NCBI GenBank assembly: GCA_014894395.1
Contig: JADBLO010000072.1
Coordinates: 130,351 to 194,350 of the forward strand
DNA from: Thermoplasmata archaeon
GTDB taxonomy: Archaea; Thermoplasmatota; E2; DHVEG-1
Length of the DNA: 64,000 nt
Direction of reading: 5' to 3'
Shown: piece by piece, positions 1-64,000 of the stretch
How the letters are laid out: every line of letters starts with the position of its first letter
Numbering within the stretch: the first letter of the stretch is position 1
Program-made: the position numbers and the translations under genes
The notes under the pieces: generated by a model
What the model was told of the DNA's origin: nothing
The model's input: the letters and a program-made list of their open reading frames with translations, nothing else
Databases searched by the model: none

Positions 1-211
1 TTCCCCATGGATGAGAATCGATAACCACATTCCTATTAAAAGGTATTTCTGCTTTTACAAACAATTTCTTGGAGGTTCTATCCTCTACGATTACGTTTAG
101 ACCAATGGCCATTCCACAGTCATCCCAACAGGTATCATTTGTTCATCCTGAGCAAGTTCATTCGCAGTATCGGTGAGTGCATCGATATATATTGTAGGAG
201 TCCTCTCGCGA

Positions 212-1264
212 TTAACAGATTCGTGGCACGGGATCACCCAATGGTTTATGGATGATTCGTTTGCCACCAACCATGGTCTCCATAACAACACCATGGATCT
301 GGCTTGTTGCTTCTCCTATGATTGTTGCGTGTCTCCCCAGAGGATGTTTTTTCAGAACAGCAAGAACATCATCTGCTTTTTCTTTCACAACACCAAGGAC
401 GACTTTTCCTTCATTTCCGATCTCCAAGGGATCGATTCCGAGCAGGTCACAGGCAGATCGTACACCATCAGGAATGGGAACAGCATCTTCATGGAGAATA
501 ATTCCTACCTTTGATTTCTCGGAAAACTCGTTGACCGTGTTTGCAAGTCCTCCCCGGGTAGGGTCTTTTGCAGAGACAATGCCGCCCTCAACAAGTATCT
601 TTTCCATGAGCCCATTGACCGGCGCGATATCTGACTTGATTGTTGTTTCAAACCCGTATCCCTCACGAAACGACAACAGAGCAATACCGTGTTCACCGAT
701 ATTGCCGGAGAGAATAATCATATCTCCTTTTGAAAGATTGGAATCAAGCAACCATCGTTGTTTGAATGTGCGATGTCGTTTCACAACCTTAATGTTACTT
801 TCAAGATATTTACCTCGTTTCCCGATGCCGCTGGTATTGATCATGAATTCTTGGATCGCACCTTTTTCAACTACCTTTGTGTCTCCGGTGATGATTGGGA
901 CACCTGCTTTGTTTGCGGTTGTTGCCATGCTTCTCACAATGGTTTCGAACGTGTCCATGGAGAAACCTTCTTCGATGATGAACCCTGCAGAAAGAGCAAG
1001 CGGTGTTGCTCCCATGACCGCGACATCGTTAATAGTACCACAGACCGCAAGAGACCCGATGTCACCGCCAGGAAAAATCAATGGTTGCACGGTATGAGAG
1101 TCTGTTGAAAACACAATATCATCAATGACCGCAGCATCATCAAGAGCAGCAAGAGAGACCTCAGCAGTTCCTTGTTTCTTGAAATATTTCAGGATGCTTT
1201 GTTTGATGAGCTGGTCCATGAGTTCGCCGCCAGCTCCTTGCGCGAGTGTGATTTTACTTGCCAT
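212..1264 (-). CDS. hypE: Hydrogenase maturation factor HypE (carbamoyl dehydratase, AIR-synthase fold)
   Basis: 350 aa. N-terminus MASKITLAQGAGGELMDQLIK is typical of HypE. The C-terminus ends in the conserved PRIC motif (the Cys that gets carbamoylated). Confidence 0.8.
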   Translation of the reverse strand: MASKITLAQGAGGELMDQLIKQSILKYFKKQGTAEVSLAALDDAAVIDDIVFSTDSHTVQPLIFPGGDIGSLAVCGTINDVAVMGATPLALSAGFIIEEGFSMDTFETIVRSMATTANKAGVPIITGDTKVVEKGAIQEFMINTSGIGKRGKYLESNIKVVKRHRTFKQRWLLDSNLSKGDMIILSGNIGEHGIALLSFREGYGFETTIKSDIAPVNGLMEKILVEGGIVSAKDPTRGGLANTVNEFSEKSKVGIILHEDAVPIPDGVRSACDLLGIDPLEIGNEGKVVLGVVKEKADDVLAVLKKHPLGRHATIIGEATSQIHGVVMETMVGGKRIIHKPLGDPVPRIC

Positions 1265-1346
1265 TGTTTCTCCAAGAACATTGTTTTTGTATGGTATGCG
1301 ATGGAGAGGATTTATTTATATTCTCTGTTAGCATCACTGAAAATAT

Positions 1347-1607
1347 ATGTGGCAATGGCAGGATCTTGTTCTTACGGTTATCAACTTTGGGTTCATGGTA
1401 ACCGCGATTCCGGCGATTATGCGAAATTATCAACTAAAAGAAGCGAAAAGTCAATCGCTGTCAATGTATCTATCAACTGCGGTTCTGCTGACCGTCATGG
1501 CATATGTTTTTTTCACTCTTGATATGCTGCTCAGTAGTGTGTCTACTGCAGGAACTGGTATCATGTGGTATATCTTGACGTATCAGAAGGTACAATATTC
1601 GGAATGA
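1347..1607 (+). CDS. Small hydrophobic protein (2-3 predicted TM helices), unknown function
   Basis: 86-aa ORF in an otherwise uncovered gap, with a hydrophobic composition. No recognisable motif. Confidence 0.3.
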   Translation: MWQWQDLVLTVINFGFMVTAIPAIMRNYQLKEAKSQSLSMYLSTAVLLTVMAYVFFTLDMLLSSVSTAGTGIMWYILTYQKVQYSE

Positions 1608-1628
1608 AATGGTAGTGAGGGGAGTTCC

Positions 1629-2069
1629 ATGGATTCTCTGATTATGTGTATCGGCAATCGAGACGGCGGCGATGATGGGATCGGGCCGCATATTGCTGAT
1701 ACCCTAAAGATTGATTCCCTTGATTTTGTGGTTCTTGATTGCGGAACGACACCGGAGAATTACACAGCGGTCGTCAAGCGACATAAACCAAAAACACTCG
1801 TTCTTATCGATGCTGCAGATATGGGTCTTGCTGCCGGGGATATACGAATAATTCCTAAAGAAAAACTCGGAAGCATGCATATCAGTACACATGGAATACC
1901 GCTCTCAATTTTAATCCAGTATTTGGAGAAAGAAGTAGAACATGTTATCTTTATAGGGATTCAACCACAAACGATGTTTGGGGAGATAAGTAAACCTGTA
2001 AAAAAGAGCGCAGAACAGCTTATCGAACTCCTGAAAAAGAAGAAAATAGATCAGATAAAAATCCTCTAG
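1629..2069 (+). CDS. Hydrogenase maturation endopeptidase (HycI/HyaD/FrhD family)
   Basis: 146 aa. N-terminal GNRDGGDDGIGPHIADTL matches the GNxxxxDDGxG metal-binding signature of hydrogenase maturation proteases. Size fits. Confidence 0.6.
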   Translation: MDSLIMCIGNRDGGDDGIGPHIADTLKIDSLDFVVLDCGTTPENYTAVVKRHKPKTLVLIDAADMGLAAGDIRIIPKEKLGSMHISTHGIPLSILIQYLEKEVEHVIFIGIQPQTMFGEISKPVKKSAEQLIELLKKKKIDQIKIL

Positions 2070-2998
2070 TAAGGATATTTTTTTCCAAGAGCCTCTGTGG
2101 ATGAAAGCGCAGCGATTGCCCCCTCAGCACACGCTGTGATCACTTGTCGTAATCCACCAGTGATGTCACCAGCGGCATAGACACCTTTGATGTTTGTCCG
2201 TTGCTGTCTATCCACTACGATATACCCGTGATCATTGAGAGTGAGACCGAGTATTTTAGCTAATTCATTTTGTGGTGTATCACCTACAGAAATGAAGACA
2301 CCATCCACCTCAAGAACTGATTTCTTTTGACTTGCAACATCGGTCAGATGAACACTTTCAACAGTATCTTTCCCTGCGATTCTATCTGCTTCTTTGTTCA
2401 ATAAGATTTGGATGTGTTTCTCTCGTGCCTCGGTTTCATATATTTTTTCTGCCCGGAGTTGCTCTCGTCGATGCACCAGCGTAACGTTTTTACACCCTAT
2501 TTGTTTGAGAAAGATTGCTTCCATGAGAGCGGTGTTTCCACCGCCCATTACCGCAACATGTTTCCCTTTGAAGAAAAACCCATCACAGGTGGCGCAATAC
2601 GAAACACCTTTTCCCAGAAATTCTTTTTCCCCAGGGATATCAAGTGTTTTGTGTTCGGTTCCGGTGCAAAGCAGAATCGCACCAACACTGTAGTTTGCTT
2701 TCGTTGTCACAAGCGTGAACGTGTCAGTGGAACGATGGATTGTTTTTACTTCCTCGTAGAGGTGCATCGTGACGTATTTTTCTGCATGGCGTTTCATTTT
2801 CTCCATGAGTTCTGCACCGGGGATTGATTCGAAGCCGGCGTAATTTTCTATTTTTGGCGAGAGTACTGCTCGTCCGCCGCCGTCACCTCTATCAAAAAGA
2901 GCGGTTTTAATACCGGACCGTGCCGCGTAGATTCCTGCGGAGTACCCAGCAGGGCCCGCGCCAATGATTGCTAATTCATAGTCCATATGGGTCCTCAT
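2066..2998 (-). CDS. trxB: Thioredoxin-disulfide reductase
   Basis: 310 aa. FAD-binding AIIGAGPAGYSAG near the N-terminus, redox-active CATCDG motif, second GGGNTA NADPH-binding motif. Confidence 0.8.
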   Translation of the reverse strand: MRTHMDYELAIIGAGPAGYSAGIYAARSGIKTALFDRGDGGGRAVLSPKIENYAGFESIPGAELMEKMKRHAEKYVTMHLYEEVKTIHRSTDTFTLVTTKANYSVGAILLCTGTEHKTLDIPGEKEFLGKGVSYCATCDGFFFKGKHVAVMGGGNTALMEAIFLKQIGCKNVTLVHRREQLRAEKIYETEAREKHIQILLNKEADRIAGKDTVESVHLTDVASQKKSVLEVDGVFISVGDTPQNELAKILGLTLNDHGYIVVDRQQRTNIKGVYAAGDITGGLRQVITACAEGAIAALSSTEALGKKYPY

Positions 2999-3021
2999 TG
3001 AATATGTACTATTTAGTTTTT

Positions 3022-3714
3022 TTAAATGCCTCTCACTGCACAGCGTTTGAAAAATGGTTGTATAGCGGTTAACGTCTCTTCGAGGTAGTTTTTTGGATAC
3101 GGAATAGCATGTTCAAGTGTTGATGAAATCAAAGGAGAAAGGGGTTTGAACTGTTGAAGATAATACAGGTCTGCTCCTTTCAACCATTTTGCAATCTCAA
3201 CGATATCCTCTTTTTTCAACAGATCTGGAACGAACGTGGTCTTAAACTCATACGCAGGTGCCTTATTCTTGATAAGATCGATTGATGCTTCAATCTTCGA
3301 CGTATCGACATCGACACCAGCAAGCTCACGGTATCTCCTCTTCGGTGCCTTCACGTCCATCGCGACGTAATCAACAAGCTGTTGTCCCAGCAATTCACCA
3401 AGTTTTTCTGGAAACGCACCGTTCGTATCAACCTTTACTAAAAATCTCTGTTTTTTTATTTTTTCAATGAAATCAACGATATCTTCCTGTAACAGTGGCT
3501 CTCCACCAGAGATAACCACCCCTTCAAGTTGTCCTTTTCGTTTAGAAAGAAAAGAGAGGATTTCATCCTCAGGGAATAACTCTGCGGTCCCCAGCGCAAG
3601 ATTCTTGTTGTAACAGAACGGGCAGCGGAAATTACATCCGCTAGCCCAGACTATCGCACTAATCCGATCTGGATAGTCAAGCAACGATGTTTTCTGAAAG
3701 CCACCTATTTTCAT
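3022..3714 (-). CDS. nrdG: Anaerobic ribonucleotide reductase activating protein (radical SAM)
   Basis: 230 aa. CNFRCPFC radical-SAM CxxxCxxC motif near the N-terminus. Overlaps the nrdD stop by 4 nt. Confidence 0.8.
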   Translation of the reverse strand: MKIGGFQKTSLLDYPDRISAIVWASGCNFRCPFCYNKNLALGTAELFPEDEILSFLSKRKGQLEGVVISGGEPLLQEDIVDFIEKIKKQRFLVKVDTNGAFPEKLGELLGQQLVDYVAMDVKAPKRRYRELAGVDVDTSKIEASIDLIKNKAPAYEFKTTFVPDLLKKEDIVEIAKWLKGADLYYLQQFKPLSPLISSTLEHAIPYPKNYLEETLTAIQPFFKRCAVRGI

Positions 3715-6700
3715 TGTGTAACAAGAACCTTTTCTCTCATATCAAATGTTTTTCGATCACGGAACTCCTGCTGTTTTCCTTTATTCCATTGGTTCACCGG
3801 TCGGATATATCCTACGACCCGAGAGTAGATTTCGCATTCCGTGGTTTTTTGTTCAGCATGACAGGTCGGGCAGTACTGATGTTCACCAGCGATGTACCCA
3901 TGGTCAGGGCAGACGCTAAACGTCGGTGTGATGGTATAGTACGGGAGCGCGTAGTTCTCTGCAACCTTTCGAACTAAGTTCTTGATAGCAGTCGGCGAGG
4001 GTTCTTCCTCACCAAGGAAGATATGCAGTACCGTGCCACCAGTGTATTTTGTCTGTAAGGAATCCTGCAGATCAAGGGCTTCAAAGACATCCGTTGTAAA
4101 TCCAACAGGCAGTTGCGTGGAGTTGGTGTAGTATGGTTCAACGTCCCGCCCACGGTTTTGAGTGTAGATCTCCTGGTTGTATGTTCGAATGTCAGGGTAT
4201 TGTTTCTTATCGATTCGTGCGAGTCGATAGCTCGTCCCTTCTCCCGGTGTTGCCTCCAGGTTAAAGATGTTTTCGGTTTCTTCCTGGAAATCCGCGATAC
4301 GCGTGCGCATGTAATCAAGGACTTTCTCTGCGAATGCCTTACCCTCGGGATCGGCAATACTCTTATTCATGAAGTTCAGCAGAGCATCGTTCATGCCGAT
4401 GAGACCAATGGTAGAGAAATGGTTCTTCCAGTATTCCCCAAAGGTTTTCTTCACATCGGAGAGATAGAACCGTGAGTAGGGATGCAATCCACTATCGGTG
4501 AGATTTTCGATGAGATCTCGTTTGATTTCCAAGCTTTGTTTTGCAAGCACCATAAGTGCATCCAGTCGTTCAAAGAAATCAGTGTCATCTTTTGCAAGAT
4601 ACCCTATCCGCGGCATATTGAGGGTGACGACCCCTATCGATCCGGTTTTGGGATTCGCACCAAAAAGACCGCCACCTCGTTTTCTGAGTTCACGATTATC
4701 AAGTCTCAATCGACAATTGTGTGTTAGAATACCTGTTGTACCGACAGTGAACACAGGTGTTCCATTTTTTACCTCAAAACAATATGCGGCACTGTTGGAT
4801 ATCGGTGCGATGTCCTTTATCTTTACCCAGAGTTTATTGTTCTTCTTAAACCATATATCACCATAATTTTTTCTGTTTAATTGATATATTAATACTGCGT
4901 AATTAGGTTCTTTTCCCAGTCTTCCTTCGCGTGCATCTTCATAGATACTTGTCGTGGTTCCAAGCGTTGCAGTGAGCATGTTTAACGTTTCAACCATCTG
5001 AGGTGAAGAGGTATAAATTCTATTTCTGTTTCCGCCATCGGTGTCATAATGACCAGTAAGTGCCCCTTTTCTAAACTCCTTGCTCACGGTAAAAATCCTT
5101 GCTGTATATTTTTTATCTCTTTTTATTCCCTCGACATAATCTTTACATAAACCAACTGCTGCCTTTGAATGAACCTTGACTGTTGTTAATTTTGTTTTTT
5201 TATCAGCAGTAATTGTACAATGTGCACCGAAATACTGCTCAGCAATTTTAATGAGTTTTGTGATCACCTTTTTTTTGTAGTGGTTTTCTAAAGAAAACAC
5301 CACTGATGTATCACCATCAAAGGATCCATCTCCTGCATACGCTCCAACAAAATAACCTAAGTCTTTTGTCCCTCCAGATCCCTCATATTCCTGTAAAGAG
5401 TACGGTAGATACATTCCGAGTTTGAGGTCTTGACCTTTTACAACGCTTTCTTTTTTTTCGGAAGAATCATTCATTATATAGTTTAAATGATGGGATGACA
5501 TTTTAATTTCATGACCATTTTCTAATTTGATTTTTATCATTTGTTGGTCGTTCCATTTGTTAAATTTTCCTTTGATAAATTTCCCAGCACTATAGATTTC
5601 ATATTCCCCTTGGTTACTGTTACCTTCATAGATATTTCTAATCATTGAATATTCAACGATTCTTCCTCTTGAAGATTTAATTAGAACTTTTTCATCTCCA
5701 GCTAAAGGGCACATGGATCGTGCATCATCCGGCTTCATGTCGCTGTTAATAAAATTACTGAAGTACGGGATCCCGTATTTCGCGGTCATGTCCCAGAGTG
5801 GTGTCAGTCCATCGTTGTTCCAGTTGAAATCTTTTGTGATGTTATAGGTTGGAATGGGAAATGTAAATGGCCTCCCCTTAGAATCACCGTCATGCATGTT
5901 CTCTGCGAATGCACGGTTGATCATCTCCATCTCACCGGTGTATTCACTATAATTATTGTCAGTAAGATTTCCGCCGATAATCGCTGGTTCCTCAGCAAGG
6001 TATCCAGGTATGGTTAAATCCATTGTACAGTTACTGAAAGGCGATTGGAAGCCAACACGTGTTGGTACATTCATATTGAACAAAAATTTTTGCATCTCTT
6101 GCTTTACACTATCGTACTGGAGTTGGTCTTTTGCAATGAATGGTGCTAATAAAGTATCAAAATTCGAAAGAGCCTGTGCTCCTGCGGCTTCACCCTGTAA
6201 AGTGTACAGATAGTTCACGATATGCATAAGTGCAGTGCTGAAATGTTTCGCTGGTTTGCTTTCGATTTTCCCGGAGACGCCTTTGAAACCGAGGAGTAAT
6301 AAATCTTTTAAGTCCCACCCCACGCAATATGGTCCGAGTGTCCCAAGGTCGTGCAGGTGGTAGTCTCCCTTGGTGTGCGCATCTCCTATCTCAGGCGGAT
6401 AAATCTTATTGAGCCAGTAATGAGAAATAATGCTTTCAGTGGCGTACACATTCAATCCTTGCAAAGAGTATGCCATGTTGCTATTCTCATTGACCTTCCA
6501 GTCCAACATGCTGAGGTAGTCATCAACCACATCAATGTCTTTCAGAAGTCCCCCGATTTCTCGCATGTCCTGGTGTTGTTTCCTGTAGAGGATGAATGCT
6601 TTCGCGGTTTTCGCATGACCATCCTCTATGATGACTTTTTCTACGACGTCCTGGACTTGTTCAACTGTAGGGATTTCACTGCGTTTCAACTCTTTTTCTA

Positions 6701-6848
6701 AGATGGTGATAACTTTGTCTGTCAGCTCTGCTGCTTTCTTGTAGTCTTTTCCACCGACTGCTTGTGCTGCTTTCCAGATTGCTTCTGTGATTCTTACTGG
6801 GTTGAAGTCAACAATTTTCCCGTCTCGTTTCTTAATCTTCCGTATCAT
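3711..6848 (-). CDS. nrdD: Anaerobic (class III) ribonucleoside-triphosphate reductase NrdD, with an in-frame intein
   Basis: 1045 aa. N-terminal ATP-cone (VRITEAIWKAA...). C-terminal glycyl radical motif RVVGYIRPV and a Zn-ribbon CPDHG...CPTC. Removing the 332-aa intein leaves ~713 aa, typical for NrdD. Confidence 0.85.
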   Translation of the reverse strand: MIRKIKKRDGKIVDFNPVRITEAIWKAAQAVGGKDYKKAAELTDKVITILEKELKRSEIPTVEQVQDVVEKVIIEDGHAKTAKAFILYRKQHQDMREIGGLLKDIDVVDDYLSMLDWKVNENSNMAYSLQGLNVYATESIISHYWLNKIYPPEIGDAHTKGDYHLHDLGTLGPYCVGWDLKDLLLLGFKGVSGKIESKPAKHFSTALMHIVNYLYTLQGEAAGAQALSNFDTLLAPFIAKDQLQYDSVKQEMQKFLFNMNVPTRVGFQSPFSNCTMDLTIPGYLAEEPAIIGGNLTDNNYSEYTGEMEMINRAFAENMHDGDSKGRPFTFPIPTYNITKDFNWNNDGLTPLWDMTAKYGIPYFSNFINSDMKPDDARSMCPLAGDEKVLIKSSRGRIVEYSMIRNIYEGNSNQGEYEIYSAGKFIKGKFNKWNDQQMIKIKLENGHEIKMSSHHLNYIMNDSSEKKESVVKGQDLKLGMYLPYSLQEYEGSGGTKDLGYFVGAYAGDGSFDGDTSVVFSLENHYKKKVITKLIKIAEQYFGAHCTITADKKTKLTTVKVHSKAAVGLCKDYVEGIKRDKKYTARIFTVSKEFRKGALTGHYDTDGGNRNRIYTSSPQMVETLNMLTATLGTTTSIYEDAREGRLGKEPNYAVLIYQLNRKNYGDIWFKKNNKLWVKIKDIAPISNSAAYCFEVKNGTPVFTVGTTGILTHNCRLRLDNRELRKRGGGLFGANPKTGSIGVVTLNMPRIGYLAKDDTDFFERLDALMVLAKQSLEIKRDLIENLTDSGLHPYSRFYLSDVKKTFGEYWKNHFSTIGLIGMNDALLNFMNKSIADPEGKAFAEKVLDYMRTRIADFQEETENIFNLEATPGEGTSYRLARIDKKQYPDIRTYNQEIYTQNRGRDVEPYYTNSTQLPVGFTTDVFEALDLQDSLQTKYTGGTVLHIFLGEEEPSPTAIKNLVRKVAENYALPYYTITPTFSVCPDHGYIAGEHQYCPTCHAEQKTTECEIYSRVVGYIRPVNQWNKGKQQEFRDRKTFDMREKVLVTQ
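4716..5711 (-). mobile_element. Intein (332 aa) with LAGLIDADG homing-endonuclease domain inside NrdD
   Basis: Starts with Cys (SM|CPLAGDEKV...) and ends ...GILTHN followed by the extein Cys (CRLRL). LAGLIDADG-like blocks LGYFVGAYAGDGSF and LTGHYDTDGG. Boundaries were counted codon by codon. Confidence 0.75.
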
Positions 6849-6862
6849 GTGGTTCTTTCCTC

Positions 6863-7309
6863 CTATTTCTCTATTAAATTTTTAACCTCTTTTTCGAAGC
6901 TGGTGACGTCAGTGAACTGACGATAGACCGATGCGAACCTGATGTATGCGACATGATCGACTTCTTTTAATGCATCCATGACGTATTCTCCTATGAGGGA
7001 GGTTTCGATTTCTTCTTTTCCGACTCGTCTGATTTTTTCTTCAATTCCATCGATCATTTCTTCGATTTTTTCATGGGTGATTGGACGTTTCTCAAGTGCT
7101 TTTTCCATTCCGTTTCTGATTTTACAGCGGTCGAATCGTTCTCGTCTGCCGTCTTTTTTTATGACGAAAAGTGGTGCCATTTCGATGTATTCGTAGGTCG
7201 TGAATCGCTTGTTGCAGCTGAGGCATTCTCGTCGTCTGCGTATTGATCCTCCCGTATCGCGAGAGTCGGTAACCTTCGTGTCAATATGGTTGCAATAGGG
7301 ACAGTTCAT
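6863..7309 (-). CDS. nrdR: Transcriptional repressor NrdR (Zn-ribbon plus ATP-cone)
   Basis: 148 aa. [19 protein letters not shown]...[17 protein letters not shown] is the canonical NrdR N-terminus. Immediately upstream of nrdD. Confidence 0.8.
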
Positions 7310-7324
7310 CTCACCACACCAGAT

Positions 7325-7371
7325 ACAATATATAGTATAGCAAAAATTTTAAGCTACAAACTGTAGTATAG
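7325..7371 (-). promoter_or_regulatory. Two candidate NrdR boxes / promoter region of the nrdR-nrdD-nrdG operon
   Basis: ACAATATATAGTATAG at 7325-7340 and ACAAACTGTAGTATAG at 7356-7371. They share TAGTATAG exactly 31 bp apart. The second sits in the palindrome CTACAAACTGTAG. They lie 16-62 nt upstream of the nrdR start. Confidence 0.4.
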
Positions 7372-7456
7372 TTGGGTGGTTTTTAAGTCTTTTCATTTTT
7401 TGAAAAAAATGTGGTTTTCTTCCGTCTAATTTATTAACTATTTTGACTGTGAAATG

Positions 7457-8086
7457 TTAGAGTTTGACGTTCGTTGCATGCGTGACTGCGAACTTTACAA
7501 GCTCATCGACATTGATTTTTTGTTCTTCGGTGAGTATCTGCTCAAGACGTGCTCTCGTCGATGGTTTGATCGGGACCGCACCACATCCATCAGCAGGTGA
7601 AATTGATAAATCAAAGGTCCCAATCTTTTTTGCAATCTGAATCGTGTCTTCCTTATCAAACCCGATCAATGGTCGGAGGATCGGGATGCTGACTGCTTGT
7701 TCCACGACACGAATGTTTTGCAGTGTCTGCGATGCAACCTGACCGAGAGAATCACCCATCACAATTGCATCCGCGTGCTCTTTTTTTGCGATTGCTTCTG
7801 CGTACCGCAGCATCATGCGTTTGCAGACGACGCACGTAAATTTGTTGTCACAACTAGTTTTGTAGGACTGAAGCGTCTGTCCATGCGGAATAAGTATTGC
7901 ATTCAGTTTCGATGGCAATTTTTTCTTGAGGTATTTCGCAAGAGTAACAAATTTTTCTATCTCGCGGTCATCGGTAAATGGGCGATTATCGGCATGAACC
8001 AAAATAATCTCATCTGCATTCTTTGAAAGCAGGTACGTCGCGACCGGGGAATCGATACCACTGGAGACCAACGCGACGAATTTCAT
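7457..8086 (-). CDS. PP-loop ATP pyrophosphatase, ThiI-like sulfurtransferase lacking the THUMP domain
   Basis: 209 aa. SSGIDSPVA PP-loop (SGGxDS-like) near the N-terminus. Conserved Cys pairs. Confidence 0.55.
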   Translation of the reverse strand: MKFVALVSSGIDSPVATYLLSKNADEIILVHADNRPFTDDREIEKFVTLAKYLKKKLPSKLNAILIPHGQTLQSYKTSCDNKFTCVVCKRMMLRYAEAIAKKEHADAIVMGDSLGQVASQTLQNIRVVEQAVSIPILRPLIGFDKEDTIQIAKKIGTFDLSISPADGCGAVPIKPSTRARLEQILTEEQKINVDELVKFAVTHATNVKL

Positions 8087-8406
8087 GCGGTCTCCTCTTC
8101 AACATACGCAAGATATTCTTTCAATCCACCGACAGGAGGAAACACGATGATATCCGGGGTTTCATAGGGATGCAATGAACGAATCTTCTGTATTGCTTTC
8201 TCAACATTCCTTTCTGTGGTTTTCGCAATGAGTACACATTCATTGCTTTCCTCGATTTTCCCCTGCCACCGATATATTGACTCAATCTTTGGAATGATAT
8301 TGACACAGGCGACCAGTTTGTCTTTTAACAGCGCGTGAGCAATTCTTCGCGCATCCTCAATGGTACCTGTTGTTGAATAGAGAATCGAAACCATGGCCAT
8401 ACTCAT
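8083..8406 (-). CDS. cutA: Divalent-cation tolerance protein CutA
   Basis: CutA1 fold signature ...VACVNIIP...SIYRWQGKIEE...E...LIAKTT... The ORF is longer in the track (to 8535). The start was moved to the Met before VSILYSTTG because the upstream residues are AT-rich junk. Confidence 0.7.
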   Translation of the reverse strand: MSMAMVSILYSTTGTIEDARRIAHALLKDKLVACVNIIPKIESIYRWQGKIEESNECVLIAKTTERNVEKAIQKIRSLHPYETPDIIVFPPVGGLKEYLAYVEEETA

Positions 8407-8581
8407 AGAATAGATGATTTTAAGAGTTTGCATTAAGCAGATTTTATACAAAAAATAGGGAGGAGTTGTGCGTAAAAAATAATTCTGCTTATAAACTAAA
8501 CATTTGTTCGTATAAATACTGTGTGTAATAAACATTTATATAACACTTCAGCCTATAGAAATGTAGATAAGAGGAAAGAAA

Positions 8582-10444
8582 TTGAATCGGAAAGGGTTGG
8601 CTGTTGGATTAATTCTTCTCTTCATTGTTTCGATAGTTGCTCCAATGGGAATTGGAAATAAAACAAATTCAACAAAGAATTATGAAAAGTACAATCTTAA
8701 TAGTTATCATATTTCTGAAGTATACAACAACGAAAAACAAATTCGTAGGAATCTTGTTCCTGATACTGTTATTTCTGATGTTTCAGTCTCTTATAAGGGA
8801 ACAGCATCTCCATCTAACGTTTTAGGTCCAATGAATTCCTCGTGGCCGATGTACTGCCATGATACGCACCATACTGGAAGAAGTCCTTATAGCACTGCTG
8901 ATAATCCACCAGGACACATGAAATGGCGCTTTGAAAATGATAAGATTGGCTGTCTTTATGGATCATCGGCTATTGATTCCAATGGAATCATTTATTTTGG
9001 AGGTGTAGACTTTTTTGCACTCTATCCCAATGGAACATTGAAATGGCAATATCCGATTGAAGGGTGGAGCGAGTCCTGCCCAGCAATTGACGATAACGGA
9101 ACAATTTATGTCGCCACAGCATATGGAGATCCAAATTATATTTACGCAATATATCCAAATGGCACCCTAAAATGGAGATATTGGATAGGGGGAGCAACAA
9201 ACATATTATCTTCGCCGGTAATAGGACTAGATGGGACAATTTTCTTTGGTTGCGGACAGTCCATAGTTGCACTCTATTCGAACGGAACACTTCGCTGGCA
9301 ACATTCGACAAATCACCTTGTCTATTCATCTCCAGCCATCGGAGATGATGGGACTGTCTATTGCGGCTGTCATGACACTTATTTATACGCTCTTTATCCG
9401 AACAATGGGACCGTAAAATGGATGTTTAAAACAGGGGATTGGATTCGGGTCAGCCCCTGCATCGCTGATGACAGCACCATTTATTGCGTTTCACTTGATT
9501 CTTATCTGTATGCCATAAATCCAAATGGAACGATGAACTGGAAAACAAACGTTGGCGCTGGAACATCACCAACCATAGGACAAGATGGAACCATTTATGC
9601 AGGGTGGAGTAATCTTTACGCAGTTAACCCAGATGGCTCGGTGAAATGGATTTATAGTTCCGCTGGAGGAATCGAAGGTGGTACGCCGTGTACATCTCGG
9701 GAGGGAATTATCTATTTTGGGACATACAATGGTTATCTCATTGCAGTAAATCCAAATGGTACTGAAGCATGGAAAGCACCTATTGGTCAATGCCAGTCAG
9801 CTCCAGCAATAGATGAGGAGGGAAACCTCTACATTGGTGGAATGGATGGCAATTTGGTTGGTTACCTTTATGCCTTTGGCCCAGGAGGAGTATTAAAAGT
9901 AGAAGCAAACGGCCCCTACAATGCAATGTATAATCAATCCGTTCAATTCGCAGGTACTATCTATGGTGGTATACCACCATATAACTGTCACTGGGACTTT
10001 GGAGATGGAAATACCTCAGAAGAACAAAACCCCAAGCATACCTATTGTCAGATTGGATCTTTTAATGCCACATTCAACGTGACCGATTCGGAAGGCAACT
10101 ACAGTTCTGATACAGCAAAAGTTACCATTATTGCTAGATGGCCTTTGGTCACTATTACAAAACCAGTGAATGGCATCTATCTTATGGATAAGAGAATCCT
10201 ACCTTTCTCCAAACCTGTCATCATCGGTAAAATCACAATCCAAGTAGAAGCGACACAGGAACCATTTGGCATTGAACGTGTTGAATTTTATATTGATGAC
10301 ACACTGAAGGCAACCGATACCGAAACTCCCTATCAATGGACATGGAGCACACCAGCCTTCTTCAAACACACCATCACCGCAGTTGCATACGATACCTCTG
10401 GGAAAAGCACGGGAAAATCTATCGAGGTGTCGAAGTTTTTCTAA
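8582..10444 (+). CDS. Secreted PQQ-like beta-propeller repeat protein with PKD-like domain and C-terminal Ig-like domain
   Basis: 620 aa. TTG start with a GAGGA RBS. N-terminal signal/anchor. Repeated ~40-aa units (NGTLKWQY / DGTIYFG / LYALYPNGT) typical of PQQ/WD-like propellers. PKD-like segment WDFGDGNTSEEQNPKHTY. C-terminal Ig-like domain shared with 26420..28303. Confidence 0.6.
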   Translation: MNRKGLAVGLILLFIVSIVAPMGIGNKTNSTKNYEKYNLNSYHISEVYNNEKQIRRNLVPDTVISDVSVSYKGTASPSNVLGPMNSSWPMYCHDTHHTGRSPYSTADNPPGHMKWRFENDKIGCLYGSSAIDSNGIIYFGGVDFFALYPNGTLKWQYPIEGWSESCPAIDDNGTIYVATAYGDPNYIYAIYPNGTLKWRYWIGGATNILSSPVIGLDGTIFFGCGQSIVALYSNGTLRWQHSTNHLVYSSPAIGDDGTVYCGCHDTYLYALYPNNGTVKWMFKTGDWIRVSPCIADDSTIYCVSLDSYLYAINPNGTMNWKTNVGAGTSPTIGQDGTIYAGWSNLYAVNPDGSVKWIYSSAGGIEGGTPCTSREGIIYFGTYNGYLIAVNPNGTEAWKAPIGQCQSAPAIDEEGNLYIGGMDGNLVGYLYAFGPGGVLKVEANGPYNAMYNQSVQFAGTIYGGIPPYNCHWDFGDGNTSEEQNPKHTYCQIGSFNATFNVTDSEGNYSSDTAKVTIIARWPLVTITKPVNGIYLMDKRILPFSKPVIIGKITIQVEATQEPFGIERVEFYIDDTLKATDTETPYQWTWSTPAFFKHTITAVAYDTSGKSTGKSIEVSKFF

Positions 10445-10467
10445 ACAATTAATACTTGTTTAAATTT

Positions 10468-10887
10468 TTAATTTTTTTTACAAATCCTATCGAATGGATA
10501 CAATTCCATCTGAAGAGAAGTTACTACCTTCATAATGCTATCGAAGGAACCAAAGAACAAATGGCTTTTACAGGAACAATCACTGCACCCAAAACCTTGG
10601 ATACTTGCGAAATTTCTTTCTAAGTATTGAGCTATTCTACATTCTTCCCTTCGATTATTTTCTTTATAAAATATTTCAATGATCTCTGTAAAAGGAAGAA
10701 GATAATCAATATGCCAATGGGTCTTTTTGTCTCTCCTGAGATGTCGCTGTATCCGTTGATCCAGTCCATTTAACGCGGAACCTACGTATGCATAGCATCC
10801 TTTTTTAAAATGGAGTATCCCGTGTTTTCCTACCATAACAGAGGTGTCTTTCGGAAGTGTTATAATAAGGAGATAGGCACCTTTCAT
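10468..10887 (-). CDS. GIY-YIG (Uri superfamily) nuclease-like protein, DUF123 family
   Basis: MKGAYLLIITLPKDTSVMVGKHGILHFKKGCYAYVGSA matches the DUF123 N-terminus. The track ORF extends to 11208, but that part is antisense to the 10940..11305 gene. Start moved to Met108. Confidence 0.55.
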   Translation of the reverse strand: MKGAYLLIITLPKDTSVMVGKHGILHFKKGCYAYVGSALNGLDQRIQRHLRRDKKTHWHIDYLLPFTEIIEIFYKENNRREECRIAQYLERNFASIQGFGCSDCSCKSHLFFGSFDSIMKVVTSLQMELYPFDRICKKN

Positions 10888-10939
10888 CAGAAGGATATGT
10901 GCATAGGTTCTTATAAGACCAATTCTGTTTCTTACTCTG

Positions 10940-11305
10940 ATGGCAATGCATAATCCGAAGTTTATTGCGGTGGAGTCACTGAAAGAGGCAAAGAAAGAAA
11001 TAAAGAAAATAGGCAGTGATTCAAAGAGTATCGATATTATGGCTCCTAAAATGATCACAAAGGTCATTAATCTTGAACATGTGGTGTTACAAGATGCTAT
11101 CATTATTAAGCAGGATATGCTTTCTATCGGGGGAGAAGTTGCGATTCCACGGGATGCATTTGAACTCAAACAACGTAACGCTGATATCCTCGTAATAGGG
11201 ACAATCAAACAACTCCAGGAATTAGTAGGAAAACTCCAGCGTCATTATCCCCGCATACAAACAATTTCGAAGGAATTATCTGTTTTATTGAAAGAGATAG
11301 GGTAG
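10940..11305 (+). CDS. Conserved hypothetical protein (121 aa)
   Basis: Clean ORF divergent from the DUF123 gene. No motif I can name with confidence. Confidence 0.4.
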   Translation: MAMHNPKFIAVESLKEAKKEIKKIGSDSKSIDIMAPKMITKVINLEHVVLQDAIIIKQDMLSIGGEVAIPRDAFELKQRNADILVIGTIKQLQELVGKLQRHYPRIQTISKELSVLLKEIG

Positions 11306-11887
11306 GATATTCTTTGTAAACCCTTTGAATCCTACTTGGATATCTAGATACACTGCCGCTGATTCATTTCCATCGGGGACAAATTTCAGGTGGTGAAACC
11401 CTTTCTCCGTATAATAAAACGGATAGAGGGTTACTATCGGATGAATGGGCGGAATTGAAATACCGTTAAGGGTTGCGTAGGATGAGTTATCAGAAAACAT
11501 TTCTACTTTTTCAGGGGGAGTAGAAGAAAATGAGAGTACGTAATAGGTAACTCCAATCTTCGGTCGAATACTAATGTAACTCCCAAAAAACATGAGGGTC
11601 GGATGAGGGAATGGCTTGTCGTTCCAATTTCTCACGAGGCGATAGGGGACGCCGGTGATCTTTGCGATCAATGGGGGGACAATATAGATTAAAGCGGAAC
11701 TGAAATTGCTTAACAGTGATCTATTATCTATAGGAGCTGGAAAACGGGCATATGTTTTAATGAGTGGTTGCATTACAGAATCTGCTTCTTGAATTAATGC
11801 GTTTGCAGGCACTGTCATTAGTAAAAACAATGCTACTGCACAGATGGTTATGCCTTTCTTTAAAAAACCATTACTTCTTTTTTTCAT
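11285..11887 (-). CDS. Secreted hypothetical protein
   Basis: 200 aa. N-terminal signal peptide MKKRSNGFLKKGITICAVALFLLMTVPANA. Confidence 0.4.
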   Translation of the reverse strand: MKKRSNGFLKKGITICAVALFLLMTVPANALIQEADSVMQPLIKTYARFPAPIDNRSLLSNFSSALIYIVPPLIAKITGVPYRLVRNWNDKPFPHPTLMFFGSYISIRPKIGVTYYVLSFSSTPPEKVEMFSDNSSYATLNGISIPPIHPIVTLYPFYYTEKGFHHLKFVPDGNESAAVYLDIQVGFKGFTKNILPYLFQ

Positions 11888-12089
11888 GATACGGACCTCC
11901 CATATATCTATCGTTTTTTTATATTATATATTATTCATATATAAATAGTTTGTTGGAAGGAAAGGACGATGAATGAACAGAGAAAGTAATCTATCGTATT
12001 ACCTATTCGTCTTTTGCAGTGAATCTCGCTCCCTGCAGAAACGCCCAAAAAAGACATTAACTCATAGATGATTCTAGGTCGGAGGCCGT

Positions 12090-13439
12090 ATGGAGAACCC
12101 TGTGTGTCCCCTTGATTTTCGATATGGGAGAAAAGAGATAAAAAAAGTCTTTGGTGAAACAAGTAAACTACAATATCTCTTAGATGTAGAAGCTGCACTG
12201 GCTCGGGCTCATGCGGCAGTTGGTAATATTTCAAAGAAGGCTGCTGATGAGATTTCAAAGAAAGCCTCCGTGAAATACGTCACGGTAAAACGAGTCAATG
12301 AACTCGAGAAAGAAACCAGACATGACATCATGGCAGTCACCAAAGCCTTAAGTGAAATATGCAGTGGTGACGCAGGAAAATACGTTCATCTGGGTGCAAC
12401 CAGCTATGATATTGTTGATACCGCGAATGCGTTGCAATTCGCACAAGCAACAGATCTGATCAAAGCACAAGTCAGGGAACTGCGGGTCACCCTTGTTGGT
12501 CTTGCGAAGGAATATAAGAACACGATCATGGCGGGACGGACCCATGGGCAATATTCCATACCGATTACCTTTGGGTTGAAAATGGCGGTGTACGCGATGG
12601 AGGTCGACCGGCATCTGGAACGACTCCATGAGTGTAAATCACGGTTGCTTGTCGGCAAGATGTCTGGTGCGGTCGGATCCGGTGCTGCGATGGGGAAACA
12701 CGCTTTGAAAATCCAGGAACTGGTCATGGCTGACCTGAAACTCGGGACCGAGGAGGCATCAACCCAGATTGTGGGTCGTGACCGCTATATCGAACTGTTG
12801 TCGGTGCTAGCGAATATCGCAAGTAGCATGGAGAAATTTGCTACCGAGATTCGAAATCTGCAACGCAGTGAGATTGGTGAGGTCTCAGAGGCGTTCGAGG
12901 CGAAAAAACAGGTTGGCTCATCCACAATGCCGCAGAAGCGAAATCCGATTCTTTGCGAGCAAATCTGTGGACTGGCCCGTGTCATACGAAGTTTTATCAT
13001 CCCAGCGTATGAGAACGCAATCCAGTGGCATGAGCGAGATCTCTGTAATTCCTCCTCAGAACGATTCATCCTTCCTCATTCATTGATTATGACGGATTGG
13101 ATTGTATTTCAGATGAACAAGGTGTTTCGGAACCTGCAGGTGTACCCGGAGCGGATGCGGGAGAACCTGGAGAACTCCAAAGGTCTCCCCATGGCTGAAG
13201 CAGTTATGACAAAACTGGTGGAGAAAGGCATGGGTCGGGGTGACGCCCATGAACTGGTCAGAACCTGTTCTCTGAAAGCAGCAAGTGAGAATAAACAGCT
13301 CCTCTCGGCATTACTTGAGAATCCTAAGATTACGAAACAATTAAAGAAGAAAGAACTCGAAGAAGTAATGAACCCGCGGAACTATCTTGGTGTCTCCGAT
13401 AAAATCGTTGATCAGGTGGTAAAGAAACTCACGCGATAA
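12090..13439 (+). CDS. purB: Adenylosuccinate lyase
   Basis: 449 aa. N-terminal PLDFRYG motif. Fumarate-lyase signature GSSTMPQKRNP. Confidence 0.85.
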   Translation: MENPVCPLDFRYGRKEIKKVFGETSKLQYLLDVEAALARAHAAVGNISKKAADEISKKASVKYVTVKRVNELEKETRHDIMAVTKALSEICSGDAGKYVHLGATSYDIVDTANALQFAQATDLIKAQVRELRVTLVGLAKEYKNTIMAGRTHGQYSIPITFGLKMAVYAMEVDRHLERLHECKSRLLVGKMSGAVGSGAAMGKHALKIQELVMADLKLGTEEASTQIVGRDRYIELLSVLANIASSMEKFATEIRNLQRSEIGEVSEAFEAKKQVGSSTMPQKRNPILCEQICGLARVIRSFIIPAYENAIQWHERDLCNSSSERFILPHSLIMTDWIVFQMNKVFRNLQVYPERMRENLENSKGLPMAEAVMTKLVEKGMGRGDAHELVRTCSLKAASENKQLLSALLENPKITKQLKKKELEEVMNPRNYLGVSDKIVDQVVKKLTR

Positions 13440-13456
13440 AGAGAAGGTGCAGAGCC

Positions 13457-14599
13457 ATGGAAAAACTCGAAAGACTTATCGCAAACACGGAAGAAGTCGT
13501 CACGATCGAAGAACTGAAAACGGTGTTGAATAAACCGAACCCAAAAGCATACATCGGGTTTGAGCCATCAGGTGTGGTGCATCTCGGATGGAAGATTTGC
13601 ACCAATAAGATAAAGGATTTCCTCGCCTGTGGTTTTGATTTTACGATTCTTCTTGCAGATTGGCATGCATATATTAATGACAAGCTTGGCGGGGACCTTG
13701 AAAAAATCAAACTCTGTGGTAAATATATGGAGGATTGTTTTGCTGCTATGGGTATTGAAAAGGAAAAGGTGCGGTTTGTCTATGCAAGTGATTATGTGAA
13801 TGACTCTAAGTATTGGGAGCTCGTGTTAAAGACGGCGAAAGCAACCTCGGTTGCCCGAGTAAAACGTGCGATGGATATCATGGGGCGAGCTGAAGATGAA
13901 GCAGAAAAAGATCTCTCAAAATTGTTTTACCCAGCAATGCAGGTTTCTGATATTTTCTATTTAAATTTAGATGTAGCGTACGGAGGTATGGATCAACGTC
14001 ATGCACATATGCTGGCCAGGGATGTTGCAAAGAAGCTCGGATTAAGACCACCTGTTGCTATTCATACACCATTGCTTACTGGTTTACAGGCTGGTTCTCG
14101 AATGAATCCAACTGAATTCAAATCCCCTTTAGATGACTATTCGCTTGGAAGTCAAAGAATCTCTAGTAGTCAACCTCAACTTAACCCTAATTTGGGTAGC
14201 ACAGCATCCCCTTCAGATTTTAAAATGAGTAAGAGCAAACCAGATACCATGATCTCGATTCACGATACACCTGACATAGTGAAAAAGAAAATGAGTAAAG
14301 CATATTGTCCTGAGAAGCAAATCAAGGGAAACCCGGTATTGGAGATTTGTAAGTTCGTCATTTTCCCAGACCTTGACGGAAAATCCTTTTTGATTGAACG
14401 GCCTGAGAGATTTGGGGGAAATCTGGAGTTTTCGACGTATACAGACTTGGAACAGGCTTTTATTGCAGGTCTTCATCCCCTGGATTTGAAGAATGCAACC
14501 GCAAATCACATTAATAAAATCCTTGAACCCGTTCATGTGTTCTTTGAGAAGCACCCTGAGAATTTACAGAAAATGAAAACAGCAGGAATTCTTCTCTAA
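13457..14599 (+). CDS. tyrS: Tyrosyl-tRNA synthetase (archaeal type) with an insertion at the KMSKS loop
   Basis: 380 aa. Aligns closely along its length to M. jannaschii TyrRS (AYIGFEPSG.VHLG, ILLADWHAY, KMSKS). About 45 extra S/P/Q-rich residues sit between LLTGL and KMSKS. Confidence 0.85.
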   Translation: MEKLERLIANTEEVVTIEELKTVLNKPNPKAYIGFEPSGVVHLGWKICTNKIKDFLACGFDFTILLADWHAYINDKLGGDLEKIKLCGKYMEDCFAAMGIEKEKVRFVYASDYVNDSKYWELVLKTAKATSVARVKRAMDIMGRAEDEAEKDLSKLFYPAMQVSDIFYLNLDVAYGGMDQRHAHMLARDVAKKLGLRPPVAIHTPLLTGLQAGSRMNPTEFKSPLDDYSLGSQRISSSQPQLNPNLGSTASPSDFKMSKSKPDTMISIHDTPDIVKKKMSKAYCPEKQIKGNPVLEICKFVIFPDLDGKSFLIERPERFGGNLEFSTYTDLEQAFIAGLHPLDLKNATANHINKILEPVHVFFEKHPENLQKMKTAGILL

Positions 14600-14601
14600 C
14601 A

Positions 14602-15414
14602 TTGTTTCCATTTCAGACTAAAAAAATAGATTTAAATCATATCTTTAGATTAACCTCACCCATGCTACTGCAAAACGGGTTGGTTGTCGGTCTTTTCATG
14701 TTTCTTATTGGCATTGCATTATTTGCTGTAGGTCTCTATTTTTATAAAAAGAAACAGTTGATAGCAGATACGCCTACATCGAAGATTCGGTCAATTGCGA
14801 TGGGATTGGTTGAAATCTTTGGGCAGGTTATACCAATAAAAGAACGGTTGTTTAAAAGTCCGTTTACTGACAAGGAATGTGTGTACTATCAATTTACCAT
14901 AGAGGAATATCGGAGTAGCGGGAAAAATTCTCATTGGGTCACGATTAAGAAAGGGGAGCAGAGATGTCTTTTTTATCTGAAGGACGACACAGGCATGGTA
15001 TTGATTGATCCGACTGGCGCAAAGATTGAAGCAAGAAGGGATTTTGAATACCAATCAAGTCTTGGGAAAGACCCCCCAGAGCAGGTCATTCGATTCCTCG
15101 CCGCAAACAATTTGGCACATGAGGGATTTTTAGGATTGAATAAGACCATGCGTTATCGGGAAACCATTATTGTTCCAGATGAGAACTTATATATCATGGG
15201 GACTGCAGGTGAGAATCCTTTAAAAATAGAGGCGACTGAAAACCACGTCGATTCCATCATGATTCAGAAGGGAAAATATGAGAAGCAATACTATATTTCA
15301 GATAAATCAGAGAAACAAATTTTGAAAAACCTTGCGATACTTACCTATGGAATGTGGGGGTTTGGGATAGCATTAATTATTGTTGGAGCAATATTGTTTT
15401 TCGGACTTATATAG
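14602..15414 (+). CDS. Membrane protein with TM segments at both ends and a central GIDE-like domain
   Basis: 270 aa. An N-terminal TM helix and a C-terminal TM helix flank a ~170-aa soluble domain (CVYYQFTIEEY...FYLKDDTGMVLIDPTG). Architecture resembles prokaryotic GIDE-domain proteins. Immediately upstream of LemA. Confidence 0.45.
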   Translation: MFPFQTKKIDLNHIFRLTSPMLLQNGLVVGLFMFLIGIALFAVGLYFYKKKQLIADTPTSKIRSIAMGLVEIFGQVIPIKERLFKSPFTDKECVYYQFTIEEYRSSGKNSHWVTIKKGEQRCLFYLKDDTGMVLIDPTGAKIEARRDFEYQSSLGKDPPEQVIRFLAANNLAHEGFLGLNKTMRYRETIIVPDENLYIMGTAGENPLKIEATENHVDSIMIQKGKYEKQYYISDKSEKQILKNLAILTYGMWGFGIALIIVGAILFFGLI

Positions 15415-15436
15415 GTGATAAAGGAGAGATGACATA

Positions 15437-16000
15437 ATGGAGCTTTGGGGAATTATTTTTCTCATCATCGGGCTGTTATTCTTTACGTTATCAATCGCAC
15501 TGTTATTGATCTATAATGGCCTTGTACGTCTAAAAAACAATATTAAGAAATCTTGGGCAAACATCGACGTATTATTGAAACAACGATCAGATGAACTCCC
15601 GAACCTCATCGCTAGTGTCAAAGGATACATGGAGCACGAGCGAGCCACCCTTGAGGCATTAACAAAGGCACGTACCGACGTTCTCCAGGCGACGACACTT
15701 TCAAAAAAAGCAGCATCAGATATGCTTATTACCGAGTCGCTGAAAACAATTTTTGCTGTCGCGGAAAACTATCCGAATTTAAAGGCGAATGAGAATTTCC
15801 TCAAACTACAGAACCGAATTACCGCACTTGAAAATGAGCTTGCAGATCGTCGCGAGTTCTATAACGATAGCGTCAACATCTACAATATTCGTATTCATTC
15901 TCTCCCGGATATGATAGTTGCCCGGATGATGAAGTGCATTGATGAACAGTTATTCAAGGCATCAGATGAAGACAAGGCTGTCGTTCGAGTAAAGATGTGA
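15437..16000 (+). CDS. lemA: LemA family protein
   Basis: 187 aa. N-terminal TM, then YNGLVRLKNNIKKSWANIDVLLKQRSDELPNL...ENYPNLKANENF, characteristic of LemA. Confidence 0.75.
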   Translation: MELWGIIFLIIGLLFFTLSIALLLIYNGLVRLKNNIKKSWANIDVLLKQRSDELPNLIASVKGYMEHERATLEALTKARTDVLQATTLSKKAASDMLITESLKTIFAVAENYPNLKANENFLKLQNRITALENELADRREFYNDSVNIYNIRIHSLPDMIVARMMKCIDEQLFKASDEDKAVVRVKM

Positions 16001-16062
16001 GATAAAGAATGGGAAAGACTGTAGTCTAATTTATTAGAAAAAAATAATGAGAGAAGGGGTAA

Positions 16063-19029
16063 TTATTGCCCTTCGTTGCACGGTTCGTATGTGTTTAACG
16101 CCGGATCACCAAAGAGTATGTATTCCTGGAAGCTCACGTATTTTGATTCCATCATTGGACTAAGGCCCTTAGATGCTGTGCTCTTGTATAAATCAGCATA
16201 GTTGTTATTTGCCAATTCAATGTCTAACATTGCGTTTCCAGTGTAAATATTGAGTGGTGGCGACCACCAGAGCTGCCAGGGTGCATCTGCGGGTAAATAG
16301 TTGTTTTTTGCGTTTCTAAGCGCTAATCCTACACTGGTGTTGTATTGTTTCATATCGGCACACACATCTTCATATATCTTCTCCCCAAAGTGTGCATCTG
16401 GGAAGATTCCTTTATTCCATTGACCCTTTGCTCTTATGTATTTTAGATATGTTTGGATTGGTAAATCGTATTTTGTTTTCTTTGGTTCAAGATAACCGCC
16501 ACCAATATTTGACCCAGTAGGTGATGCAATAAGAGAAGCTACTCCTGCATGTAATAACGATTGACCAATATTCGCCCGTCCATACATTCCATCGATTTTT
16601 CCACATATACAGCTTTCCAACCACATAAACGATGGCCCAAGATTCATGTTTGATACTGTTCTTGTATCATAGTCACCTACGGCACTTAAGTCTCCTCCGG
16701 GGCCCATGAAACCACCGCCTATCGGTATAATAGTTTGAATAAGCAATGCTTTCATTAATGGGCCACCAAGTCCTGATGCCACGATATCATTTCCGCCCAC
16801 ACCAAATAGCTGTTGATTACCATGACCGTTTACAAACAAAAAGTTGCTTGACTCAAATATATCTCCGCCTATAACACTACCTTCCCCGACTAGTTTTCTT
16901 ACCTGCCATTTTTCAAAGAAGAGTCTGTTTAAGAGGGTACTCTTTTTAATTTTGTATAGAGTTTCTTCGCTAAGTCCCTTTGCCATACCCTCTTCATATA
17001 AAGCCCCTTGCAAGTTGAATCCTAATGGTTCCACAACCTCAGATGCGGCTCGTTTATATGTCATTTCAGCGTAACCCGTGAAGGCTTTCATAGGTTCTCC
17101 ACGTTTAACTTTTTTAAGTATGTCACCAAAGATTATGTATCTGACTAATGGTTTTTGGAAATCCTGCCCTCCACCAACTAAAAGACCAAAGTTATCCTTC
17201 CATGTCTCCAAGGTGCTCGTAAGTTCATTATAGAACACACTTTTAAGTATCAATGCATCTGCATCCTGAGCATCCCAACCGGTTATACGACCTACAATGT
17301 TTTCTATGAAGGGGTATTTCTCCTCAGTGTCACTGTATACATCATTTGCTAAATTAGACCAGTCATAACGTATTGGGTCAATATTACCGTAGAGAACATC
17401 ACTTGGGGTTCCACCACCGCTATAGTAGGGTGTATCATCAACACCATCTCCATCAAGGTCCCCAATAGGTTCAACATGATTTTGATAGTAGTAATTCGGA
17501 AGAACGGTCCCATCACCAACTAAAGCAATATACACAGGACTTTTTTTATAATGGTCTCTTAAACCTTTGATATCTCGATCATCATTCATTGGAAGACCCG
17601 CAAGTTTTGCAAGTAAGGTATTCAAAGGATCATGTATTTCATCAAAAAAATGTTTATTTGATATAGGTACCAGTTTCGGATTTTTCCCGCCCACGTATAT
17701 ACCAGGGCAGGTTTCTCCGCTATCAGTAATTATATTATCATCAGCTGTAAACGCAAACTCAGGTTTACCAAAAATAATCCCTCCATGGTATGCAGTCAAA
17801 TAAGGTGCAACAGATGAAAGACATTTCATCATTGGATACACTGGATTTTCGAGTTTCTCAACGACAACTCGAGCTGATACTTCACCTTCTTTTTTAACTA
17901 ACCAGCTACCGGAAGCACCAATAGTATACTCAACCCCACCTCGGCCATAAACTACAGTTTCAGAATATATAACATCTTTGGTTATTTTACCACTTGCATC
18001 TCTTTCGGCGATACCACCGGCAGCTGTATCACCTGGATGAGCTTCATAGTTTTGTAAACCGAAGGGCAATTCTTTTAAATTAGGACCCATTGTAAACGAT
18101 GCCGAATCTCCCATATCATCAGAATTTTCAGCATCATGGTTAATACCCTCAAATTTAATCAATGCATACTTGTAATCCGAAGGTATTGTGTAACTCCATG
18201 TGACCGAGCCTTTACCTGTTGCCATACCAAGAAGAGCTCCTACAAGCTGGCTCATAGAGCTTGTTTTTATTTTTTCAGGTCCAAAGTTAAACTCTACACT
18301 ACCTAACACCTCAGGTGGCCAAGCATCTACTGGATTTGTAAGAGTAATATAGTCGACTTTCTGGTTAAGTTTATTTTCAACAATTTCAATAGATGCATTC
18401 ACAATCTCATCAACAGAATCAAATTTTAAAACATCACCGTAACCCTCGATATTTTCACCACAGACAAGGGTTTTTTTCACACCAAGATCGCTAAGAACGC
18501 TGGTCACATCAGAATCCATTTCTTGAGTTACAATGACTGGTATTCTAAGATAAGAAGCTATAGGTGTCGCCACTACACCTAAATTATATCCAGGTTCATC
18601 GTATTCAATAATTAAAGCCGCTTCACTGCTATCCCAGTAGTCTTTAGCAATCCTTAAAGAGGCGTTTTTGGCAGATTCATCATCTTCAATTATTTCACCT
18701 TGTTTACTGCCATCTAATTGAGCTTTCAGTCTTGTAATTGCTGTTGAGGGGGTTGTAAAATTCATTACGTAAAGTGGTATCACTGTTCGTTCACCATTTT
18801 CATCATAATTCACTGCCAACGGTGTCGCTATAAGTGGATAAAATGGACAGCTATCAGAAACAGTAATAGAACCGGGCATATCTTTCAAGTCACCAGTAAC
18901 ACCAATAAATTCGTTTGCTTTCACCGACTCCATTTCTGTTTTTTCTGGAACCCAATAATATATACCAATTGAAGCAAAAATAAGTATAGCTACTCCAAAT
19001 ACTACAATTATTTTATCATTTTTCATCAT
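16063..19029 (-). CDS. Large (988 aa) membrane-anchored surface protein with putative clan CD cysteine peptidase (gingipain/C25-like) domain
   Basis: N-terminal signal anchor. Candidate catalytic dyad in the order VNGHGNQQ ... WLESCICGK, the His-Gly then Cys arrangement of clan CD enzymes. Confidence 0.5.
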   Translation of the reverse strand: MMKNDKIIVVFGVAILIFASIGIYYWVPEKTEMESVKANEFIGVTGDLKDMPGSITVSDSCPFYPLIATPLAVNYDENGERTVIPLYVMNFTTPSTAITRLKAQLDGSKQGEIIEDDESAKNASLRIAKDYWDSSEAALIIEYDEPGYNLGVVATPIASYLRIPVIVTQEMDSDVTSVLSDLGVKKTLVCGENIEGYGDVLKFDSVDEIVNASIEIVENKLNQKVDYITLTNPVDAWPPEVLGSVEFNFGPEKIKTSSMSQLVGALLGMATGKGSVTWSYTIPSDYKYALIKFEGINHDAENSDDMGDSASFTMGPNLKELPFGLQNYEAHPGDTAAGGIAERDASGKITKDVIYSETVVYGRGGVEYTIGASGSWLVKKEGEVSARVVVEKLENPVYPMMKCLSSVAPYLTAYHGGIIFGKPEFAFTADDNIITDSGETCPGIYVGGKNPKLVPISNKHFFDEIHDPLNTLLAKLAGLPMNDDRDIKGLRDHYKKSPVYIALVGDGTVLPNYYYQNHVEPIGDLDGDGVDDTPYYSGGGTPSDVLYGNIDPIRYDWSNLANDVYSDTEEKYPFIENIVGRITGWDAQDADALILKSVFYNELTSTLETWKDNFGLLVGGGQDFQKPLVRYIIFGDILKKVKRGEPMKAFTGYAEMTYKRAASEVVEPLGFNLQGALYEEGMAKGLSEETLYKIKKSTLLNRLFFEKWQVRKLVGEGSVIGGDIFESSNFLFVNGHGNQQLFGVGGNDIVASGLGGPLMKALLIQTIIPIGGGFMGPGGDLSAVGDYDTRTVSNMNLGPSFMWLESCICGKIDGMYGRANIGQSLLHAGVASLIASPTGSNIGGGYLEPKKTKYDLPIQTYLKYIRAKGQWNKGIFPDAHFGEKIYEDVCADMKQYNTSVGLALRNAKNNYLPADAPWQLWWSPPLNIYTGNAMLDIELANNNYADLYKSTASKGLSPMMESKYVSFQEYILFGDPALNTYEPCNEGQ

Positions 19030-19158
19030 TTTTTATCCCCCGTTTAGGATAATAAAATCCACCAGTGTATATTTACACCTTTCTATATAATATTTTCTAT
19101 TATATATATAGATGAGTTTTAAGTATAAAAACCCCTATGCTTATGAATACGTTTAAGA

Positions 19159-19566
19159 ATGAGACGATTATTACCATCAACAAAGGAGAAAAAAGACATG
19201 CCGGGTGACGAAGTATCCCCTCAACTGCAGGATCAAATTAACAGATTGCAGCAAGCACGAGCGCAGCTTCAAATGATTGCACAACAACGCCAACAGGTAG
19301 AGCTTCAACTCAAAGAGACCGAAGAGGCGATAAAGGAGATCGAAGCGGTAACCGAGAAAACCCCGATTTACAAGAGTATCGGTGCATTGCTCATCAAAAC
19401 GAAAGGAAAAAGTGACATTAAAAAAGAGTTAGCATCAACCAAAGAATCTCTTGAACTGCGAAAAACCACGTTGGAGAAGCAAGAGGGGCGAAGCAGAGAG
19501 AAGCTAACTGAGTTACAGAGCAAGGTGGAAAGTTCCTTGAAGTTAGCAGGCGGGCAGGAAGCCTAA
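19159..19566 (+). CDS. pfdB: Prefoldin beta subunit
   Basis: 135 aa, predicted coiled-coil-hairpin-coiled-coil (QLQDQINRLQQARAQLQMIAQQRQQVELQLKE...). Confidence 0.7.
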   Translation: MRRLLPSTKEKKDMPGDEVSPQLQDQINRLQQARAQLQMIAQQRQQVELQLKETEEAIKEIEAVTEKTPIYKSIGALLIKTKGKSDIKKELASTKESLELRKTTLEKQEGRSREKLTELQSKVESSLKLAGGQEA

Positions 19567-19866
19567 ATGGTTAAAAAACATCTTTTTTCAGCGCATAATG
19601 ATTTGAAGACCGGTTTTTTCTGTAAATTCTTTCTGACTCTGGGATGTATCCTCTTCGTTGTCTACCTTGTTGAAACACTGCTGCATCCTGTTGGACTGGG
19701 CGATGGTGTTACCGGAACTATTCTCGCATTCGCGATTCTCAGTTTAGGTTTTGGGTTAATCTTGTATTTTTTTTCGTGTCAATTTGCAAAGCTATCAAAG
19801 ATCGCCGAAGAAATTGAAAATGACGAATCTCTTCTAGACAAAGAAGAGACAAAAGAACAACCGTAA
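19567..19866 (+). CDS. Small membrane protein (2 TM helices)
   Basis: 99 aa, two hydrophobic helices and an acidic tail. Abuts the prefoldin stop. Confidence 0.35.
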   Translation: MVKKHLFSAHNDLKTGFFCKFFLTLGCILFVVYLVETLLHPVGLGDGVTGTILAFAILSLGFGLILYFFSCQFAKLSKIAEEIENDESLLDKEETKEQP

Positions 19867-19874
19867 CCAGTGTT

Positions 19875-20627
19875 TTATTTCCCGAAACGTCGTTTTCTAT
19901 GCTGATAGGTGCGGATTGCCTGTAAGAAGTCGCGTTTTTGGAGCGCAGGCCAGTATACATCAGAGAAATAGAGTTCTGAATAGGCGAGCTGCCACAGTAA
20001 GAAGTTAGATATTCGTTCTTCTCCTGAGGTTCGAAGGATGAGATCTGGGTCAGGTAAACCCTTCGTATAAAGATAGGATGAGACGGTTTTTTGAGAGATA
20101 TCCTTGACTTTGAGTTTTCCTTTTTTTATATCCCTTGCCATATGTTGGATGGCTTGGATGATTTCCTCTCGACCACCATATGCGAGGGCAATGTTCAAAT
20201 GATAGGTTTTGTATGTTTTGGTCATATCCATAATGAACTGTGCTGACTGTTGGATGTCTTTTGGCAAGGATTCAAGGTGACCAAGAATTCGTATCCTTAC
20301 TTTGTTCTTATGAATGCGGGAGTCGCCTTTTGCTTGATCCAATTCTTCTTTAAACAACATCATGAGTATCTTGACTTCTTCTTCGCTTCGTTTAAAATTC
20401 TCTGTGGAGAACGCGTAAATAGTCAGAACATGAACGCCGAGGTCAAAACACCAGTCCAGGACTTCTTCAATTTTTTCTTTTCCAAATATATGGCCAGCTT
20501 CCCATGACAATCCAAGTTCATTCGCAAATCGGCGGTTTCCATCCATGATAATCGCAATATGTTTCGGGAGAGAATACTGTTTAATCTCCTCAATCAGCTT
20601 GTAATCGCGAAACTCGTTGATTTTCAT
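19875..20627 (-). CDS. uppS: Undecaprenyl/tritrans,polycis-prenyl diphosphate synthase (cis-prenyltransferase)
   Basis: HIAIIMDGNRRFA motif. The track ORF is 364 aa from 20969, but that N-terminal part runs through a 15-nt homopolymer (encoding FFFFF). Start moved to MKINEFRDY. Confidence 0.8.
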   Translation of the reverse strand: MKINEFRDYKLIEEIKQYSLPKHIAIIMDGNRRFANELGLSWEAGHIFGKEKIEEVLDWCFDLGVHVLTIYAFSTENFKRSEEEVKILMMLFKEELDQAKGDSRIHKNKVRIRILGHLESLPKDIQQSAQFIMDMTKTYKTYHLNIALAYGGREEIIQAIQHMARDIKKGKLKVKDISQKTVSSYLYTKGLPDPDLILRTSGEERISNFLLWQLAYSELYFSDVYWPALQKRDFLQAIRTYQHRKRRFGK

Positions 20628-20831
20628 TGAGAAAAAACTGTAGAGAGAAGAACGGTAGAACGCTGCGAGTATCCTTTTTCCGATTGGGCTACGAATTACA
20701 TATTTCTCCCATTCCTCGATTTTTTTCCCGGCGAGGGTTCTAAGTGATGGTTTCTGAGGACTGATGTTGTTCCCTCCAGATAGTTCAATACTGTTGCTAT
20801 TATATAGATTTAGTGATATTCTTTTGAAGAT

Positions 20832-20846
20832 AAAAAAAAAAAAAAA
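20832..20846 (-). terminator. Oligo-T tract (A15 on plus strand), likely archaeal intrinsic terminator for the upstream minus-strand gene
   Basis: 15 consecutive A on the plus strand, T15 on the coding strand, ~60 nt downstream of the 20905..21621 gene stop and ~200 nt upstream of the uppS start. Confidence 0.4.
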
Positions 20847-20904
20847 TAACAGACAAGTATGGAGATGCTGAATTTCTATAACATTTTTGATTTTTTTTAA
20901 TTCC

Positions 20905-21621
20905 TTACAAATCAACCTTCCGGGTAGCCTCAGAAAGCTCTTTCGCGGTTTCTTGAATTTTCTTTTCATAGCTAACCGGGTCCTCTAGTGCTCTGATGGT
21001 ATCCTCGAGTTCTCGTTTTTCTGTTCCGGTAATGACCTTCACGTCTAGAACCTGCTTTAACAAAGGAATTGCATCTTGTCGCCCCTGTTTCACAAAATTA
21101 TATGTAAAATCCTCAATGTGGAACCATCCTTTATAACGCCATGGTTTACTTATAAAATCTTTAGTGATTTTTACCATGAAATCATATGGTGCTGGCCCGA
21201 TAATCCCGGTTAATGCACCTATCAAATAGGAGTTATATTTTTTGTTGTCAAACGCCTCCTCAAGATCTTCGATGAGGGGGATAATGGAAGGATCTCCGAT
21301 ATCCTGTAGTGCAAACATTGCTTCTTCATTTGCCATGGAATCATCAGATTCTTTTTTTAAAAAAGAGATAATTGCGGGAACCGCTTGCGGATCTTTTGTT
21401 TCACGAAAAATCGTTAATGCAAAAAAACAACTCCATGTAAATTCGGTATGAAGTAATTCTATAAGTTCGTTGGTTGCATGAGTACCTAATTGAATAAACT
21501 CTTGGATAGTATTATGGGCATACCTACGCACATCATCTTCGTCTTTATTATAAAACTCCTCTATATCAAGTGATTTTAAGAAATCAATATGTTTATTCAG
21601 CATCTCTATCTGATCTTGCAT
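20905..21621 (-). CDS. Alpha-helical repeat (HEAT/PBS-lyase-like) hypothetical protein
   Basis: 238 aa, helical repeats. No catalytic motif. Confidence 0.4.
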   Translation of the reverse strand: MQDQIEMLNKHIDFLKSLDIEEFYNKDEDDVRRYAHNTIQEFIQLGTHATNELIELLHTEFTWSCFFALTIFRETKDPQAVPAIISFLKKESDDSMANEEAMFALQDIGDPSIIPLIEDLEEAFDNKKYNSYLIGALTGIIGPAPYDFMVKITKDFISKPWRYKGWFHIEDFTYNFVKQGRQDAIPLLKQVLDVKVITGTEKRELEDTIRALEDPVSYEKKIQETAKELSEATRKVDL

Positions 21622-21688
21622 AGGTACCCCTCAACTACGTAAAGTGATTCTCGTTACTTAAAGATATGTTCACAAGAAAAAGACCCTT

Positions 21689-22569
21689 CTATTGTTCGCA
21701 GAAATAGTGATTGAAGTGTCGGAAAAAACCCTTGGTTTTACTGGAAATATAGGCGTCTTTAATCGCAGGATTGTCCACTATTGCCTGAATTTCATACCAC
21801 GGTGATATGACAAAGAATTTTAAGAAACGAGGAGAAATAGCATTTACTGGACATCCGTAAATACACCGCATGCAAAGGTACATTTCGAATGAAATCTAAT
21901 GTGTCCTTTTTGTTTGGTTATATTATTAGTAGGACAATTGCTGATGCAGATGCCGCAGAGATTACAGGAGTCAGAAACATAAAGATTTTCCCCAAAGAAT
22001 CGGGCTCCAAAATTTTCCATACTGCTAAACGCAGCGGTTAAAAAGGTAGAGAAAAATGTGTTTTTTTGAAGCTTTGTTGTTTCTGAGAGTATCTCCTTGA
22101 CCATTGTTTTTGCTCGTTGTACTGCGGTGTTGTAGAGTTGTTTAATAAGTTGATCCTGGTATCGCACAAGGACGTTGGCTGGCATGACAAACAATCGTTC
22201 ATGGATAACATTGTATCCTTTCTTTTGTAATGTCTTTCGCACCAGTGTTGTTGATCCACCCTGCATGAACGGGTCGCCAGCGGATTTAAATATGAATGTG
22301 TTTTTCTTTTTACCATCTTGTAGTTGTTCGATGAATTCAAAAAAGATACGAGGAGCATTGAACGCGTGAACTGGATATCCAAATCCGATAATATCGTATT
22401 TCTCAACCTCAGGTGTTTTGTTGGTTTTCAACAGCTCATCAATCGCGATAACATCAACAACACGTACATTTCGATTGAATTCCGTGGCAAGCAGCTTCGC
22501 AATCATTTTTGTATTACCGGTACCTGAAAAGTAAAAAATACCTATCGTGCGGGGTTGTTGGTTCACCAC
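21689..22569 (-). pseudogene. Flavodoxin-like / 2x[4Fe-4S] ferredoxin fusion (EFR1-like), interrupted by a 1-nt frameshift
   Basis: Frame A (21844..22569) has a flavodoxin N-terminus (IGIFYFSGTGNTKMIA) and the first cluster motif CNLCGICISNCP. Frame B (21689..21883) carries CMRCIYGCP. Joining A at its Cys codon (21880-82) to B at 21878 restores a perfect CYLCMRCIYGCP motif. Confidence 0.45.
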
Positions 22570-22576
22570 AAAGCCT

Positions 22577-22951
22577 CTATTTTTTGCTTACAAGAGCACC
22601 AATACCGATAGGGATCATGAGGATGATGAGGTAGGTAAGGCCGATATCCATCATGTAATCGCTAAAACTCATCTGCATTGGACTTGCTGGTAAAAACAAC
22701 ATAAGGTCAATGACAAGACTAAGAACAAACCAGAGAACCCCGGCAATTACGCCTTCTTTCAACGACTCCTTTTCTATTTTTTTGAAATACAGAACAGAGA
22801 TGATCATTACTGTAAGCACTAGAATAATCGGCATGATCGATTCAAACAAGGGTCGATTTGCGTCCCTCAGTGGAAAAATCACAAACGACACCAGGAACGG
22901 TATCAGCCAGATGAGAAATCCAAATCCAACGAGTTTCACATATTTATTCAT
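22577..22951 (-). CDS. Small integral membrane protein (4 TM), unknown
   Basis: 124 aa, hydrophobic throughout. Confidence 0.4.
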   Translation of the reverse strand: MNKYVKLVGFGFLIWLIPFLVSFVIFPLRDANRPLFESIMPIILVLTVMIISVLYFKKIEKESLKEGVIAGVLWFVLSLVIDLMLFLPASPMQMSFSDYMMDIGLTYLIILMIPIGIGALVSKK

Positions 22952-23024
22952 ACGGTTCTCCTTACAGCCTCATATCAATTATTTATTGATAATGATTCGT
23001 ATACTGCTGCATTTATTCAGAAGA

Positions 23025-24218
23025 TTATTTCGAGTGTTTCGTATTTTTCACAAAGGAAAACATGAGGAGAGAACATATTGCAAGACCCAAGGCAAAGAGA
23101 AACGTGGCCTGCGGAGAGAACTTGTCCCAAAGAAGTCCTGCTATAAATCCAGCAGGTAACGCAATCAAACCGGTTGCTGCATGGAAGGTCCCCAGCGCAG
23201 TCCCTTTGAGATCGGAGGGTGCTAAATCAACAACGAAGGCGCGCTGTACTCCATCAATAATCCCGAAGAAAATCCCATAGAGAATAAAGACGAATATCAG
23301 CATGTAAAGCTGTGAGGTGAAAAGGAGGCAGACTGCGGTTGCTGCAAATAGCACATATCCTGCAATAAGAACTGGTTTCCTGCCGATTTTGTCAGAGAGC
23401 ATTCCAGCAGGGATCGTAAAAAAAGTATACACAATATAGAATAATGCGTAGAGAAGGAGTGCGGTATTGTCAGAGAGTCCGATGTTTTTTGCTTTTAATA
23501 TGAGGAATGCGTACCCGAAATTTGCACAAGCAAACACGGTGGAAACGATGATGAATATCTGGAGGTTACGAGGGAGTCTTTTCATGCTTACGCGAAACGG
23601 TGCTGACGAACGTTTCACTGGTATGTTTTGTCCCCGTTTTTCTTTGATAAGCAGGATGAACAGGACCGCGATGATTCCTGGGAAGAACGCAATGAGAAAG
23701 AGGTCTCGATACCCAAACAACGGTAAGAGAATAACTGCGATAATTGCGCCGGAAAATGAACCGATGCCGTCCATCGCCCGTTGGAACCCGTATGCTTTTC
23801 CCCTCACGGAGACGTCTACTGATTCTGCGATAATCGCATCTCGTGGCGCATCTCTAATTCCTTTTCCAACGCGTTCAACAACCCGGAAAAAAAGGACAAA
23901 CGGCCAGGCCTGTGCAAACGCAAATAAAGGTTTTGTTATAGCAGAAAGACTGTACCCAGCAAAGACAAATGGTTTGCGTCGTTTGATTTTATCAGACCAA
24001 TATCCGGAAAAGACTTTGAGCAAGGAAGCGGTTGTTTCAGCTGCTCCTTCGACAAGCCCTACCACCCATGCGCTCGCACCAAGTGATAGTAAAAATAAGG
24101 GAACGACAGGGAACACCATTTGACTGGAAAGATCGGTAAACAAACTGACAAAACCAACAATAATTATGTTCCGTACTAGTCCGTTGAAAAACGATTGTTT
24201 GTTCATCGAACACCTCAT
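23025..24218 (-). CDS. MFS transporter
   Basis: 397 aa, ~12 TM. MFS-like motif GKGIRDAPRDAII, twofold repeat. Confidence 0.7.
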   Translation of the reverse strand: MRCSMNKQSFFNGLVRNIIIVGFVSLFTDLSSQMVFPVVPLFLLSLGASAWVVGLVEGAAETTASLLKVFSGYWSDKIKRRKPFVFAGYSLSAITKPLFAFAQAWPFVLFFRVVERVGKGIRDAPRDAIIAESVDVSVRGKAYGFQRAMDGIGSFSGAIIAVILLPLFGYRDLFLIAFFPGIIAVLFILLIKEKRGQNIPVKRSSAPFRVSMKRLPRNLQIFIIVSTVFACANFGYAFLILKAKNIGLSDNTALLLYALFYIVYTFFTIPAGMLSDKIGRKPVLIAGYVLFAATAVCLLFTSQLYMLIFVFILYGIFFGIIDGVQRAFVVDLAPSDLKGTALGTFHAATGLIALPAGFIAGLLWDKFSPQATFLFALGLAICSLLMFSFVKNTKHSK

Positions 24219-24327
24219 GGTAGAGTCGGTTATTTTGTTGTTCTAATACGTTTTCTTCGTTTCAGTGTTTCGGTTTGTAGAAGAGAATACCTTAAAAAGA
24301 AAAAAACAATACAGTGGAGCGGGGAAT

Positions 24328-25044
24328 ATGGCAGCAGTTGAAGTGAAGAATTTAGTGAAGAAATACGGGTCAATGGACGCAGTGAAAGGTATCTCGTTCT
24401 CTATAAATGAGGGAGAAATCTTTGGGCTTATTGGCCCGAATGGCGCAGGCAAGACCACGACATTGCGGGTGCTATCTACCTTATTGTCTATTAACAGTGG
24501 AACAGTCACGATATTAGGCCATGACCTAAGTAAACAATCGGGGGAGATCAGAAAGCTTATCAGTTATCTTCCAGAGGATGCCGGGGCTTATAAGAACCTG
24601 ACTGGGAGAGCGTATCTTCAGTTTATCGCAAATTTCTTTGACCAGAAAGAAGTGCCAACAATAGTGAAAAAAGGAATCGAGATCGCTGACCTTGGAGCAC
24701 GTATTGATGATCGGGTTGATACCTACAGCAAAGGTATGATGCGGCGACTCCTTGTTGGGAGGGCATTAATGACAAATCCGAAACTCGCTATCCTTGATGA
24801 GCCGACCTCAGGGCTTGATGTAATCAACGCGCAGGAGATCAGAAAGCTGGTAAAGTCTACGGCTCAAAAAGGGACGACGGTTCTTCTCTCATCTCACAAT
24901 ATGCTTGAGGTAGAGTACCTCTGTGACCGAATCGCTCTGATATCCGATGGAAAAATAGTCGAAGAGGGCAAACCAAAGGCTTTAATGGAGAAATATAAGG
25001 CGCGTAACATCGAAGAAGTGTTCATACGGACGGTGCATGAATGA
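24328..25044 (+). CDS. ABC transporter ATP-binding protein
   Basis: Walker A GPNGAGKTT, signature LSGGMMRR-like (SKGMMRRL), Walker B ILDEPTSGLD. Start set at MAAVEVKNL, which has an upstream GGAG RBS. Confidence 0.8.
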   Translation: MAAVEVKNLVKKYGSMDAVKGISFSINEGEIFGLIGPNGAGKTTTLRVLSTLLSINSGTVTILGHDLSKQSGEIRKLISYLPEDAGAYKNLTGRAYLQFIANFFDQKEVPTIVKKGIEIADLGARIDDRVDTYSKGMMRRLLVGRALMTNPKLAILDEPTSGLDVINAQEIRKLVKSTAQKGTTVLLSSHNMLEVEYLCDRIALISDGKIVEEGKPKALMEKYKARNIEEVFIRTVHE

Positions 25045-26327
25045 GCGGACTGGGAAACATCACGAGAAAAGAAATACGAGAGCTACTCACCCCAGCGACC
25101 TTTGTGCCCATCATCCTTGTCGCATTGATTTTTGCTACCATGGGAAACAGCATCCAGGGGATCCAAGAACAATCACAAGCACCACCTACCATTGGTGTTA
25201 TTAACGAGGATAACAGTACATTAGGCGCAATCGCTTCCACGATTCTGCATGAACGTGCAAAGGTTGTATATAACTCGACATCACGTTCAGACAAACAAGT
25301 TGGGTTGGAAACACTCAAAGAAAAAAATGGGGTCGCCCTAATCATAATTCCTCAGAATTTTACGGAACGGATCCGACATGAACAACCGGGGAACATCGAG
25401 GTCTACTGGATCATGAAAGGTGCGGGGCTTATGGATACCCTCTCCTCAAGTATCTTTGAGTCCTTAATTGCATACATTAACACAAACATCTCCAAGGAAT
25501 TGATTCAAGAAAATACCTCGATTCACAACGCCTCGTTTGTTCTTTCACCAACAAAAAGATTGGAAACCACGTATTTCAAAAACCGGGAGTTCCAAGGGCT
25601 GTCACCAAACACTATTTCCGGTATGCTGTCGTCTCAGTCGTTGCTGATCCCGATTGTGATGATGATGATTATCATAATGGCAGGAAGCATCGTGATCACC
25701 TCGATGGCTCTGGAAAAGGAGAATAAAACCCTTGAAACACTGTTGACGTTACCAGTGAAGCGAACCAGCATTGTCACCGGGAAAATTGTTGCTGCTGCTG
25801 TCATCGGACTTCTTCTTGCTATTATCTATATGATTGGTATGCAGTTTTATTTCTCAGGATTCCAGTTTTCTGCTGGATTGAACCTTGCCTCTTACGGTCT
25901 TGTAATCACCTCGATGGATTTCATTTGGATTGGTGTCTCACTCTTCATCACCCTCATTGCAGGACTCTCGCTGTGCATGCTCATGGGGACCTTTGCGAAG
26001 AACTACAAAAGCGCACAAACGCTCACCTTCCCGATCACAATGCTGGCAATGATCCCAATGTTCATTACCATGTTTGCTGATTTTGATACACTTCCCTTAG
26101 CACTTAAAATTTTCACGTTTGCGATTCCGTTTTCTCATCCGATGATGGCGCCTCGGGCATTACTCTTCCATGACTATACACTAGTTATCGGGGGCATTGT
26201 GTACGTCGCCATTTTTGCTATTGTGACCATTAGTATTGTCGTCTGGGTGTTTAAAACTGATCGGCTCCTGGTAGGAACAACAAAATTCAAGTGGCTCAAA
26301 GGATTAACACGTCGTCGGCGATTCTAA
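25041..26327 (+). CDS. ABC-2 type transporter permease
   Basis: 428 aa. N-terminal TM, large extracytoplasmic loop, then 5 C-terminal TM helices. Overlaps the ATPase stop by 4 nt. Confidence 0.65.
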   Translation: MSGLGNITRKEIRELLTPATFVPIILVALIFATMGNSIQGIQEQSQAPPTIGVINEDNSTLGAIASTILHERAKVVYNSTSRSDKQVGLETLKEKNGVALIIIPQNFTERIRHEQPGNIEVYWIMKGAGLMDTLSSSIFESLIAYINTNISKELIQENTSIHNASFVLSPTKRLETTYFKNREFQGLSPNTISGMLSSQSLLIPIVMMMIIIMAGSIVITSMALEKENKTLETLLTLPVKRTSIVTGKIVAAAVIGLLLAIIYMIGMQFYFSGFQFSAGLNLASYGLVITSMDFIWIGVSLFITLIAGLSLCMLMGTFAKNYKSAQTLTFPITMLAMIPMFITMFADFDTLPLALKIFTFAIPFSHPMMAPRALLFHDYTLVIGGIVYVAIFAIVTISIVVWVFKTDRLLVGTTKFKWLKGLTRRRRF

Positions 26328-26419
26328 AACGAAATCTCCGCTGATTCCTCCTTTCTTTTTTATAGTGATAGGAAAACTTTTTATAGCAAAGAAGCTACTC
26401 TTTTCATAAGGGGATAGTT

Positions 26420-28303
26420 ATGAAGAATCATGCTCATCATAAGAAATCGACAATCTGGCAGAAAATGACAAGCTGGAAAGGTATCTGGTTTCATGTCGCA
26501 GGCATTATTGCAATCATTTGGTTTCTCATTCGAGTAGCCCCTAACCCTCAACGAGCCCGCTATCCTTGTCAACAGGTTGCTTTATCCATTTCATTTGGAT
26601 ACATCGCATTCTGGGGTATTCTGTTTACAGGTCTTGTTGTGTGGCTGCGTACCGTGAAAACACGGTGGGCGAAAACGATACCAACGCTCGCCGCTGCCTT
26701 TGTTGTTCTTTTTACAATCACTGGAGCTGTGTTTGCTTCGAATTATTTCCAGGGAAACGGTACCATGGCATCTGCATGGGACCCTATCCCGAAACAACCT
26801 ATGGGCATAGGAACTGGTGTGAATCCTGGTCGAGTTGTGTGGGTGTGGAATCCGAATGCGACAGAGAAAAACCTTAATGGATATTGGTGGGAACAAGAGA
26901 ACAATAACCAAGATGTCATTGACCACATGTTTTCTGTCGGTGTACAACAGCTCACAGGAACATCAAGTGATTCTGTTGCTTGGAATTCCGTATTTTGCTA
27001 TTTTAATGAAGTCCATGAGAATGGAAACGTGGGCTATCAACCTGGAGAAAAGATTGCAATCAAACTAAATTTCAATAACGCGTTAGTTGGTGTTGGTGAT
27101 CCATATGTCAAAGAAGATAACGATCGAGACGCAAGCCCGTATGTGGTGAAAGCATTATTACGTCAGCTTGTTAATGTCGTCGGTGTAGCCCAAGAAGATA
27201 TTACTCTTTTTGACGCGTCACGACCAATACCGAACTGTTTCTACAACCGTGTGTATTATGAGATCTATCCTGCTGATCCATTGGTAGAGGAATTTTCACA
27301 CATTCATTATGTTGATTCAATCGGTGGAGCAACAGGTCGTGAGCAGGTGGCTCCCAGCTCTACGAAAATGTATTTTTCCGATGGTACGATTCGAACGCTT
27401 CCAACGTGTGTTGTCGATGCGAAGTATATCATCAACATGCCAATACTGAAGAGACATCCAATAAACATGGGTGTGACCTTATCAGGGAAGAACTTTTTCG
27501 GATCGTTCATCGAACCGGTGTCAGATATCCACGCGTATCATATATCAGGTTTGACCATGGGGAACGCTGCACCGCAGGTGGATTTGTTTGCTTATGAACA
27601 TCTTGGAGGAAAAACACTCCTGTTTCTTGGTGATGGGACCTTTGGGACCAAGGTGGATCATAAAACGATTGCGAAATTCTTAATGTACCCGTTTAATGAT
27701 GATTGGACGAACAGTTTGTTCTTCTCCCAAGACCCGGTTGCCATTGATTCAGTCATGTATGATTTCTTGCTAACAGAAGGAACTAATCCAATTGAAGGGT
27801 CACAGAACTATCTGCATCAAGCCGCAGTTCCCGCTCCGAATGTCTATGATCCTGAACATGATGGAATGTACCTATCAACGAGTCTTGGTGTTCATGAACA
27901 TTGGGACCGGACTGTGAATATCTTCTCAGTGGACCGGTACTCTGGTCTTACGGGGAACGGGATTGATTACCGTACTTCTGGTGAAGAATATGTACGTCCT
28001 GGTGTTGTGTTCACCACGCCTTTGGAAAAACATCTGTATCTGTTTGGAACAGACAAAGGAGCGTTCCCATTCACGATGATCCTTGGGAAAATCGATGTTG
28101 AAGCACAAGTCAACGGTGATGCTGGGACCGTTCAAAAAATTGAGTTTTACAAGGACAACATATTACAATTCACAGATACCGAAGCACCGTATATTTGGAC
28201 GTGGAACAAACTATCGTTCTTTAGACATACGATAAAAATTATCGCGTACTATGATTCGGTCAATAGTACGAGCAACCAAATAACTGTCTGGAAATTATTT
28301 TAA
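26420..28303 (+). CDS. Membrane-anchored protein with DUF362-like domain and C-terminal Ig-like domain
   Basis: 627 aa. 3-4 N-terminal TM helices. Central region with KIAIKLNFNN and ILKRHPINMGVTLSGKNFFG, reminiscent of the DUF362 motifs (KPN...KTH...G.T...KN.FG). Last ~70 aa are homologous to the C-terminus of 8582..10444. Confidence 0.5.
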   Translation: MKNHAHHKKSTIWQKMTSWKGIWFHVAGIIAIIWFLIRVAPNPQRARYPCQQVALSISFGYIAFWGILFTGLVVWLRTVKTRWAKTIPTLAAAFVVLFTITGAVFASNYFQGNGTMASAWDPIPKQPMGIGTGVNPGRVVWVWNPNATEKNLNGYWWEQENNNQDVIDHMFSVGVQQLTGTSSDSVAWNSVFCYFNEVHENGNVGYQPGEKIAIKLNFNNALVGVGDPYVKEDNDRDASPYVVKALLRQLVNVVGVAQEDITLFDASRPIPNCFYNRVYYEIYPADPLVEEFSHIHYVDSIGGATGREQVAPSSTKMYFSDGTIRTLPTCVVDAKYIINMPILKRHPINMGVTLSGKNFFGSFIEPVSDIHAYHISGLTMGNAAPQVDLFAYEHLGGKTLLFLGDGTFGTKVDHKTIAKFLMYPFNDDWTNSLFFSQDPVAIDSVMYDFLLTEGTNPIEGSQNYLHQAAVPAPNVYDPEHDGMYLSTSLGVHEHWDRTVNIFSVDRYSGLTGNGIDYRTSGEEYVRPGVVFTTPLEKHLYLFGTDKGAFPFTMILGKIDVEAQVNGDAGTVQKIEFYKDNILQFTDTEAPYIWTWNKLSFFRHTIKIIAYYDSVNSTSNQITVWKLF

Positions 28304-28314
28304 TAAAAAAGGAG

Positions 28315-28389
28315 CGGACGTGGCGGGATTCGAACCCGCGGTTACCGACTTAGAAGGCCGGTGCCTTATCCAGGCTAGGCCACACGCCC
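28315..28389 (-). tRNA. tRNA-Arg (anticodon TCT)
   Basis: Folded by hand. 7-bp acceptor stem with one G-U pair. Anticodon stem CCGGC/GTCGG, loop CTTCTAA. TPsiC GGTTCGAATCC. Confidence 0.8.
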
Positions 28390-28400
28390 AAATAGAGTAG

Positions 28401-28488
28401 CGCTGAGGGGGAGATTCGAACTCCCGCTCCCCTTGCGGAGAACCGGCTCTCAAGGCCGGCGCGGTAAACCGAGCTTTGCTACCTCAGC
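28401..28488 (-). tRNA. tRNA-Ser (anticodon TGA)
   Basis: 88 nt. Acceptor GCTGAGG/CCTCAGC. Anticodon loop CTTGAGA. Long variable arm typical of tRNA-Ser. TPsiC GGTTCGAATCC-like. Confidence 0.8.
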
Positions 28489-28543
28489 AGTGTATCAAAT
28501 AATGCAGAGGTATAAGATATCCTTATAAAAAAGGGTTGTTCTT

Positions 28544-28858
28544 TTAAGATTTCAAAACAATTTCGATATGAACGCCGTCAGGGACCTGGATCCTCATAAG
28601 TTGCCGCAACGCACGATCACTCGCATCGAGATCAATGAGTCGTTTGTGAATCCGCATTTCCCAATGATCAATGGTTTCTGTTCCTTCACCATCGGGGGAT
28701 TTTCGACAGGGGACTCGTAATCGTTTCGTTGGCATTGGCACCGGTCCTCGCAGTGCGACACCGGTTTTTTCTGCAATCATCTTAATTTGCGTACACACTT
28801 CCTCAAGCTTTGTTGATTCCGTGCTGGTGAGTGATATTCGTGCTTTCTGCGCTGACAT
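28544..28858 (-). CDS. rps10: 30S ribosomal protein S10
   Basis: 104 aa. ARISLTS...[10 protein letters not shown]...IHKRLIDL is canonical uS10. Confidence 0.85.
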
Positions 28859-28907
28859 ACTCGGGTGCCCCTATTATATTAAAATATAAAAAAGAAGAGA
28901 GGAGGAT

Positions 28908-30191
28908 CTATTTTACCGCCTCGACTTCTAAACAGATACCGGCTGCAACCGTCTGCCCCATATCTCGAATGGCGAACCGCCCAAGTTGTGGAAACTTTTT
29001 GGATGGTTCAATAACCATCGGACGGGTCGGGACGATTTTTACTATCGCAGCGTCACCTGTTTTAATGAAGTCCGGGTTCTCTTCTTTGACTTCCCCGGTT
29101 TTTGGATCAAGTTTCTTTTGGATTTCTTCGAATCTGCACGCAACTTGTGCAGTGTAACAGTGGAAGACGGGCGTGTACCCTTTAGTAATGACGGAGGGGT
29201 GGTTCAACACCATGATTTGTGCGATGAATGACTTGGCAACGGTTGGCGGGTCATTCGCTGGTCCTGCGACATCTCCTCTCCTGATATCTCCTTTGTTGAG
29301 ACCACGGACGTTCACACCAATGTTGTCACCAGGCACTGCCTGACTAATCATTTCATGGTGCATTTCAATGGTTTTTACTTCTCCAGAGACTCCGCCAGGT
29401 TTCATACTGGGTTTAAAGACCAGTGTTTGTCCAGGTTTCATGATACCGCATTCGACCTTTCCGACAGGAACAGTACCGACACCTTTAATGGTGTAGACAT
29501 CTTGGATTGGCCATCGGAGTGGTAGGTTCACTGGTTTTTCAGGAAGGGTAAATTTGTCAATAGCTTTCAAAATAGTGTCACCAGTCCACCAGGTGATTCC
29601 TTTTTTCTCTTTTATGTTGTCTCCTTCGAAAGCAGAGACAGGGACGAACTGAAGTTGCTCATCTTTGTAACCGACACTTTTTGCTAACGCATGTACATCA
29701 GCTTTAACCTGTTCATAACGGGCTTTGTCGTATGGTGGCGTGGTTGCATCCATTTGGTTAATGGCGACGATCATTTGTTTAACACCCAGTGTTCGAGCAA
29801 GGAACATGTGTTCTTTTGTCTGTGCCATAACACCATGTTGTGCAGCGACCACAAGGATTGCTGCATCTGCTTGGGACGTACCCGTGATCATGTTTTTAAC
29901 GAAATCTCGGTGACCAGGAGCATCAATGATTGTAATATAATATTTATCAGTATCAAATCGTTTGTGCGCAACATCAATAGTGACTCCTCGCTCCCGCTCT
30001 TCTTTTAGCTGATCGAAGATCCATGCCAGAGCGAAACTTTCCTTTCCTTTTGCTTTTGCTTCTACTCTGAATTTCTCTACCATGTGTGCGGGGAACTGTC
30101 CGGTATCAAGTAAGATTCTTCCGACGAGTGTGGACTTTCCGTGATCGACGTGACCAATAATTACCAAATTTAGGTGTGGTTTTTCAGCCAT
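28908..30191 (-). CDS. tuf: Translation elongation factor EF-1 alpha
   Basis: 427 aa. [17 protein letters not shown] and NKMD-like NQMD motifs. Closely resembles Thermoplasma EF-1alpha. Confidence 0.95.
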
Positions 30192-30342
30192 AATTTTACC
30201 TCCATGAGTCTACATTTCAATTCAGTATTTATCTTTTCCTATTCCTTTCTTTCCTTTGAAGGTTTGATAGCGTATAGCCTTCTTATTTATAAGTTTTACC
30301 TAGATGACAGGAGAACGTGACAACCTCAGAAAAAATGAATTT

Positions 30343-31725
30343 CTACACGTGTTGAAGAAAAGATTCGACAAGGTTTTTGTAGGTTGTCACTAACTGTTCG
30401 GCACGTTGTTTTTCTTTTGCTTCTACAAAGAGTCGGAATATCGGCTCTGTCCCTGATGGACGCATCAGCACCCAGCCGCCTTTCACGTAGAGTTTAACTC
30501 CGTCGGTTCTATCGATGTTTGTTACGTCTTTGTTGCCCTTCACCTGTTCCACTACTAGGTCCATGACACGTTCTTTTTTATCATTTGGACATGCTATCTT
30601 TGTTTTATACATCTCATAGGACGGTATCTCTGCGATAAGTTCAGAAAGCGACCTTTTTTCTTTTGCAAGGATTTCTAGTATTTTTGCCAGAGACATTGCT
30701 GAATCACGACAGTACTGGAATTCAGGAAAGATGAGACCGCCGTTCTCTTCGCCGCCAAACACCGCATTTTTTTCTTTCATGACCCGGGCGACAACCGGGG
30801 AGCCTACTTTGGTGTAGATGACGCTCCCGCCGTTCTCTCGTATCACGTCTTCGAAACACGTAGAGGTAGTTACTGGTGTGACCACAACGCCTCCTTTCTT
30901 TTTCCCAGTGATATATTTTCCTACAAGCGAGAGTGATTTGTCACCCCAGATGTATGTTCCGTTTTCATCAACGAAGATAGCGCGGTCAGCGTCCCCATCC
31001 TGGGCGATACCGAATGATGCGCCAGCCTCGTGTACTGTTTTAAGCAGAGTAGTAAGGTTTTCAGGGATTGGCTCTGAATTATGCCCAGGGAACCGGCCAT
31101 CAGGTTCGCAGTATAATTCCGTAACCTCGCATCCGAGTTTTCTGAGAAGGATTGGTGCAACGAGGCTTCCAGCACCGTTACCACAGTCAAGAACCACGTG
31201 GAATTTCTGTTTTTTAATGAGTGTGACGTCCACTGTTGAGAGGATTCCTTTTATATAGGAATCTATTGCACCATCCCAGCTGGAATAGGTTCCGACATCC
31301 CTCCAGGTTGCAAGGGAGTATTGTCGTGAGAAATATATTTTTTCGATTGCTTCTTCAACGTCTTTAGAAAACTCGGTTCCGTCGCTTGCCGCCCCTTTGA
31401 TACCGTTAAACTGCGGTGGATTATGCGACGCGGTGATGATGACACCGGAATCAAATTTTTTCTCCTTAATAGTGTATTGTAATGTTGGTGTGGGTACAAG
31501 TCCCACGTCGATAACGTCACATCCTGTGGATAGCAGTCCTGCAGTAATTGCGTATTTAAGCATGCTGTTAGAAAGTCGTGCGTCGGTTCCAATAGCAAGC
31601 TTTGGTCGTGTAATTGTTTGTTTCAGATAGGTGCCCCAGGCTTTCCCGATACCCAAGGCAAGTTCATTGTTCATCTCTTGGTTGACGATGCCTCTGATGC
31701 CGTTGGTGCCAAAAAGTCGTGTCAT
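30343..31725 (-). CDS. Phosphoglucosamine mutase / phosphomannomutase (alpha-D-phosphohexomutase family)
   Basis: 460 aa. Active-site serine loop TASHNP. GxGDGDADR-like metal loop DGDADR. Confidence 0.75.
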   Translation of the reverse strand: MTRLFGTNGIRGIVNQEMNNELALGIGKAWGTYLKQTITRPKLAIGTDARLSNSMLKYAITAGLLSTGCDVIDVGLVPTPTLQYTIKEKKFDSGVIITASHNPPQFNGIKGAASDGTEFSKDVEEAIEKIYFSRQYSLATWRDVGTYSSWDGAIDSYIKGILSTVDVTLIKKQKFHVVLDCGNGAGSLVAPILLRKLGCEVTELYCEPDGRFPGHNSEPIPENLTTLLKTVHEAGASFGIAQDGDADRAIFVDENGTYIWGDKSLSLVGKYITGKKKGGVVVTPVTTSTCFEDVIRENGGSVIYTKVGSPVVARVMKEKNAVFGGEENGGLIFPEFQYCRDSAMSLAKILEILAKEKRSLSELIAEIPSYEMYKTKIACPNDKKERVMDLVVEQVKGNKDVTNIDRTDGVKLYVKGGWVLMRPSGTEPIFRLFVEAKEKQRAEQLVTTYKNLVESFLQHV

Positions 31726-31739
31726 GTTCTTTCGTACCT

Positions 31740-33128
31740 TTACGGGGTTGTTGCCTTCATGTGTTCAATAATCTCATGTGTTCTTGCCAGAAATTGGGTT
31801 GTCAGGTCCTGGAGAATGGTTTCGTTGTCTGCTTCAGTGGTTAATCGGATGATCGGGCTGGTGTTTGAGGCCCGGATTAGAATCCAGCCGTCTGGGAGGT
31901 CAACGCGTACACCATCCATGGTGTTCACGTGCTCAAATTCTTTAGTGAGTTTTTGTTTGAGTTGTTGGACTACATCGAATTTTATCTCATCAGCGCATTC
32001 TATTTCTTCTTTTTTCGTTGGATACATTGGTATCTCGGTGACAAGTTCGTGTAAGGGTTTTTTAACGTGTTCAAGAATTTCTGCGATCTTCAACGGAACG
32101 ACCAGTGCATCATCAAATAAGAAATATTCAGGCAGGATAAGATGCCCTGATGATTCAATCCCGAGAGGCGCGTGCTCTTGTTTTGCCTCTAGTGTTAAAA
32201 AGGTATGGCCGACCGGTATCTGTTTGATGGTAAATCCAAGTGGCTCGAGTTGTTCTTTGACCGATTTGGAGCATTCGACGTTAACGATGATCGTTCCTTT
32301 TTTTTCTTTAATACCGTATTTTCCAAGGATAATCCCTGTTTGATCCGCGGAAAGGATCTTCCCTGTGTTATCAACAATGACTGCTCTGTCCCCATCACCG
32401 TCGAAGGCGACACCAAAATCACATCGTTGTTGTTTCACCGTTTCAACAAGTGTCGTCAGGTTCTTTGGTTTTGGATCAGACGGACGTTGTGAGAATGTTG
32501 GGTCAGGATCACAGTACACCGGTACCGTATGGAGTCCAAGAGTGGTAAAAATCTCTGGTGCAGAAAGTGTCATACTTGCGCCACCACAGTCAAGTGCGAC
32601 TTTGAGCTTTTTCTTAAATTTGAAATGGGAGAAAAAGAAGTTTTTATATCCTGCTTTCGCGTCAACAGATTGTACTTGTCCTATTTTATCCCAGCTCACA
32701 ACCTCAAAGAAATCTCGGAGAACCAAGTCTCTGATAGCCATGAGTTTGTCTTCGGGCAACCCGACGCCGTCACCGTAATAGAATTTAATCCCGTTCCATT
32801 CTGGTGGGAGGTGACTTGCAGTGACAAACGCGATCAGATCTGCATGCAGCTCTCCTCCGGTGAAAAGGGTTTGACCAAATGACGTTGTCCCTGTATATTT
32901 AATGTGCACTCCAGTTGCAGTGACGCCTGCGATAAACGCATGTGTGAGTGGAGGGCTGGATTGACGGATGTCGCTACCAATCACAATTTGTGATCCTTTC
33001 ATCATTTGTTTTACATAGGTTCCTGCAGCAAGTCCGATTTTGTAAAACACGTCAGGGGAAATATCTTTGTTGTAAAGTCCTCTGATATCATAAGCCCTGA
33101 AGATTTGTTTGGATATAGGTTGACTCAT
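31740..33128 (-). CDS. Phosphomannomutase / phosphoglucomutase paralog
   Basis: 462 aa. TASHLPPEWNG serine loop, DGDGDR metal loop. Tandem paralog of the upstream gene. Confidence 0.75.
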   Translation of the reverse strand: MSQPISKQIFRAYDIRGLYNKDISPDVFYKIGLAAGTYVKQMMKGSQIVIGSDIRQSSPPLTHAFIAGVTATGVHIKYTGTTSFGQTLFTGGELHADLIAFVTASHLPPEWNGIKFYYGDGVGLPEDKLMAIRDLVLRDFFEVVSWDKIGQVQSVDAKAGYKNFFFSHFKFKKKLKVALDCGGASMTLSAPEIFTTLGLHTVPVYCDPDPTFSQRPSDPKPKNLTTLVETVKQQRCDFGVAFDGDGDRAVIVDNTGKILSADQTGIILGKYGIKEKKGTIIVNVECSKSVKEQLEPLGFTIKQIPVGHTFLTLEAKQEHAPLGIESSGHLILPEYFLFDDALVVPLKIAEILEHVKKPLHELVTEIPMYPTKKEEIECADEIKFDVVQQLKQKLTKEFEHVNTMDGVRVDLPDGWILIRASNTSPIIRLTTEADNETILQDLTTQFLARTHEIIEHMKATTP

Positions 33129-33181
33129 TACAAGGCAAATGAGCAGCCGGTTATAAAAATCTGATTGCTGAAACCCCTAGT

Positions 33182-34210
33182 TTATTCTCCAATCACATTC
33201 CCAATTTGTTTGTTTGGATATCCTTGTGGGATCGGCTGATTCCACACAACAGCATTGTCAAGTTTTGTGTGTTTCTCAATTATTTCGTTGTCACCAATCG
33301 CGACATTCCTCAGAACTGATCCATCGCCTATCTCACAGTGTTCACCAATCACGCAATGATCCAAGGAAACGTTGTCTCCAACAGTGACCTGATCAAACAG
33401 AATACTGGATTCGACAGTTGTATTCTTTCCGATACGGACCATGTTTCCAGCACATGATGATTTTAGTGTTCCTTGGATTGTACACTGTTCTCCAGTGGCA
33501 AAAGTTTTCTTTTGCTTTTCTAAGAGGAGCGCATGGACGCTGATGTAGCTGCTGATTCTACCGACATCAATCCAGTGCCCCTGGAACTTGTAGCCAAAAA
33601 AACGTCCCGTGTTATTGATGATTTGTGGGAAGATTTGTTTTTCCATGGAAACTAGTTTGCCTGGTTCGATATAATTGAGCACCTGTGGTTCGAGGAGGTA
33701 CGCCCCAGCGTTAATAAGGTCAGAGGGAGCATCCTCTGCTTTTGGTTTTTCTACAAATTTTGTGATATTTCCATCTTTTTTGATGTCAACCACACCAAAC
33801 TCTGAGACGTTCTCGATCGGCCAGAGCGAGATTGTGGCAGTTGCTTTTTTCTTTTCATGAAATCGGAGCATCTCTGCAAGATTTAAGGAACATATAATAT
33901 CAGCATTTAGCGTAAAAAAAGGTCCGGTGATATATTGATCAGCATACTTGACAGCTCCACCAGTTCCAAGCGGCTCTGGTTCTTCGTTGACAATGATGGT
34001 TTTCCCGAAATCGTGCTTGTTGAAATATTCTTCGATTTGTTCTCTGCGGTAGTTCACCGCGAGAATAACAGTATCGACTTTTTTCGGCAGTGTCCTAATT
34101 AAATGGGAGATCATTGGTTCGTTTAGTATAGGTAAGAGCGATTTTGCTCTGGTAAAGGTGAACGGTCGAAGTCTGGTTCCAAAGCCTCCTGCAAGGATTA
34201 TCGCCTCCAT
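33182..34210 (-). CDS. Sugar-1-phosphate nucleotidyltransferase with C-terminal left-handed beta-helix
   Basis: 342 aa. N-terminal ILAGGFGTRLRP (NTP-transferase G-rich loop). C-terminal hexapeptide repeats. Confidence 0.75.
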   Translation of the reverse strand: MEAIILAGGFGTRLRPFTFTRAKSLLPILNEPMISHLIRTLPKKVDTVILAVNYRREQIEEYFNKHDFGKTIIVNEEPEPLGTGGAVKYADQYITGPFFTLNADIICSLNLAEMLRFHEKKKATATISLWPIENVSEFGVVDIKKDGNITKFVEKPKAEDAPSDLINAGAYLLEPQVLNYIEPGKLVSMEKQIFPQIINNTGRFFGYKFQGHWIDVGRISSYISVHALLLEKQKKTFATGEQCTIQGTLKSSCAGNMVRIGKNTTVESSILFDQVTVGDNVSLDHCVIGEHCEIGDGSVLRNVAIGDNEIIEKHTKLDNAVVWNQPIPQGYPNKQIGNVIGE

Positions 34211-34348
34211 AATGTTCTCCTAAGATCCTGTATGACCCTGAACTAGTTGTTGCGTATTAAATCATTTGTTTTTCTCTTGTTTTAAAAAGAAGCGAAAAGA
34301 ATTTATATGATTATATTATTATAATTACTATAAATCAGAGGAAACACC

Positions 34349-35284
34349 ATGAAAAGAAAAATGAAATGGACCTTAATTATCATATCATTTATCTGTGTTG
34401 TATTACTTGTTTCTCCTGCGTGTACCGCTGGATTAAGTTCTCTAAGTCTGAAAAAGAAAAACACACAGACTCAAGAAACAACACAATCTCGATACTGGGC
34501 ATTATTATTCGCCGTGGGAGTCTATGAAAATGCTCCCGATGCAGACCGCCCAGAGATGCTGCAAGCCTGTGATGACCTCTATAATGTTCTTATTGATTCA
34601 CCACAGTTCTGGCAACCGAGTAATATCCATACGGTTAAAGGGAGTCAAGCGATTCTTCAGAACCTCATTAAAGAGTTACTCTGGCTGAGAAAAAATGCGA
34701 AGAGTGAGGATTATGTTCTTGTGTATATCACTACACATGGCAATCAGCTGAAGGATGCACATGGTCTGCCATGGGATCTACCCCCAAAAGATGAGGCAGA
34801 TGGATCAGACGAAATTCTTGTGATGTATAACGGGTTTAATAAATGGTATGGCATCATCTGGGATGACATGTTAAACTTCTTCTTAAGTATCATCAAATGT
34901 AAAGGACTGTGTCTTATTGTCGATAGCTGTTACAGCGGTGGATTCAACGACCCATCATACAATGATATCAACCCGGGAGCTTTCACCGCGGAATCTTTTA
35001 CCGCAGGTTTTGTGAAAGATGTGTCAGCTGCAAATCGAATTGTATTAATGTCAACCCAGGAAAATACTGTTTCATACGGCACTTATTTCTCGAATTTTTT
35101 AATTGAGGGATTTTCCGGGGTGGCAGATTCCGAAGGAAACAACGATGGAGTAAATTCTGCAGAAGAAGCTTTTTATTTTGCAGATGATTGGACATATTGG
35201 TGGGTGCTCTTCAATACCGGATATGAACAATATCCAACAATCAGTGATATGTATCCAGGGGAGTTCCCTGTCACGACCTCTTAG
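34349..35284 (+). CDS. Secreted clan CD cysteine peptidase-like protein (legumain/caspase-like)
   Basis: 311 aa. Signal peptide. YVLVYITTHGNQ (His-Gly) followed ~55 aa later by LIVDSCYSGGF (Cys), the catalytic dyad spacing of C13/C14 enzymes. Confidence 0.5.
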   Translation: MKRKMKWTLIIISFICVVLLVSPACTAGLSSLSLKKKNTQTQETTQSRYWALLFAVGVYENAPDADRPEMLQACDDLYNVLIDSPQFWQPSNIHTVKGSQAILQNLIKELLWLRKNAKSEDYVLVYITTHGNQLKDAHGLPWDLPPKDEADGSDEILVMYNGFNKWYGIIWDDMLNFFLSIIKCKGLCLIVDSCYSGGFNDPSYNDINPGAFTAESFTAGFVKDVSAANRIVLMSTQENTVSYGTYFSNFLIEGFSGVADSEGNNDGVNSAEEAFYFADDWTYWWVLFNTGYEQYPTISDMYPGEFPVTTS

Positions 35285-35359
35285 GAAGAGACACTGAAAC
35301 ATTTAAAAAGTAATAGAAATTCTGGTTGCACTACATACAGTGATAATGATTTTAGTATT

Positions 35360-35433
35360 GGGCTCGTGGTCTAGTTGGTTATGACGTTTCCCTGACACGG
35401 AGAAGGTCTTGAGTTCGAATCTCAACGAGCCCA
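35360..35433 (+). tRNA. tRNA-Val (anticodon GAC)
   Basis: Acceptor GGGCTCG/CGAGCCC. Anticodon stem TTTCC/GGAGA (one G-U), loop CTGACAC. TPsiC GGTTCGAATCC-like GAGTTCGAATCTC. Confidence 0.8.
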
Positions 35434-35611
35434 CTCCTATCATTTTGTACTTTCTGTGACTTACTTACTGCATCGATGAATGTGAAATGTTCTCGGAGTT
35501 TATTCTCCTAAAACCTGCTAATAATCAAACCTTGTTCTCTAGCTTTTGATATTATAAATATAACGAGGGATCACTGCAAAAAGTATGTTGAAAAAAGTTA
35601 CTTCTTAAAAC

Positions 35612-35929
35612 TTACTTAGATGTCTTTTTCAAAAATGGCCAGACATCATCAGCAGTTTTCGCACTATTCACCAGGCTTTGTTTCTCTTTCCACCACTCGG
35701 TGTTCTGGATGTCCTCACGACATTTCGCTAGTTTTTCTTCCACATGGTTAATCTCAACTATCTTCTGCATTGAATGAAGCGTATATTCCATATACACAAT
35801 CACATCACAAAGAACATCCATATCCTGCGCAAGCTCAGGGTTAATCATACTACGTATCTCTTCACCAACAAACTCAAGGGAAAACGCAGGAAACTTCCTA
35901 TTCAGTAGACCCATTCTTACAACCTCCAA
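35612..35929 (-). CDS. Hypothetical protein (105 aa)
   Basis: ORF only. Downstream of tRNA-Val. Confidence 0.3.
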   Translation of the reverse strand: MEVVRMGLLNRKFPAFSLEFVGEEIRSMINPELAQDMDVLCDVIVYMEYTLHSMQKIVEINHVEEKLAKCREDIQNTEWWKEKQSLVNSAKTADDVWPFLKKTSK

Positions 35930-35952
35930 TGACCACCTAATAATCGTGTGCT

Positions 35953-37461
35953 ATGAAAGTTCATATCGATTATTTCTTTATAAGTTCTCCCTTCATTTCG
36001 TTATCACAAAATAGAAATAGCGATGGTTCTTTCCACGGGCCCGTGAACGACAAAGCACTAGAGGAAACAAGCGATTCTTCTGATTCTTCTGAAACACAAA
36101 CGAAAGGCGTGAAAGCGTTGCTTGGTGACCCGAAGAAAGCGATTCTTACATTATCTCTTCCCATGATTGTTGCAATGGTCGTACAAACATTATACAATCT
36201 TATTAATCGTATCTGGGTCTCCGGCCTTGGTACAGATGCAGCAGCCGCAGTTGGATTTGCATTCCCGCTTCTGTTCATGGGAACCGCGATTGCCACAGGG
36301 CTTGGTGTAGGTGGCGGCTCAGCAATCTCCAGAAAAATTGGTGCAAAGGATAAGAAAGGTGGAGATACCGCAGCGGTCCATACGCTTATCCTCATGGTCG
36401 TTGTGGCTCTTGCCTATACCATTCCATTGTTCGTGTTCGCAGAGGATATTTTTCGCATGATAGGAGCTGCACAAGCAACAGCAACCGCAGCACTCTACGC
36501 ACGCATCATATATTCTGCAGCCATCGTTTCGTTTTTCACTTCGATCGCAACAGCTCTGCTTCGATCCGAAGGCGATGCAAAACGATCCATGCTTGCGATG
36601 GTAGTGGGGGGAATTTTGAATGCGGTCCTTGATCCGATCTTTATCTACGTTTTCGGATGGGGCGTTCCTGGTGCCGCGATTGCAACGGTTGTTTCGATGT
36701 GCGTTTCAGCAATATTATTGTTCTACTGGTTATTCCTGAAAAAAAATACCTTTCTTTCATTTCCCTTCCGCAGGTTTCATTTCGACAAAAGCGTCATTAA
36801 GGATATTCTTGCTGTTGGTTTTCCTGCATCATTATTGCAGTTGTCCATGGGAATTATGTTGTTTATCATGAACATTATCGTCGAACGAATCAGTGGTACA
36901 GATGGCGTTGCAGTGTTTTCCGCAGGGTGGGCGGTCGCAATGACAGCATCAATGCCGCTTCTTGGTATGGCAACCGCAGTTGTTTCAGTGACTGGTGCGG
37001 CGTATGGTGCCCATGAATATAAAAAACTTGATATTGCCCATATCTATGCACTGAAAATCGGGATTATCATCGAGACGGCGATTGCAATTGTGACTTTTAT
37101 TTTTGCACCAGTTATCACCCTTGCATTCACGGTATCTTCTGATATGGCTCATCTCGGAAACGATATTACCACGTTCCTAAGAATTATTTGCATCTATTAT
37201 CCTGCAACTGCATTTGGTATGTTGTCGTCATCGCTCTTCCAAGGGGTTGGAAAGGGGCTCTATTCTCTCATTGTCACTATTCTTCGTACTATTATCTTGA
37301 TAATACCACTCGCCTGGATATTTGGTGTCATCTTAGGGTGGGGTCTTGTCGGTGCCTGGTGGGGACTTGTCGTTGCCAATATTATTGGATCAGCCATCAC
37401 ATTTATCTGGGCAAAACTGTATGTCAATAGTCTGCTCAAATCATCTCCCCTTGCATCATAA
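35953..37461 (+). CDS. MATE family efflux transporter
   Basis: 12 TM. The MATE core begins around KALLGDPKKAILTLSLPMIV. The first ~50 aa (S/D-rich) may not be translated, and an in-frame GTG at 36109 is an alternative start. Confidence 0.75.
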   Translation: MKVHIDYFFISSPFISLSQNRNSDGSFHGPVNDKALEETSDSSDSSETQTKGVKALLGDPKKAILTLSLPMIVAMVVQTLYNLINRIWVSGLGTDAAAAVGFAFPLLFMGTAIATGLGVGGGSAISRKIGAKDKKGGDTAAVHTLILMVVVALAYTIPLFVFAEDIFRMIGAAQATATAALYARIIYSAAIVSFFTSIATALLRSEGDAKRSMLAMVVGGILNAVLDPIFIYVFGWGVPGAAIATVVSMCVSAILLFYWLFLKKNTFLSFPFRRFHFDKSVIKDILAVGFPASLLQLSMGIMLFIMNIIVERISGTDGVAVFSAGWAVAMTASMPLLGMATAVVSVTGAAYGAHEYKKLDIAHIYALKIGIIIETAIAIVTFIFAPVITLAFTVSSDMAHLGNDITTFLRIICIYYPATAFGMLSSSLFQGVGKGLYSLIVTILRTIILIIPLAWIFGVILGWGLVGAWWGLVVANIIGSAITFIWAKLYVNSLLKSSPLAS

Positions 37462-37570
37462 CAACTCTTAAATGGCTGTAACAGAATTCTCCTTTTAGTG
37501 ATGAACGAACCTTTGCTGAGCCAATCTGGCGATGATGAAGATCTTGAGTACTGAAAAAAAAATCAATTTC

Positions 37571-38017
37571 TCAGATATGCTGACGGAGCATATCTGCAAT
37601 TTTTTCTAAAAACAGCTCATCAGTCTTGTTAAACGCAGCAGAAACATCAGAATCGATATCGATTTCACCGATCACTCTATTTTTCTTTTTAATCGGGACG
37701 ACAATCTCTGATCGGGTTGAACGAAAGCAGGAAAGATACCGACTGTCTTTTGATACATCAGCGACTACCTCTATTTTTCCGCTTCGTGCAGCAGATCCAC
37801 AGACACCTTTCCCAATCGGAATCTTTGTGTGTTCTGTCGCTTGTTTCCCTTTCCATGGACCAAGTACGAGAACGTCTCCTTTCACTCGATAAATACCCAC
37901 CCAGCTGTATTTCTCAAAGCTTTCATGGAGAACATCGACGACATCCTGCAGAATCGTTGTTGATTTGCTTTTTGTAAGAATTCCTTTGATTTTTTGTTCG
38001 GCAATCCTGTAATTCAA
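37571..38017 (-). CDS. GAF domain protein (free methionine-R-sulfoxide reductase-like)
   Basis: 148 aa. ...VLGPWKGKQATEHTKIPIGKGVCGSAARSGKIEVVADV... matches the small GAF/fRMsr family. Confidence 0.65.
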   Translation of the reverse strand: MNYRIAEQKIKGILTKSKSTTILQDVVDVLHESFEKYSWVGIYRVKGDVLVLGPWKGKQATEHTKIPIGKGVCGSAARSGKIEVVADVSKDSRYLSCFRSTRSEIVVPIKKKNRVIGEIDIDSDVSAAFNKTDELFLEKIADMLRQHI

Positions 38018-38033
38018 AAAAAATCACCGTTCC

Positions 38034-39263
38034 TCAATAATCAAGCAGACTGGTTTGTGAGTTTTTCGGGCCGAGAGAAACAGGAATGATCTGCTCTTCT
38101 GTAGGAAGTTCAATGGTGCCGTATTTTCCTCCACCGCCAGGGATGATAATCACTTTATGGTCCCGAAACGCCTGGATTGCCTCGACAATCGCCGGGATCG
38201 TCACTTTTACGACTTCATGGATGTCAGCATCCAAAAGCACCGCGATCTCACTACCAAAAGCAGCGATGAGTTCTTCCCAATGTTTGGTAACACTCTGAGT
38301 GAAAGGTGTATGTTGTCCGAGTGCTTTCGCGATAATTTCTGAGAGAGGAATAAGATAAATATACGGTGGTCGATGATCGGGGTGACGGGGTTCTTTGAAG
38401 GTAGCTATTTCTTTGATACGATCTCTTACGCCTTTTTTGATTCGTTTACCACAGCTACATTTCCATCGTCGTTTGATCGCCTCATCAAGAGTATAATGGG
38501 TAAAGCACGAGATGCATGCGGTCTCGTTGTATTTTCCTTCCTGCGGCGGTAAACCAACGTTCAACACCGGTTTATTACCGCCGATGCGAAGTATCGCTTT
38601 CTTAATCTCTTGAAATGTTGTATCGTGTACCTCAAAACGGGTGAACTCCCTGGCAAGTCGTACCGGATGTGGGCTATGGCAATCGGAGTTCGTAAGAAAT
38701 GTGAGTCGATGGAGCTCCTGGATTGTATCCGCATAATCAGAGTCAGCGCTTAACCCAAGCTCGACAAAGGAGATGTATGATGCAAGATCACCATAGCAAT
38801 CCTCCAGAGAAGAATGATACGCGTACATCGCAGTCCATGGAGTGAACGCATGGGCAGGACCGATAAGACAATCAACGTCTTTTGCAAGTGTTGCTAGTTC
38901 CATACCGTTCATATCGACGTTTGGTCGTCCGTCTGTCTCAATGTTTTTTGATTTCGACTTGATCTTTTCTTTGAAGGTTTCTACGGCAGAAAAACTAGGA
39001 AAATAGAGGAGATGATGAACCCGATGGTTATCCTCAACTTCAGCGCTGAGAATAAATCGTGTACCATTCATTTCAAATGTTCCGTCATCGATGACGGTGC
39101 AGGTCTTGATTTCTTTTTGCCATCCTCCATGCAGACAGTCCCCAGTTGCCAGGACATTGATTCCTTTTCGAGGTGCCTCTACAGAAAGAGAGGCTATCGT
39201 CATTTTATCGCTAGTTGCACCAGAATATCTGGAATGTATATGCAAGTCAGCATTAATCAGCAT
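38034..39263 (-). CDS. PHP-domain protein with C-terminal Zn-ribbon, EndoQ-like (TIGR00375 family)
   Basis: 409 aa. MLINADLHIHSRYSGA PHP N-terminus. CISCF...CSCGKR four-Cys cluster. Architecture matches archaeal endonuclease Q. Confidence 0.5.
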   Translation of the reverse strand: MLINADLHIHSRYSGATSDKMTIASLSVEAPRKGINVLATGDCLHGGWQKEIKTCTVIDDGTFEMNGTRFILSAEVEDNHRVHHLLYFPSFSAVETFKEKIKSKSKNIETDGRPNVDMNGMELATLAKDVDCLIGPAHAFTPWTAMYAYHSSLEDCYGDLASYISFVELGLSADSDYADTIQELHRLTFLTNSDCHSPHPVRLAREFTRFEVHDTTFQEIKKAILRIGGNKPVLNVGLPPQEGKYNETACISCFTHYTLDEAIKRRWKCSCGKRIKKGVRDRIKEIATFKEPRHPDHRPPYIYLIPLSEIIAKALGQHTPFTQSVTKHWEELIAAFGSEIAVLLDADIHEVVKVTIPAIVEAIQAFRDHKVIIIPGGGGKYGTIELPTEEQIIPVSLGPKNSQTSLLDY

Positions 39264-39287
39264 GTGCGTTCCCTGTTTTCAATCAGA

Positions 39288-41033
39288 TTATTTTTCCTTC
39301 TTCGCTTCATTGACTTCTTCTTGTTTCTTCTGTTTTTCTTTCAGAATGGGAAATGTTTCTTTTTCTTCAAAGAATTTCGCGTGCGCTGAAATTTCGATAA
39401 GACCTGCCATGATCAGGAGAATACCGGCAAACATCAGCAGATAGACTCCTATCCCGAAACCCCATTGCAGATGTACAGATCCTCCTCCATCAACCCCGGA
39501 GAGTTGGACAGTGTATTGACCATTGAATGGAGCTGCAGACACCGCATTCATCGCACTGAACACATCGGTATTTCCTTTGATATTGACAGGAGCAAACTGA
39601 GGAATAACAGATCCGAGCGCCAGGACAAAAATAAATATCAGGATGAAGGGCACTAGGAGTCGGATCCCGCGGAGAATATATTTTTTACCGAGTTTTTTAC
39701 TCTGTGAAATTCCAATCGTTGAAAGGACAAGGAACACAAGTCCAATACCTAGAATGAGGTAGAAGGGAAGAGCAAACGTTCCAAGAGGAACCGGCCCACT
39801 TCTGTCAGGAAGCCGTATTTGTATTCCATTGATGCCATCAATCGAGACTGCATTGAACGTGCCTGTTTCCTGGTACGATGGTATGGAGACATTTGCCGTA
39901 ACGGTGTACCACGGAAGGAATAAACCGATGATCGCAACGATGATCGCAACAATACAAAGGATGTTCCCGATGCTTTTTGCGTTTACGCCATCAATGTAGA
40001 AGAGCGAGAGTTTTCTGGGTCCGAGACCATGTTTCTTATGGCGTCGGTAGATGAAAAAGCCAAGGAGAAGAAGAGACAGCAAGGTAACAAGGAAAAACAA
40101 CATGACGAAGTTATAGACGAACCATTCGAGGATGAAGACCGTATCGTTTGCTGGTTGGAGGCTACCCGCCCAGGAAAGAGGCTGCCACATGGTACCATCT
40201 TCTCTAAACATAGGTCCATTTGGTCCTGCTTCCCCCAGGATCGCTGCTTCAGCTGCCGCTGATTGGTTTGCTCCAGCCCAGCCCCAGCGTCCAGCAAAGG
40301 CTAACCAAGGTTGATCTGCTAGAACCTCGATAGTGTAATCTGTTGGTCGTAACACCTTTCCATTGTCACCAACAGTATCACTTGCTAAGCCGATTTTTCC
40401 AGAATACGGTTTGATGTAGTTGGCATGGCTTCCTCGTGCCACATAGACTTTCACGTGATTTCCTTCTTTTTCTACCTGGCTCCAGGTTGCTGTTTGGCCT
40501 GCGTAATGCTGGCTGAACATCACTTGGGTTGGTTGTTCCCCGGAGAGAACAACTTGGATCATCTCCCAGTCGCTTTCATGGTGATTCAGATCACCACCGT
40601 TGAACGCGTAGAAAAACCAGTATTGAATGATGTTGCTTGTTGTATCAACATGAGCGTAGACTTTGTACCCAAGCGTCGCCATCTTACTCTGATAGTCATT
40701 CTCGATACCATTATCGTCTACTTGCACAGTCCCCTGTGTATTATCAAGGTAATAGGTATCTAAGGTGTCCTTTGTCAGTTGAGAGGCATTGATTGGCGAT
40801 GTTAAGCGCGGGGTCGGGTTCCCAATCTCGTATAATTCACAGGTTTGAAAAGCATAGGAGACATTAACAGGATAACATTTCTCTCCATTGACAAAATAGA
40901 GGATAGGAGCATATTTTTCTGCAAGATCCTGATCTGCGGCAGATACGGTTCCTATGTAACTACTTCCAATGACAAGTAGGCCTATCACTAGCGTTATTAT
41001 GATTATTTTTTTGTTCATAAACCTCCACCGCAT
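39288..41033 (-). CDS. Membrane protein: N-terminal extracytoplasmic domain with NPP1/Vps62-like HxxxDWE motif, then a multi-TM region and a K/E-rich tail
   Basis: 581 aa. Signal anchor. YAPILYF and GGDLNHHESDWEMIQVV motifs. Then ~6 TM helices. C-terminal KEKQKKQEEVNEAKKEK. Confidence 0.45.
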   Translation of the reverse strand: MRWRFMNKKIIIITLVIGLLVIGSSYIGTVSAADQDLAEKYAPILYFVNGEKCYPVNVSYAFQTCELYEIGNPTPRLTSPINASQLTKDTLDTYYLDNTQGTVQVDDNGIENDYQSKMATLGYKVYAHVDTTSNIIQYWFFYAFNGGDLNHHESDWEMIQVVLSGEQPTQVMFSQHYAGQTATWSQVEKEGNHVKVYVARGSHANYIKPYSGKIGLASDTVGDNGKVLRPTDYTIEVLADQPWLAFAGRWGWAGANQSAAAEAAILGEAGPNGPMFREDGTMWQPLSWAGSLQPANDTVFILEWFVYNFVMLFFLVTLLSLLLLGFFIYRRHKKHGLGPRKLSLFYIDGVNAKSIGNILCIVAIIVAIIGLFLPWYTVTANVSIPSYQETGTFNAVSIDGINGIQIRLPDRSGPVPLGTFALPFYLILGIGLVFLVLSTIGISQSKKLGKKYILRGIRLLVPFILIFIFVLALGSVIPQFAPVNIKGNTDVFSAMNAVSAAPFNGQYTVQLSGVDGGGSVHLQWGFGIGVYLLMFAGILLIMAGLIEISAHAKFFEEKETFPILKEKQKKQEEVNEAKKEK

Positions 41034-41308
41034 GGGAGATACCTTGCTGCTTATTTAATTCTTCTTAAAAAGATGAAAAAAAGAGAGGTTATAAGAAGAA
41101 GTATAAATACCCATTTATGTACTCACAAATGTTAAGTACTTTGCTAAACTTTATAATATGTTAAGATTTCCTTAGGAAAGAGATGATTTGAAATTATTAA
41201 GGTCCACCCGATAGTAACCTTTATTAGGCTTTACTCCATATGAGTCTCCTGTAAATCTACCCTAGGAAAATGGGAAAAAACTCTAACTAAAAAGACAACC
41301 AGAACTAG

Positions 41309-43249
<1,941 letters not shown>

Positions 43250-43260
43250 GGTGATGAAAG

Positions 43261-46200
43261 ATGGCTGAGATTAACAAGAAAAACGATCAACCACGTGATA
43301 TTAACGAGGAAATGAAACGTGCTTTTATTGATTATTCCATGAGTGTGATTATGAGCAGGGCCCTCCCGGACATTCGTGATGGGTTAAAACCGGTTCATCG
43401 AAGAATTTTACATGCAATGAATGAAATGGGAATGGGGTATGAGAAATCGTATAAGAAATCTGCTCGAGTGGTCGGAGAGTGCTTTGTTAAAGATACATTG
43501 GTTCTTACAGAACAAGGACTCATACCGATACAAGATGTAAAAAAGGGAGATGCAGTCTATACTCAAGATGGCTTAGAGAATGTCAAAGAGCTATACATAA
43601 TGCCCAAGCGAGATCTTGTTAAAATTATCTTAGAAAATGGACTAGATGCTATTGTTACAAAATCACAAAAATTTAAGGTACTTACACCAGATTGGAAATT
43701 TATCTGGAAAGAAGTTAGGGAGCTTACCGAAAATGATTACATTGTTATAAAATCCGATTATCCTGACATTAAAAATCAGGTAAGAATTGGAGAAAAATTA
43801 TTAAATAAAAATATCGCGTATCTCCTTGGTCAATTAATTTCCGATGGATGGGTTGAAAAAAGCCAGAGACTCGGCTTTTATTCGAATAGTTTATCTATAA
43901 TAAAAAGAATTGAAGGAATTTTACAAGAAGAATTTGAATATTTTCCTACTGTTGAACAAATAGAATACGAATATGAAACTTCTAATGGGTTAGTTTTGCT
44001 CAATAAGGGTTTCCAAATACGTATCAATAGTAAAACAATAAATCAATATTTAATCCAAGAGTATCATCTCTTGGGTATTAAAGCTGAAAATAAAAAAATA
44101 CCTCAACAAATTTTCCAAAGTCCTAAGGATGTCATTTTTTCATTTATCAGCGGTTTGATTGATGGCGATGGTAGCATTCATAAAGAAAGGAATGTCATTC
44201 ATTATGGTACTGTTTCAAAAGAACTGGCAAATCAACTGATAATACTCCTGCATCATTTCGATATCCATGGAGTTAAATATCTTGAAAAAACTAAAACAGG
44301 TGGTATTGTCTGTGGGAGAAATATTGCACGTACACTTCCATTTTTTTCTTTAGAGTTTAGAGGTGAATGTGCACAAAAATTAGGGATCGAGTTGAATCTC
44401 GCTGAAGAAGAAAAATTACAAAAATTAAAAGAATTATTAAGCTATAAAGTAGGAAAATCAAATTTCGAAATTTTACCATATGGCAGTAAAAAAATCTTTA
44501 GCGAATTAAGCGATTGCCATTTAGGTGGTGGATGGTATCAAGATATAGAGGGAAAAAAAATTAGATCGGGAATAAAATATCCCTCGGGGACAAAGATACG
44601 ATACTCTAAAGAATTGCATGATAAACCCTTACGAATTTCTCAAATAATCGAATGGGGGATACAAAACAAAATAAAAAAAATCGGTTCTGATTTATATGAA
44701 TTTATCGAGAGAATTATCACTGAAAAAATATACTTTTTAAAAGTGAGTGGTATTGAGGAAGGCGGAAGAGAAGAAACTTATGATCTTCAGGTCGAAAACA
44801 AACACGAATTTATTGCCAATGGCATGCTTGCACATAATTGTCTTGGTAAGTATCATCCTCATGGAGATCAAGCTGTATATGATTCATTGGTACGAATGGC
44901 TCAGGATTTCTCGTTGCGTTATCCGTTAATCGCTGGTCAAGGTAATTTTGGTTCTGTCGATGGGGATTCCCAGGCTGCGATGCGATACACAGAAGTAAAA
45001 ATGGCCAAGATCACAAAGCTTATGCTGCAGGATATCGAGAAAGAAACAGTTGAATGGCGTGACAATTTTGATGGCACCTTAAAAGAACCTGAGGTTCTTC
45101 CAGCGATTTTACCGAATCTTCTGGTGAACGGATCGTCTGGTATCGCGGTTGGTATGGCCACGAACATGGCGCCTCATAACATCTGTGAGGTGATCGATGG
45201 TACTATCCGGATGATTGACGCTCCTGAGACATCGACTGCGGAGTTAATGGAGATTATTAAAGGACCTGATTTTCCGACAGGCGGTATTATCTTTGGTCGT
45301 GGTGGTATCCTTTCTGCGTATTCCACGGGACGCGGTTCACTTGTTGTCCGTGCGAAAACCTCCATTGAAGAAGGTGAACAAAAAAATAAAATCATTGTTC
45401 ATGAGCTGCCGTACCAGGTGAATAAATCTGTTCTTCTGCAAACAATCGCTGAGCTTGTCAAAGAGAAGAAAATTGAGGGCATCTCTGATCTTCGCGATGA
45501 AAGTGATCGAAAAGGCATGCGCATTGTCATTGAGTTGAAACGTGACGCTATCGATGATGTTGTATTGAATCAATTGTTTGAACATACTGAGTTACAATCT
45601 TCATTTGGTGTGCTGAATCTTGCGATTGTCAAAGGCGAGCCAAAGGTTCTGATGCTGAAAGAAATTCTTCAGCATTACATTGAATATAGAATAGAAATTA
45701 TTACGCGACGTACCACCTATGATCTGAAGAAAGCGAAAGAAAAAATACACATCCTTGAAGGCCTCATGATTGCGCTGCGGAACATCGATGAAGTCATTAA
45801 GATCATCCGACAGAGCAAAGAAGTTGAGGAAGCCAAAAATCGACTGATAACGCGCTTTAAACTTTCTGAGATTCAAGCAAAAGCCATCCTTGACATGAGG
45901 CTGCAGAAACTCACTGGTATGGAAATCGAGGCTGTTGAAAAAGACTACAAAGAAACCAAACAACTGATTGAACAACTCGAAGCCATCCTTGCAGACAAGC
46001 AAAAGATCCTTGCTGAAATCAAACGAGAGTTGCTCGAGATTAAAGAAAAATTTGGGGACGCGCGACGCACCCAGATCGTGGAAGGAGACGCAGGCATCGA
46101 TATAGAAGACCTCATACCTGTCCAGGAAGTCGTTGTAACCATTACAAAAGACGGTTATATTAAACGTATTCCGACGGAAACCTATCATACACAACATCGT

Positions 46201-47487
46201 GGCGGGAAAGGACTTATTGGTGTACGGCCAAAACAAGAAGATTTCGTAGTTGATTCGTTTATCACCAGCACCCATGATTATCTGATGTTTTTCACGAATC
46301 ACGGGCGGGTTTACTGGATGAAAGGCTATAAGATCCCTGAAGGAGACCGCCATGCAAAAGGAAAAGCCATCATCAACTTACTCCCACGACTTGAAGAAGG
46401 AGAAAAAATTGAAACCGCGGTTCCTATCCATGAGTTTGATGATAAACATTTCTTGATTTTTGCAACAAAACAAGGCACGATTAAAAAGACGGTGTTGTCT
46501 GCGTATGGTAATATCCGGGTGAATGGGATCATTGCCATAAAACTTGAGGAAGGCGATGAGCTCATGGGCGTGGAACTCTCCGATGGAACCAAGACCGTGA
46601 TGATCGCAACCGCTGGTGGTCAGGCCTGCAGGTTTAATGAAAAGGAACTCAGGCCGATGGGACGGGCAACCAGGGGCGTGATTGGTATCCGGCTTAAGAA
46701 CAAGAATGATGCGGTGGTCGCTTTGACCGTGGTGGATATCACAGGTTCGTTGTTTACGATTACAGAAAACGGTTTTGGGAAACGATCCCCGATTGATGAA
46801 TACCGGATGACTCATCGGGGAAGCAAAGGAGTACGAACAATTGTTACCAATGAGCGAAACGGAAACGTGGTGTTCGTTAGTCAGGTCACTGATGAAAACG
46901 AGCTGATTATTACAACTGAGCATGGAATGACCGTACGAATACCGGTACGGGACATCAGGGAACAAGGTCGGAACACGATGGGTGTGCGAATCATGCGTTT
47001 GAACGAGGGCGACAAGGTTGTTTCTGTCACTATTACAAAAATGTTGTCCGAAAACGGAGTGAAATGCGAGGTTGCATCAGCAGAACAGATGCCAATCGGT
47101 ATGATTGCTGAACAGCCCCAGAAAGAAGAACCAGCAGCACCAGTTGAAGAGGCTGAGGAATTACCAAAAGAAGTCAAAGAATCCTTTCCGGTTGTTAAAC
47201 CAGCGGAACCCGAAAAAACAGTAACGAAGCCTGAGGAATCAAGAAAAATCGAGAAGCAAAAGAAAGAAAAAGTAAAGATAGTACCGCTAATAAAAGGCAA
47301 AGGAAAACCACTGAAAATAAAAAAAGCAGCTCCAGCGAAAAAGAAACCAGTTCAAAAGAAGAAGGAAAAACCAGTGAAAAAACTAAAAGCAGTAAAACCA
47401 AAGAAGGTTAAAACAAAACCGGTGAAAAAACTAAAGAAACCTCAGAAGAAAAAAATCTCTGAAAAGAAAAAACCAAAGCGAAAATGA
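43261..47487 (+). CDS. gyrA: DNA gyrase subunit A, containing an intein and a C-terminal K/P-rich tail
   Basis: 1408 aa. GKYHPHGD, AAMRYTE (active-site Tyr). C-terminal beta-pinwheel repeats. 453-aa in-frame insertion. Last ~125 aa are Lys/Pro/Ala-rich. Confidence 0.9.
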   Translation: MAEINKKNDQPRDINEEMKRAFIDYSMSVIMSRALPDIRDGLKPVHRRILHAMNEMGMGYEKSYKKSARVVGECFVKDTLVLTEQGLIPIQDVKKGDAVYTQDGLENVKELYIMPKRDLVKIILENGLDAIVTKSQKFKVLTPDWKFIWKEVRELTENDYIVIKSDYPDIKNQVRIGEKLLNKNIAYLLGQLISDGWVEKSQRLGFYSNSLSIIKRIEGILQEEFEYFPTVEQIEYEYETSNGLVLLNKGFQIRINSKTINQYLIQEYHLLGIKAENKKIPQQIFQSPKDVIFSFISGLIDGDGSIHKERNVIHYGTVSKELANQLIILLHHFDIHGVKYLEKTKTGGIVCGRNIARTLPFFSLEFRGECAQKLGIELNLAEEEKLQKLKELLSYKVGKSNFEILPYGSKKIFSELSDCHLGGGWYQDIEGKKIRSGIKYPSGTKIRYSKELHDKPLRISQIIEWGIQNKIKKIGSDLYEFIERIITEKIYFLKVSGIEEGGREETYDLQVENKHEFIANGMLAHNCLGKYHPHGDQAVYDSLVRMAQDFSLRYPLIAGQGNFGSVDGDSQAAMRYTEVKMAKITKLMLQDIEKETVEWRDNFDGTLKEPEVLPAILPNLLVNGSSGIAVGMATNMAPHNICEVIDGTIRMIDAPETSTAELMEIIKGPDFPTGGIIFGRGGILSAYSTGRGSLVVRAKTSIEEGEQKNKIIVHELPYQVNKSVLLQTIAELVKEKKIEGISDLRDESDRKGMRIVIELKRDAIDDVVLNQLFEHTELQSSFGVLNLAIVKGEPKVLMLKEILQHYIEYRIEIITRRTTYDLKKAKEKIHILEGLMIALRNIDEVIKIIRQSKEVEEAKNRLITRFKLSEIQAKAILDMRLQKLTGMEIEAVEKDYKETKQLIEQLEAILADKQKILAEIKRELLEIKEKFGDARRTQIVEGDAGIDIEDLIPVQEVVVTITKDGYIKRIPTETYHTQHRGGKGLIGVRPKQEDFVVDSFITSTHDYLMFFTNHGRVYWMKGYKIPEGDRHAKGKAIINLLPRLEEGEKIETAVPIHEFDDKHFLIFATKQGTIKKTVLSAYGNIRVNGIIAIKLEEGDELMGVELSDGTKTVMIATAGGQACRFNEKELRPMGRATRGVIGIRLKNKNDAVVALTVVDITGSLFTITENGFGKRSPIDEYRMTHRGSKGVRTIVTNERNGNVVFVSQVTDENELIITTEHGMTVRIPVRDIREQGRNTMGVRIMRLNEGDKVVSVTITKMLSENGVKCEVASAEQMPIGMIAEQPQKEEPAAPVEEAEELPKEVKESFPVVKPAEPEKTVTKPEESRKIEKQKKEKVKIVPLIKGKGKPLKIKKAAPAKKKPVQKKKEKPVKKLKAVKPKKVKTKPVKKLKKPQKKKISEKKKPKRK
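43480..44838 (+). mobile_element. Intein (453 aa) with LAGLIDADG homing endonuclease inside GyrA
   Basis: ARVVGE|CFVKDTLVL ... FIANGMLAHN|CLGKYHPHGD. Starts with Cys, ends His-Asn, +1 Cys. LAGLIDADG blocks YLLGQLISDGW and FISGLIDGDGS. Extein junction aligns with E. coli ARVVGDVIGKYHPHGD. Confidence 0.8.
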
Positions 47488-47491
47488 TACA

Positions 47492-49531
47492 TTAGGCTGA
47501 TGGAACAGGTTGTTTTTCTGTTTCCTTTTTCTTTTTCTTCGGACATTCAGAGTTAATACAGAGTTCCCATGTCGGTCGTCCTTTCATTTTCACTTTAACA
47601 ATGGGAGTGTTACAGGCGTCACACAGTTTCGTCGTCATCGTCAGGCCGCCTTGTTGAGGTAGTGAATACGTGTTCGTACACTCCGGGTACCCGGTGCAGC
47701 CGACAAACCGTTTCGCTTTCTTAGACACCCGGACCACTAGTGGTTTACCGCATTTCGGACATGTTCCAATCGTATTTTGCTCTCTGACAGCGTTGGTGAT
47801 ATTTGTTTTAATCTTCTCTTTCTCAGGCTCAAGTTCCTGCATTACTTTCGTGAGCATCTCCCGTGATTCCTTTACGGTTGCGTCCAGTGTCTTTTTTCCT
47901 TCTGCGATTTCATTCATGTCTGATTCTAGCTCAGCGGTCATTTTTGGTTTTACCACATCACAGTTTATCAACGCATCAACAACCGCGATCGCAGTTGACG
48001 TCGGAATAGGAGTCGCTCCGGTGACATACTTTCGACTGTATAATTTACTGATAATCTCATGACGAGTAGATTTCGTCCCTAGTGAAAGCTGCTCCATCTT
48101 CCCGATCAATGCTCCTTGGGTGTACCGCTGTGGTGGTTTTGTCGTGTCTTGCTTGACAAAGATCTGGACGATGTCAAGTTTCTCCCCCTCAATCAGTTCC
48201 GGTAGTGTTTTCTTTTTGTCTTTGATGTAGGGATAGAGATTTTTCCAGTGTGGTTCCACAAGCCGGTACCCGCTGGTGATAAATTTCTCCCCGGAGATAT
48301 CGAACCATACATCGGTTGTCTCTGAGATTGCGTCTTTTGCTAGTGTCGCAAAAAACCTCCGGCAGATAAGCTCATAGATTGCTGCTTGGTCAGCGCTGAG
48401 TTTTTTAGACGGCGCATCAACAGGGTGAATCGGGGGGTGATCGGTTGTTTGTTGTTTCCCTCGTGTTGGGTGGCTCCTTCCGTTCGTTTGTACTTCTTGG
48501 ACTTCTTTAGAAAACTGAGCAGCTGAGAGTTTCTGTAAAATACCGCTAATGTTCAATGACGGGGGATAGACAGTGTTGTCTGTTCGTGGGTACGACGTCA
48601 ACCCCGTCATATAGAGTTCTTCTGCGATGCTCATTGCCTTTGCCGCGGAAAAACCAAGGTACGAGGCTGCTTGTATAAACGTAGTGGTGTTGAATGGAGT
48701 TGGTGGAAGCTCGTTGTTCACGATTTTCTTTACTTCCTTTACCAATGCTTCTTTGCTTTCCTTGATTTTCGTATAGATCTCTTGAGCGAGGTGTTCTTCT
48801 CGGAATATGCCGTGTTCATGATTGGTATCCAAGGGTTTGTCTTTTTTGAGTCGAGCGATAATCTGCCAATATGGTTTTGGTACAAAGTTTTTGATCTCTT
48901 TTTCTCGTTCGACAAGTAAAGCAAGGGTTGGTGATTGTACCCGTCCGATTGAAAGGAAATCTCGCCCAAGTCGACGAGACGTCAAGGAAATAAATCGCGT
49001 GAGTACCGCCCCCCATACCAAATCAATGAATTGTCGTGCTTCACCAGCACTGGAAAGGTTATAGTCCACCTCGGTGAGGTTGTCAAATGCGGTGTTGATC
49101 TCAAAAGGGGTAATAGCGCTGTATCTGGCTCGTTTTATTTGTGTAATGTTTTGGTTGTAGCTTTTCAGAAGGTTGACAACTTCGACACCGATGAGTTCAC
49201 CTTCTCGGTCAAAATCAGTCGCAACAATGAGGGAGGGGGTGTTTTCAACTAGGGTTTTTAACGCTAAGGCGATCCCTTTTTCACTAACGTTTTTTAAGGG
49301 CTCTACGTTAATCAGTTCGTGAGGAGCGATCTTGTTCCATTGGTTAAAATCACTGGGGTAATCCAGGTTGATGATGTGCCCTTTTAATCCGATGACGCTC
49401 CATGGTTCATTGTCTTTTGTGAAATCGTACACCGGTATTTTTCCGAGATACGTGCTTTTTGTTTTTCCCCCGGAAAGAATGTACGCGATTCGTCTCGCCG
49501 CAATGTTTTTTTCACAAATGATGAGCTTCAT
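47492..49531 (-). CDS. topA: DNA topoisomerase I (type IA) with C-terminal Zn-ribbons
   Basis: 679 aa. Toprim N-terminus MKLIICEKNIAARRIA. Active-site region GLTSYPRTDN. Two C-terminal CxxC...CxxC zinc ribbons. Confidence 0.85.
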   Translation of the reverse strand: MKLIICEKNIAARRIAYILSGGKTKSTYLGKIPVYDFTKDNEPWSVIGLKGHIINLDYPSDFNQWNKIAPHELINVEPLKNVSEKGIALALKTLVENTPSLIVATDFDREGELIGVEVVNLLKSYNQNITQIKRARYSAITPFEINTAFDNLTEVDYNLSSAGEARQFIDLVWGAVLTRFISLTSRRLGRDFLSIGRVQSPTLALLVEREKEIKNFVPKPYWQIIARLKKDKPLDTNHEHGIFREEHLAQEIYTKIKESKEALVKEVKKIVNNELPPTPFNTTTFIQAASYLGFSAAKAMSIAEELYMTGLTSYPRTDNTVYPPSLNISGILQKLSAAQFSKEVQEVQTNGRSHPTRGKQQTTDHPPIHPVDAPSKKLSADQAAIYELICRRFFATLAKDAISETTDVWFDISGEKFITSGYRLVEPHWKNLYPYIKDKKKTLPELIEGEKLDIVQIFVKQDTTKPPQRYTQGALIGKMEQLSLGTKSTRHEIISKLYSRKYVTGATPIPTSTAIAVVDALINCDVVKPKMTAELESDMNEIAEGKKTLDATVKESREMLTKVMQELEPEKEKIKTNITNAVREQNTIGTCPKCGKPLVVRVSKKAKRFVGCTGYPECTNTYSLPQQGGLTMTTKLCDACNTPIVKVKMKGRPTWELCINSECPKKKKKETEKQPVPSA

Positions 49532-49644
49532 GGTTGGTCCTAGCTTGAAAAGTCAACATAAAGATTAGATATAATTAGTTTACGATAGGCAAAAAGGTAG
49601 GTTGAAACTATTTATATGGTCATGGTATTTCCTGATGTGAGACT

Positions 49645-50091
49645 ATGAAAATCCAAATAATCATGGGGTCGTCTTCTGATATGCCGGTTGCTGAAAAAGC
49701 AAAAACAATTTTTGAGGAATTTGGAGTTGATTACAATATCAAGGTTGCATCTGCGCATCGAACACCGGATGTACTTAAAAAGCTCGTAGAGAAAAGCAAT
49801 GCTGATGTGTTTATAGGTATCGCTGGGTTTTCCGCAGCGTTACCAGGAACCATTGCTGCTCATACCATTAAACCAGTAATTGGTGTGCCGGTGAGTGGAA
49901 AGGTAAATCTTGATGCGATTCTTTCCATCATTCAAATGCCACCAGGGATTCCCGTGGGAGCAGTGGGCCTTGACCGGGGTGAGAACGCGGCGTTGCTTGC
50001 TGTTGAAATCCTTGCAGTTAGTGATAAAAAATTAACAAAGAAATTGGAAAATTACCGGAAAAAGATGCGGGAGAAGGCACTGTCGAAATAG
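49645..50091 (+). CDS. purE: N5-carboxyaminoimidazole ribonucleotide mutase / AIR carboxylase catalytic subunit
   Basis: 148 aa. IIMGSSSD...SAHRTP...[11 protein letters not shown] is the PurE signature. Confidence 0.8.
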
Positions 50092-50102
50092 AGGTTTATC
50101 AG

Positions 50103-51050
50103 ATGTTTAACGCGGAGAAATTCATCGAAAAAACAATTCCAAATCTTCAGAAAGATATTCAGAGAAAAGCACTTATTGCATTCTCCGGTGGTGTTGATAG
50201 TACTGTGTGCGCGGCATTAGTGAATAAAGCGATTGGTGACCGGTTGATTGCTGTACATGTGAACACGGGGTATATGCGGAAGAATGAGCCTGAACAGGTT
50301 AAACAGATGATGGAAGATCTGTCGTTGAACTATCGTTTCGTTGATGCAAGTAAAGAGTATTATGCTGCTTTGAAAGGTGTGGAAGACCCTGAGAAGAAAC
50401 GAAAGATCATCGGGGAAAAGTTCATCAGAATATTTGAAAAAGTTGCCAGAGAAGAAAAAGTCGATTACTTAGTGCAGGGGACGATTGCGCCTGACTGGAT
50501 TGAATCTGGTGGGGGCTTGCGTGATACCATTAAATCGCATCATAATGTCGGTGGATTGCCCAAGGATATGAAGTTGAAACTAGCTGAGCCGCTCCGTGAT
50601 TTGTATAAAGATGAGGTGCGGAAAGTCGCCCGCGTTCTCCATTTGAAGGTTTCAGAACGACAGCCGTTTCCTGGCCCAGGGCTCGCAATTCGGATCATCG
50701 GTGAGCCAACACCAGAACGCACCGAACTTGTACGAGAAGCATGTGATATCGTTGAAAAGGAAATCGAGCGTGCATCTGAACAAGGACTCATGGAACGCCC
50801 GTGGCAGTATTTTGCGGTACTTATCCCGATAAAAACCGTTGGAGTTCATGGTGATAAACGAGCCTATGGGAATACAATCGCGATCCGTGCGGTGCAGAGT
50901 GTCGATGCGATGACCTGTCATTATAGCACGATTCCTCATGAGGTGCTTGATACGATTTCTACGAAAATAACGAATACGATGAAGGAGAAAGTAAACCGCA
51001 TTGTCTATGATGTGACGAATAAGCCTCCGGGGACTGTCGAATGGGAATAA
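50103..51050 (+). CDS. guaAB: GMP synthase, ATP pyrophosphatase subunit (subunit B)
   Basis: 315 aa. PP-loop AFSGGVDSTV. C-terminal dimerisation domain. Archaeal split guaA. Confidence 0.85.
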   Translation: MFNAEKFIEKTIPNLQKDIQRKALIAFSGGVDSTVCAALVNKAIGDRLIAVHVNTGYMRKNEPEQVKQMMEDLSLNYRFVDASKEYYAALKGVEDPEKKRKIIGEKFIRIFEKVAREEKVDYLVQGTIAPDWIESGGGLRDTIKSHHNVGGLPKDMKLKLAEPLRDLYKDEVRKVARVLHLKVSERQPFPGPGLAIRIIGEPTPERTELVREACDIVEKEIERASEQGLMERPWQYFAVLIPIKTVGVHGDKRAYGNTIAIRAVQSVDAMTCHYSTIPHEVLDTISTKITNTMKEKVNRIVYDVTNKPPGTVEWE

Positions 51051-51054
51051 ACGT

Positions 51055-51630
51055 ATGGTGCGAATCTTCGTAATTGATAACGGCGGGCAATGGACGCATC
51101 GCGAATGGCGTACTCTACGGGACCTTGAGGTTCAGACAAAAATTGTACCGAACACGACAATTTTTGAGGATTTACAAAAAGAGAAAATACAAGGGCTGGT
51201 TCTCTCCGGTGGGGCACCACGAATAGGGCTTGATGGTAGCCTAGGGAACTGCGCTGAGTATTTAGAGAAGGCAGACTTTCCGATCCTTGGGATATGCGCT
51301 GGGCATCAATTCATGGCTCGTTTTTTCGGTGGTGAAGTGAAACCATCGAAGATACCGGAGTTTGGGCAGGTTGAAATGACGTTAATTAAAGATGATGATG
51401 CATTATTTGAAGGTGTGTTAAAAAAGTCGATTGTGTGGGAATCGCACAACGACGAGGTGACTGTTTTACCCAAGGATTTTGTTAGAATTGCAGAAAGTGA
51501 AAATTGTAAGATCCAGGCGATGCAACATAAGAAAAAACAATTTTATGGCCTGCAGTTTCATCCAGAAGTGGAGCATACTGAATACGGAGAGCATATCTTT
51601 AAGAATTTTATACAACTGTGCGAAGAGTAA
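51055..51630 (+). CDS. guaAA: GMP synthase, glutamine amidotransferase subunit (subunit A)
   Basis: 191 aa. Class I GATase GICAGHQ catalytic Cys. HPE near the C-terminus (QFHPEVEH). Confidence 0.8.
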   Translation: MVRIFVIDNGGQWTHREWRTLRDLEVQTKIVPNTTIFEDLQKEKIQGLVLSGGAPRIGLDGSLGNCAEYLEKADFPILGICAGHQFMARFFGGEVKPSKIPEFGQVEMTLIKDDDALFEGVLKKSIVWESHNDEVTVLPKDFVRIAESENCKIQAMQHKKKQFYGLQFHPEVEHTEYGEHIFKNFIQLCEE

Positions 51631-51681
51631 TTAGTTTTCATAACACGACTGAAAGACACGTCGTGACGAACAATTGGACAG

Positions 51682-52239
51682 TTAATTATTTTTTTTCCTG
51701 ACTCGTACACTTCGGTATATCGTTTCGACGAGTACGATCAGGAGAAAGAAAAAAATCAACACACCCACAAAACTACCTATTACATAGAGTACGATTGTAA
51801 GGAGATCATCATCGGAGAAAAGAACATTATTGACTCCGAAGTAACTGCTGCCCAGCAGAGCAATAAAAAACATAATGGAGAGAACTACTGCCAGGACAAA
51901 TTCCAAAAAATAGTTTTTCTTTTTAGGACTTTTAGGAGCATCTTCTGTTTCGTCCAAAAATTCTAATACCTCTTTCTTTTCTTTTGTCAGGTCGACAGAT
52001 TTTTCTGCGTTTTCTTCTTTGATTTCTTCTTTTCGCTCTACGGTTTGTTTTTTCTCATTTGAAAGCGCGTCTATGAATTTCTTATATTCAATCTCAGAAT
52101 CAAAGAGAAGAGATGCTCCTTGGTACCCGCAGTCCTTACATACTTCTTTCCACGAGGATAATCCAGATATTATGCCGTCGCCGAGTGTTCCAATACCGAT
52201 ATTTTTACTTCCACAATTCGGACATGCGGTAATTTCCAT
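51682..52239 (-). CDS. Zn-ribbon membrane protein, hypothetical
   Basis: 185 aa. N-terminal CPNCGS...CKDCG ribbon, acidic/lysine-rich linker, two C-terminal TM helices. Confidence 0.4.
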   Translation of the reverse strand: MEITACPNCGSKNIGIGTLGDGIISGLSSWKEVCKDCGYQGASLLFDSEIEYKKFIDALSNEKKQTVERKEEIKEENAEKSVDLTKEKKEVLEFLDETEDAPKSPKKKNYFLEFVLAVVLSIMFFIALLGSSYFGVNNVLFSDDDLLTIVLYVIGSFVGVLIFFFLLIVLVETIYRSVRVRKKNN

Positions 52240-52254
52240 CGTTCACACCATCGA

Positions 52255-52806
52255 TTATTTCCATCGTTTGAACAGAGAATGTTGGATGCCAAGTTGATCA
52301 AAGACTTTTCCAACAATAAAATCAACTAACTCTTCAATATTTTTGGGTTGATGATAAAATGCAGGCATCGCAGGTAAGATGATCGCTCCGCTTTCTTTTG
52401 CAGCTAGCATGTTTCTAATCCCTGGTACATCAAGTGGTGTTTCACGAACAACAAGAACGAGTTTTCTCCCTTCCTTTAAACAACAGCTCGCTGCTCGTGA
52501 CGTCAACGAATCTCCGTATCCATTGGCGATCGCAGAGAGCGTTTTCATACTACAAGGAATAACAATCATGCCATCGAGAGGGAATGAACCGCTTGCTGGA
52601 TCAGCATATAAATCATCGTTGTCGTAGACGACGGCTGCTTTTTTCTTGATAGCATTATAGGTGTACCTGGTTTCGTGGTTGATGATCTTTTTTGCTGCTT
52701 CAGAGATAACAAGATGTACCTCATGTCCCGCTTTGTTCAACTCTTGTAGTAATCGGATTCCATAAATACTGCCCGATGCTCCCCCGATGCTAACAAAATA
52801 TTTCAT
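52255..52806 (-). CDS. ubiX: Flavin prenyltransferase UbiX/Pad1 family
   Basis: 183 aa. MKYFVSIGGASGSIYGIRLL flavoprotein N-terminus. PCSMKTLSAIA motif. Confidence 0.8.
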   Translation of the reverse strand: MKYFVSIGGASGSIYGIRLLQELNKAGHEVHLVISEAAKKIINHETRYTYNAIKKKAAVVYDNDDLYADPASGSFPLDGMIVIPCSMKTLSAIANGYGDSLTSRAASCCLKEGRKLVLVVRETPLDVPGIRNMLAAKESGAIILPAMPAFYHQPKNIEELVDFIVGKVFDQLGIQHSLFKRWK

Positions 52807-52809
52807 ATC

Positions 52810-53550
52810 TTACATGCCTTCTATAGCGTTAACAATATCGGTGAGTGTTGTTTTAAAATGCTTGTCTTTTTCAATCGCAGTACCAGTAATGATGATGTCT
52901 GCTCCTGCACGTACTTTTTCTTTGGCCGTTTTGGAATCTCGGATACCACCACCGACGATGACAGGGATAGAGGTGTTTTTCTTCACCGCCTGGATCATCT
53001 CATTTGGAACCGGTGTTGGAGCCCCGGAGCCAGCCTCAATATAGAAAAACTTCATGCCAAGGTATTCTGCAGCAAGGGCATATCCCACCGCGGTTTGAGG
53101 ATCGTCTCTTTTGATTAACTCAGCTTCTCCGACACGACCAGCCATCATTCCTGGTTCTACAATCACATATCCCATGGAAATCGGCTCAAGCCCTGAGTAT
53201 TTGACAAATGGCGCTCCTTTGACATGCTCCCTGATCACGTAATCCAGATTATTTGAGTTGAGGAGACTCATGAAAAAGACTGCGTCAGCGTATTTACTCA
53301 GGAATTTCGCGCTAGAGGGAAACAGGATGACAGGCAGATCTGAATTTTTTTTGATGGCTTGAACGGTTTCATCTACCTGTTTCTGCGACAGGAGGGTAGA
53401 CCCACCAACCATGATCGCGCTACTTCCGGCGTCAGAAACTGTCTGTGCAATGTGTCCAGCAACACTTGGTTTTTGTTTATCCGGGTCGAGGAGCGCGAAA
53501 TGAAGTCTCTTTTTCCGTGCTAGTTCAACAATCGTATCTGCGATAGTCAT
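52810..53550 (-). CDS. Geranylgeranylglyceryl phosphate synthase (PcrB family)
   Basis: 246 aa TIM-barrel. HFALLDPDK near the N-terminus and GGGIR near the C-terminus, typical of GGGPS. Confidence 0.8.
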   Translation of the reverse strand: MTIADTIVELARKKRLHFALLDPDKQKPSVAGHIAQTVSDAGSSAIMVGGSTLLSQKQVDETVQAIKKNSDLPVILFPSSAKFLSKYADAVFFMSLLNSNNLDYVIREHVKGAPFVKYSGLEPISMGYVIVEPGMMAGRVGEAELIKRDDPQTAVGYALAAEYLGMKFFYIEAGSGAPTPVPNEMIQAVKKNTSIPVIVGGGIRDSKTAKEKVRAGADIIITGTAIEKDKHFKTTLTDIVNAIEGM

Positions 53551-53583
53551 TAGGGGTTAAAGAACACCGGATGTATTTATGTT

Positions 53584-54369
53584 TTATGCCTTGGGGAGAA
53601 GGTCACAGATTAACTTTTCTGAACATGCGGCAAGAACACTGGTTCTCTCCACTAAATTAAAATTCATATCCAGGTCGTCGCCGGAGATGGTTTTGACAAA
53701 ACCCCCTGCCTCCCGAACAATCAGGGTGGACGCGGCAATATCAATGACTCGAATAATGTCCTTTCCCACGAAATAATAATCAAGGGCGCCGATTGCGACC
53801 ATGCACATCTCAAGGGATGCTGAACCCAATGACCGAACGTTCCCTTTTTTTGATAAAAAACCGGCTCTTGAGGTATAGTTCTTCCCCAGGGAAATCGATG
53901 AAAGCAGCTCAGGAGAAGGCACCTCACAGACCCGGATTGGTGTATTGTTGAGAAACGCACCATGATGTTTCTCTGCGGTGAACACATCGCCCGTTGGGAT
54001 GTTTTTCACAACACCATATTCGATATCACTGATCTTCGATGTACCTATCGCTAAGGAGACAGAGTAGAACGGGATGCCCCGATACGCGTTCCGTGTTCCA
54101 TCCACCGGGTCTAACACGAACACGTACTTCCCACCAAAATCAACAAACCCTATCTCTTCACTGAGTAAATTTATCTTCATCTCAGATTTTTTTAATAGTT
54201 TGAGCGCAACATCCTCAGCGACTTTATCAATATAGGAGGTGGATGTTCCATCAGCCCCAAGGCCAATGGTTTTCCCAAGTTTATAGAAATTATTCTTAGC
54301 TTCCTTTTTTACTTCTTTGCTGATTTTTTCTACAATCTGATGAGCAAGATGTTTTAGTTTTTCATCCAT
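53584..54369 (-). CDS. Inositol monophosphatase / fructose-1,6-bisphosphatase family (SuhB-like)
   Basis: 261 aa. DPVDGT and metal-binding motifs WVLDPIDGT-like (FVLDPVDGTRN). Confidence 0.75.
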   Translation of the reverse strand: MDEKLKHLAHQIVEKISKEVKKEAKNNFYKLGKTIGLGADGTSTSYIDKVAEDVALKLLKKSEMKINLLSEEIGFVDFGGKYVFVLDPVDGTRNAYRGIPFYSVSLAIGTSKISDIEYGVVKNIPTGDVFTAEKHHGAFLNNTPIRVCEVPSPELLSSISLGKNYTSRAGFLSKKGNVRSLGSASLEMCMVAIGALDYYFVGKDIIRVIDIAASTLIVREAGGFVKTISGDDLDMNFNLVERTSVLAACSEKLICDLLPKA

Positions 54370-54372
54370 GTG

Positions 54373-54867
54373 TTATCCCTTGATGTTGATACCAAGATAG
54401 GTGAGCATCCAACTGATGTAAAGGGTGAGTATAATCATAATCACTGCAGCAAGAATTAGTCCAATGAAGATAGCAAGAAGAGATTTGGAGAATTTTAAAT
54501 CAAAAAGATACGCGATCAATGCACCTGTCCATGCACCAGTGAAGGGAACAGGTAATGCAACAAATGCAAATAAGCCAAGATACTGATACTTTCTGATTCT
54601 ACCATCTGCTTTCTTTCGTGTTCGTGCAAACAACCAATCCATAATCTTTGCCCAAAATGCGTACTTTCGAAGGAATTTTTCAACGTAGCGAAAAAACAGA
54701 AGGATAAACGGGATCGGCAACATATTCCCTGCAATAGCAAGAGGAAACGCTTGCCACCACTCCCATCCATACTGCAGCATCGAAAATGGTATCACATACC
54801 GTGCTTCGAGCCAGGGCACCATGGAGAAAAAAAATATTTGAAACCATTGCGGTAAAAAGTCAAGCAT
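54373..54867 (-). CDS. Small multidrug-export-like membrane protein (COG2426)
   Basis: 164 aa, 4 TM. ARYVIPFSM...GNMLPIPF... pattern of the Sm_multidrug_ex family. Confidence 0.55.
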   Translation of the reverse strand: MLDFLPQWFQIFFFSMVPWLEARYVIPFSMLQYGWEWWQAFPLAIAGNMLPIPFILLFFRYVEKFLRKYAFWAKIMDWLFARTRKKADGRIRKYQYLGLFAFVALPVPFTGAWTGALIAYLFDLKFSKSLLAIFIGLILAAVIMIILTLYISWMLTYLGINIKG

Positions 54868-54870
54868 GTA

Positions 54871-56154
54871 TTATACTCCAACGAACTTGCCAAATCCTTG
54901 TTTCACGAACATCTGATGATCGTCTATAACTTTTTCGCCCCTGATGAAAATCATGGAGGGGAAGATCGCAGGGAATCCTTCGAACGGTGTCCACCCGCAT
55001 TTTGAATGAAGCTTTTCTGCTGTTATCGTCTCTGTTTTTTTCAAATCAACAACAATGAAATCGGCATCCCGCCCAACCTCCATTTTCCCTTTTGGGAGGT
55101 TCAGGAGCTGCGCAGGTCGTTCACAGAGGAGAGTCAAGAGAGTGCTAAGTTTGATTTGCTCTTTTTTCATAGCGGTAAGCAAGAGAGGATACATGGTTTC
55201 AACTCCGGGTAGGCCTGAGGGAGCATCATCAAACTCAACGTTTTTTTCTTCTCCAGTATGCGGTGCGTGATCTGATTCAAAGATATCGATGAGCTTGTTG
55301 TTCACGCCGTACCAGAGTGTATCGCGATCAAAACTTGATCGGATCGGTGGGTTTACTTTATATAACGTCTGTTTAGTGTTAAGGGAATGCACATCAAAGA
55401 AAAGATGATGAGGGGTGACTCCAACGCTTACCTGGTTTGGTTTTTTGCGTAGCATCTCAAACCCTTCACAGGAAGAAAGATGGCAGATGTGAATCGGTGA
55501 AGAAAGACCAGGGGAGTTGTTGATGATGGTTCTGATAGCGGTTTCCTCGCATTCCGCGGATCGACATCGAAGATGATCAACAAGATTGTTCTCTAGGTCT
55601 TCGTGTGTTTTAAGACAGTGTTCGTCTTCTGCATGAATCAATGTTATTTTCTTTGTTCGATTGGTTTCAAGCAATGCGACTCGAAGATTTTTGGTGCTGA
55701 GTTGGAGAGAATGGGTACTGCCTCCTAAGAAGATTTTAAAACCACTGCAAAACGGGGAGATTTCTGCGAGCCGCCCGATATTCTCATCACTCACCGCTGC
55801 ATAAAGCCCGAAATCCACATAGCTTTTTTCTGAAGCAATCTGTGTCTTTTCTTTGAGTGTCTGTTTGCTTGTGGTTTGAGGCTGAGTGTTCGGCATGTCA
55901 AAGACACAGGAGACACCTCCGAATGCTGCTGCCTGTGAACCAGTTGAGAAATCCTCCTTGTGAGTAAAACCAGGGTCACGGAAATGAACATGAAGGTCGA
56001 TGCCGGCTGGGAGGATCAGGTTGTTGCCGACGTTGATATGATTGTCTGTTTTTAGGCTTTTTTTTATTGCGACGATTTTTCCTTGTTCGATGCCAAGGCA
56101 GCCTTGCTCGAATGTTCCGTTATAATAGAGTTTTCCTTCAATTGTCAGATCCAT
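54871..56154 (-). CDS. pyrC: Dihydroorotase (cyclic amidohydrolase)
   Basis: GIDLHVHFRDPG metal-binding motif. Amidohydrolase fold. Start placed at MDLTIEGKLYY. The track ORF extends to 56241 and would overlap the AMMECR1 gene by 104 nt. Confidence 0.75.
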   Translation of the reverse strand: MDLTIEGKLYYNGTFEQGCLGIEQGKIVAIKKSLKTDNHINVGNNLILPAGIDLHVHFRDPGFTHKEDFSTGSQAAAFGGVSCVFDMPNTQPQTTSKQTLKEKTQIASEKSYVDFGLYAAVSDENIGRLAEISPFCSGFKIFLGGSTHSLQLSTKNLRVALLETNRTKKITLIHAEDEHCLKTHEDLENNLVDHLRCRSAECEETAIRTIINNSPGLSSPIHICHLSSCEGFEMLRKKPNQVSVGVTPHHLFFDVHSLNTKQTLYKVNPPIRSSFDRDTLWYGVNNKLIDIFESDHAPHTGEEKNVEFDDAPSGLPGVETMYPLLLTAMKKEQIKLSTLLTLLCERPAQLLNLPKGKMEVGRDADFIVVDLKKTETITAEKLHSKCGWTPFEGFPAIFPSMIFIRGEKVIDDHQMFVKQGFGKFVGV

Positions 56155-56770
56155 CAAGGTGTGTCTCCTTAATTGGTCCATGTGGTTTTGTTTCGGTAAA
56201 GATTTGCCCTTGAAACTTCGAGATTTTTGTGGTTTTTTCAAACCACGCGTCAGGGGGCAAGCCCGCTTTCATGCAGGTATGCGAAAGATACTCTTCTTTA
56301 TTCCATTCTTGTTCTACAGGCACCTGAGGAAGTAACAAGCCTTTGTAAAAGCTTTGTTCAACAATTAACCCGTCTCGTCCAATGTCTATGTGTGCAGGAT
56401 AGTCTTGAGGTTGTTTTACTTTAATGAGTTCTGGTTTTGTAAGCACGGTGATTTCTACAATGATCGTATCAAGTTCCGTTTCTGCCAATGGCAGAAATCT
56501 AGGGTCTCTAGTGACTGATTGTGCTGATTCGATAATCGCTTCTTGCAATGACATGACAGGTAGGGGGATGCCGATACATCCTCGTAACTCGTGATCTGGG
56601 AAGGTGTGAAGGGTGACAAAAACTCCTTGTTTTTCATGAAAAGAATTTCCAAGATTTGGGGATGAATTCTTCTCGTGTTTGACATATTCTTGAATTATCT
56701 GCCGTGCGAACTGAACAGCTTTTGTCCCCTCTACAAGACTCAACATGGCAGAAAGTATAAGGAAAAGCAT
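56138..56770 (-). CDS. AMMECR1 domain protein
   Basis: 210 aa. GVFVTLH...LRGCIG motif characteristic of AMMECR1. Confidence 0.75.
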   Translation of the reverse strand: MLFLILSAMLSLVEGTKAVQFARQIIQEYVKHEKNSSPNLGNSFHEKQGVFVTLHTFPDHELRGCIGIPLPVMSLQEAIIESAQSVTRDPRFLPLAETELDTIIVEITVLTKPELIKVKQPQDYPAHIDIGRDGLIVEQSFYKGLLLPQVPVEQEWNKEEYLSHTCMKAGLPPDAWFEKTTKISKFQGQIFTETKPHGPIKETHLDGSDN

Positions 56771-56810
56771 TAAATAAAACTTGGTGAGGGGAAAAAACCC
56801 TCTCCCTTTT

Positions 56811-59800
56811 TTATGGTGACTGTTCTCGTGTCAGGAGAATATTCAGGTCTTTTGGTGTATCACCAATAGTGAGTGTGATTTGTCCGGTGCCGGTATATGT
56901 TATATTTTGACCGCTTTCATTGACAAGTTCTTCAACACTTGCGTTATATGAGCCTGGCGCCAGTTCGGTGGTGTAATTTCCATTGCTGTCGGTTATCACG
57001 CTTTTTGCTACTGCAGTATTTTCCGCAATTCGTAAATCCTCTGAGAAGAGAATGGTCATGTTTGCTTTCCCTACACCATTGTATTTTGTAGTTCCGCTGA
57101 CAGTAACAGATACTTTGGTAGCGGCGATGTTGTAAGATGCAGTTCCTTCTCCGACGGAAACAGTTAGTTTGTCTGTAAAGGTGTATACCGTGGTTGCTGC
57201 CTCTGTTTTTTTGACGGTAACATTGTATGTTCCTGGTGTGAGTTTAGCTACGTAGAGTCCCTGAGCATCAGATGTCGCAGAAATTTGTTTTGTTGCGGTG
57301 TTGTTTTGTATTGATTTGTCAGGGGCGAATGTAACTGGGATGCTGCCAAGATTGACTGTAGCATAAGTTGTATATCCGCTGACAATGACTGGAGCATAGG
57401 TAAGGGAGATGTTAACCCAGGATGTTTTGTTTGCGGTAAGGGTAACTGTTTGTTCGGTGACGTAGTCAAGGTTTCCTGTGCTGGTATTTTGTTTTGTCGC
57501 ATTCAAGGTGTATACTCCCGGAATTAATGAGGGAAAAGAATAGGTTCCTGCGGTACCTGTAGTTATAGTGGTGACTGATTTTTGGGTGTCATCGAGTTTG
57601 GTGTAGGTGAGTTGAATTTGCACGTCGCTTGCTTCCTCACCAGTAGTGTATTTCTTATCAACATTACTATCGGTATAGACAACTCCTTTTACTTCAGCTA
57701 ATTTTGGTTTTGAGATGTTGTACGAGTTATTGCCAGGTTCAATATTGATAGGTTCTCTGTTAAGGAGGGTGTATTCATTTTCAACTGCAGAGATATTGTA
57801 TTTACTTGGGTATAAATTACTGAAAACGTAGTGTCCTTGTAGGTCTGTTGTCACCGGTTGGACCGGCCTTCCGAAATAATAATCGTTTAATTCGATGGTA
57901 ATCCCAGATAATGGGGTATCACTGGCTTGTTCGTAGGAACCGTTGTTGTTGTTATCCTGATAGACAAAACCTTCCAGGGTTGAAAGGCTCACATTGATGT
58001 TGAAGTTACGTGAATATTTCGAACCGTTGAGACGCATGGCTTCTGCGTCCGTCACTGGAGAATATAACATATTATTGGTGTTGTTAAACGTGATTTTTTT
58101 CAGGAGCACTTCGTTGGCGTAGGTGAAAAGCAGAGTGATATTGCCACCAGGTGCAAGGAGGTTGAAACTACCGTTTGCATCAGTCGCCATGTTATCGTGT
58201 GGGAACCCGTAGTCATCAAGGATTGCGACCGTTACATAGGGAAGTGTGGTGTTGTTGCAGCTGATGGAACCGTTGAAGAACGCGCCTTCATAGTACTTCG
58301 CGATGACCACTGCGCTTCTGCCTTGCCCGTAGTAGGGGTAGGGTGAAACATAGACCGGGATGAAATGCCTCATAGCATAGCAGGGGATTTGTTGATTTGG
58401 TGTTTGATAGTATCCACTCTGATCTTGTTGCGGGGGGGTACCAATGTAGGTTCGATAGAACATGGTGTTGAAATAATCTTGTTTGTTAATGGTTGTAGTT
58501 CCTGTGACGGCGATACGGTTTCGCTGCTCCTGGAGCATATCGTTGAGTTCTTTTGCCGTCCATTGACCATCAGGGCCCTGGGATCCATCTGTATTTACCG
58601 AATAACCCGTGTATATGACCTGGATGAAATCGTCCTCGGGGTTGTGGAACTGTTTTCCTGCGGTTCGAAGCGCGGTTAAAACGTTGCTTTTATCGCCAAG
58701 GAACGCGAAGATGTTGAAAATCTGCTCGTCATATCCTTCCACCCCGTAGTACCGAATGCTGTAGCCAGTGGCTTGCTGGATATCATGGTATAACCATGTG
58801 ATTTGTTCATCGGTTAAGGTATCGTTTAAAAGTTTTTCGATATCGTGATAATAAGCGTTTTCAGGATATTGCGCTCCCACGAGCAGGGTCTTGCTCAGAT
58901 TAACGTCATATTCTGCTCCGATTGCCTTCTTCTGCGAGGGAGAAAGCGCGGGATTAAGCATCCAGGATGTAATTTTGGTTGTATTGTTATTCCCAAGATG
59001 TTTCTGAAGTGCAGTAATGACTGAATCAGAGAAGGCTATGTCGTCGTTATCTTTTCGATTCCCTTCTAATAATCGGACAATCCAGACTGCGATCCCTTGT
59101 TTTTCACTTTTTGCGGTATGGAAATTAGCTGCAGGTGAAATTCCGTCTTGGAAGTTATCAGCGACGGTCGGATGCGCTCCAACCGCAACTTCGTAGAACC
59201 CGTAGTCCCACCAGGAGATAAAACCAGGTCGTTTTGATGGATCCGCGATGTTTGTGTCTTGTTTGTTTAGCCAAGCATAGGCGGCGACCCAGTATTGCTC
59301 CTTGTAAGAGCTAGAGCCGAACGCAGAGGAATGATTTTCTCCGAAGAAATCATATTTCAAATTACTCGTACCGTTTTTTGATGCAGCCGATGGTACCGCC
59401 GCATCGAGTGCGAGGTACCCATTAGGGATGAGAATAAGGAGAGCGACAAAGAGAACCCCGAAAACGTGGTAGATTCTCACGCCTTTTCGTATGCCTCGGA
59501 TACCACCGCCTGCGTTCCTTATGTTTCGTGCCATTTGTTTGTAGTCGATCTTACTAATCAAAAACCAAATAATCCATCCCGCAAGGAGGGCGATGAGGGG
59601 TACCATGTCGTTAAGGAAACGACCAGCGGTTGATGTCAGCCAGATGTTGATGACGAATAATGAAAGGATGAAGAGGTAGTCACGTCGTCCTTTCTGTTTC
59701 ACATATTGGTAGATAAGAAACGCAAAGCCAGCCCAGGCAAGCCAGTACAATACAGGGCCGTACGACATCACGGTTCTGCTCATATTATATGTTCCTGCCT

Positions 59801-60980
59801 CTGCGATCGTAAGGGATACCTTTGACCCATAAATCCCAGCACCATAGATGAGTTCTGCGATTTTCCCTAACGGCGAGAATATTGTCAATGTTTTAGGATA
59901 TGCATAGACGACGTAGAGAAATGCTGTTACGGCTCCTGCAATAACACCAATCAATGGGAGTGAAACGACCCAGGGGATTTTCTTCCGTTTGAAAAGAATA
60001 CAGAGGCCACCGAAGATTAAAACCCCTATTGCTAGATAGAAAGGAAGGTTTAAGATGACACCTCGTGCGGCGGTGACCGGCCATGAAACAAGAACTCCAG
60101 TGAATAATGCAAGGAAGATGTTGATAACAAATCGTTCTTCGAGCTTATTCATGAAAATATCTATTAAAAGTTGTACAACTGCATAAACGGTGATAATTGT
60201 GTAGAGGTATTGTGCTTCTACCCAAACCATAGAAAGAGCTGCAAGCGGGATTCCTGCGAGGAGCGCGTAGAGAATTGAGCGTTTCATATCTTTTTCCTTG
60301 ATGCTTTTAATTAAAAAGAGGAAGGTGAGGAAATATAAGAGCAGGTTGAACGAGTCGTGGTCAAACAGACCATATGCGGAACCATGTCCTGAGCTAATAT
60401 GAATAGGTATGATCGCGATGAGGAGCGCGGCGACGAGCCCGGCTTTCTTCCCGAATAATATTTTCCCGATGAAGTACACGGGGAAGACGAGCAAAGCACC
60501 AAATAACGCAGGGATAAACTCCATTGCGTACCCGATTGCATCTGCTTCACTCATAAAAGGGACAAGGAGTTTACTGAAACCGATCGCAGACATGACGAGC
60601 AACGGAGCACGACCTCCTGATTTCCCAAATGGATAGGCGAGCAGGGGATCGTTGGAAGAGAAAAAGGGAAAACGCCCGGTCTGTACTGTATTATCAACAA
60701 GCCGCATGTTATAGTACGGGTCAGGACCAGATAAATAGAACGTATCGGTCATGGTTGTTCCTGATGGGTTCATATTCACGTTTGATACGATGTTGAAATA
60801 GGAGTTCATGAATAAAACTAAGAAGAAAATTGCTATCAATGATACTCCAATCCACCAGTTTTTCTTGAATCGAAATCGCTTTCGTTCCGGGGCGTTTGCT
60901 ACGCCTACGGGTTGTGGAGTTGGAGCTGTTACTGATTGCGTTGGCGTTTTAAATTGTGCTCGTTTCCGCATACGTTTCAC
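56811..60980 (-). CDS. aglB: Oligosaccharyltransferase AglB (STT3 family) with ~500-aa C-terminal extension of four beta-sandwich (CarboxypepD_reg/Cna-B-like) domains
   Basis: 1389 aa. 13-TM N-terminal domain with GPDPYY acidic loop. Hallmark WWDYGFY motif. C-terminus has four repeats of ...TD..G.Y.F..L.PG.Y.V... Confidence 0.85.
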   Translation of the reverse strand: MKRMRKRAQFKTPTQSVTAPTPQPVGVANAPERKRFRFKKNWWIGVSLIAIFFLVLFMNSYFNIVSNVNMNPSGTTMTDTFYLSGPDPYYNMRLVDNTVQTGRFPFFSSNDPLLAYPFGKSGGRAPLLVMSAIGFSKLLVPFMSEADAIGYAMEFIPALFGALLVFPVYFIGKILFGKKAGLVAALLIAIIPIHISSGHGSAYGLFDHDSFNLLLYFLTFLFLIKSIKEKDMKRSILYALLAGIPLAALSMVWVEAQYLYTIITVYAVVQLLIDIFMNKLEERFVINIFLALFTGVLVSWPVTAARGVILNLPFYLAIGVLIFGGLCILFKRKKIPWVVSLPLIGVIAGAVTAFLYVVYAYPKTLTIFSPLGKIAELIYGAGIYGSKVSLTIAEAGTYNMSRTVMSYGPVLYWLAWAGFAFLIYQYVKQKGRRDYLFILSLFVINIWLTSTAGRFLNDMVPLIALLAGWIIWFLISKIDYKQMARNIRNAGGGIRGIRKGVRIYHVFGVLFVALLILIPNGYLALDAAVPSAASKNGTSNLKYDFFGENHSSAFGSSSYKEQYWVAAYAWLNKQDTNIADPSKRPGFISWWDYGFYEVAVGAHPTVADNFQDGISPAANFHTAKSEKQGIAVWIVRLLEGNRKDNDDIAFSDSVITALQKHLGNNNTTKITSWMLNPALSPSQKKAIGAEYDVNLSKTLLVGAQYPENAYYHDIEKLLNDTLTDEQITWLYHDIQQATGYSIRYYGVEGYDEQIFNIFAFLGDKSNVLTALRTAGKQFHNPEDDFIQVIYTGYSVNTDGSQGPDGQWTAKELNDMLQEQRNRIAVTGTTTINKQDYFNTMFYRTYIGTPPQQDQSGYYQTPNQQIPCYAMRHFIPVYVSPYPYYGQGRSAVVIAKYYEGAFFNGSISCNNTTLPYVTVAILDDYGFPHDNMATDANGSFNLLAPGGNITLLFTYANEVLLKKITFNNTNNMLYSPVTDAEAMRLNGSKYSRNFNINVSLSTLEGFVYQDNNNNGSYEQASDTPLSGITIELNDYYFGRPVQPVTTDLQGHYVFSNLYPSKYNISAVENEYTLLNREPINIEPGNNSYNISKPKLAEVKGVVYTDSNVDKKYTTGEEASDVQIQLTYTKLDDTQKSVTTITTGTAGTYSFPSLIPGVYTLNATKQNTSTGNLDYVTEQTVTLTANKTSWVNISLTYAPVIVSGYTTYATVNLGSIPVTFAPDKSIQNNTATKQISATSDAQGLYVAKLTPGTYNVTVKKTEAATTVYTFTDKLTVSVGEGTASYNIAATKVSVTVSGTTKYNGVGKANMTILFSEDLRIAENTAVAKSVITDSNGNYTTELAPGSYNASVEELVNESGQNITYTGTGQITLTIGDTPKDLNILLTREQSP

Positions 60981-61043
60981 CCTAGGATGATTACAACCGT
61001 AAATCCATGGTCTTATAAATAACTTATCTCCAAAAGAATCTCC

Positions 61044-61919
61044 TTAATTTTTGATGTGCGGGAGCGTTTTTAAGAGGAGTTCTGCGATGCAATCTGCGGC
61101 GCTGACCTTGCTGAACTCAGTTTCTATCGTGTCCGTTGAAATAATTTCATCGCAATCTGCAGACAGGAGTTTTTCTTTCGCACCACCGACAAATAATCCA
61201 TGGGTACATGCAACCGAGACTGTTTTAGCACCTTGCTTTTTCAACTCTTTAATAGAATTGGCCATAGTGCCGCCAGTGGAGATAATGTCATCGATGATAG
61301 CGACGTGTTTACCTCGGGCATCAAGTTTCTTTGGTGTTATCTTAACGGTAGTTCCATCGATACGTGTTTTCTCCAGGTAATCGTACTCGCAGTTGATGAG
61401 AGTCGCTGCTTCTTTGGCTCGGTCTTTAGCCCCCTTATCTGGTGCAAGGATAAAATCAATGTTTTTTTCTTTGAGATACTGGGCGATGGTTGAGACCGCG
61501 GAACAGCTATATGCAGGAACTGAAAAGAATTTCAGAATATGCTCCTTATGCGGATCAACAGTGATAACACAGTCAGCATGCATGCTGATGTGCTGTGCGA
61601 CAGCTCTTGAACTGATTGCTTCGCCCTCCTCGAATTTTTTATCTTGTCTGCTGTACCCAAAGTAAGGAAGGACGACCGTGATTTTCTTTGCGCCTGCATC
61701 ATGAACCGCGTCCTGCATGAGCAGGAGTTCAACAATTTTTGGATCAGGATATGCTGTTTGAACAATCAGGACGTCCTCACCTGCAATATCGTCTAACACG
61801 CGGACGTAAAATTCATCGTCAGGAAACCGTTTGTATGTTGCCTGTAGAAGCGGCTGCTGAATTTTGTTCGCAAGATTTTGTGCAACGTTTTTTGCTGATG
61901 TTCCCCCAAGTATGTACAT
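61044..61919 (-). CDS. prs: Ribose-phosphate pyrophosphokinase
   Basis: 291 aa. PRPP-binding loop IIDDIISTGGT. N-terminal PRPP synthetase domain. Confidence 0.85.
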   Translation of the reverse strand: MYILGGTSAKNVAQNLANKIQQPLLQATYKRFPDDEFYVRVLDDIAGEDVLIVQTAYPDPKIVELLLMQDAVHDAGAKKITVVLPYFGYSRQDKKFEEGEAISSRAVAQHISMHADCVITVDPHKEHILKFFSVPAYSCSAVSTIAQYLKEKNIDFILAPDKGAKDRAKEAATLINCEYDYLEKTRIDGTTVKITPKKLDARGKHVAIIDDIISTGGTMANSIKELKKQGAKTVSVACTHGLFVGGAKEKLLSADCDEIISTDTIETEFSKVSAADCIAELLLKTLPHIKN

Positions 61920-62015
61920 AATGCGACATCGTAAATGGTCGATGTCTTTTTAGTGATTTCGTAAGAAAGTTTTTATAAGAGTTTTTGCTTAATTCCTTAG
62001 AAGTGAGTGGATGAG

Positions 62016-64000
62016 ATGCGGCGACATCTATTGATACAGCCCATAGCGGTTATTCTCTTATTGATATCTGTCGTTTTTATTTACACGGCACCTGCGAGGG
62101 CCACAGCAGATAGCAACGTAGAGGCAACTATCACGTGTAGGTTTGAAACAGGGGCGCAGCTGATCGTCCGGTCGCAAATGATTGTCAATAGCATCAACGT
62201 ATTTGATACGACGTATGACAGACAAGCTATTGAGAATATGGCTACGACCAATCCGTATATCATGGGGGCAATCATGCTTCGCCTTCATGAATCAGTAAAA
62301 ACCCAGGTCGAATCAGCGTTTACCAATGCAGAGGTAGACACCATTAATGCGATGCCTTTGTATGAGAAACCATTTTTCATCGATGATTTTCGGGTGAATC
62401 TCACTGCAGCGTTTTTCCGTTACAATGGTTCCATGAATTTTACGAATTTCATTAGCGGCGTGCTCGACATGGGTGCGACAGCCACCTATCATTTTAATTT
62501 ACAAGCAGAGCATGGATGGAACACGACGTACATGTATGTGCTCCCAAGCACAATGACGCTAGCGTTCGCAAATACGCCAGATACAAATCCTGATACCAAT
62601 AAGGTCACCTGGGTGGTACGGAATTGGGATGGAAACGATACAGGAAAAGACGCAACGTTATCCATGAAATCGAAAAACCCGACAACACCGGCTTCAGAGA
62701 TCGAAGATATCGCCCTTGAATTTACCTTAGACACCAGAACAGTAGACGATATCAGTTTTACCGATTCCATTGTTGTCAAAAAAATGAACATCCACAGTTA
62801 CAATGTGTTGCCTGAGTTTATCACCGGATTAGGCATTATACCAGCGGATGGAGTACGATTATGTATCGATAGCGGACTGTTTTCCTGGACAGACCTGTTT
62901 GAAAAAACAATTCGGCCGATCGAACAACAGACCACTCCGATAATCGAGAATTCCTCTTTTCAACAAACCCTGAATTTTTCATTTACCTGGGATGCTGAAA
63001 GCACCACCAACTGTTCAACCCCGTACAACATTACCCATATGGATGACTCACCAGCGATACGCGCTGACTTCAAAGACCCTGACGTCCATCTGCAGATTTG
63101 CCAGATGCCAGCGAGAGCGTTCTTTGGATTGATGAATGCAGGGGCAACCGCGCCGATCTCATCAGCGGATGTAACCTTTGGCTCAGGGCTTGACGGAATC
63201 ATATACCCCTATGCGATCATGTTGCGTCTTCCCACAAACATCTCTCTGAACGGAGACAATGCGTATACCTGGAATAAAACAACACCTATCACCGGAACAT
63301 TCCGCTCAGGACTTCAACCAACACCCGCTTACACAGATGAATATATTGAGACGCGCGTTGAAATCGAGCTGTTGAAGATGGACTTGAACATCCCGAGTGT
63401 TTTTACTGGAAAAACCGAGTTAACGGCATCTACTAAGATGAAAGAAGATGATCGACTCTACGTGATCCGCCGGGATGGCGAACTTTCCTTTTCCCCGAAA
63501 ATAAATATGACATTTTTGAATTCAGATTCTTTCCGCCTTTGTACCGAAGAAAACGTCTTTAGCGAAAGTCAGATAAGCTCGTTTCTCTCACAGAAAACAG
63601 AGATGTTTCAACAGCGGCTGTCCGAGATCTTCCATGGACTGCGTGTGAAGGGTATAATCGACAGAAAAATTTTTTCCAATTCACTTGTGTGGGATGGAGA
63701 TATCTCTGCGATGGATAATGTTGTACCGGTCGTGGTTTCCAATTATGCAAATGAGGTATACGCAGTCGGATTCAATGTTTCGTTATGGCCTGCGGAGCTT
63801 ACGCTTGCACCGCAACGGTTTACCTTCCAGGGCGTGGAAAACCAGACCGTGACGTACCGGATTATCTTCCCACGAGGTATTACAGTCAACGCGAGTGATA
63901 GTGCGGGAAAGCCGCTTATCACAGGGAAAACAAATGATGGGCGAGATTATGTTGAGCTTTCTTTTGATGCGGAGTCAGCAACGGAATCAACCGTCCTTAC
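62016..64000 (+). CDS. Secreted, sequon-rich surface protein (partial, continues beyond window), candidate S-layer/cell-surface glycoprotein
   Basis: I translated this frame by hand from ATG 62016. It stays open to the window end (>660 aa). N-terminal signal peptide MRRHLLIQPIAVILLLISVVFIYTAPARA. At least 14 N-x-S/T sequons. Confidence 0.5.
   Translation, partial: MRRHLLIQPIAVILLLISVVFIYTAPARATADSNVEATITCRFETGAQLIVRSQMIVNSINVFDTTYDRQAIENMATTNPYIMGAIMLRLHESVKTQVESAFTNAEVDTINAMPLYEKPFFIDDFRVNLTAAFFRYNGSMNFTNFISGVLDMGATATYHFNLQAEHGWNTTYMYVLPSTMTLAFANTPDTNPDTNKVTWVVRNWDGNDTGKDATLSMKSKNPTTPASEIEDIALEFTLDTRTVDDISFTDSIVVKKMNIHSYNVLPEFITGLGIIPADGVRLCIDSGLFSWTDLFEKTIRPIEQQTTPIIENSSFQQTLNFSFTWDAESTTNCSTPYNITHMDDSPAIRADFKDPDVHLQICQMPARAFFGLMNAGATAPISSADVTFGSGLDGIIYPYAIMLRLPTNISLNGDNAYTWNKTTPITGTFRSGLQPTPAYTDEYIETRVEIELLKMDLNIPSVFTGKTELTASTKMKEDDRLYVIRRDGELSFSPKINMTFLNSDSFRLCTEENVFSESQISSFLSQKTEMFQQRLSEIFHGLRVKGIIDRKIFSNSLVWDGDISAMDNVVPVVVSNYANEVYAVGFNVSLWPAELTLAPQRFTFQGVENQTVTYRIIFPRGITVNASDSAGKPLITGKTNDGRDYVELSFDAESATESTVL

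Follow-up and report, generated by a model that had tools for sequence, protein, structure and literature searches.

The nrdD locus

The window, that is, the whole 64,000-nucleotide stretch of Thermoplasmata archaeon DNA analyzed here, encodes on its minus strand a ribonucleotide reductase (RNR) gene, nrdD, whose reading frame is interrupted by a long insert. The genes and host-protein features at this locus are listed below in window coordinates, with the basis of the assignment in parentheses where one applies.

2066..2998, minus strand: thioredoxin-reductase-like flavoprotein, downstream of nrdG (translation; the L068/L070 orthologue matches the Pyr_redox_2 family)
3022..3714, minus strand: nrdG, radical SAM activase, overlapping the nrdD stop codon (operon context)
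3711..6848, minus strand: nrdD precursor ORF, 1045 aa plus stop, with ATP-cone, NrdD barrel, intein and glycyl-radical C-terminus (profiles)
3711..4715, minus strand: C-extein, aa 712-1045 plus stop, starting CRLRLDNR
3798..3821, minus strand: glycyl-radical motif RVVGY in the C-extein
3861..3911, minus strand: Zn-ribbon cysteines in the C-extein
4716..5708, minus strand: intein as inserted element, PLAGDEKV...GILTHN, P381-N711, 331 codons (homologue lengths, syntenic DNA)
5709..5711, minus strand: Cys380 (TGC), final N-extein codon (residue -1) and first Cys of the MCCR motif
5709..6848, minus strand: N-extein, aa 1-380, ending ...DDARSMC (uninterrupted homologues read SMCCRL)
6863..7309, minus strand: nrdR-like regulator with Zn ribbon and ATP-cone, upstream of nrdD (context)

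The initial annotation took the host for a class III RNR, and this assignment holds: the ORF matches Pfam NRDD (631 bits, 2e-189) and NCBIfam PRK08270 (1036 bits) above cut-off as well as the ATP-cone profile (1.5e-19), contains the RVVGY glycyl-radical motif and a Zn ribbon, and adjoins nrdG. The nrdG-nrdD gene order is common to loci L068 and L070, two of the syntenic loci discussed below. The flavoprotein gene near nrdG fits a thioredoxin-dependent NrdD of the CC-motif type, and the motif of this type, SMCCRL, is restored only if residues P381-N711 are excised. The GC content of the insert is 35%, versus 45% for the extein. A second intein in the window, in GyrA, is likewise real, as had been claimed, although the co-occurrence of two inteins in 64 kb, which had been considered notable, is unremarkable for an archaeal window.

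Boundaries and insertion site of the intein

In NrdDs of the CC type, the SCCR/MCCR motif comprises an extra Cys and the thiyl-radical Cys; in T. maritima NrdD, both the C329A and the C330A variants are inactive, so both cysteines are essential (PMC4493059). The initial annotation described a 332-aa insertion in a conserved segment of the catalytic core, leaving an extein total of about 713 aa. The core location is borne out and can be narrowed to the exact Cys-Cys junction of the MCCR motif, whereas the sizes need correction. Measured against 67 uninterrupted homologues and syntenic DNA, the insert is 331 codons (993 nt) long, from P381 to N711, and the exteins total 714 aa, the length of the uninterrupted homologues (1045 = 714 + 331). 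The string given for the intein, CPLAGDEKV...GILTHN, does occupy residues 380-711 (4716..5711), but its first Cys belongs to the host.

This single residue matters for the type of intein, because the original boundary implied a standard class 1 element, with Cys380 as residue 1, an N-S shift at Met379-Cys380, excision of 332 aa from C to N and a 713-aa product reading ...SM-CRL.... Such a reading has some appeal: the string suits the generic rule of Cys...HN followed by Cys, a Cys directly precedes the Pro in 99 of 101 family members, and NrdDs of the T4/E. coli type function with a single motif Cys (MGCR). Nevertheless, we regard it as quite unlikely. All 67 uninterrupted homologues contain SMCCRL and none contains SMCRL, and the interrupted form is longer by 331 aa rather than 332; all 52 interrupted homologues read SMC/P...THN/CRL, where slashes mark the junctions. 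At the syntenic intein-less loci L068-L071, the codons TGY TGY are unbroken, so that the DNA insertion falls between two Cys codons, and the window nrdD spliced in the P381-N711 register yields a peptide, DMKPDDARSMCCRLRLDNRELR, identical to that of L068-L071. The profile points the same way as the register of block A, since positions 2-79 of NCBIfam intein_Nterm align to residues 382-454, which puts Pro381 at profile position 1 (A:1). In a sister subfamily, the same column holds a standard Cys1 after the same, retained extein Cys (C/CF...N/C), as in the NrdD of phage c-st. Finally, the T. maritima enzyme, also of the CC type, needs both cysteines, and the product would lack one of them. We therefore treat Cys380 as extein residue -1 and Pro381 as intein position 1.

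In the comparison with NrdD structures that the initial annotation proposed, phmmer aligned the full extein with 4coi and 8p23 out of register at the motif, and a 64-aa extein segment had no match among PDB sequences; the site was therefore placed by residue counting together with the motif statement in PMC4493059. The SMC/C junction aligns to 328-SCCR-331 of T. maritima and 288-MGCR-291 of T4, so that the insertion site corresponds to the C329/C330 junction and to C290, respectively. By the same alignment (T4 MGC290R, T. maritima SCC330R), Cys712, the +1 residue, is the thiyl-radical Cys of NrdD. These sequence comparisons show that the insert P381-N711 separates the two neighboring cysteines of the MCCR motif in the active site. 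Because the intein splits the finger-loop motif, the precursor cannot be an active reductase; excision of exactly P...N would restore ...SMC-CRL... as in every uninterrupted homologue.

Domain architecture of the insert

The intein blocks and the endonuclease motifs are located as follows.

5670..5708, minus strand: block A, PLAGDEKVLIKSS, with Pro at A:1 (Cys/Ser in standard inteins; intein_Nterm register, family alignment)
5475..5516, minus strand: block B, GHEIKMSSHHLNYI, with Ser at B:7 and Asn at B:12 (family alignment)
5487..5489, minus strand: His454 at B:10
4842..5381, minus strand: LAGLIDADG homing endonuclease domain, approximate limits (LAGLIDADG_3, helix-strand pattern of the model, fold matches)
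5319..5360, minus strand: LAGLIDADG motif 1, LGYFVGAYAGDGSF, ...YAGDGS, with Asp507
5028..5075, minus strand: LAGLIDADG motif 2, FRKGALTGHYDTDGGN, ...YDTDGG, with Asp604
4743..4787, minus strand: block F, AYCFEVKNGTPVFTV, with Cys690 at F:4 (Asp in standard inteins; family alignment)
4779..4781, minus strand: Cys690 codon (F:4)
4713..4733, minus strand: block G, GILTHN followed by C, with Thr709 at G:5, His710 and Asn711 (intein_Cterm, family alignment)
4713..4715, minus strand: +1 Cys712 codon

The insert scores 24.8/28.5 bits with intein_Nterm (cut-off 24.5), 16.1 bits with intein_Cterm (cut-off 15.6) and 23.2 bits with LAGLIDADG_3 (cut-off 22.5). An AF2 model of the intein (pLDDT 90.1, pTM 0.89) has its best Foldseek matches in TliVMA and PhoVMA (7qsu, 7qst), PI-SceI (1vde), PI-PfuI (1dq3, an RNR intein) and PI-TkoII (2cw7), with E values of 4e-19 to 6e-11, TM scores of 0.65-0.78 and probability 1.00 at only 11-17% identity. 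These solved bifunctional inteins combine, like the window intein, a HINT domain with a pseudo-dimeric LAGLIDADG domain; unlike it, they follow the canonical class 1 pattern with Cys1, and they reside in other host proteins or at different sites. The endonuclease half of the model matches I-DmoI and I-Tsp061I (Foldseek probability 1.00) and has the two helices, each with a terminal acidic residue, and the alpha-beta-beta-alpha-beta-beta-alpha fold of two-motif monomeric LAGLIDADG enzymes. A search of PDB chains with the intein sequence and the family profile produced nothing meaningful at E <= 1, a phycobilisome linker at E 0.28 being a chance hit.

The insert has no counterpart in most close homologues, lies at a conserved site, contains blocks A, B, F and G, and has a predicted HINT fold; the profiles and the model together show it to be an intein of the HINT plus LAGLIDADG type. 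Both possibilities that the initial annotation named as fatal to its proposal, namely, the lack of Hint similarity and a loop present in all homologues, are contradicted by these observations, and the endonuclease, whose completeness was to be checked according to that annotation, has both motifs with both catalytic Asp residues.

An intein family with two kinds of first residue

A word-indexed homologue search with the intein alone retrieved 12 proteins, mostly fragments; an exhaustive search of representatives was far richer and delineated a family of about 292 clusters, nearly all at this NrdD site. The nearest relatives of the window intein are all NrdD inteins, about half of them with Cys1. 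Among 101 representatives, column A:1 is Cys in 54 and Pro in 46. His B:10 and Thr G:5 occur in 101 of 101, the terminal His-Asn in 100, and the +1 Cys is invariant; B:12 is N, Q, H, F or C, and Trp in none. Cys F:4 is found in all 46 Pro1 members, each of which also has Thr G:5 and His B:10, and in 48 of the 54 Cys1 members; Asp at F:4 occurs with Cys1 only (p = 0.03 for the association, uncorrected for phylogeny). The hydroxyl residue at B:7 has been lost in 23 of 46 Pro1 members but only in one of 54 Cys1 members (p = 6e-9): the window intein retains Ser, and half of the Pro1 subfamily has G, D, A or L. Given that Thr/Ser B:7 activates the first step of class 1 splicing, this degeneration is a further argument against that route in the Pro1 subfamily.

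A comparison with known NrdD and RIR inteins, also suggested initially, led, besides the fold match to PI-PfuI, to a putative intein noted earlier in the NrdD of Clostridium phage c-st/D-1873 (PMC3653736). The c-st intein belongs to the same family as the window intein (30% identity over the full length, E 4e-23), with which it shares the insertion between the cysteines of (S/M)CCR, Cys F:4, the THN/C end and the LAGLIDADG domain, but it starts with a standard Cys1 (ASC/CFDG...) and the window intein with Pro. A literature search, with subscription papers outside its index, returned nothing relevant on RNR inteins, those of NrdD included, of the Pro1 or class 3 kind.

Selection on exteins and probable competence for splicing

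A pseudogene or an assembly artefact was considered and rejected: more than 50 independent sequences have the same architecture, with exteins under purifying selection.

An insert that no longer splices, having decayed or been domesticated, with nrdD either nonfunctional or active despite the unexcised insert, is a different matter, given that the non-canonical residues at position 1 and F:4 could be read as decay and that a free-standing homologue found elsewhere (P0130) has lost the HN. We consider this highly improbable. The exteins of intein-bearing lineages are under strong purifying selection, with dN/dS of 0.02-0.06 where synonymous sites are unsaturated (L001, L003 and L060), and in the other comparisons, dN of the exteins does not exceed that of the intein. 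His B:10, Thr-His-Asn and the +1 Cys do not vary over about 100 clusters, the insert length is steady at 328-333 aa, the insert breaks the catalytic finger-loop motif, and nrdG and nrdR are intact beside nrdD. From purifying selection on the exteins together with the conserved splice residues, we infer that the NrdD intein splices.

A candidate class 3-like splicing route

With Pro at position 1, there is no Cys1 to carry out the textbook N-S acyl shift, and the textbook splicing route as a whole is probably impossible. The residues at the diagnostic positions do not follow the usual class 1 pattern: position 1 is Pro381 instead of Cys, Ser or Thr, and the common combination of Asp F:4 and Thr B:7 is replaced by Cys690 and Ser. 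Class 3 inteins, known from the DnaB of mycobacteriophage Bethlehem, M. smegmatis DnaBi1 and M. chimaera DnaB1 (PMC2807308, PMC6195587, PMC7664689), use a distinct mechanism with a Cys-His-Thr triad (PMC2807308, PMC4031507, PMC7664689). The window intein resembles them in the lack of a position-1 nucleophile (the prototype, too, is Pro1), in the Cys and Thr of their WCT triplet (Cys690 at F:4 and Thr709 at G:5), in His B:10 and in the C-terminal His-Asn.

From residue patterns, we estimate a probability of roughly 0.6 that the P381-N711 intein splices through its block F Cys in a class 3-like manner. In this scheme, the invariant Cys690 (F:4) would attack the Cys380-Pro381 bond, aided by His B:10 and Thr G:5, to form a thioester branch like that of class 3. 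The N-extein would then move to the +1 Cys712, cyclization of Asn711 would free the intein, and an S-N shift would create the Cys380-Cys712 peptide bond. Class 3-type chemistry would thus operate in a lineage without the class 3 Trp and probably outside the helicase/phage class 3 clade.

Two differences count against this route. The Trp at B:12, the W of the triplet, is required for N-terminal cleavage in the class 3 prototype (PMC2807308), whereas the window intein has Asn there, and its relatives Gln. The +1 residue, Ser or Thr in nearly all class 3 inteins, is Cys here. In addition, Cys F:4, being present in most Cys1 relatives as well, may serve another role. The hosts differ, too, class 3 inteins residing in helicases or terminases and the window intein in NrdD, and there is no detectable sequence similarity between them, as judged from the lack of PDB matches at E <= 1, where solved class 3 inteins would be included. 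Class 3 is a monophyletic clade of phage and helicase inteins (PMC4031507). The window intein has its closest relatives among the Cys1 inteins of this NrdD site, which suggests a separate origin.

The same boundaries would also be compatible with class 2-like chemistry, in which Cys712 attacks the Cys380-Pro381 amide directly, as in KlbA, and the block F Cys is auxiliary or redox-active. The window intein shares with KlbA inteins the lack of an N-terminal nucleophile and, as in all class 2 inteins, Cys at +1 (PMC4031507); the missing B:12 Trp is also in keeping with such a route. However, class 2 inteins have Ala1, an Asp F:4 that activates Cys+1, and Ser G:6, and are all orthologues in one host protein (PMC4031507), where the window intein has Pro1, Cys F:4, His G:6 and NrdD as host, so that only the +1 Cys is common among these features. 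The presence of Cys F:4 throughout the Pro1 subfamily, with Asp confined to Cys1 members, points to a role as nucleophile, and we think that the class 2-like route is rather unlikely. The window intein is ordinary as an intein and unusual as a splicing variant.

Homing endonuclease and mobility

The catalytic residues Asp507 and Asp604 are kept in 84 and 92 of the 101 family representatives, respectively, and dN/dS of 0.05-0.12 indicates strong purifying selection on the endonuclease. Inteins of the same kind, 56-94% identical, occur in Thermoplasmatota, DPANN archaea, Bathyarchaeia, Patescibacteria, Anaerolineae and Gammaproteobacteria. Conversely, intein-less nrdD alleles are present in syntenic relatives with 92-97% extein identity, at two distinct loci, each represented on two contigs. 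The existence of such closely related syntenic genomes without the intein suggests that the element is still mobile.

Identical codons are more frequent within the intein than in its flanks; part of the lower synonymous divergence of the intein may stem from its AT-rich codons instead of a recent transfer. Selection on the endonuclease, the presence/absence polymorphism and the co-similarity of the flanks lead us to infer that the released intein acts as a site-specific endonuclease that would cut the intein-less nrdD allele at the TGY/TGY junction. The intein would then be copied in by repair, with flanking sequence carried along.

Implications

Inteins without an N-terminal nucleophile have been divided into two groups, each with one origin, KlbA (class 2) and the phage/helicase WCT clade (class 3) (PMC4031507), and a structural study has concluded that class 3 cannot arise stepwise from class 1 (PMC7664689). 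The NrdD intein family occupies one site, is split almost evenly between Cys1 and Pro1, and has Cys F:4 and Thr G:5 already in its Cys1 half; this composition offers a direct test of that conclusion with many natural sequences. Tentatively, the Pro1 subfamily may have come independently, by an undescribed origin, to splice with no N-terminal nucleophile, starting from a Cys1 family that already had Cys F:4 and Thr G:5; it would then form a natural bridge from class 1 to class 3 chemistry in which the class 3 Trp is dispensable.

There is also a consequence for annotation: intein finders and readers keyed to Cys...His-Asn followed by Cys will shift the boundary of this intein by one residue and would predict a mature reductase without an essential Cys. 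Because the intein is lodged between the catalytic cysteines of NrdD, splicing would have to take place before NrdD can provide dNTPs for DNA synthesis. This would apply to the uncultivated anaerobic archaea and the Patescibacteria, among which the element is widespread. The splice center of this oxygen-sensitive enzyme would bring together three thiols, those of Cys -1, Cys F:4 and Cys +1; splicing could therefore be redox-gated, such that NrdD would mature only under reducing conditions.

The nrdD gene and its insert

An intein with a LAGLIDADG endonuclease had been proposed in the core of the class III ribonucleotide reductase NrdD, within the following gene:

3711..6848, minus strand: nrdD precursor ORF, 1045 aa
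4716..5708, minus strand: intein as inserted element, 993 nt, encoding P381 to N711

The host is unambiguously NrdD: the Pfam NRDD profile matches the ORF with 631 bits in two pieces on either side of the insert, NCBIfam PRK08270 scores 1036 bits, a profile search places an ATP-cone at the N-terminus, the glycyl-radical motif RVVGY and the Zn-ribbon cysteines are found, and the protein resembles the NrdD structures of T. maritima, P. copri and T4. The GC content is 35% in the insert versus 45% in the exteins. The surrounding genes form an nrdR-nrdD-nrdG-thioredoxin-reductase-like cluster. NrdR is mostly discussed as a bacterial regulator; in this Thermoplasmatota-like archaeon, the gene directly preceding nrdD (6863..7309, minus strand) encodes an NrdR-type regulator with a Zn ribbon and an ATP-cone, an arrangement kept in syntenic relatives (loci L068 and L070).

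The insert is a bifunctional intein with a LAGLIDADG endonuclease, as proposed. Its profile scores for intein_Nterm, intein_Cterm and LAGLIDADG_3 are at or above the curated cut-offs, and acidic residues are retained in both LAGLIDADG motifs, LGYFVGAYAGDGSF and FRKGALTGHYDTDGGN. A PDB sequence search with the intein yielded no sequence-level relative. In a Foldseek search of the PDB with an AlphaFold2 model built from 25 family sequences (mean pLDDT 90.1, pTM 0.89), the best matches were the endonuclease-containing inteins TliVMA, PhoVMA, PI-SceI, PI-PfuI and PI-TkoII (E 4e-19 to 6e-11, TM 0.65-0.78), and the central domain resembled the monomeric LAGLIDADG enzymes I-DmoI and I-Tsp061I. Inteins in ribonucleotide reductase genes, including putative ones in phage nrdD, have long been known (PMC3653736, PMC2795772), and an intein in NrdD is as such ordinary.

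Exact boundary of the insertion

The initial annotation began the intein at Cys380, with the string CPLAGDEKV...GILTHN; this string spans residues 380-711, and its coordinates are exactly 4716..5711. The NrdD homologues recovered by a search were of three types: many 714-aa proteins with about 92% identity to the exteins, many 1045-aa forms, and forms with inteins elsewhere. All 67 uninterrupted homologues contain SMCCRL and none contains SMCRL, and all 52 interrupted ones from the same search read SMC|P...THN|CRL. Likewise, two syntenic loci with 95-97% extein identity and an intein at another site only (L068, L069), and two without any intein (L070, L071), all read ...ARSMCCRLRL..., with two cysteine codons. 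Since 1045 is 714 plus 331, the inserted element comprises 993 nt encoding P381...N711, and removing exactly these residues from the window protein restores the peptide of the homologues.

Three independent points agree with a start at P381. Position 2 of the intein_Nterm profile falls on Leu382, and hence position 1 on Pro381; PLAGDEKVL conforms to the C-L-A-G-D-T-x-V motif typical of block A, Pro replacing Cys; and members of the family's sister half, the annotated NrdD of Clostridium phage c-st among them, have a normal Cys1 in this column, which again follows the extein Cys (C|CFDG...THN|CRL). The insertion is thus real, but its length is 331 rather than 332 aa, its N-terminal boundary shifts by a single codon, and the canonical Cys at position 1 implied at first gives way to Pro. 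This is an annotation trap, because the Cys380 boundary would give a predicted mature protein without an essential cysteine.

Insertion within the active-site motif

In T. maritima NrdD, 328-SCCR-331 has been equated with T4 288-MGCR-291, both C329A and C330A are inactive, and an MCCR variant has been noted (PMC4493059). Given this equivalence and residue counting in a HMMER alignment, where C329 and C330 come before R331 of chain 4coi, the window sequence SMC|CRL is split between the two cysteines. The proposed core site therefore lies within the catalytic MCCR motif, and the intein sits between the extra Cys of SCCR/MCCR-type NrdDs, a subclass with a demonstrated thioredoxin reductant (PMC4493059; PMC4390871), and the thiyl-radical Cys. 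The latter is also the +1 nucleophile of the intein, and the unspliced precursor cannot act catalytically. In two family members (P0170, P0229), the junction reads ...THN|CCRL, one codon upstream and ahead of both cysteines, so that the insertion point of the family is not absolutely fixed.

Family and distribution

Among 1.84 billion cluster representatives, searched exhaustively at E <= 1e-3, 292 clusters were identified, of which the best 150 are nearly all in NrdD at the same junction. In a scan of species-representative genomes, loci of the form with Pro at position 1 (Pro1) showed 56-94% identity, save one at 36%. This form occurs in Thermoplasmatota (the closest being a Lac Pavin sediment MAG, 94%), Nanoarchaeota, Woesearchaeota, Aenigmatarchaeota, Micrarchaeota, Iainarchaeum, Bathyarchaeia and Methanomicrobia, and in many Patescibacteria, as well as in Anaerolineae, Gammaproteobacteria and one Bacteroidota MAG; an Acidobacteriota fragment is 76% identical. 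Where the adjoining and highly conserved flanks of the extein share 58-67% identity, the intein remains 66-72% identical.

NrdDs related to that of the window carry inteins at at least five other sites (P0011, P0013, P0021-23, P0040, P0111, P0116, P0120): immediately before Cys175, which is the conserved Cys of the reducing face (T4 C79, Tm C125), and after extein residues 268, 328/329, 404 and 540. Some of these genes contain two inteins and encode up to 1595 aa; P0040, with 95-97% extein identity to the window, has the Cys175-site intein only.

Mobility and a free-standing relative

Nei-Gojobori comparisons of the window with ten related loci gave dN/dS of 0.05-0.12 for the endonuclease domain, which is therefore under selective maintenance; extein values were 0.02-0.06 in the three comparisons with unsaturated synonymous sites (L001, L003, L060). 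In the intein, identical residues share their codon more often than in the flanks (0.74-0.89 versus about 0.5-0.6 with L060), and part of the low dS may stem from AT-rich codon usage. In close intein-bearing relatives, the stretch of 33 nt that follows the insertion downstream is near-identical to the window; in intein-less alleles it shows many synonymous differences. Together with the presence/absence polymorphism of the intein among syntenic genomes, these patterns fit homing with co-conversion. Nucleotide identity between the window and L001 nrdD is 0.74-0.80 over N-extein residues ~200-330 (about 5860..6250) versus 0.91-0.97 over the intein and the bulk of the C-extein, a mosaic that suggests recombination within nrdD between close lineages.

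A free-standing ORF lies directly upstream of an nrdD with an intein, on a phage-like contig that also carries ThyX and numerous small ORFs:

L072 4001..5008 and L073 3229..4236: P0130, free-standing ORF, 335 aa

P0130 shares 42% identity with the intein along its entire length, with both LAGLIDADG motifs intact and the splice residues lost (Leu at position 1, Thr at block F position F:4, a TLI end, not THN). It resembles a free-standing homing endonuclease of intein origin.

Other features of the window

43480..44838, plus strand: GyrA intein, about 453 aa, within the gyrA ORF 43261..47487
56811..60980, minus strand: 1389-aa ORF with an STT3/AglB-type oligosaccharyltransferase N-terminal region and repeats

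The GyrA intein has the junctions VGE|CFVKDT...GMLAHN|CLGKYHPHGD, Cys1, Asp at F:4 (TYDLQVE), a His-Asn terminus, +1 Cys and a LAGLIDADG domain; it is a canonical, textbook class 1 intein, unlike the NrdD intein. The presence of two inteins within 64 kb, flagged initially as noteworthy, is real but unremarkable. The repeats of the 1389-aa ORF include several CarboxypepD_reg, SdrD_B and prealbumin-like units, a fusion of unusual length.

Splicing chemistry

Among 101 full-length family representatives, extein Cys precedes the intein in 99, position 1 is Pro in 46 and Cys in 54, His at B:10 and Thr at G:5 are invariant, and the C-terminus is His-Asn in 100. Cys at F:4 is found in 94, including all 46 Pro1 members; the five with Asp and the one with Ser are all Cys1. 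Position B:12 is N, Q, H, F or C, and Trp occurs there in none of the 101. Thr or Ser at B:7 helps the N-S shift of class 1 inteins and is lost in 23 of 46 Pro1 versus 1 of 54 Cys1 members (p = 6e-9). For F:4, the association is less strong (p = 0.03); both statistics ignore phylogeny. In a neighbour-joining tree, Pro1 sequences form one large group, and a small Cys1 group with four of the five F:4-Asp members lies inside it.

Pro at position 1 rules out the first step of class 1 splicing. Class 3 inteins employ a catalytic triad of Cys F:4, His B:10 and Thr G:5 (PMC7664689), with Cys F:4 attacking the N-terminal junction to give a block-F branched intermediate (PMC2807308, PMC4031507). Because Pro1 members have this triad, we favor class 3-type chemistry for the window intein, in which Cys F:4 would attack the N-terminal junction and form the same kind of intermediate. 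There are three caveats to this reading: the defining Trp is absent, the +1 residue is Cys, and the nearest relatives are not the class 3 phage/helicase clade but Cys1 NrdD inteins. The rivals are a class 2-like route, direct attack by the +1 Cys, and a shifted class 1 intein with Cys380 as residue 1, as originally implied; the homologue comparison disfavors the latter.

The definitions of classes 1, 2 and 3 that we compared do not cover a nucleophile-less Pro1 intein with Cys F:4 and Thr G:5 but without Trp, a non-helicase host for such an intein, or Pro1 nested within a Cys1 family. A full-text search, within incomplete literature coverage, found no description of a Pro1 NrdD-type intein. 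The intein type is routine, whereas its splice-site chemistry is unusual and testable.

Follow-up and report, generated by a model that had tools for sequence, protein, structure and literature searches.

NrdR, which represses ribonucleotide reductase genes, binds DNA at pairs of 16-mers, the NrdR boxes, with conserved positions C4, A6, A8, T9, T11, and G13, of which C4 and G13 are essential (PMC13584703). The two boxes of a pair lie 15-16 bp apart, or one helical turn further, and both are needed for binding (PMC13584703). A published criterion also calls for at least 63% A/T between C4 and G13, allowing the DNA to bend sharply, and the sequence of the linker between the boxes has been reported not to matter. 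In a cryo-EM complex of NrdR, residues D15 and R17 read conserved G-C pairs, and a stretch of four arginines (RRRR) holds the backbone. Box 2 of E. coli nrdAB, GTACTACAGGTAGTCT, binds NrdR with a KD of 113 nM, and the NrdR proteins of E. coli and S. coelicolor cross-bind each other's boxes (PMC13584703), so that recognition appears to be broadly conserved. Bacterial NrdR often represses its own gene too (PMC9110341).

NrdR has been reported in 22% of archaeal genomes (PMC13584703). In haloarchaeal nrdR-nrdA/B operons nrdR is the first gene, and these operons have been read as acquired from bacteria (Lundin et al., 2010; PMC3019208); the passages on NrdR in that paper mention no operator boxes or promoter geometry. 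The large published box surveys cover bacterial genomes only, and the papers that we found contain no binding or expression study of any archaeal NrdR, the mechanistic work being all bacterial. Some archaeal repressors of other families, such as MDR1 of Archaeoglobus as well as LrpA and Phr of Pyrococcus, have their sites downstream of the TATA box, from where they prevent RNA polymerase from being recruited.

Here, we analyze an nrd locus of an uncultured Thermoplasmata archaeon within a stretch of 64 kb, hereafter called the window. We put at roughly 0.88 the probability that 47 bp of it (7323-7369) form a canonical two-box NrdR operator, at which the protein would act as repressor of its own nrdR-nrdD-nrdG(-trxB) operon, with RNA polymerase as the target of the block. 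As far as sequence can tell, the identification is correct, with computational support about as good as a site can have. The locus is an ordinary member of a known bacterial-type regulatory system, found in a new host lineage.

A class III reductase operon headed by nrdR

The locus comprises four closely spaced genes and a fifth gene further upstream, all on the same strand:

6863..7309, minus strand: nrdR, 148 aa (Pfam Zn_ribbon_NrdR 2.6e-19, ATP-cone 4.6e-24)
3711..6848, minus strand: nrdD, class III ribonucleotide reductase with an N-terminal ATP-cone, split by an intein (Pfam NRDD 2e-189, ATP-cone)
3022..3714, minus strand: nrdG-like radical-SAM activase (Pfam Radical_SAM and Fer4_12)
2066..2998, minus strand: thioredoxin-reductase-like gene, trxB (Pfam Pyr_redox_2 1.3e-57)
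8086..7457, same strand as nrdR: ThiI-like gene upstream

The Pfam domains confirm the identities that the original prediction had given to nrdR, nrdD, and nrdG. Only 14 nt separate nrdR from nrdD, nrdD and nrdG overlap by 4 nt, and 23 nt lie between nrdG and the thioredoxin-reductase-like gene; the order nrdD-nrdG is conserved in relatives. From the 14-nt gap, the 4-nt overlap, and bacterial precedent (PMC9110341), it is reasonable to suppose, as had been proposed, that NrdR autoregulates the whole operon. The thioredoxin-reductase-like gene is probably co-transcribed as the last gene of this operon, and its presence hints at a thioredoxin-dependent class III reductase. It lies 3' of nrdG in most relatives, and in distant ones about 480 nt, possibly a small gene, intervene. 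Because the ThiI-like gene lies on the same strand, the nrdR promoter must be located in the 147 bp at 7310-7456.

The NrdR protein aligns over its full length with that of E. coli (9fzf, E = 3e-42), and its alignment with S. coelicolor NrdR (7p37, E = 4e-35) covers residues 1-145. As in bacterial NrdR, a Zn-ribbon is combined with an ATP-cone: both CxxC pairs of the ribbon (C3/C6 and C29/C32) are kept, along with D15, R17, and R24-R27 (RRRR).

The intein of nrdD spans approximately codons 385-712 and carries a LAGLIDADG-type domain (Intein_splicing 3.7e-06 and LAGLIDADG_3 8e-04, both below the curated cut-offs). It is shared by some relatives only (L002, L003, L004, L011, L023, L034, and L035); the others are without it or have insertions elsewhere (L005, L029, L033, and L043).

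Two NrdR boxes upstream of nrdR

Immediately 5' of nrdR, we identified two boxes separated by a linker:

7354..7369, minus strand: NrdR box 1 (distal), gene strand ATACTACAGTTTGTAG, bacterial-matrix score 8.3 bits
7339..7353, minus strand: inter-box linker of 15 bp, CTTAAAATTTTTGCT on the gene strand
7323..7338, minus strand: NrdR box 2 (proximal), ATACTATATATTGTAT on the gene strand, 13.9 bits

Read on the gene strand, box 1, the linker, and box 2 are followed by 13 nt and the nrdR ATG, and the centres of the boxes are 31 bp apart, that is three helical turns. Each 16-bp box is a partial palindrome, with half-sites ATAC....GTAT at 7323-7338 and TAC....GTA at 7354-7369. Box 2 has all six conserved positions (C4, A6, A8, T9, T11, and G13), and box 1 has five (C4, A6, A8, T11, and G13), T9 being replaced by G. 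C4 and G13 are thus present in both, with 8 bp between them, and the A/T content of this interval (75% in box 1, 100% in box 2) exceeds the published 63% limit in each case. The box cores are nearly identical to those of E. coli: the core of box 2, CTATATATTGT, is the same as that of E. coli nrdEF box 1, and the central AG of box 1 is also found in E. coli nrdAB box 2. The same two 16-bp boxes with a 15-bp linker are found in the bacterial systems (nrdAB, nrdHIEF, and nrdDG of E. coli; nrdAB and nrdRJ of S. coelicolor).

The original prediction had placed two NrdR boxes upstream of nrdR on the basis of ACAATATATAGTATAG (7325-7340) and ACAAACTGTAGTATAG (7356-7371), and these letters are indeed present on the plus strand, as is the 8-mer TAGTATAG that they share (7333-7340 and 7364-7371), exactly 31 bp apart and part of a wider common pattern, ACAA....TAGTATAG. 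The operator reading holds; however, the register was off by 2 bp, since the symmetric 16-mers start at 7323 and 7354. In the register first proposed (7325, 7356) the scores fall to 2.6 and -6.4 bits, against 13.9 and 8.3 bits at 7323 and 7354. Similarly, the palindrome reported there, CTACAAACTGTAG (7354-7366), exists with its 5-bp arms, but this CTACA-AAC-TGTAG is centred elsewhere than the NrdR box, whose C4 and G13 fall at 7357 and 7366 of the plus strand. The boxes do lie 5' of nrdR, though the genes are on the minus strand and upstream therefore means higher coordinates.

The 8-mer TAGTATAG has three copies in the 64 kb, where 0.63 would be expected, and the 12-position pattern ACAANNNNTAGTATAG has exact matches in the window only at the two box sites. 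As a bare repeat, the pair shows 13 of 16 identities at an offset of 31 bp, a value reached by 0.8% of Markov shuffles of the 147-bp intergenic region (29% GC). The repeat alone is therefore only moderately unusual, and the strong evidence is the weight-matrix score together with conservation.

Scores against a bacterial weight matrix

The original prediction had proposed scoring the region with a position weight matrix, and had named a poor score and a lack of conservation in orthologous promoters as grounds for refutation; the site passed both of these tests. Our matrix was symmetrised and drew solely on ten boxes, from E. coli and S. coelicolor, whose affinity for NrdR has been measured (Table 1 of PMC13584703); pairs were scored with linkers of 15 or 16 bp, and 200 first-order Markov sequences served as nulls. 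The highest-scoring single box of the 64-kb window is that at 7323 (13.9 bits), and the pair 7323/7354 ranks first at 22.2 bits. We found no further NrdR site in the window, the next pair reaching 12.1 bits. In the null sequences the best pair scored 12.7 +/- 1.9 bits on average and 19.7 bits at most, so that none of the 200 reached 22.2 bits.

A lone box-like 16-mer, GCACTACATACAGTGA (35328-35343, 11.5 bits), adjoins the promoter of a tRNA-Val gene; it is probably due to chance, because it is within the range of the null maxima and has no partner box.

A regular expression from the literature (C.[AT].[AT][AT].[AT].G, spacer of 20-23 nt) was applied as well. It rejects box 1 of the window, the weaker of the two boxes, because of the G at position 9, and it accepts only 27 of the 49 Thermoplasmata pairs. 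As a pair detector it proved too loose, with four chance matches inside genes of the window, and yet it misses the real pair owing to G9 of box 1. E. coli nrdAB box 2, which is experimentally bound, fails likewise. Since the expression is a loose search heuristic, we do not count this failure against membership of the site in the family.

Conservation among Thermoplasmata

A scan with the NrdR protein, taking one genome per species, yielded 79 loci, about 50 of them from uncultured Thermoplasmata with an NrdR 68-99% identical to that of the window. The original prediction had suggested looking for the same phased pair in orthologous promoters, and it is there in all 47 Thermoplasmata loci with upstream DNA: in each, the best pair of the whole ~8-kb locus is the one upstream of nrdR. 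These pairs score 20-28 bits, always have a 15-bp linker, and lie 12-42 nt before the nrdR ATG. Across 632 kb of locus sequence and the window itself, no pair of at least 20 bits lies anywhere but directly upstream of nrdR. The conserved gene order is cutA-thiI-promoter-nrdR-nrdD-nrdG-trxB, and in relatives with about 1.4 kb inserted between thiI and nrdR the promoter and the boxes remain with nrdR.

Among 47 unique sequences from divergent relatives (NrdR at most 82% identical to that of the window), C4, A6, A8, T9, and G13 are kept in 46-47 in both boxes, with C4 and G13 kept in all 47. Mean information content in these sequences is 1.69 and 1.71 bits for the two boxes, 0.67 for the linker, 0.39 for the 10-nt spacer next to box 1, and 0.42 beyond it; with the other comparison of relatives included, the values span 1.6-1.7 bits for the boxes and 0.67-0.74 for the linker. 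The linker is thus of fixed length, with a sequence that is poorly conserved apart from a T-tract.

This T-tract (ATTTTT, 7341-7347, minus strand) shows moderate conservation in most of the Thermoplasmata loci, and may help the DNA to wrap or form a U-tract near the beginning of the transcript.

The low GC content of the intergenic region, and the fraction of shuffles that reproduce the raw repeat, would speak for a chance direct repeat. This explanation is contradicted by the absence of any null sequence with a comparable pair score and by the fact that 47 of 47 relatives keep the pair in place and at the same spacing, although their flanks have drifted apart. The conservation data already refute it, and we regard its probability as practically negligible.

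Box 1 deviates from full symmetry, and consistently so, position 16 being G in 43 of 47 sequences and position 11 variable. Such a departure from the palindrome would fit a second constraint, from the initiation region. Besides NrdR contacts, a promoter function of the same DNA, as initiator or as the region melted first, could account for part of the conservation.

A predicted archaeal promoter next to the operator

Upstream of and within the operator we could recognize the elements of an archaeal promoter:

7388..7399, minus strand: BRE-like purine-rich element with a conserved AAAAT, AAAATGAAAAGA on the gene strand, with high column information content in relatives
7380..7387, minus strand: predicted TATA box, CTTAAAAA on the gene strand
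7355..7358, minus strand: predicted transcription start zone, at about positions 12-15 of box 1, with a G at 7357, about 23 nt past the last TATA base
7310..7322, minus strand: rest of the predicted 5' leader, with a Shine-Dalgarno-like GGTG/GGTGAG read from the sequence

When the relatives are anchored on box 1 without gaps, a conserved AAAATsrAAAGnTTTAAAAA emerges upstream, and in 47 of 49 sequences a YTTAWAWA-like 8-mer starts at offset -18 relative to box 1. The TATA box and box 1 are therefore kept apart by a spacer whose length (10 nt) is fixed and whose sequence is free to vary. The purine-rich element at 7388-7399 we take to be the BRE, as is general in archaeal promoters. The TATA box ends exactly 10 nt upstream of box 1, and at the usual archaeal distance from TATA box to start site initiation is predicted inside box 1, near 7357. 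The operator, which adjoins nrdR-nrdD-nrdG directly upstream, would thus overlap the start site, as predicted from the conserved TATA box. The promoter architecture is the one aspect of the locus that we did not find described: we found no literature linking NrdR or its boxes to Thermoplasmata or to archaeal TATA boxes.

The sequence GAAAnnTTTAAAAA also precedes the tRNA-Val (GAC) gene (35360-35434, plus strand), within GAAACATTTAAAAA at 35296-35309 (plus strand), which supports it as the general BRE/TATA of this organism. We also considered AAAATnnAAAGnYTTAAAAA as a general promoter consensus and rejected it, as only its GAAAnnTTTAAAAA part recurs in the tRNA-Val promoter; the AAAAT part seems to belong to the nrdR promoter alone.

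A perfect palindrome, CATTTTTT-TC-AAAAAATG (7394-7411, minus strand), is found a short way upstream of the BRE. Its T-run and AAAAT are conserved among relatives even where the upstream gene differs, and the tRNA-Val promoter lacks them. The palindrome may be the site of a second regulator or an upstream promoter element.

Since both boxes are A/T-rich, one might ask if the repeats are themselves basal promoter elements, either duplicated TATA boxes or alternative promoters. In that case TATATATT in box 2, about 20-27 nt upstream of the ATG, would serve as TATA box for a near-leaderless nrdR mRNA, and the linker also contains TTAAAA. However, a better BRE/TATA is present at a fixed upstream offset in 47 of 49 relatives, and TATA boxes need neither an invariant C4/G13 nor a linker of exactly 15 bp. 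A leaderless mRNA is further contradicted by the Shine-Dalgarno-like leader, in which a GGTGA/GGAGA-like motif recurs before the nrdR ATG of relatives. Together with the sigma-70 promoters described below, these features make a basal-promoter origin of the boxes most improbable.

A role of the palindromes in RNA, as a hairpin of the 5' leader governing translation or stability, was also evaluated and rejected. A 73-nt leader does fold at -15.4 kcal/mol (z = -1.9), with box 2 paired to the Shine-Dalgarno region, but this fold is weak: folds just as good were obtained for 6 of 200 shuffles, and the stem contains many G-U pairs. Moreover, most of box 1 is predicted to lie upstream of the start site, the variable distance from box 2 to the ATG among relatives means that the pairing partner is not kept, and the same boxes are established DNA sites in bacteria. 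We hold this RNA-based explanation to be extremely unlikely.

The same operator in other genomes

A scan of metagenomes with a degenerate box-pair pattern, made without protein information, returned at least 80 loci. Among the 80 pattern matches listed, nrdR follows immediately in 44, and at least four others precede reductase genes of class II (L083 and L112) or class III (L100 and L139); some of the remaining matches listed are tandem repeats or short contigs.

In another group of metagenome loci, NrdR is 48-57% identical to that of the window, and most of these loci carry the boxes inside a sigma-70 promoter. In this layout, TTGACA is followed by one base and box 1, which together make up the 17-bp hexamer spacer, and a TAATAT-like -10 element stands at the start of the linker. 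The loci with this arrangement (L080, L092, L098, L105, L110, L120, L126, L127, L142, and L149-L151; NrdR 51-57% identical) are presumably bacterial. The occurrence of the same pair inside sigma-70 promoters indicates that the boxes are a module separate from the basal promoter elements; together with its presence before bacterial reductase genes, it argues against the boxes being basal elements themselves. The operator is thus a portable module, fitted into basal promoters of two different kinds.

Pairs of 22-26 bits are also present upstream of nrdR in four loci labelled DPANN (Nano-/Woesearchaeota) and Methanosarcinales (L047, L070, L074, and L075), with linkers of 16-17 bp; their distance to a TATA-like element is not the one seen in Thermoplasmata. 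The gene after nrdR in L047, L070, and L075 encodes a class II-type reductase, and L074 and L075 have two box pairs each.

Palindromic A/T-rich sites are common targets of archaeal regulators. The boxes might accordingly be the operator of another archaeal transcription factor, with NrdR binding elsewhere or being inactive. Against this, the site fits a matrix made from boxes of measured NrdR affinity, and the pair directly precedes nrdR in all Thermoplasmata loci for which upstream DNA is available. Moreover, nrdR was the gene following the pair in those 44 of the 80 listed matches, which were found by pattern only; the specificity residues D15 and R17 are conserved; and the E. coli and S. 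coelicolor proteins cross-bind boxes. We therefore consider the involvement of another factor very unlikely, and retain NrdR as the probable cognate regulator.

A model for repression

By analogy with the solved bacterial complexes, an NrdR tetramer loaded with dATP/ATP would set one Zn-ribbon pair on each box. As in bacteria, D15 and R17 would read the C4/G13 base pairs, the arginines would grip the backbone, and the DNA would be kinked sharply at each A/T-rich box centre. With initiation near 7357, inside box 1, box 2 would lie within the early transcribed leader, and bound NrdR would cover approximately -12 to +35. TBP and TFB would remain free to bind, and the step blocked may be either the recruitment of RNA polymerase or the opening of the promoter. 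At high dATP relative to ATP, the reductase genes and nrdR itself would be shut off. Were the start site elsewhere, for instance one set by TATATATT in box 2, the geometry of occlusion would differ. The match of the sequence, its conservation, the presence of a cognate NrdR, and the layout of the operon are observations, and to these the model adds binding, its dependence on nucleotides, the place of the start site, and the initiation step at which the block occurs.

As in the autoregulated nrdRJ of S. coelicolor, the operator is placed at the promoter of a reductase operon that starts with nrdR. Unlike in the bacterial systems, the host is an archaeon and the operator lies 10 nt downstream of a BRE/TATA, not interleaved with -35 and -10 hexamers, so the polymerase to be blocked would be a Pol II-like enzyme working with TBP and TFB. 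The locus also resembles the haloarchaeal nrdR-nrdA/B operons, to go by the passages on NrdR in PMC3019208, in being an archaeal reductase operon headed by nrdR; it differs from those class I operons of Halobacteria in that it encodes a class III nrdDG, belongs to Thermoplasmata, and has boxes mapped relative to the TATA box.

The predicted arrangement, with the operator over the start site and the BRE/TATA left free, is similar to that of MDR1, LrpA, and Phr, and would likewise lead to repression after TBP/TFB binding. In contrast to these proteins, which belong to unrelated families, NrdR senses dATP/ATP by means of its ATP-cone and would bind here, as in bacteria, as a tetramer on two sites three helical turns apart.

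A more elaborate reading starts from the spacing of the elements: about 22 bp separate the centre of the TATA box from that of box 1, and about 31 bp lie between the centres of the two boxes, values near two and three helical turns. The bend introduced by TBP and the two NrdR kinks would then be in phase, so that NrdR could trap or cooperate with the TBP/TFB-DNA complex. The NrdR module would in this case have been rebuilt on the BRE/TATA and would hold a wrapped, closed 'repressosome', for which the AAAAT/T-run palindrome next to the BRE might provide an additional partner site. If true, this would be a mode of action without bacterial counterpart; we consider it unlikely, and keep to an operator at which NrdR blocks RNA polymerase.

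Implications

Our understanding of NrdR itself is unchanged by these data. What this locus and about 70 relatives provide is a clean, conserved bacterial-type operator at a fixed distance from an archaeal TATA box. Together with the loci in which the same pair is embedded in sigma-70 promoters, they offer a testable case of one nucleotide-sensing repressor acting on two basal transcription machineries. For the organisms concerned, a widespread clade of sediment Thermoplasmata, the finding predicts dATP/ATP feedback on the supply of dNTPs that would operate at two levels, transcriptional and enzymatic, because NrdR and NrdD both carry ATP-cones.

Follow-up and report, generated by a model that had tools for sequence, protein, structure and literature searches.

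The window, which is the whole 64-kb stretch of DNA from an uncultivated archaeon analyzed here, carries a gyrA gene interrupted by a full-length intein with a Hint splicing domain and a nested two-motif LAGLIDADG homing endonuclease; the insertion lies at D72|V73 of the encoded protein (Escherichia coli GyrA numbering; the bar marks the junction), within the QRDR. We put the probability of this reading, which includes class 1 splicing, expected homing, and a Gln in block B, at roughly 0.85. The element is an ordinary intein of a known kind apart from one new variant of a catalytic motif, the block B Gln.

Host Gene and Insertion Site

The gyrA precursor ORF (positions 43261 through 47487, plus strand, as for all features below) encodes 1408 residues, or 955 once spliced, and lies immediately 3′ of gyrB (41336 through 43249; Pfam), its 637-residue operon partner without an intein; the same gyrB-gyrA order is seen in an intein-less relative (L081). 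The ORF, taken from the ORF list, matches the NCBIfam profile TIGR01063 for gyrA (1139 bits, cut-off 877) as well as Pfam DNA_topoisoIV and DNA_gyraseA_C. An Rfam scan of the whole window returned three tRNAs only, none relevant to the intein. The N-extein (43261 through 43479; residues 1 through 73) ends in ...KSARVVGE, with Glu as the −1 residue, and aligns with E. coli GyrA up to D72. The C-extein (44839 through 47484) starts CLGKYHPHGD and supplies the remaining QRDR; based on its sequence, Pfam matches, and the E. coli alignment, it is uninterrupted at GQGNFG|S and AAMRY|TE (the active-site Tyr) and includes the C-terminal β-pinwheel.

Alignment to E. coli K-12 GyrA places the insertion at D72|V73, inside the QRDR (A67-Q106), and the mycobacterial intein site 50 residues downstream at Y122|T123. 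The latter is intact in the window (SQAAMRYTEVK), in agreement with the earlier note, which had assigned the insertion to a nonmycobacterial site. A third GyrA intein site was seen at G110|S111 (GQGNFG|CFTGDT). Several sites can be occupied in one gyrA (e.g., L001, L030, L043, L046, and L049, all with the D72|V73 intein), and one Armatimonadota gyrA has inteins at all three; three independent sites make residues 72 through 123 (E. coli) a hot spot for intein insertion.

The mycobacterial inteins (Mxe/Mle GyrA, “GyrA-a”; NF038098 GyrA_w_intein) likewise interrupt the GyrA catalytic N-terminal domain and are class 1 inteins with Cys1 and a terminal His-Asn, but they occupy Y122|T123 rather than D72|V73 and have no meaningful sequence similarity to the window intein (1am2: E 0.06, C-terminal block only). 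The NF038098 model scores 930.6 against the window gyrA (cut-off 1850) and does not cover the D72|V73 intein. Inteins at G110|S111 and Y122|T123 share the host domain with the D72|V73 family but are nonallelic, unrelated in sequence, and canonical in block B (T-x-x-H; T/S-x-x-H in those seen at the mycobacterial site), unlike the window intein with its Gln63. Villain et al. (2022) met 23 archaeal GyrA sequences with an intein and discarded them; our literature search on the D72|V73 GyrA site or a block B Gln found no specific description.

Domain Architecture of the Intein

The intein spans positions 43480 through 44838 (453 residues in frame, precursor residues 74 through 526, Cys1 to His452-Asn453), and the gyrA translation reads ...KSARVVGE|CFVKDTLV...ANGMLAHN|CLGKYHPHGD across the junctions; the coordinates, length, and flanks (ARVVGE and CLGKYHPHGD) given in the earlier note match this translation exactly. 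Given the base composition of the insert itself, the chance of an open frame of 453 codons is 1.5e-18. Pfam Intein_splicing (58.6 bits, cut-off 35.8) and LAGLIDADG_3 (57.7 bits, cut-off 22.5, in two stretches) both match the insert, which is similar in sequence to PI-PkoII, the TliVMA and PhoVMA inteins, PI-PfuI, and gp41-1. An AF2 model (pLDDT 91.2, pTM 0.90) was compared with known structures using Foldseek; the TliVMA intein is the best match (E 5e-23, TM 0.65-0.67), and PI-PfuI and PI-SceI are also retrieved. An in-frame insert that is absent from orthologs, has the Hint fold and profile, and carries Cys1, Asn453, and Cys+1 is a genuine intein, and the LAGLIDADG identity proposed earlier is borne out by profiles, sequence matches, and fold alike; besides the Hint domain and the two-motif endonuclease, it contains an extra conserved region. 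Class 3 inteins lack a Cys1/Ser1 nucleophile and carry a Trp-Cys-Thr triplet in which the Cys lies in block F; the window intein has Cys1, and Asp435 stands at the block F position.

The nearest structural relatives, the archaeal inteins TliVMA/PhoVMA (7qss, 7qst), PI-PfuI (1dq3), and PI-PkoII (2cw7), have the same core of Hint and two-motif LAGLIDADG with extra DNA-binding parts, and they rank first in the comparisons of both fold (E 5e-23 to 3e-14) and sequence; they differ in host (V-ATPase A, RNR, and DNA polymerase) and are 13 to 20% identical to the window intein.

All four Hint blocks (A, B, F, and G) can be aligned. Block A (CFVKDTLVLTEQG; 43480 through 43518) opens with Cys1 and Phe2, which are invariant in 69 inteins from the same site, and block B (GLDAIVTKSQKFKVL; 43639 through 43683; HMMER and MAFFT alignments) contains T60-K-S-Q63 (codons 43657 through 43668). 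Block F (EETYDLQVENKHEFIAN; 44770 through 44820; alignment of same-site inteins) provides D435 (68/69) and H442 (69/69). Block G (GMLAHN) and the Cys+1 nucleophile of the C-extein follow at 44821 through 44841, where TIGR01443 intein_Cterm scores above its cut-off. In this first same-site set (n = 69), C1, T60, H442, H452, N453, and Cys+1 are all invariant, with Cys+1 at every junction printed.

The two LAGLIDADG motifs, YLLGQLISDG (43819 through 43848) and FISGLIDGDGS (44143 through 44175), align with those of PI-PkoII and TliVMA, and both helices end in an acidic residue, D122 and D230, respectively, in line with the earlier impression that the endonuclease blocks look intact. The D122 position is D or E in 65 of the 69 same-site inteins and the D230 position is D in 66, two of the exceptions being gaps. 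A conserved region of ∼85 residues (44470 through 44724; …HLGGGWY.D..G.KIR.GIKY..G.KIRYSKEL…) separates the endonuclease core from block F, with many invariant columns in a 15-sequence intein alignment and a dN/dS of 0.118; the printed PDB sequence matches stop short of it. This region is a putative DNA-recognition module.

Distribution, Selection, and Mobility

The closest GyrA relatives, four Thermoplasmatota proteins of 816 to 821 residues (P0030-P0033), are 94 to 96% identical over 489 extein residues and lack the insert, reading ARVVGE|VLGKYHPHGD at the junction; the segment is not host sequence shared with the nearest relatives. The 120 closest relatives listed are all without intein domains by Pfam annotation, and the +1 residue in the 119 that are readable is Thr (61), Val (49), or Cys (9). 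An insert at the same junction was found in all 28 strong protein matches and in 56 of 80 GTDB species loci, so that the site, whose presence in intein catalogs the earlier note left undecided, is not unique and is occupied in the genomes of at least 56 species from both Archaea (about 24 of the 56) and Bacteria (about 32). About 70 full sequences of the same-site family were examined; among 143 new best-scoring representatives examined, there are about 28 clusters at 50% identity. This insert has to be recognized and taken out when genomes are annotated and gyrase trees are built for uncultivated archaea, CPR bacteria, and DPANN archaea.

Intein and host similarities are discordant. The gyrA of L026 is 90% identical to that of the window in the extein and 46.7% in the intein; the corresponding values for L001 (Nanoarchaeota) are 57% and 60.9%. 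Together with the intein-less nearest hosts, this discordance points to ongoing gain and loss. Between the window and L082, dN/dS is 0.093 for the intein overall, 0.089 for the endonuclease part, which is as low as in the Hint parts, and 0.016 for the extein; these values are rough because dS is saturating at about 1.2. Since intein and host are discordant and dN/dS is low, the intein is probably a homing element that has been maintained and is transferred horizontally. Along with the intact catalytic Asp residues, these two features lend indirect support to the suggestion of the earlier note that homing activity may persist.

Set against this is the view that the intein still splices but is no longer mobile, its endonuclease being inactive or serving another role, and that it is inherited only vertically, persisting because any inexact removal would inactivate an essential gene. 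The dS values of intein and extein (1.20 and 1.30, window versus L082) are about equal, as for co-inheritance; this fits vertical descent within the window/L082 lineage and gives no indication of a recent invasion. Mini-inteins without an endonuclease at the same site (L054, L063, and L065; 159 to 174 residues) show that the endonuclease can decay, and no same-site copies occur in the scanned viral contigs that might have served as vectors. However, an endonuclease that has lost its function would not readily account for a dN/dS of 0.089 or the retention of both D122 and D230, nor would vertical inheritance account for the incongruence with the host and the intein-less nearest relatives; we regard loss of mobility as unlikely.

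Two further ideas about transfer were discarded. The GC content of the insert (31.6%) is below that of the exteins (43.3%), but this is not evidence of recent transfer because it is a family-wide trait, the intein being the lower of the two in 37 of 39 loci with a mean gap of 6.7 points. Viruses were rejected as carriers, as the viral contig scan gave distant inteins only (≤29% identity) and no GyrA junction locus.

A Gln at the Block B His Position

Block B of the intein is T-x-x-Q, with Thr60 present and Gln63 at the canonical His position in HMMER alignments to gp41-1 and PI-PfuI; H99 of PI-PfuI, a canonical block B His, aligns with Gln63, and no His occurs in the first 100 residues of the intein. 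The splice residues, previously described as canonical, are so at Cys1, His452-Asn453, and Cys+1, and the block F Asp/His and block G His of class 1 are present; the class 1 Thr-x-x-His is not, its His being replaced by Gln63. Gln occupies this position in all 69 same-site inteins of the first set and in six related inteins of other host proteins; two same-site proteins found later (P0168 and P0172) keep the His. Twenty other inteins aligned with the GyrA intein using MAFFT all have His in this column, and a profile alignment of 250 related intein N-domains has 179 His and 37 Gln.

The block B His normally activates the N-terminal scissile bond. This residue (B:10) has been called “the most conserved intein residue” (PMC4031507), and its loss abolishes splicing in many inteins (PMC6333167 and PMC7765530). 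Highly conserved as it is, the residue does not strictly define an intein, as the Tko CDC21-1 intein shows by splicing in its absence; orthologs of this intein are the only functional His-less group named in the reviews consulted. The Tko CDC21-1 inteins (MCM/CDC21) resemble the window intein in naturally lacking the His but differ in host and site, and in them Lys58, outside the conserved motifs, compensates; the window intein has an invariant Gln, with Lys66, which is specific to the D72|V73 family, as a candidate compensating residue. K77 and D86 were rejected as family-specific compensators, as MAFFT alignment shows the W-K/R...L..GD motif to be common to unrelated, His-bearing inteins.

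The variant block B could also be taken to suggest a conditional intein whose splicing responds to environmental conditions, via a Cys1-Cys+1 disulfide, for instance, or a weaker Gln-type activation, giving post-translational control of gyrase. The support is circumstantial: both Cys residues are invariant, a noncanonical block B could slow the first step, the insert sits in the DNA-binding QRDR and the unspliced precursor should therefore be inactive, and regulatory roles of inteins are discussed in reviews. The patchy distribution and the closest relatives without the intein argue against a role that the host needs, and such regulation seems quite improbable.

A lone sequence with Gln in block B could in principle be splicing-dead, and block B His mutations do stop the first step in many inteins, a natural His-less Arthrobacter DnaB intein being a pseudogene (PMC4031507 and PMC7765530); yet we give very little credence to a degenerate relic here, with gyrA a pseudogene or its product interrupted, given that Gln63 is invariant (69/69) across two domains of life along with the remaining splice residues, that the frame is open and under strong purifying selection, that this is the sole gyrA beside gyrB in the window, with an extein dN/dS of 0.016, and that Tko CDC21-1 is a functional His-less precedent.

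We lean toward the broader view that the D72|V73 inteins belong to a widespread clade of class 1 inteins that naturally lack the His, with Gln at block B position 10, of which we found no description in the literature; these would splice by a compensation unlike that of Tko CDC21-1 and, through homing into the QRDR stretch of gyrA, would have crossed the divide between the two domains, Bacteria and Archaea, repeatedly. They constitute a large natural family in which to study the first splicing step without the block B His, and the His-bearing P0168 and P0172 are natural controls for the Gln.

Proposed Splicing and Homing Pathway

Extrapolating from class 1 chemistry, we propose that the 1408-residue precursor is translated and that an N-S acyl shift then moves the Glu(−1) carbonyl onto Cys1. 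Since the block B His is absent from nearly all family members, this shift would have to use Gln hydrogen bonding and/or compensating residues, the candidates being Lys66, Asp435/His442 of block F, and the Glu at −1. Trans-thioesterification would pass the N-extein to Cys+1, cyclization of Asn453, aided by His452 and block F, would free the intein, and an S-N shift would yield the 955-residue GyrA, carrying Cys in place of the Val/Thr of intein-free relatives.

The freed 453-residue protein is predicted to cleave gyrA alleles that lack the intein, across ...GTAGTTGGAGAA|GTGCTCGGTAAG...; the intein-less site of L081 reads ...AAATCTGCTAGAGTAGTTGGAGAA|GTGCTCGGTAAGTACCACCCGCAT.... This putative target, in the universally conserved KSARVVGE|VLGKYHPHGD, would be new and could make the protein a rare-cutting endonuclease and splicing tool. 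Repair of the break by recombination would then introduce the intein along with short tracts of flanking DNA, the Cys+1 codon among them. Flank identity to the intein-less allele is 0.68 and 0.77 next to the junction and mostly 0.83 to 0.97 in other stretches (0.70 in one farther away), and the two junction-adjacent stretches are 0.93 and 0.87 identical to L082, which bears the intein; these two comparisons give a hint, and only a hint, of co-conversion of the flanks.

A GyrA Intein at a Nonclassical Site

The insert in the gyrA product of the window is a genuine intein. It belongs to a known kind and lies at a nonclassical GyrA site that is widely occupied in uncultivated lineages. The gyrA gene (43261-47487, + strand) pairs with gyrB (41336-43249, +) and codes for 1408 aa, versus ∼816 to 852 aa for GyrA relatives. 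The excess length comes from a block of 453 in-frame codons (aa 74 through 526; 43480-44838, +), an exact match to the coordinates proposed for an intein in an earlier note; the flanks read ...KSARVVGE/CFVKDTLV...FIANGMLAHN/CLGKYHPHGD (slashes mark junctions). The probability of a 453-codon open frame arising by chance is 1.5e-18, calculated from the base composition of the block itself, whose GC content is 31.6% versus 43.3% in the remainder of gyrA.

Scored in full length, the protein clears TIGR01063, the gyrA equivalog model (1139; cut-off 877), and stays below the cut-off of the NCBIfam mycobacterial “GyrA_w_intein” model (930; cut-off 1850). Within the insert, Pfam Intein_splicing scores 58.6 bits (cut-off 35.8) and LAGLIDADG_3 scores 57.7 bits in two stretches (cut-off 22.5); Hint_2 matches the N terminus, and the NCBIfam intein C-terminal model scores over its cut-off. 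The top sequence matches in the PDB are PI-PkoII (1e-12), the TliVMA and PhoVMA inteins, PI-PfuI, and gp41-1. From an alignment of 15 sequences, AlphaFold2 gave a confident model (pLDDT 91.2, pTM 0.90), which Foldseek matches best to the TliVMA intein (E 5e-23, TM 0.65 to 0.67), PI-PfuI, PI-SceI, and PI-PkoII; free-standing LAGLIDADG enzymes and mini-inteins come next. Numbered from Cys1, the intein comprises block A (CFVKDTLVLTEQG), block B (GLDAIVTKSQKFKVL), LAGLIDADG motifs 1 (YLLGQLISDG, D122) and 2 (FISGLIDGDGS, D230), a strongly conserved region of ∼85 aa (HLGGGWY...KIRYSKEL...), block F (EETYDLQVENKHEFIAN), and block G (GMLAHN, then Cys+1).

Alignment of the spliced window protein with E. 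coli K-12 gyrA (NC_000913.3) places the insertion between D72 and V73, within the quinolone-resistance-determining region (QRDR; A67-Q106), 10 residues before S83 and 50 before the active-site Y122. This bears out the earlier view that the site differs from the mycobacterial one, whose insertion point, AAMRY/TE, is intact. Three independent GyrA intein sites lie within E. coli residues 72 through 123; among the GTDB species loci, G110/S111 is occupied in L001, L023, L030, L043, L049, and L065 and Y122/T123 in L046, L048, L049, L051, and L052. Several genes carry two inteins, and all three sites are filled in Armatimonadota L049 (JAYUUO010000001.1); the protein matches P0002, P0007, P0011, and P0021 were also noted for GyrA's multiple intein sites.

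Novikova et al. (2016) give GyrA inteins for bacterial phyla only, and name GyrB, TopA, Top6B, and reverse gyrase as archaeal topoisomerase intein hosts. Villain et al. (2022) met 23 archaeal GyrA sequences with inteins and removed them without description, and Kelley et al. (2016) call the M. xenopi site “GyrA-a,” a label that implies other lettered GyrA sites. The D72/V73 site is probably already in bulk intein catalogues; our literature search, which lay outside published catalogue tables, found neither a description of it nor an experiment on it.

The window GyrA also has a C-terminal tail of ∼145 to 150 aa (∼47030..47484, +) beyond its last conserved motif, EGDKVVSV; the closest relatives (816 to 821 aa) are without it and stop shortly past EGD[KR]VVSV. 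The last 143 residues include 46 Lys, 19 Glu, and 18 Pro, and the tail could be a basic DNA-binding extension. Directly downstream, tail-to-tail with gyrA, lies TopA (topoisomerase I, 679 aa; 47492..49531, −), where the intein-less relative L081 has unrelated PEMT and UbiA genes; a Vps62-like upstream gene and gyrB are common to both.

Glutamine at the Block B Histidine Position

The splice residues had been taken as canonical, which holds for Cys1, His452-Asn453, and Cys+1 and fails in block B, where Gln63 occupies the His position. In HMMER alignments to gp41-1 and PI-PfuI, Thr60 falls on the Thr/Ser of T-x-x-H and Gln63 on its His; residues 1 through 100 contain no His. Across 69 inteins at the same site, from both Archaea and Bacteria, with identities to the window intein as low as about 25 to 31%, T60, Q63, C1, F2, H442, H452, and N453 are invariant. 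In a MAFFT alignment, the block B column holds Gln in every same-site family member and His in 20/20 other inteins, drawn from two other GyrA sites, the NrdD intein of the window, and other proteins (e.g., RecA-like recombinases, ribonucleotide reductases). When 250 related intein N-domains were aligned to a profile, the corresponding column held His in 179 and Gln in 37; six of the latter belong to hosts other than GyrA, so the substitution is not confined to GyrA. Related inteins with block B Gln were noted in multi-intein, non-GyrA hosts P0173 (from aa 80), P0216 (from ∼aa 82), P0177 (aa 652), P0232 (aa 850), P0221 (aa 999), and P0285. Two divergent same-site inteins, P0168 (aa 92 through 529) and P0172 (aa 79 through 510), have the reverse combination: they retain His in block B (ST[YL]NH) and end Ser-Ser-Asn, with Ser replacing the penultimate His.

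Reviews describe His B:10 as the most conserved intein residue and name only Tko CDC21-1 orthologues and an Arthrobacter pseudogene as inteins without it (PMC4031507, PMC7765530, PMC6333167); a 2020 paper states that it “is substituted in several inteins” (PMC7664689). The Tko CDC21-1 orthologues are functional without the block B His, for which their Lys58 compensates. A candidate for the compensating residue in the Gln form is Lys66, specific to this GyrA intein family at a position that other inteins fill with a hydrophobic residue; K77 and D86 were rejected as not specific. Given its invariance, selection, and mobility, we regard the Gln form as functional; Gln-for-His is a genuine variant that merits a biochemical test.

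Following established class 1 chemistry, splicing would begin with an N-S shift between precursor residues Glu73 and Cys74, continue with trans-thioesterification onto Cys527 and cyclization of Asn526, and end in an S-N shift that leaves a 955-aa GyrA whose E. coli V73 equivalent is Cys. The free intein would cut intein-less gyrA alleles, and repair would copy the intein in.

A second intein in the window, of ∼320 aa, splits NrdD (anaerobic ribonucleotide reductase, 1045 aa; 3711..6848, −; Pfam NRDD 2e-189) at DDARSM/CPLAGDEK...GILTHN/CRLRLD; this intein shows two LAGLIDADG-like motifs, and its block B His is normal (MSSHH).

Selection and Movement

L082, at 80% aa identity, is the nearest relative that bears the intein; in comparison with it, dN/dS comes to 0.093 over the full intein (N-terminal Hint, 0.066; C-terminal Hint, 0.095; endonuclease, 0.089; extra region, 0.118) and 0.016 for the exteins, rough figures because dS is near saturation. 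Equal intein and extein dS in this pair fits vertical co-inheritance in the sub-lineage; closer intein-less relatives would then be explained by loss or noninvasion. Judged by sequence identity, intein similarity is out of step with host similarity. L026 is 90% identical to the window in its extein and 46.7% in its intein, the nanoarchaeal L001 57% and 60.9%, and inteins of bacterial Omnitrophota resemble the window intein as much (47 to 52%) as do inteins of other Thermoplasmatota (47 to 51%). Identity to the intein-less L081 is 0.68 and 0.77 near the junction and mostly 0.83 to 0.97 elsewhere (one farther stretch, 0.70); the junction-adjacent stretches are 0.93 and 0.87 identical to L082. 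This pattern, from two comparisons only, fits co-conversion of the flanks. Low intein GC was rejected as a sign of recent transfer, being below that of the extein in 37 of 39 loci.

Empty Sites and Distribution

The N-terminal 489 aa of the spliced window GyrA, used as query, identify the host as a Thermoplasmatota archaeon. The four closest GyrA (94 to 96% identical, 816 to 821 aa) are without the insert and read ARVVGE/VLGKYHPHGD, in keeping with the earlier reading of the segment as an insertion. None of the 120 closest relatives listed has an intein domain in its Pfam annotation; the +1 residue, readable in 119, is Thr in 61, Val in 49, and Cys in 9. As most relatives have Thr or Val, the intein-bearing allele brings its own Cys+1 nucleophile. 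Nine intein-less Thermoplasmatota GyrA have Cys+1 (VGD/CLG[KR]YHPHGD; P0071, P0074, P0081, P0085, P0086, P0092, P0093, P0095, and P0127), most others having Val or Thr; such empty sites may be footprints of a former intein, since lost.

Used alone as query, the intein gave 28 strong matches, all GyrA, with an identical junction wherever the sequence reaches one; match 29, the intein of a DNA methylase, was weak. With each GTDB species represented by a single genome, a scan listed 80 loci, 56 of which carry a same-site intein. Archaeal hosts are Nanoarchaeota/Woesearchaeota, Thermoplasmatota including Methanomassiliicoccales, Methanophagales, and Asgard archaea; bacterial hosts are Omnitrophota, several CPR lineages, Planctomycetota, WOR-3, Chloroflexota, Armatimonadota, Desulfurobacteriaceae, Rhodothermaceae, one deltaproteobacterium, and Bacteroidota. 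Endonuclease-less mini-inteins of 159 to 174 aa occupy the site in L054, L063, and L065 (Microscillaceae, Cytophagales, Capsulimonadaceae). The viral contigs scanned held no member of the family; in a representative library of 1.84 billion proteins, 28 of the 143 new best matches examined (150 listed) are at D72/V73. The same-site intein of L050 (Methanomassiliicoccaceae, CAWBKY010000002.1) is seemingly frameshifted near its 3′ end, the frame exiting before block G, so that either this copy is decaying or the assembly is in error.

Follow-up and report, generated by a model that had tools for sequence, protein, structure and literature searches.

The gene and its catalytic core

In the window analysed, a stretch of 64,000 nucleotides, a single unbroken reading frame at 56811..60980 on the minus strand encodes a protein of 1389 residues, from a GTG start at 60980 to a TAA stop at 56811-56813. 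Its homologues are annotated from Met4 (60971), which gives 1386 residues. The product is an AglB/STT3 oligosaccharyltransferase (OST) followed by a C-terminal tail of five modules. An earlier note on this DNA had identified AglB from two STT3 core motifs, GPDPYY (residues 85-90) and WWDYGFY (residues 590-596), and both the motifs and the identity are borne out here. In a Pfam scan of the protein, STT3 reaches 81.7 bits (cut-off 24.5) over residues 81-489. In the PDB it is AfAglB-L of Archaeoglobus fulgidus that matches the sequence best (3waj, E 3.5e-19); the alignment runs over residues 39-618 and pairs up the catalytic motifs. Foldseek, given the core model, lists OST catalytic subunits in all of its first 11 places, with AfAglB-L as the best, and the score then drops sharply. 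TIGR04154 scores 199, under its cut-off of 450, and the AglB_core-like match ends at residue 628. The protein is a genuine STT3/AglB oligosaccharyltransferase, with its D87, DHD, TIAE and WWDYG motifs all intact.

The basic N-terminal segment (residues 1-39, 60864..60980) should lie in the cytoplasm, as the positive-inside rule and the topology of AglB, both established, would have it. It leads into the multi-spanning STT3 membrane domain (residues 40-528, 59397..60863), whose ~13 helices are supported by Pfam STT3, the 3waj alignment, the AlphaFold2 (AF2) helices and the OST fold matches. GPDPYY (60711..60728), the first catalytic acidic motif, contains D87 in external loop 1 and aligns to GNDPWY of AfAglB-L. 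The second acidic, metal-binding motif is DHD (residues 207-209, 60354..60362), invariant in 41 homologues. TIAE (residues 391-394, 59799..59810) aligns to the same four letters in AfAglB-L and is the TIXE motif of external loop 5. WWDYG (residues 590-594, 59199..59213), the signature of the sequon-binding site, is again invariant. An STT3 domain with D, DxD-like, TIXE and WWDYG motifs is thus shared with AfAglB-L (PDB 3waj, 5gmy, 7e9s) and other characterised AglB/STT3 enzymes, as is a globular domain that comes after the final membrane helix and lies on the outer side.

Past WWDYG the two proteins differ. An α-helical insertion of ~120 residues in the AF2 secondary structure (residues 620-740, 58761..59123) separates WWDYG from a putative Ser/Thr-pocket helix. 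There, a strand and then a helix carry EGYDEQIFNIF (residues 748-758, 58707..58739), invariant in 41 homologues. It reads D-x-x-I-x-x-x-F and, assigned by position only, may be a non-canonical, Ile-type-looking counterpart of DK/MI (PMC3703281). The rest of the globular domain (residues 759-897, 58290..58706) is mixed α/β in the AF2 model, and the membrane-proximal part of the model is matched by the AfAglB-L structures 7e9s, 3wai and 5gmy. The Pfam scan found no family matching residues 620-897.

A tail of five β-sandwich modules

The last 492 residues are built of five tandem transthyretin-like (CarboxypepD_reg / SdrD_B) β-sandwich modules. The earlier note had seen ~500 extra residues in four β-sandwich repeats outside the cytoplasm. 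The size is right (the usual AglB globular domain is followed by ~490 residues, 898-1389), as are the β-sandwich array and, probably, its extracytoplasmic placing, but a custom repeat HMM, per-module Pfam scans and the AF2 model all give five modules; D1, the most divergent, was probably overlooked. Every module singly matches CarboxypepD_reg (E 9e-4 to 1.2e-7). The repeat pattern is not a product of chance: the motif T-D-x-x-G-x-Y...L-x-P-G-x-Y is present in all five modules and the architecture is kept down to ~40% identity.

With the whole protein, Pfam CarboxypepD_reg reaches 87.3 bits (cut-off 32.3) in five stretches and SdrD_B 69.5 bits. Both labels had been proposed before; a third, Cna_B, falls away, as the Pfam search found no match to it at E<=1. 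The tail is also matched by SpaA (prealbumin-like), which together with SdrD_B falls on D2 and D3; of these matches only SdrD_B on D2 passes its cut-off in single-module scans. NOMO domains score lower: only a scan of the whole protein takes NOMO_5th to its cut-off, and NOMO1-like_9th and NOMO_3rd fall short of theirs. Structure prediction, which the earlier note had proposed as a check, shows five β-sandwiches in an AF2 model of residues 560-1389 (mean pLDDT 85.9; tail above 90), and the model is confident and continuous from the globular domain into D1.

Module D1 (residues 898-998, 57987..58289) is a divergent CarboxypepD_reg-like sandwich (CarbopepD_reg_2 E 2.8e-4; CarboxypepD_reg E 9e-4). 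D2 (residues 999-1097, 57690..57986) is SdrD_B-like, at 45.2 bits against a cut-off of 29.7, and its loop DNNNNGSYE appears to resemble a Ca2+-binding loop. D3 (residues 1098-1200, 57381..57689), the module from which the peptide VYTDSNVDKKYTTGEEA...TAGTYSFPSLIPGVYTLNA had correctly been quoted as a repeat, is CarboxypepD_reg / SdrD_B-like (CarboxypepD_reg 32.4 bits against 32.3). D4 (residues 1201-1295, 57096..57380), delimited by the repeat HMM, AF2 and Pfam, belongs to a distal repeat type whose copy number differs among lineages. The terminal D5 (residues 1296-1389, 56814..57095) is also of the distal type and ends in the conserved strand NIxLTRE. The tail as a whole is acidic (pI 4.66, ~53 kDa) and contains no C-terminal hydrophobic segment or membrane anchor.

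Conservation of the fusion and variation in module number

A stop codon lost by sequencing error could in principle have joined AglB to a downstream surface-protein gene, the artefact against which the earlier note had warned. Recurrence, synteny, dN/dS and the continuous model refute it, and its probability is practically nil. Among 579 homologues, the best 120 are nearly all 1376-1407 residues long, down to 53% identity and on independent contigs. The same continuous reading frame is present on more than 100 independent contigs; over 100 clusters at 90% identity, drawn from NCBI, JGI, ENA and Logan assemblies, contain it. The fused architecture is found in 80 species-level GTDB MAG loci of Thermoplasmatota, two Thermoprofundales/MBG-D MAGs included, and ~58-66 of the 80 retain the gene order PRPP synthetase - AglB - AMMECR1 - amidohydrolase. 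The tail is under purifying selection, with dN/dS of 0.07-0.25 against 0.04-0.16 for the core, and the junction region together with the tail stays below 0.25. Nothing was found in favour of an assembly or sequencing artefact.

Identity to our protein falls from 0.81 in the core to 0.59 in D1 and 0.49 in D5; D1 together with D3 are the best-conserved modules and D5 the least conserved. Invariant tail residues are mostly Gly, Pro and Tyr, plus the Asn and Thr of sequons. Across relatives, the length past WWDYG rises in steps of ~100 residues (600, 700, 800, 945 and 1040-1050). D1-D2-D3 are constant in the subfamily, distal D4/D5-type copies vary from one to four, and the module total is 3-7. 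Characterised AglBs have 754-1054 residues (PMC5131992 Table 3); next to them the protein is indeed unusually long, as had been remarked, but within its own clade 1389 residues is mid-range.

Still longer relatives exist in Thermoplasmata: 62 related representatives have 2000-2767 residues (for example P0168, MFA5772382.1) and reach ~20 modules. They share the order STT3, AglB core and many CarboxypepD_reg/SdrD_B modules, with cores 30-37% identical to ours. Their arrays, in contrast, are ~3-4 times longer and often carry a CARDB domain near the end. Moreover, 58 of the 62 have a second membrane anchor at the C-terminus, a hydrophobic helix with a basic tail, a few of which resemble PGF-CTERM. 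The genomic context of P0168 differs too, as it adjoins surface proteins of 8,356 and 1,077 residues.

N-glycosylation sequons in the tail

The tail holds 23 N-X-S/T sequons, where composition-preserving shuffles give 10.5 ± 2.7 (z 4.6). Per 100 residues, the family median is 4.2 for tails but 1.0 for the mid region and 0.3 for the membrane domain; among the other 42 reading frames of the window the median is 0.44 and the highest value 2.42. Across the family each tail carries 12-35 sequons. Of the sequon columns in the tail, thirteen are kept by at least 70% of the 41 sequences compared, and two of these by 100%. Such a pattern suggests that many tail sequons would be occupied.

Resemblance to known modular stalks

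Characterised AglBs have at most CC, IS, P1 and P2 units (PMC3703281), to which our protein adds its five serial modules. Searched against the PDB, the module profile finds its best match by far in human NOMO2 (E 2.6e-22, four stretches; E 2e-17 with the full-length profile). NOMO (Nodal modulator, a subunit of the BOS complex; PDB 9c7v) likewise is a membrane-tethered, beads-on-a-string array of transthyretin-like domains, located in the ER lumen, which is topologically equivalent to the archaeal cell exterior. It has been shown experimentally to form a ~27 nm rod whose length sets ER intermembrane spacing (PMC8327139). In contrast to the enzyme-fused, free-ended array described here, NOMO is a eukaryotic type I protein of ~12 domains with a C-terminal anchor and no enzyme domain, found in the BOS/multipass translocon complex. 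The likeness lies at the level of the domain superfamily, and we do not claim orthology.

Foldseek's leading matches for the AF2 model of residues 560-1389 comprise B. anthracis TIE and SdrD B1-B2, the extender region of an adhesin, two pilins (BcpA and SpaA) and the S-layer stalk SlaB. By analogy, Gram-positive surface stalks (B. anthracis TIE 6fwv, S. aureus SdrD B, UafA, BcpA/SpaA) may be compared with the tail: they too are tandem rigid modules in variable number, and they push a functional part out from the cell. TIE itself is 19 nm long with four Ig domains (PMC8327139). These stalks are, however, sortase-anchored to the wall, bear a ligand-binding head and often contain isopeptide bonds, none of which is seen in our protein, whose array has a free 'head' end and an enzyme of 13 helices for its anchor. 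Sulfolobus SlaB (PDB 8qox_B, fold match E 1.7e-6) is an archaeal, membrane-anchored and N-glycosylated β-sandwich array that crosses the pseudo-periplasm, but unlike our protein it contains a coiled coil, is anchored once, at its C-terminus, and attaches to the lattice protein SlaA.

A possible glycosylated spacer in the cell envelope

We tentatively propose that the tail is an extracellular stalk or spacer, self-glycosylated, through which AglB is tied into the cell envelope. The earlier note had suggested either a positioning role towards the S-layer or the binding of glycans or proteins; the evidence leans towards an envelope spacer or stalk over a specific binding module, because the closest matches are rod-like, the distal modules vary in number, conservation drops distally, the invariant tail residues are mostly Gly, Pro and Tyr or sequon Asn and Thr, and sequon density is very high. 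Nevertheless, a tail dN/dS below 0.25 and 49-59% identity exceed the constraint expected of a passive spacer, so that specific partners may exist. The same fold class also includes carbohydrate-binding-like or regulatory modules, an observation that counts against a pure spacer. Should the genome carry another AglB, of the short kind, the tailed copy could have a specialised task in place of the housekeeping one.

Such partners are central to another reading, which we consider doubtful: the modules would bind glycans or acceptor proteins (for instance S-layer or surface proteins that are glycosylated, already folded, after translocation), and would raise the local substrate level or set which substrates are used, with some likeness to what accessory subunits do in the eukaryotic OST. 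Purifying selection on the tail fits this, as do the distinct identities and fixed order of D1-D3, with D1 and D3 best conserved, which would suit a defined interaction near the active site. The module profile also weakly matches PDB 3qec, a 'putative carbohydrate binding protein' (E 0.004), and cellulosomal scaffoldin modules. Yet the invariant positions are almost all structural or belong to sequons, and a conserved polar patch is not evident; conservation is lowest in the distal modules, whose number varies, glycans on 12-35 sequons would hide much of the surface, and stalks and spacers, not lectins, are the closest matches.

The tail could instead be a surface adhesin for particles (e.g. 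detrital protein) or cells, with AglB merely its membrane anchor. This is improbable, even though Gram-positive adhesin stalks and pilins (TIE, SdrD, UafA, BcpA, SpaA) are the best structural matches, adhesins typically vary in the number of stalk repeats, the lineage is reported to feed on extracellular protein (PMC9585477) and a C25 peptidase is encoded within the window. A distinct ligand-binding head is missing, D5 at the tip having the stalk fold and the lowest conservation; a sortase or archaeosortase signal and an isopeptide-type conserved triad are absent as well. By analogy, a rod of ~12-24 nm may fall short of clearing the envelope layer, and the neighbourhood is one of housekeeping genes in conserved synteny. 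Little probability likewise attaches to the modules being extra copies of the 'peripheral' P1/P2 units of AglB-L that steady the catalytic globular domain. D1 directly adjoins that domain, and solved AglB-L enzymes do carry β-rich P1 and P2 units, of unknown function but suggested to aid stability (PMC3703281). The module profile, however, does not retrieve a single AglB chain from the PDB with E allowed up to 10, and five serial modules cannot all pack against the core. A range of 3-7 modules, and ~20 in relatives, is unexpected for a stabilising cap, and the host organisms come from moderate-temperature sediments, to judge by sample names.

The gene encodes the N-glycosylating AglB of an uncultured Thermoplasmatota archaeon, kin to Thermoprofundales/MBG-D. 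The STT3 domain and the WWDYG-bearing globular domain would carry out catalysis on the outer side of the cytoplasmic membrane, where AglB would move the lipid-linked glycan to the Asn of N-X-S/T sequons. Under the glycosylated-spacer model, the tail, extracellular if the known topology of AglB holds, would project from there as free-ended beads on a string, over ~12-24 nm by analogy with known rods, whose rigidity it may share. It would be heavily N-glycosylated by its own enzyme or by neighbouring copies.

"Tailed" AglBs of this kind form a large, undescribed group in uncultured sediment archaea, within which the protein is mid-sized. AglB may also serve these organisms as an envelope glycoprotein, anchored in the membrane, that sets or fills the gap between the membrane and the outer layer, and lineages may tune the length of the stalk through gain and loss of distal modules.

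The core is an AglB-type oligosaccharyltransferase

The gene at 56811..60980 (-) is a single unbroken ORF of 1389 codons with a GTG start; in its database homologues the start is annotated at an ATG three codons downstream of this GTG, which gives 1386 aa. A Pfam scan recovers STT3 (PF02516), a family of the GT-C fold, at residues 81-489 with 81.7 bits (cut-off 24.5), and a weak match to AglB_core-like at 579-628. Against the NCBIfam model TIGR04154 (archaeo_STT3, the archaeosortase A system-associated oligosaccharyltransferase, OST), the protein scores 199.3 bits with a cut-off of 450; judged by its profile score, it is related to this subfamily and lies outside it as defined.

The closest solved structure is AfAglB-L, the AglB-L of Archaeoglobus fulgidus, with an E-value of 3.5e-19 over residues 39-618. 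Opposite its catalytic motifs we find D87, D207-H-D209, T391-I-A-E394 and the WWDYG motif at 590-594. The acidic motifs of external loops 1 and 2 and the TIXE/SVSE-type motif of loop 5 are invariant in 41 homologues, as is WWDYG in the homologue alignment. The AF2 model of residues 1-897 has a mean pLDDT of 62.6, with low confidence in the membrane part, and served for a coarse fold match only. With it, the top 11 Foldseek matches are all OST catalytic subunits, including AfAglB-L, human STT3A and yeast Stt3 (best match 7e9s, E 1.7e-12; TM-scores of the OST matches 0.47-0.55), and the next match has an E-value of 0.35.

The STT3 score, the aligned catalytic motifs and the OST-only top fold matches bear out the earlier note, which had named the protein an AglB oligosaccharyltransferase with the motifs GPDPYY (residues 85-90) and WWDYGFY (590-596), both present. 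We place the protein in the STT3/AglB family; our one reservation is its non-canonical Ser/Thr-pocket motif.

In OSTs, the Ser/Thr pocket is formed by a kinked helix on which the DK or MI motif sits. Where such a motif is expected, the window protein has an invariant strand-helix element, EGYDEQIFNIF (residues 748-758, window 58707-58739). It reads D-x-x-I-x-x-x-F, neither canonical DK nor canonical MI as these are defined (PMC3703281, PMC5131992), and is placed by position only. We regard it as a putative pocket element that apparently combines the DK consensus with the MI consensus, and we found no prior description of it.

No Pfam family is matched between WWDYG and the tail (residues 620-897). 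The first part of this region, residues 620-740 (window 58761-59123), is an inserted α-helical segment of about 120 aa that separates WWDYG from the putative pocket helix; the AF2 model gives it four long helices. In the relatives of 2000-2767 aa, the Pfam AglB_core-like match breaks off at the same profile position as in the window protein.

The tail is an array of five β-sandwich modules

The earlier note had described the C-terminal extension as four CarboxypepD_reg/Cna-B-like domains: the CarboxypepD_reg array holds, the number and the Cna-B label do not. A repeat HMM that we derived from the window protein and iterated over relatives delimits five units, at residues 899-977, 1009-1097, 1108-1200, 1202-1294 and 1296-1388. 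CarboxypepD_reg (PF13620) matches the whole protein in 5 stretches with 87.3 bits (cut-off 32.3), and each of the five segments scanned singly, with E-values from 9e-4 to 1.2e-7. The AF2 model of residues 560-1389 (mean pLDDT 85.9, pTM 0.66, pLDDT above 90 in the tail) is all-β from about residue 891 and contains five sandwiches, and the motif T-D-x-x-G-x-Y...L-x-P-G-x-Y is common to the units. On this evidence we replace four repeats by five. The module missed before is probably D1, the most divergent one.

Related families are also recovered. SdrD_B (PF17210) matches the whole protein with 69.5 bits, D2 alone with 45.2 bits (cut-off 29.7) and D3 alone with 28.8 bits, just under the cut-off. 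The SpaA/prealbumin-like family PF17802 (34.2 bits) is a fold-level relative. NOMO_5th exceeds its cut-off of 27 bits only when the protein is scanned whole (29.1 bits), single modules falling below it, and NOMO1-like_9th and NOMO_3rd stay under their Pfam cut-offs. Cna_B gives no Pfam match at E<=1 for the whole protein or for single modules, and no Lys-Asn/Asp-Glu isopeptide triad recurs in the module alignment; we thus reject an identity as Cna_B or isopeptide-bonded pilin domains. Altogether, profiles and model predict the tail modules to be transthyretin-like β-sandwiches of the CarboxypepD_reg type. The segment DNNNNGSYE of D2 and, at the equivalent place in D3, DSNVDKKYTTGEE resemble Ca2+-binding loops, a resemblance only.

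The fusion is genuine and conserved in Thermoplasmatota

Among 5.8 billion proteins, our search found 579 homologues. The best 120 of them are nearly all 1376-1407 aa long, down to 53% identity, and lie on independent contigs of NCBI, JGI, ENA and Logan assemblies. We also scanned a single genome for each GTDB species and obtained 80 loci, all in Thermoplasmatota MAGs; the ORF could be extracted in 79, where it reaches a stop codon in 71 and leaves the contig end in 8. Upstream, the gene is flanked by that for a PRPP synthetase; downstream come those for AMMECR1, an amidohydrolase, a small export protein and an inositol monophosphatase. These flanking genes are present in 43-66 of the 80 loci. 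Pairwise dN/dS against six relatives is 0.07-0.25 for the tail and 0.04-0.16 for the core.

No glycosylation gene cluster surrounds the gene, whose neighbours are housekeeping genes, and the 64-kb window holds no second STT3 gene. Loci of the MAGs SM1-50 and M11B2D, 71-72% identical to the query, place the window in or near Thermoprofundales (MBG-D), under which both MAGs are listed (PMC6461988). An extracellular-peptidase lifestyle has been published for this group (PMC9585477), and a C25 peptidase of the window fits it: in the 988 aa product of 16063-19029 (-), a peptidase C25 (gingipain-type) domain occupies C-terminal residues 490-979, and the N-terminal half is without annotation. Elsewhere in the window, inteins with LAGLIDADG homing-endonuclease domains interrupt two housekeeping proteins, DNA gyrase subunit A (1408 aa, 43261-47487 (+)) and NrdD, the anaerobic ribonucleotide reductase (1045 aa, 3711-6848 (-)). 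Three tRNA genes, two of them adjacent, lie at 28315-28488 (-) and 35360-35433 (+); no rRNA or other Rfam family besides tRNA is found within the window.

The MAG LacPavin_0920_SED3_MAG_41_62 has the gene on two contigs, at loci L001 and L014 (88% and 86% identical to the query). L014 carries the usual upstream PRPP synthetase gene; the L001 contig begins at the AglB gene, its upstream side being off the contig. We favour two strains binned together over a paralogue pair. At NCBI, one full-length homologue (P0090; 58% identity over a protein of 1376 aa) bears the name 'Candidatus Asgardarchaeum californiense', possibly through mis-binning or lateral transfer; all other named homologues are from Thermoplasmatota.

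Relatives differ in length by whole modules

Identity to the query declines along the protein, from 0.81 in the WWDYG region and 0.69 in the mid region to 0.59, 0.56, 0.59, 0.53 and 0.49 in D1 to D5. Most tail positions that do not vary among 41 sequences hold Gly, Pro, Tyr or the Asn or Thr of a sequon. In the 80 loci, the length after WWDYG rises in steps of about 100 aa, with values of about 600, 700, 800-850, 945 and 1040-1050 aa. When modules are typed against D1-D5 of the query, the D1-D2-D3 series is fixed in most members, the shortest tails lacking D3; the distal D4/D5-type modules number one to four and the totals three to seven. The pattern is that of a length-adjusted stalk rather than a binding head.

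With the core only (residues 1-897) as the query, a search of 1.84 billion representatives yielded 1616 homologues. Among the best 150 of these, 126 have a complete membrane domain: 62 are at least 2000 aa long, 7 measure 1500-1999 aa, 14 measure 1200-1499 aa, 23 measure 950-1199 aa and 20 are shorter than 950 aa. The tail had been called unusually long, which is right when set against characterised AglBs, of 754-1054 aa (PMC5131992), and wrong within its own clade, where the protein is mid-sized.

The giants of 2000-2767 aa, drawn from proteins P0160-P0265 and loci L081/L082 6001-13350, have cores 30-37% identical to that of the window protein, and all those with a source name are annotated as Thermoplasmata archaea. 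STT3 and the AglB core are followed by 1300-2000 aa of CarboxypepD_reg/SdrD_B modules, often with CARDB near the end. Since 58 of the 62 end in a hydrophobic helix and a basic tail, the giants appear to be anchored at both ends; P0195 and P0179 are among the few with a PGF-CTERM-like 'PGFE' signal. The gene of one giant, P0168, lies directly downstream of two others, one for a protein of 8,356 aa and one for an Ig/PKD-like protein of 1,077 aa, and is not syntenic with the window gene.

The tail is rich in sequons and probably extracellular

The tail of the window protein has no hydrophobic C-terminal segment; it ends in a conserved β-strand, NIxLTRE, and the array is anchored via the N-terminal enzyme. 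It is acidic (53 kDa, pI 4.66). The globular domain of AglB is extracytoplasmic and nothing separates it from the tail, which should therefore lie outside the cell, beside the sequon-recognising active site.

The 492 residues of the tail contain 23 N-X-S/T sequons, against 10.5 +/- 2.7 in composition-preserving shuffles (z 4.6), with 3 more in the membrane domain and 4 in the mid region. Family medians per 100 aa are 4.2 for tails, 1.0 for the mid region and 0.3 for the membrane domain. Thirteen tail sequon columns are kept in at least 70% of 41 sequences, and N1184 and N1253 in 41/41. The natural inference is that the tail may be self-glycosylated, in cis or by neighbour copies. Among the remaining 42 ORFs of the window, the median is 0.44 sequons per 100 aa and the maximum 2.42, reached by a 620 aa PQQ-like β-propeller, PKD and Big_7 protein at 8582-10444 (+), probably another N-glycosylated surface protein.

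The modules resemble those of NOMO and surface stalks

In the PDB, Foldseek matches the tail to B. anthracis TIE (BaTIE), SdrD B domains and the 'extending region' of a large adhesin, and further to the pilins BcpA, SpaA and GBS52 and the Sulfolobus S-layer stalk SlaB. A 45-module profile run against the PDB gives one outstanding match, human NOMO2 (9c7v_B, E 2.6e-22, four stretches); UafA B domains and scaffoldin modules come next.

Experiments have shown NOMO to be a flexible rod, of the 'beads on a string' kind and about 27 nm long; when it is lengthened, the ER lumen becomes wider. In the same work, the four Ig domains of BaTIE measure 19 nm (PMC8327139). From these dimensions, the predicted length of five modules is, as a very rough estimate, 12-24 nm. 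The window protein and NOMO share tandem transthyretin-like domains with sequence similarity. They differ in that NOMO is a type I protein with a C-terminal membrane anchor and part of the BOS complex, whereas the window protein lacks such an anchor. The BOS partners of NOMO are eukaryotic.

Discussion

The window protein is a genuine AglB that carries a modular stalk of NOMO/SdrD-B-like type, part of a broad clade-level phenomenon. In the best-supported reading, one that we hold to be nearly, if not quite, probable, the tail would act as a stalk or spacer, rod-like and glycosylated, through which the enzyme becomes part of the envelope, and its length would be tuned through the number of distal modules. 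A weakness of this reading is that the tail is conserved well enough that it could have specific partners.

Among the other readings, recruitment of a substrate or glycan by the tail is unlikely. A service in adhesion we consider very unlikely. It is similarly improbable that the modules are stabilising peripheral units. Solved AglB structures have one or two such units (PMC3703281), a number that the window protein exceeds. A derivation of the tail by amplification of the AglB P1/P2 peripheral unit, prompted by the AfAglB-L segment '...VEVKNGTYTVVL', is without sequence support, as the 45-module profile finds no AglB chain in the PDB even at E<=10. The probability of an assembly or sequencing artefact, finally, is negligible. 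A mis-join or lost stop codon, the refutation that the earlier note had proposed for the extension, fails against the same ORF on independent contigs and in 80 loci, the kept flanks and the low dN/dS of the tail.

Beyond the stalk reading, we offer a wider proposal that is speculative and itself quite unlikely. In a large part of Thermoplasmatota, the OST would also be a structural component of the envelope, and its NOMO-like, self-glycosylated rod would form or organise the glycocalyx or the sub-S-layer space, so that N-glycosylation is physically coupled to envelope assembly. The rod length, from 1 to about 20 modules, would then be a lineage-specific ruler, the rod being free-ended here and doubly membrane-anchored in the relatives of 2000-2767 aa.

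In the searchable literature, a scope to which subscription journals (e.g. AglB phylogenies in Mol Phylogenet Evol) mostly do not belong, we found no earlier account of AglBs with such tails from Thermoplasmata, Thermoprofundales or Poseidoniales. Database labels are generic: 'glycosyltransferase family 39 protein', 'STT3 domain-containing', 'SdrD B-like domain-containing'. To our knowledge, AglB is the sole universal enzyme of archaeal N-glycosylation. The structural and biochemical studies of it that we know of all deal with enzymes of 750-1050 aa, and to the extra 'peripheral' units of these enzymes no function has been assigned. Specialists of archaeal glycosylation should find the architecture surprising; it is experimentally tractable, while the functional claim is inferential; if the tail is passive decoration only, the finding shrinks to a modest note on domain architecture.

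The natural series of 3, 4, 5, 6 and 7 modules, together with the giants and their second anchor, is material for ruler models, and tailed AglBs offer concrete constructs for questions of OST placement relative to the archaeal envelope. They also give NOMO, the spacer of the ER in eukaryotes, a prokaryotic counterpart. In a globally abundant sediment lineage and much of Thermoplasmatota, AglBs are fused to long sequon-rich β-sandwich rods, which suggests a second, architectural role of AglB at the cell surface.
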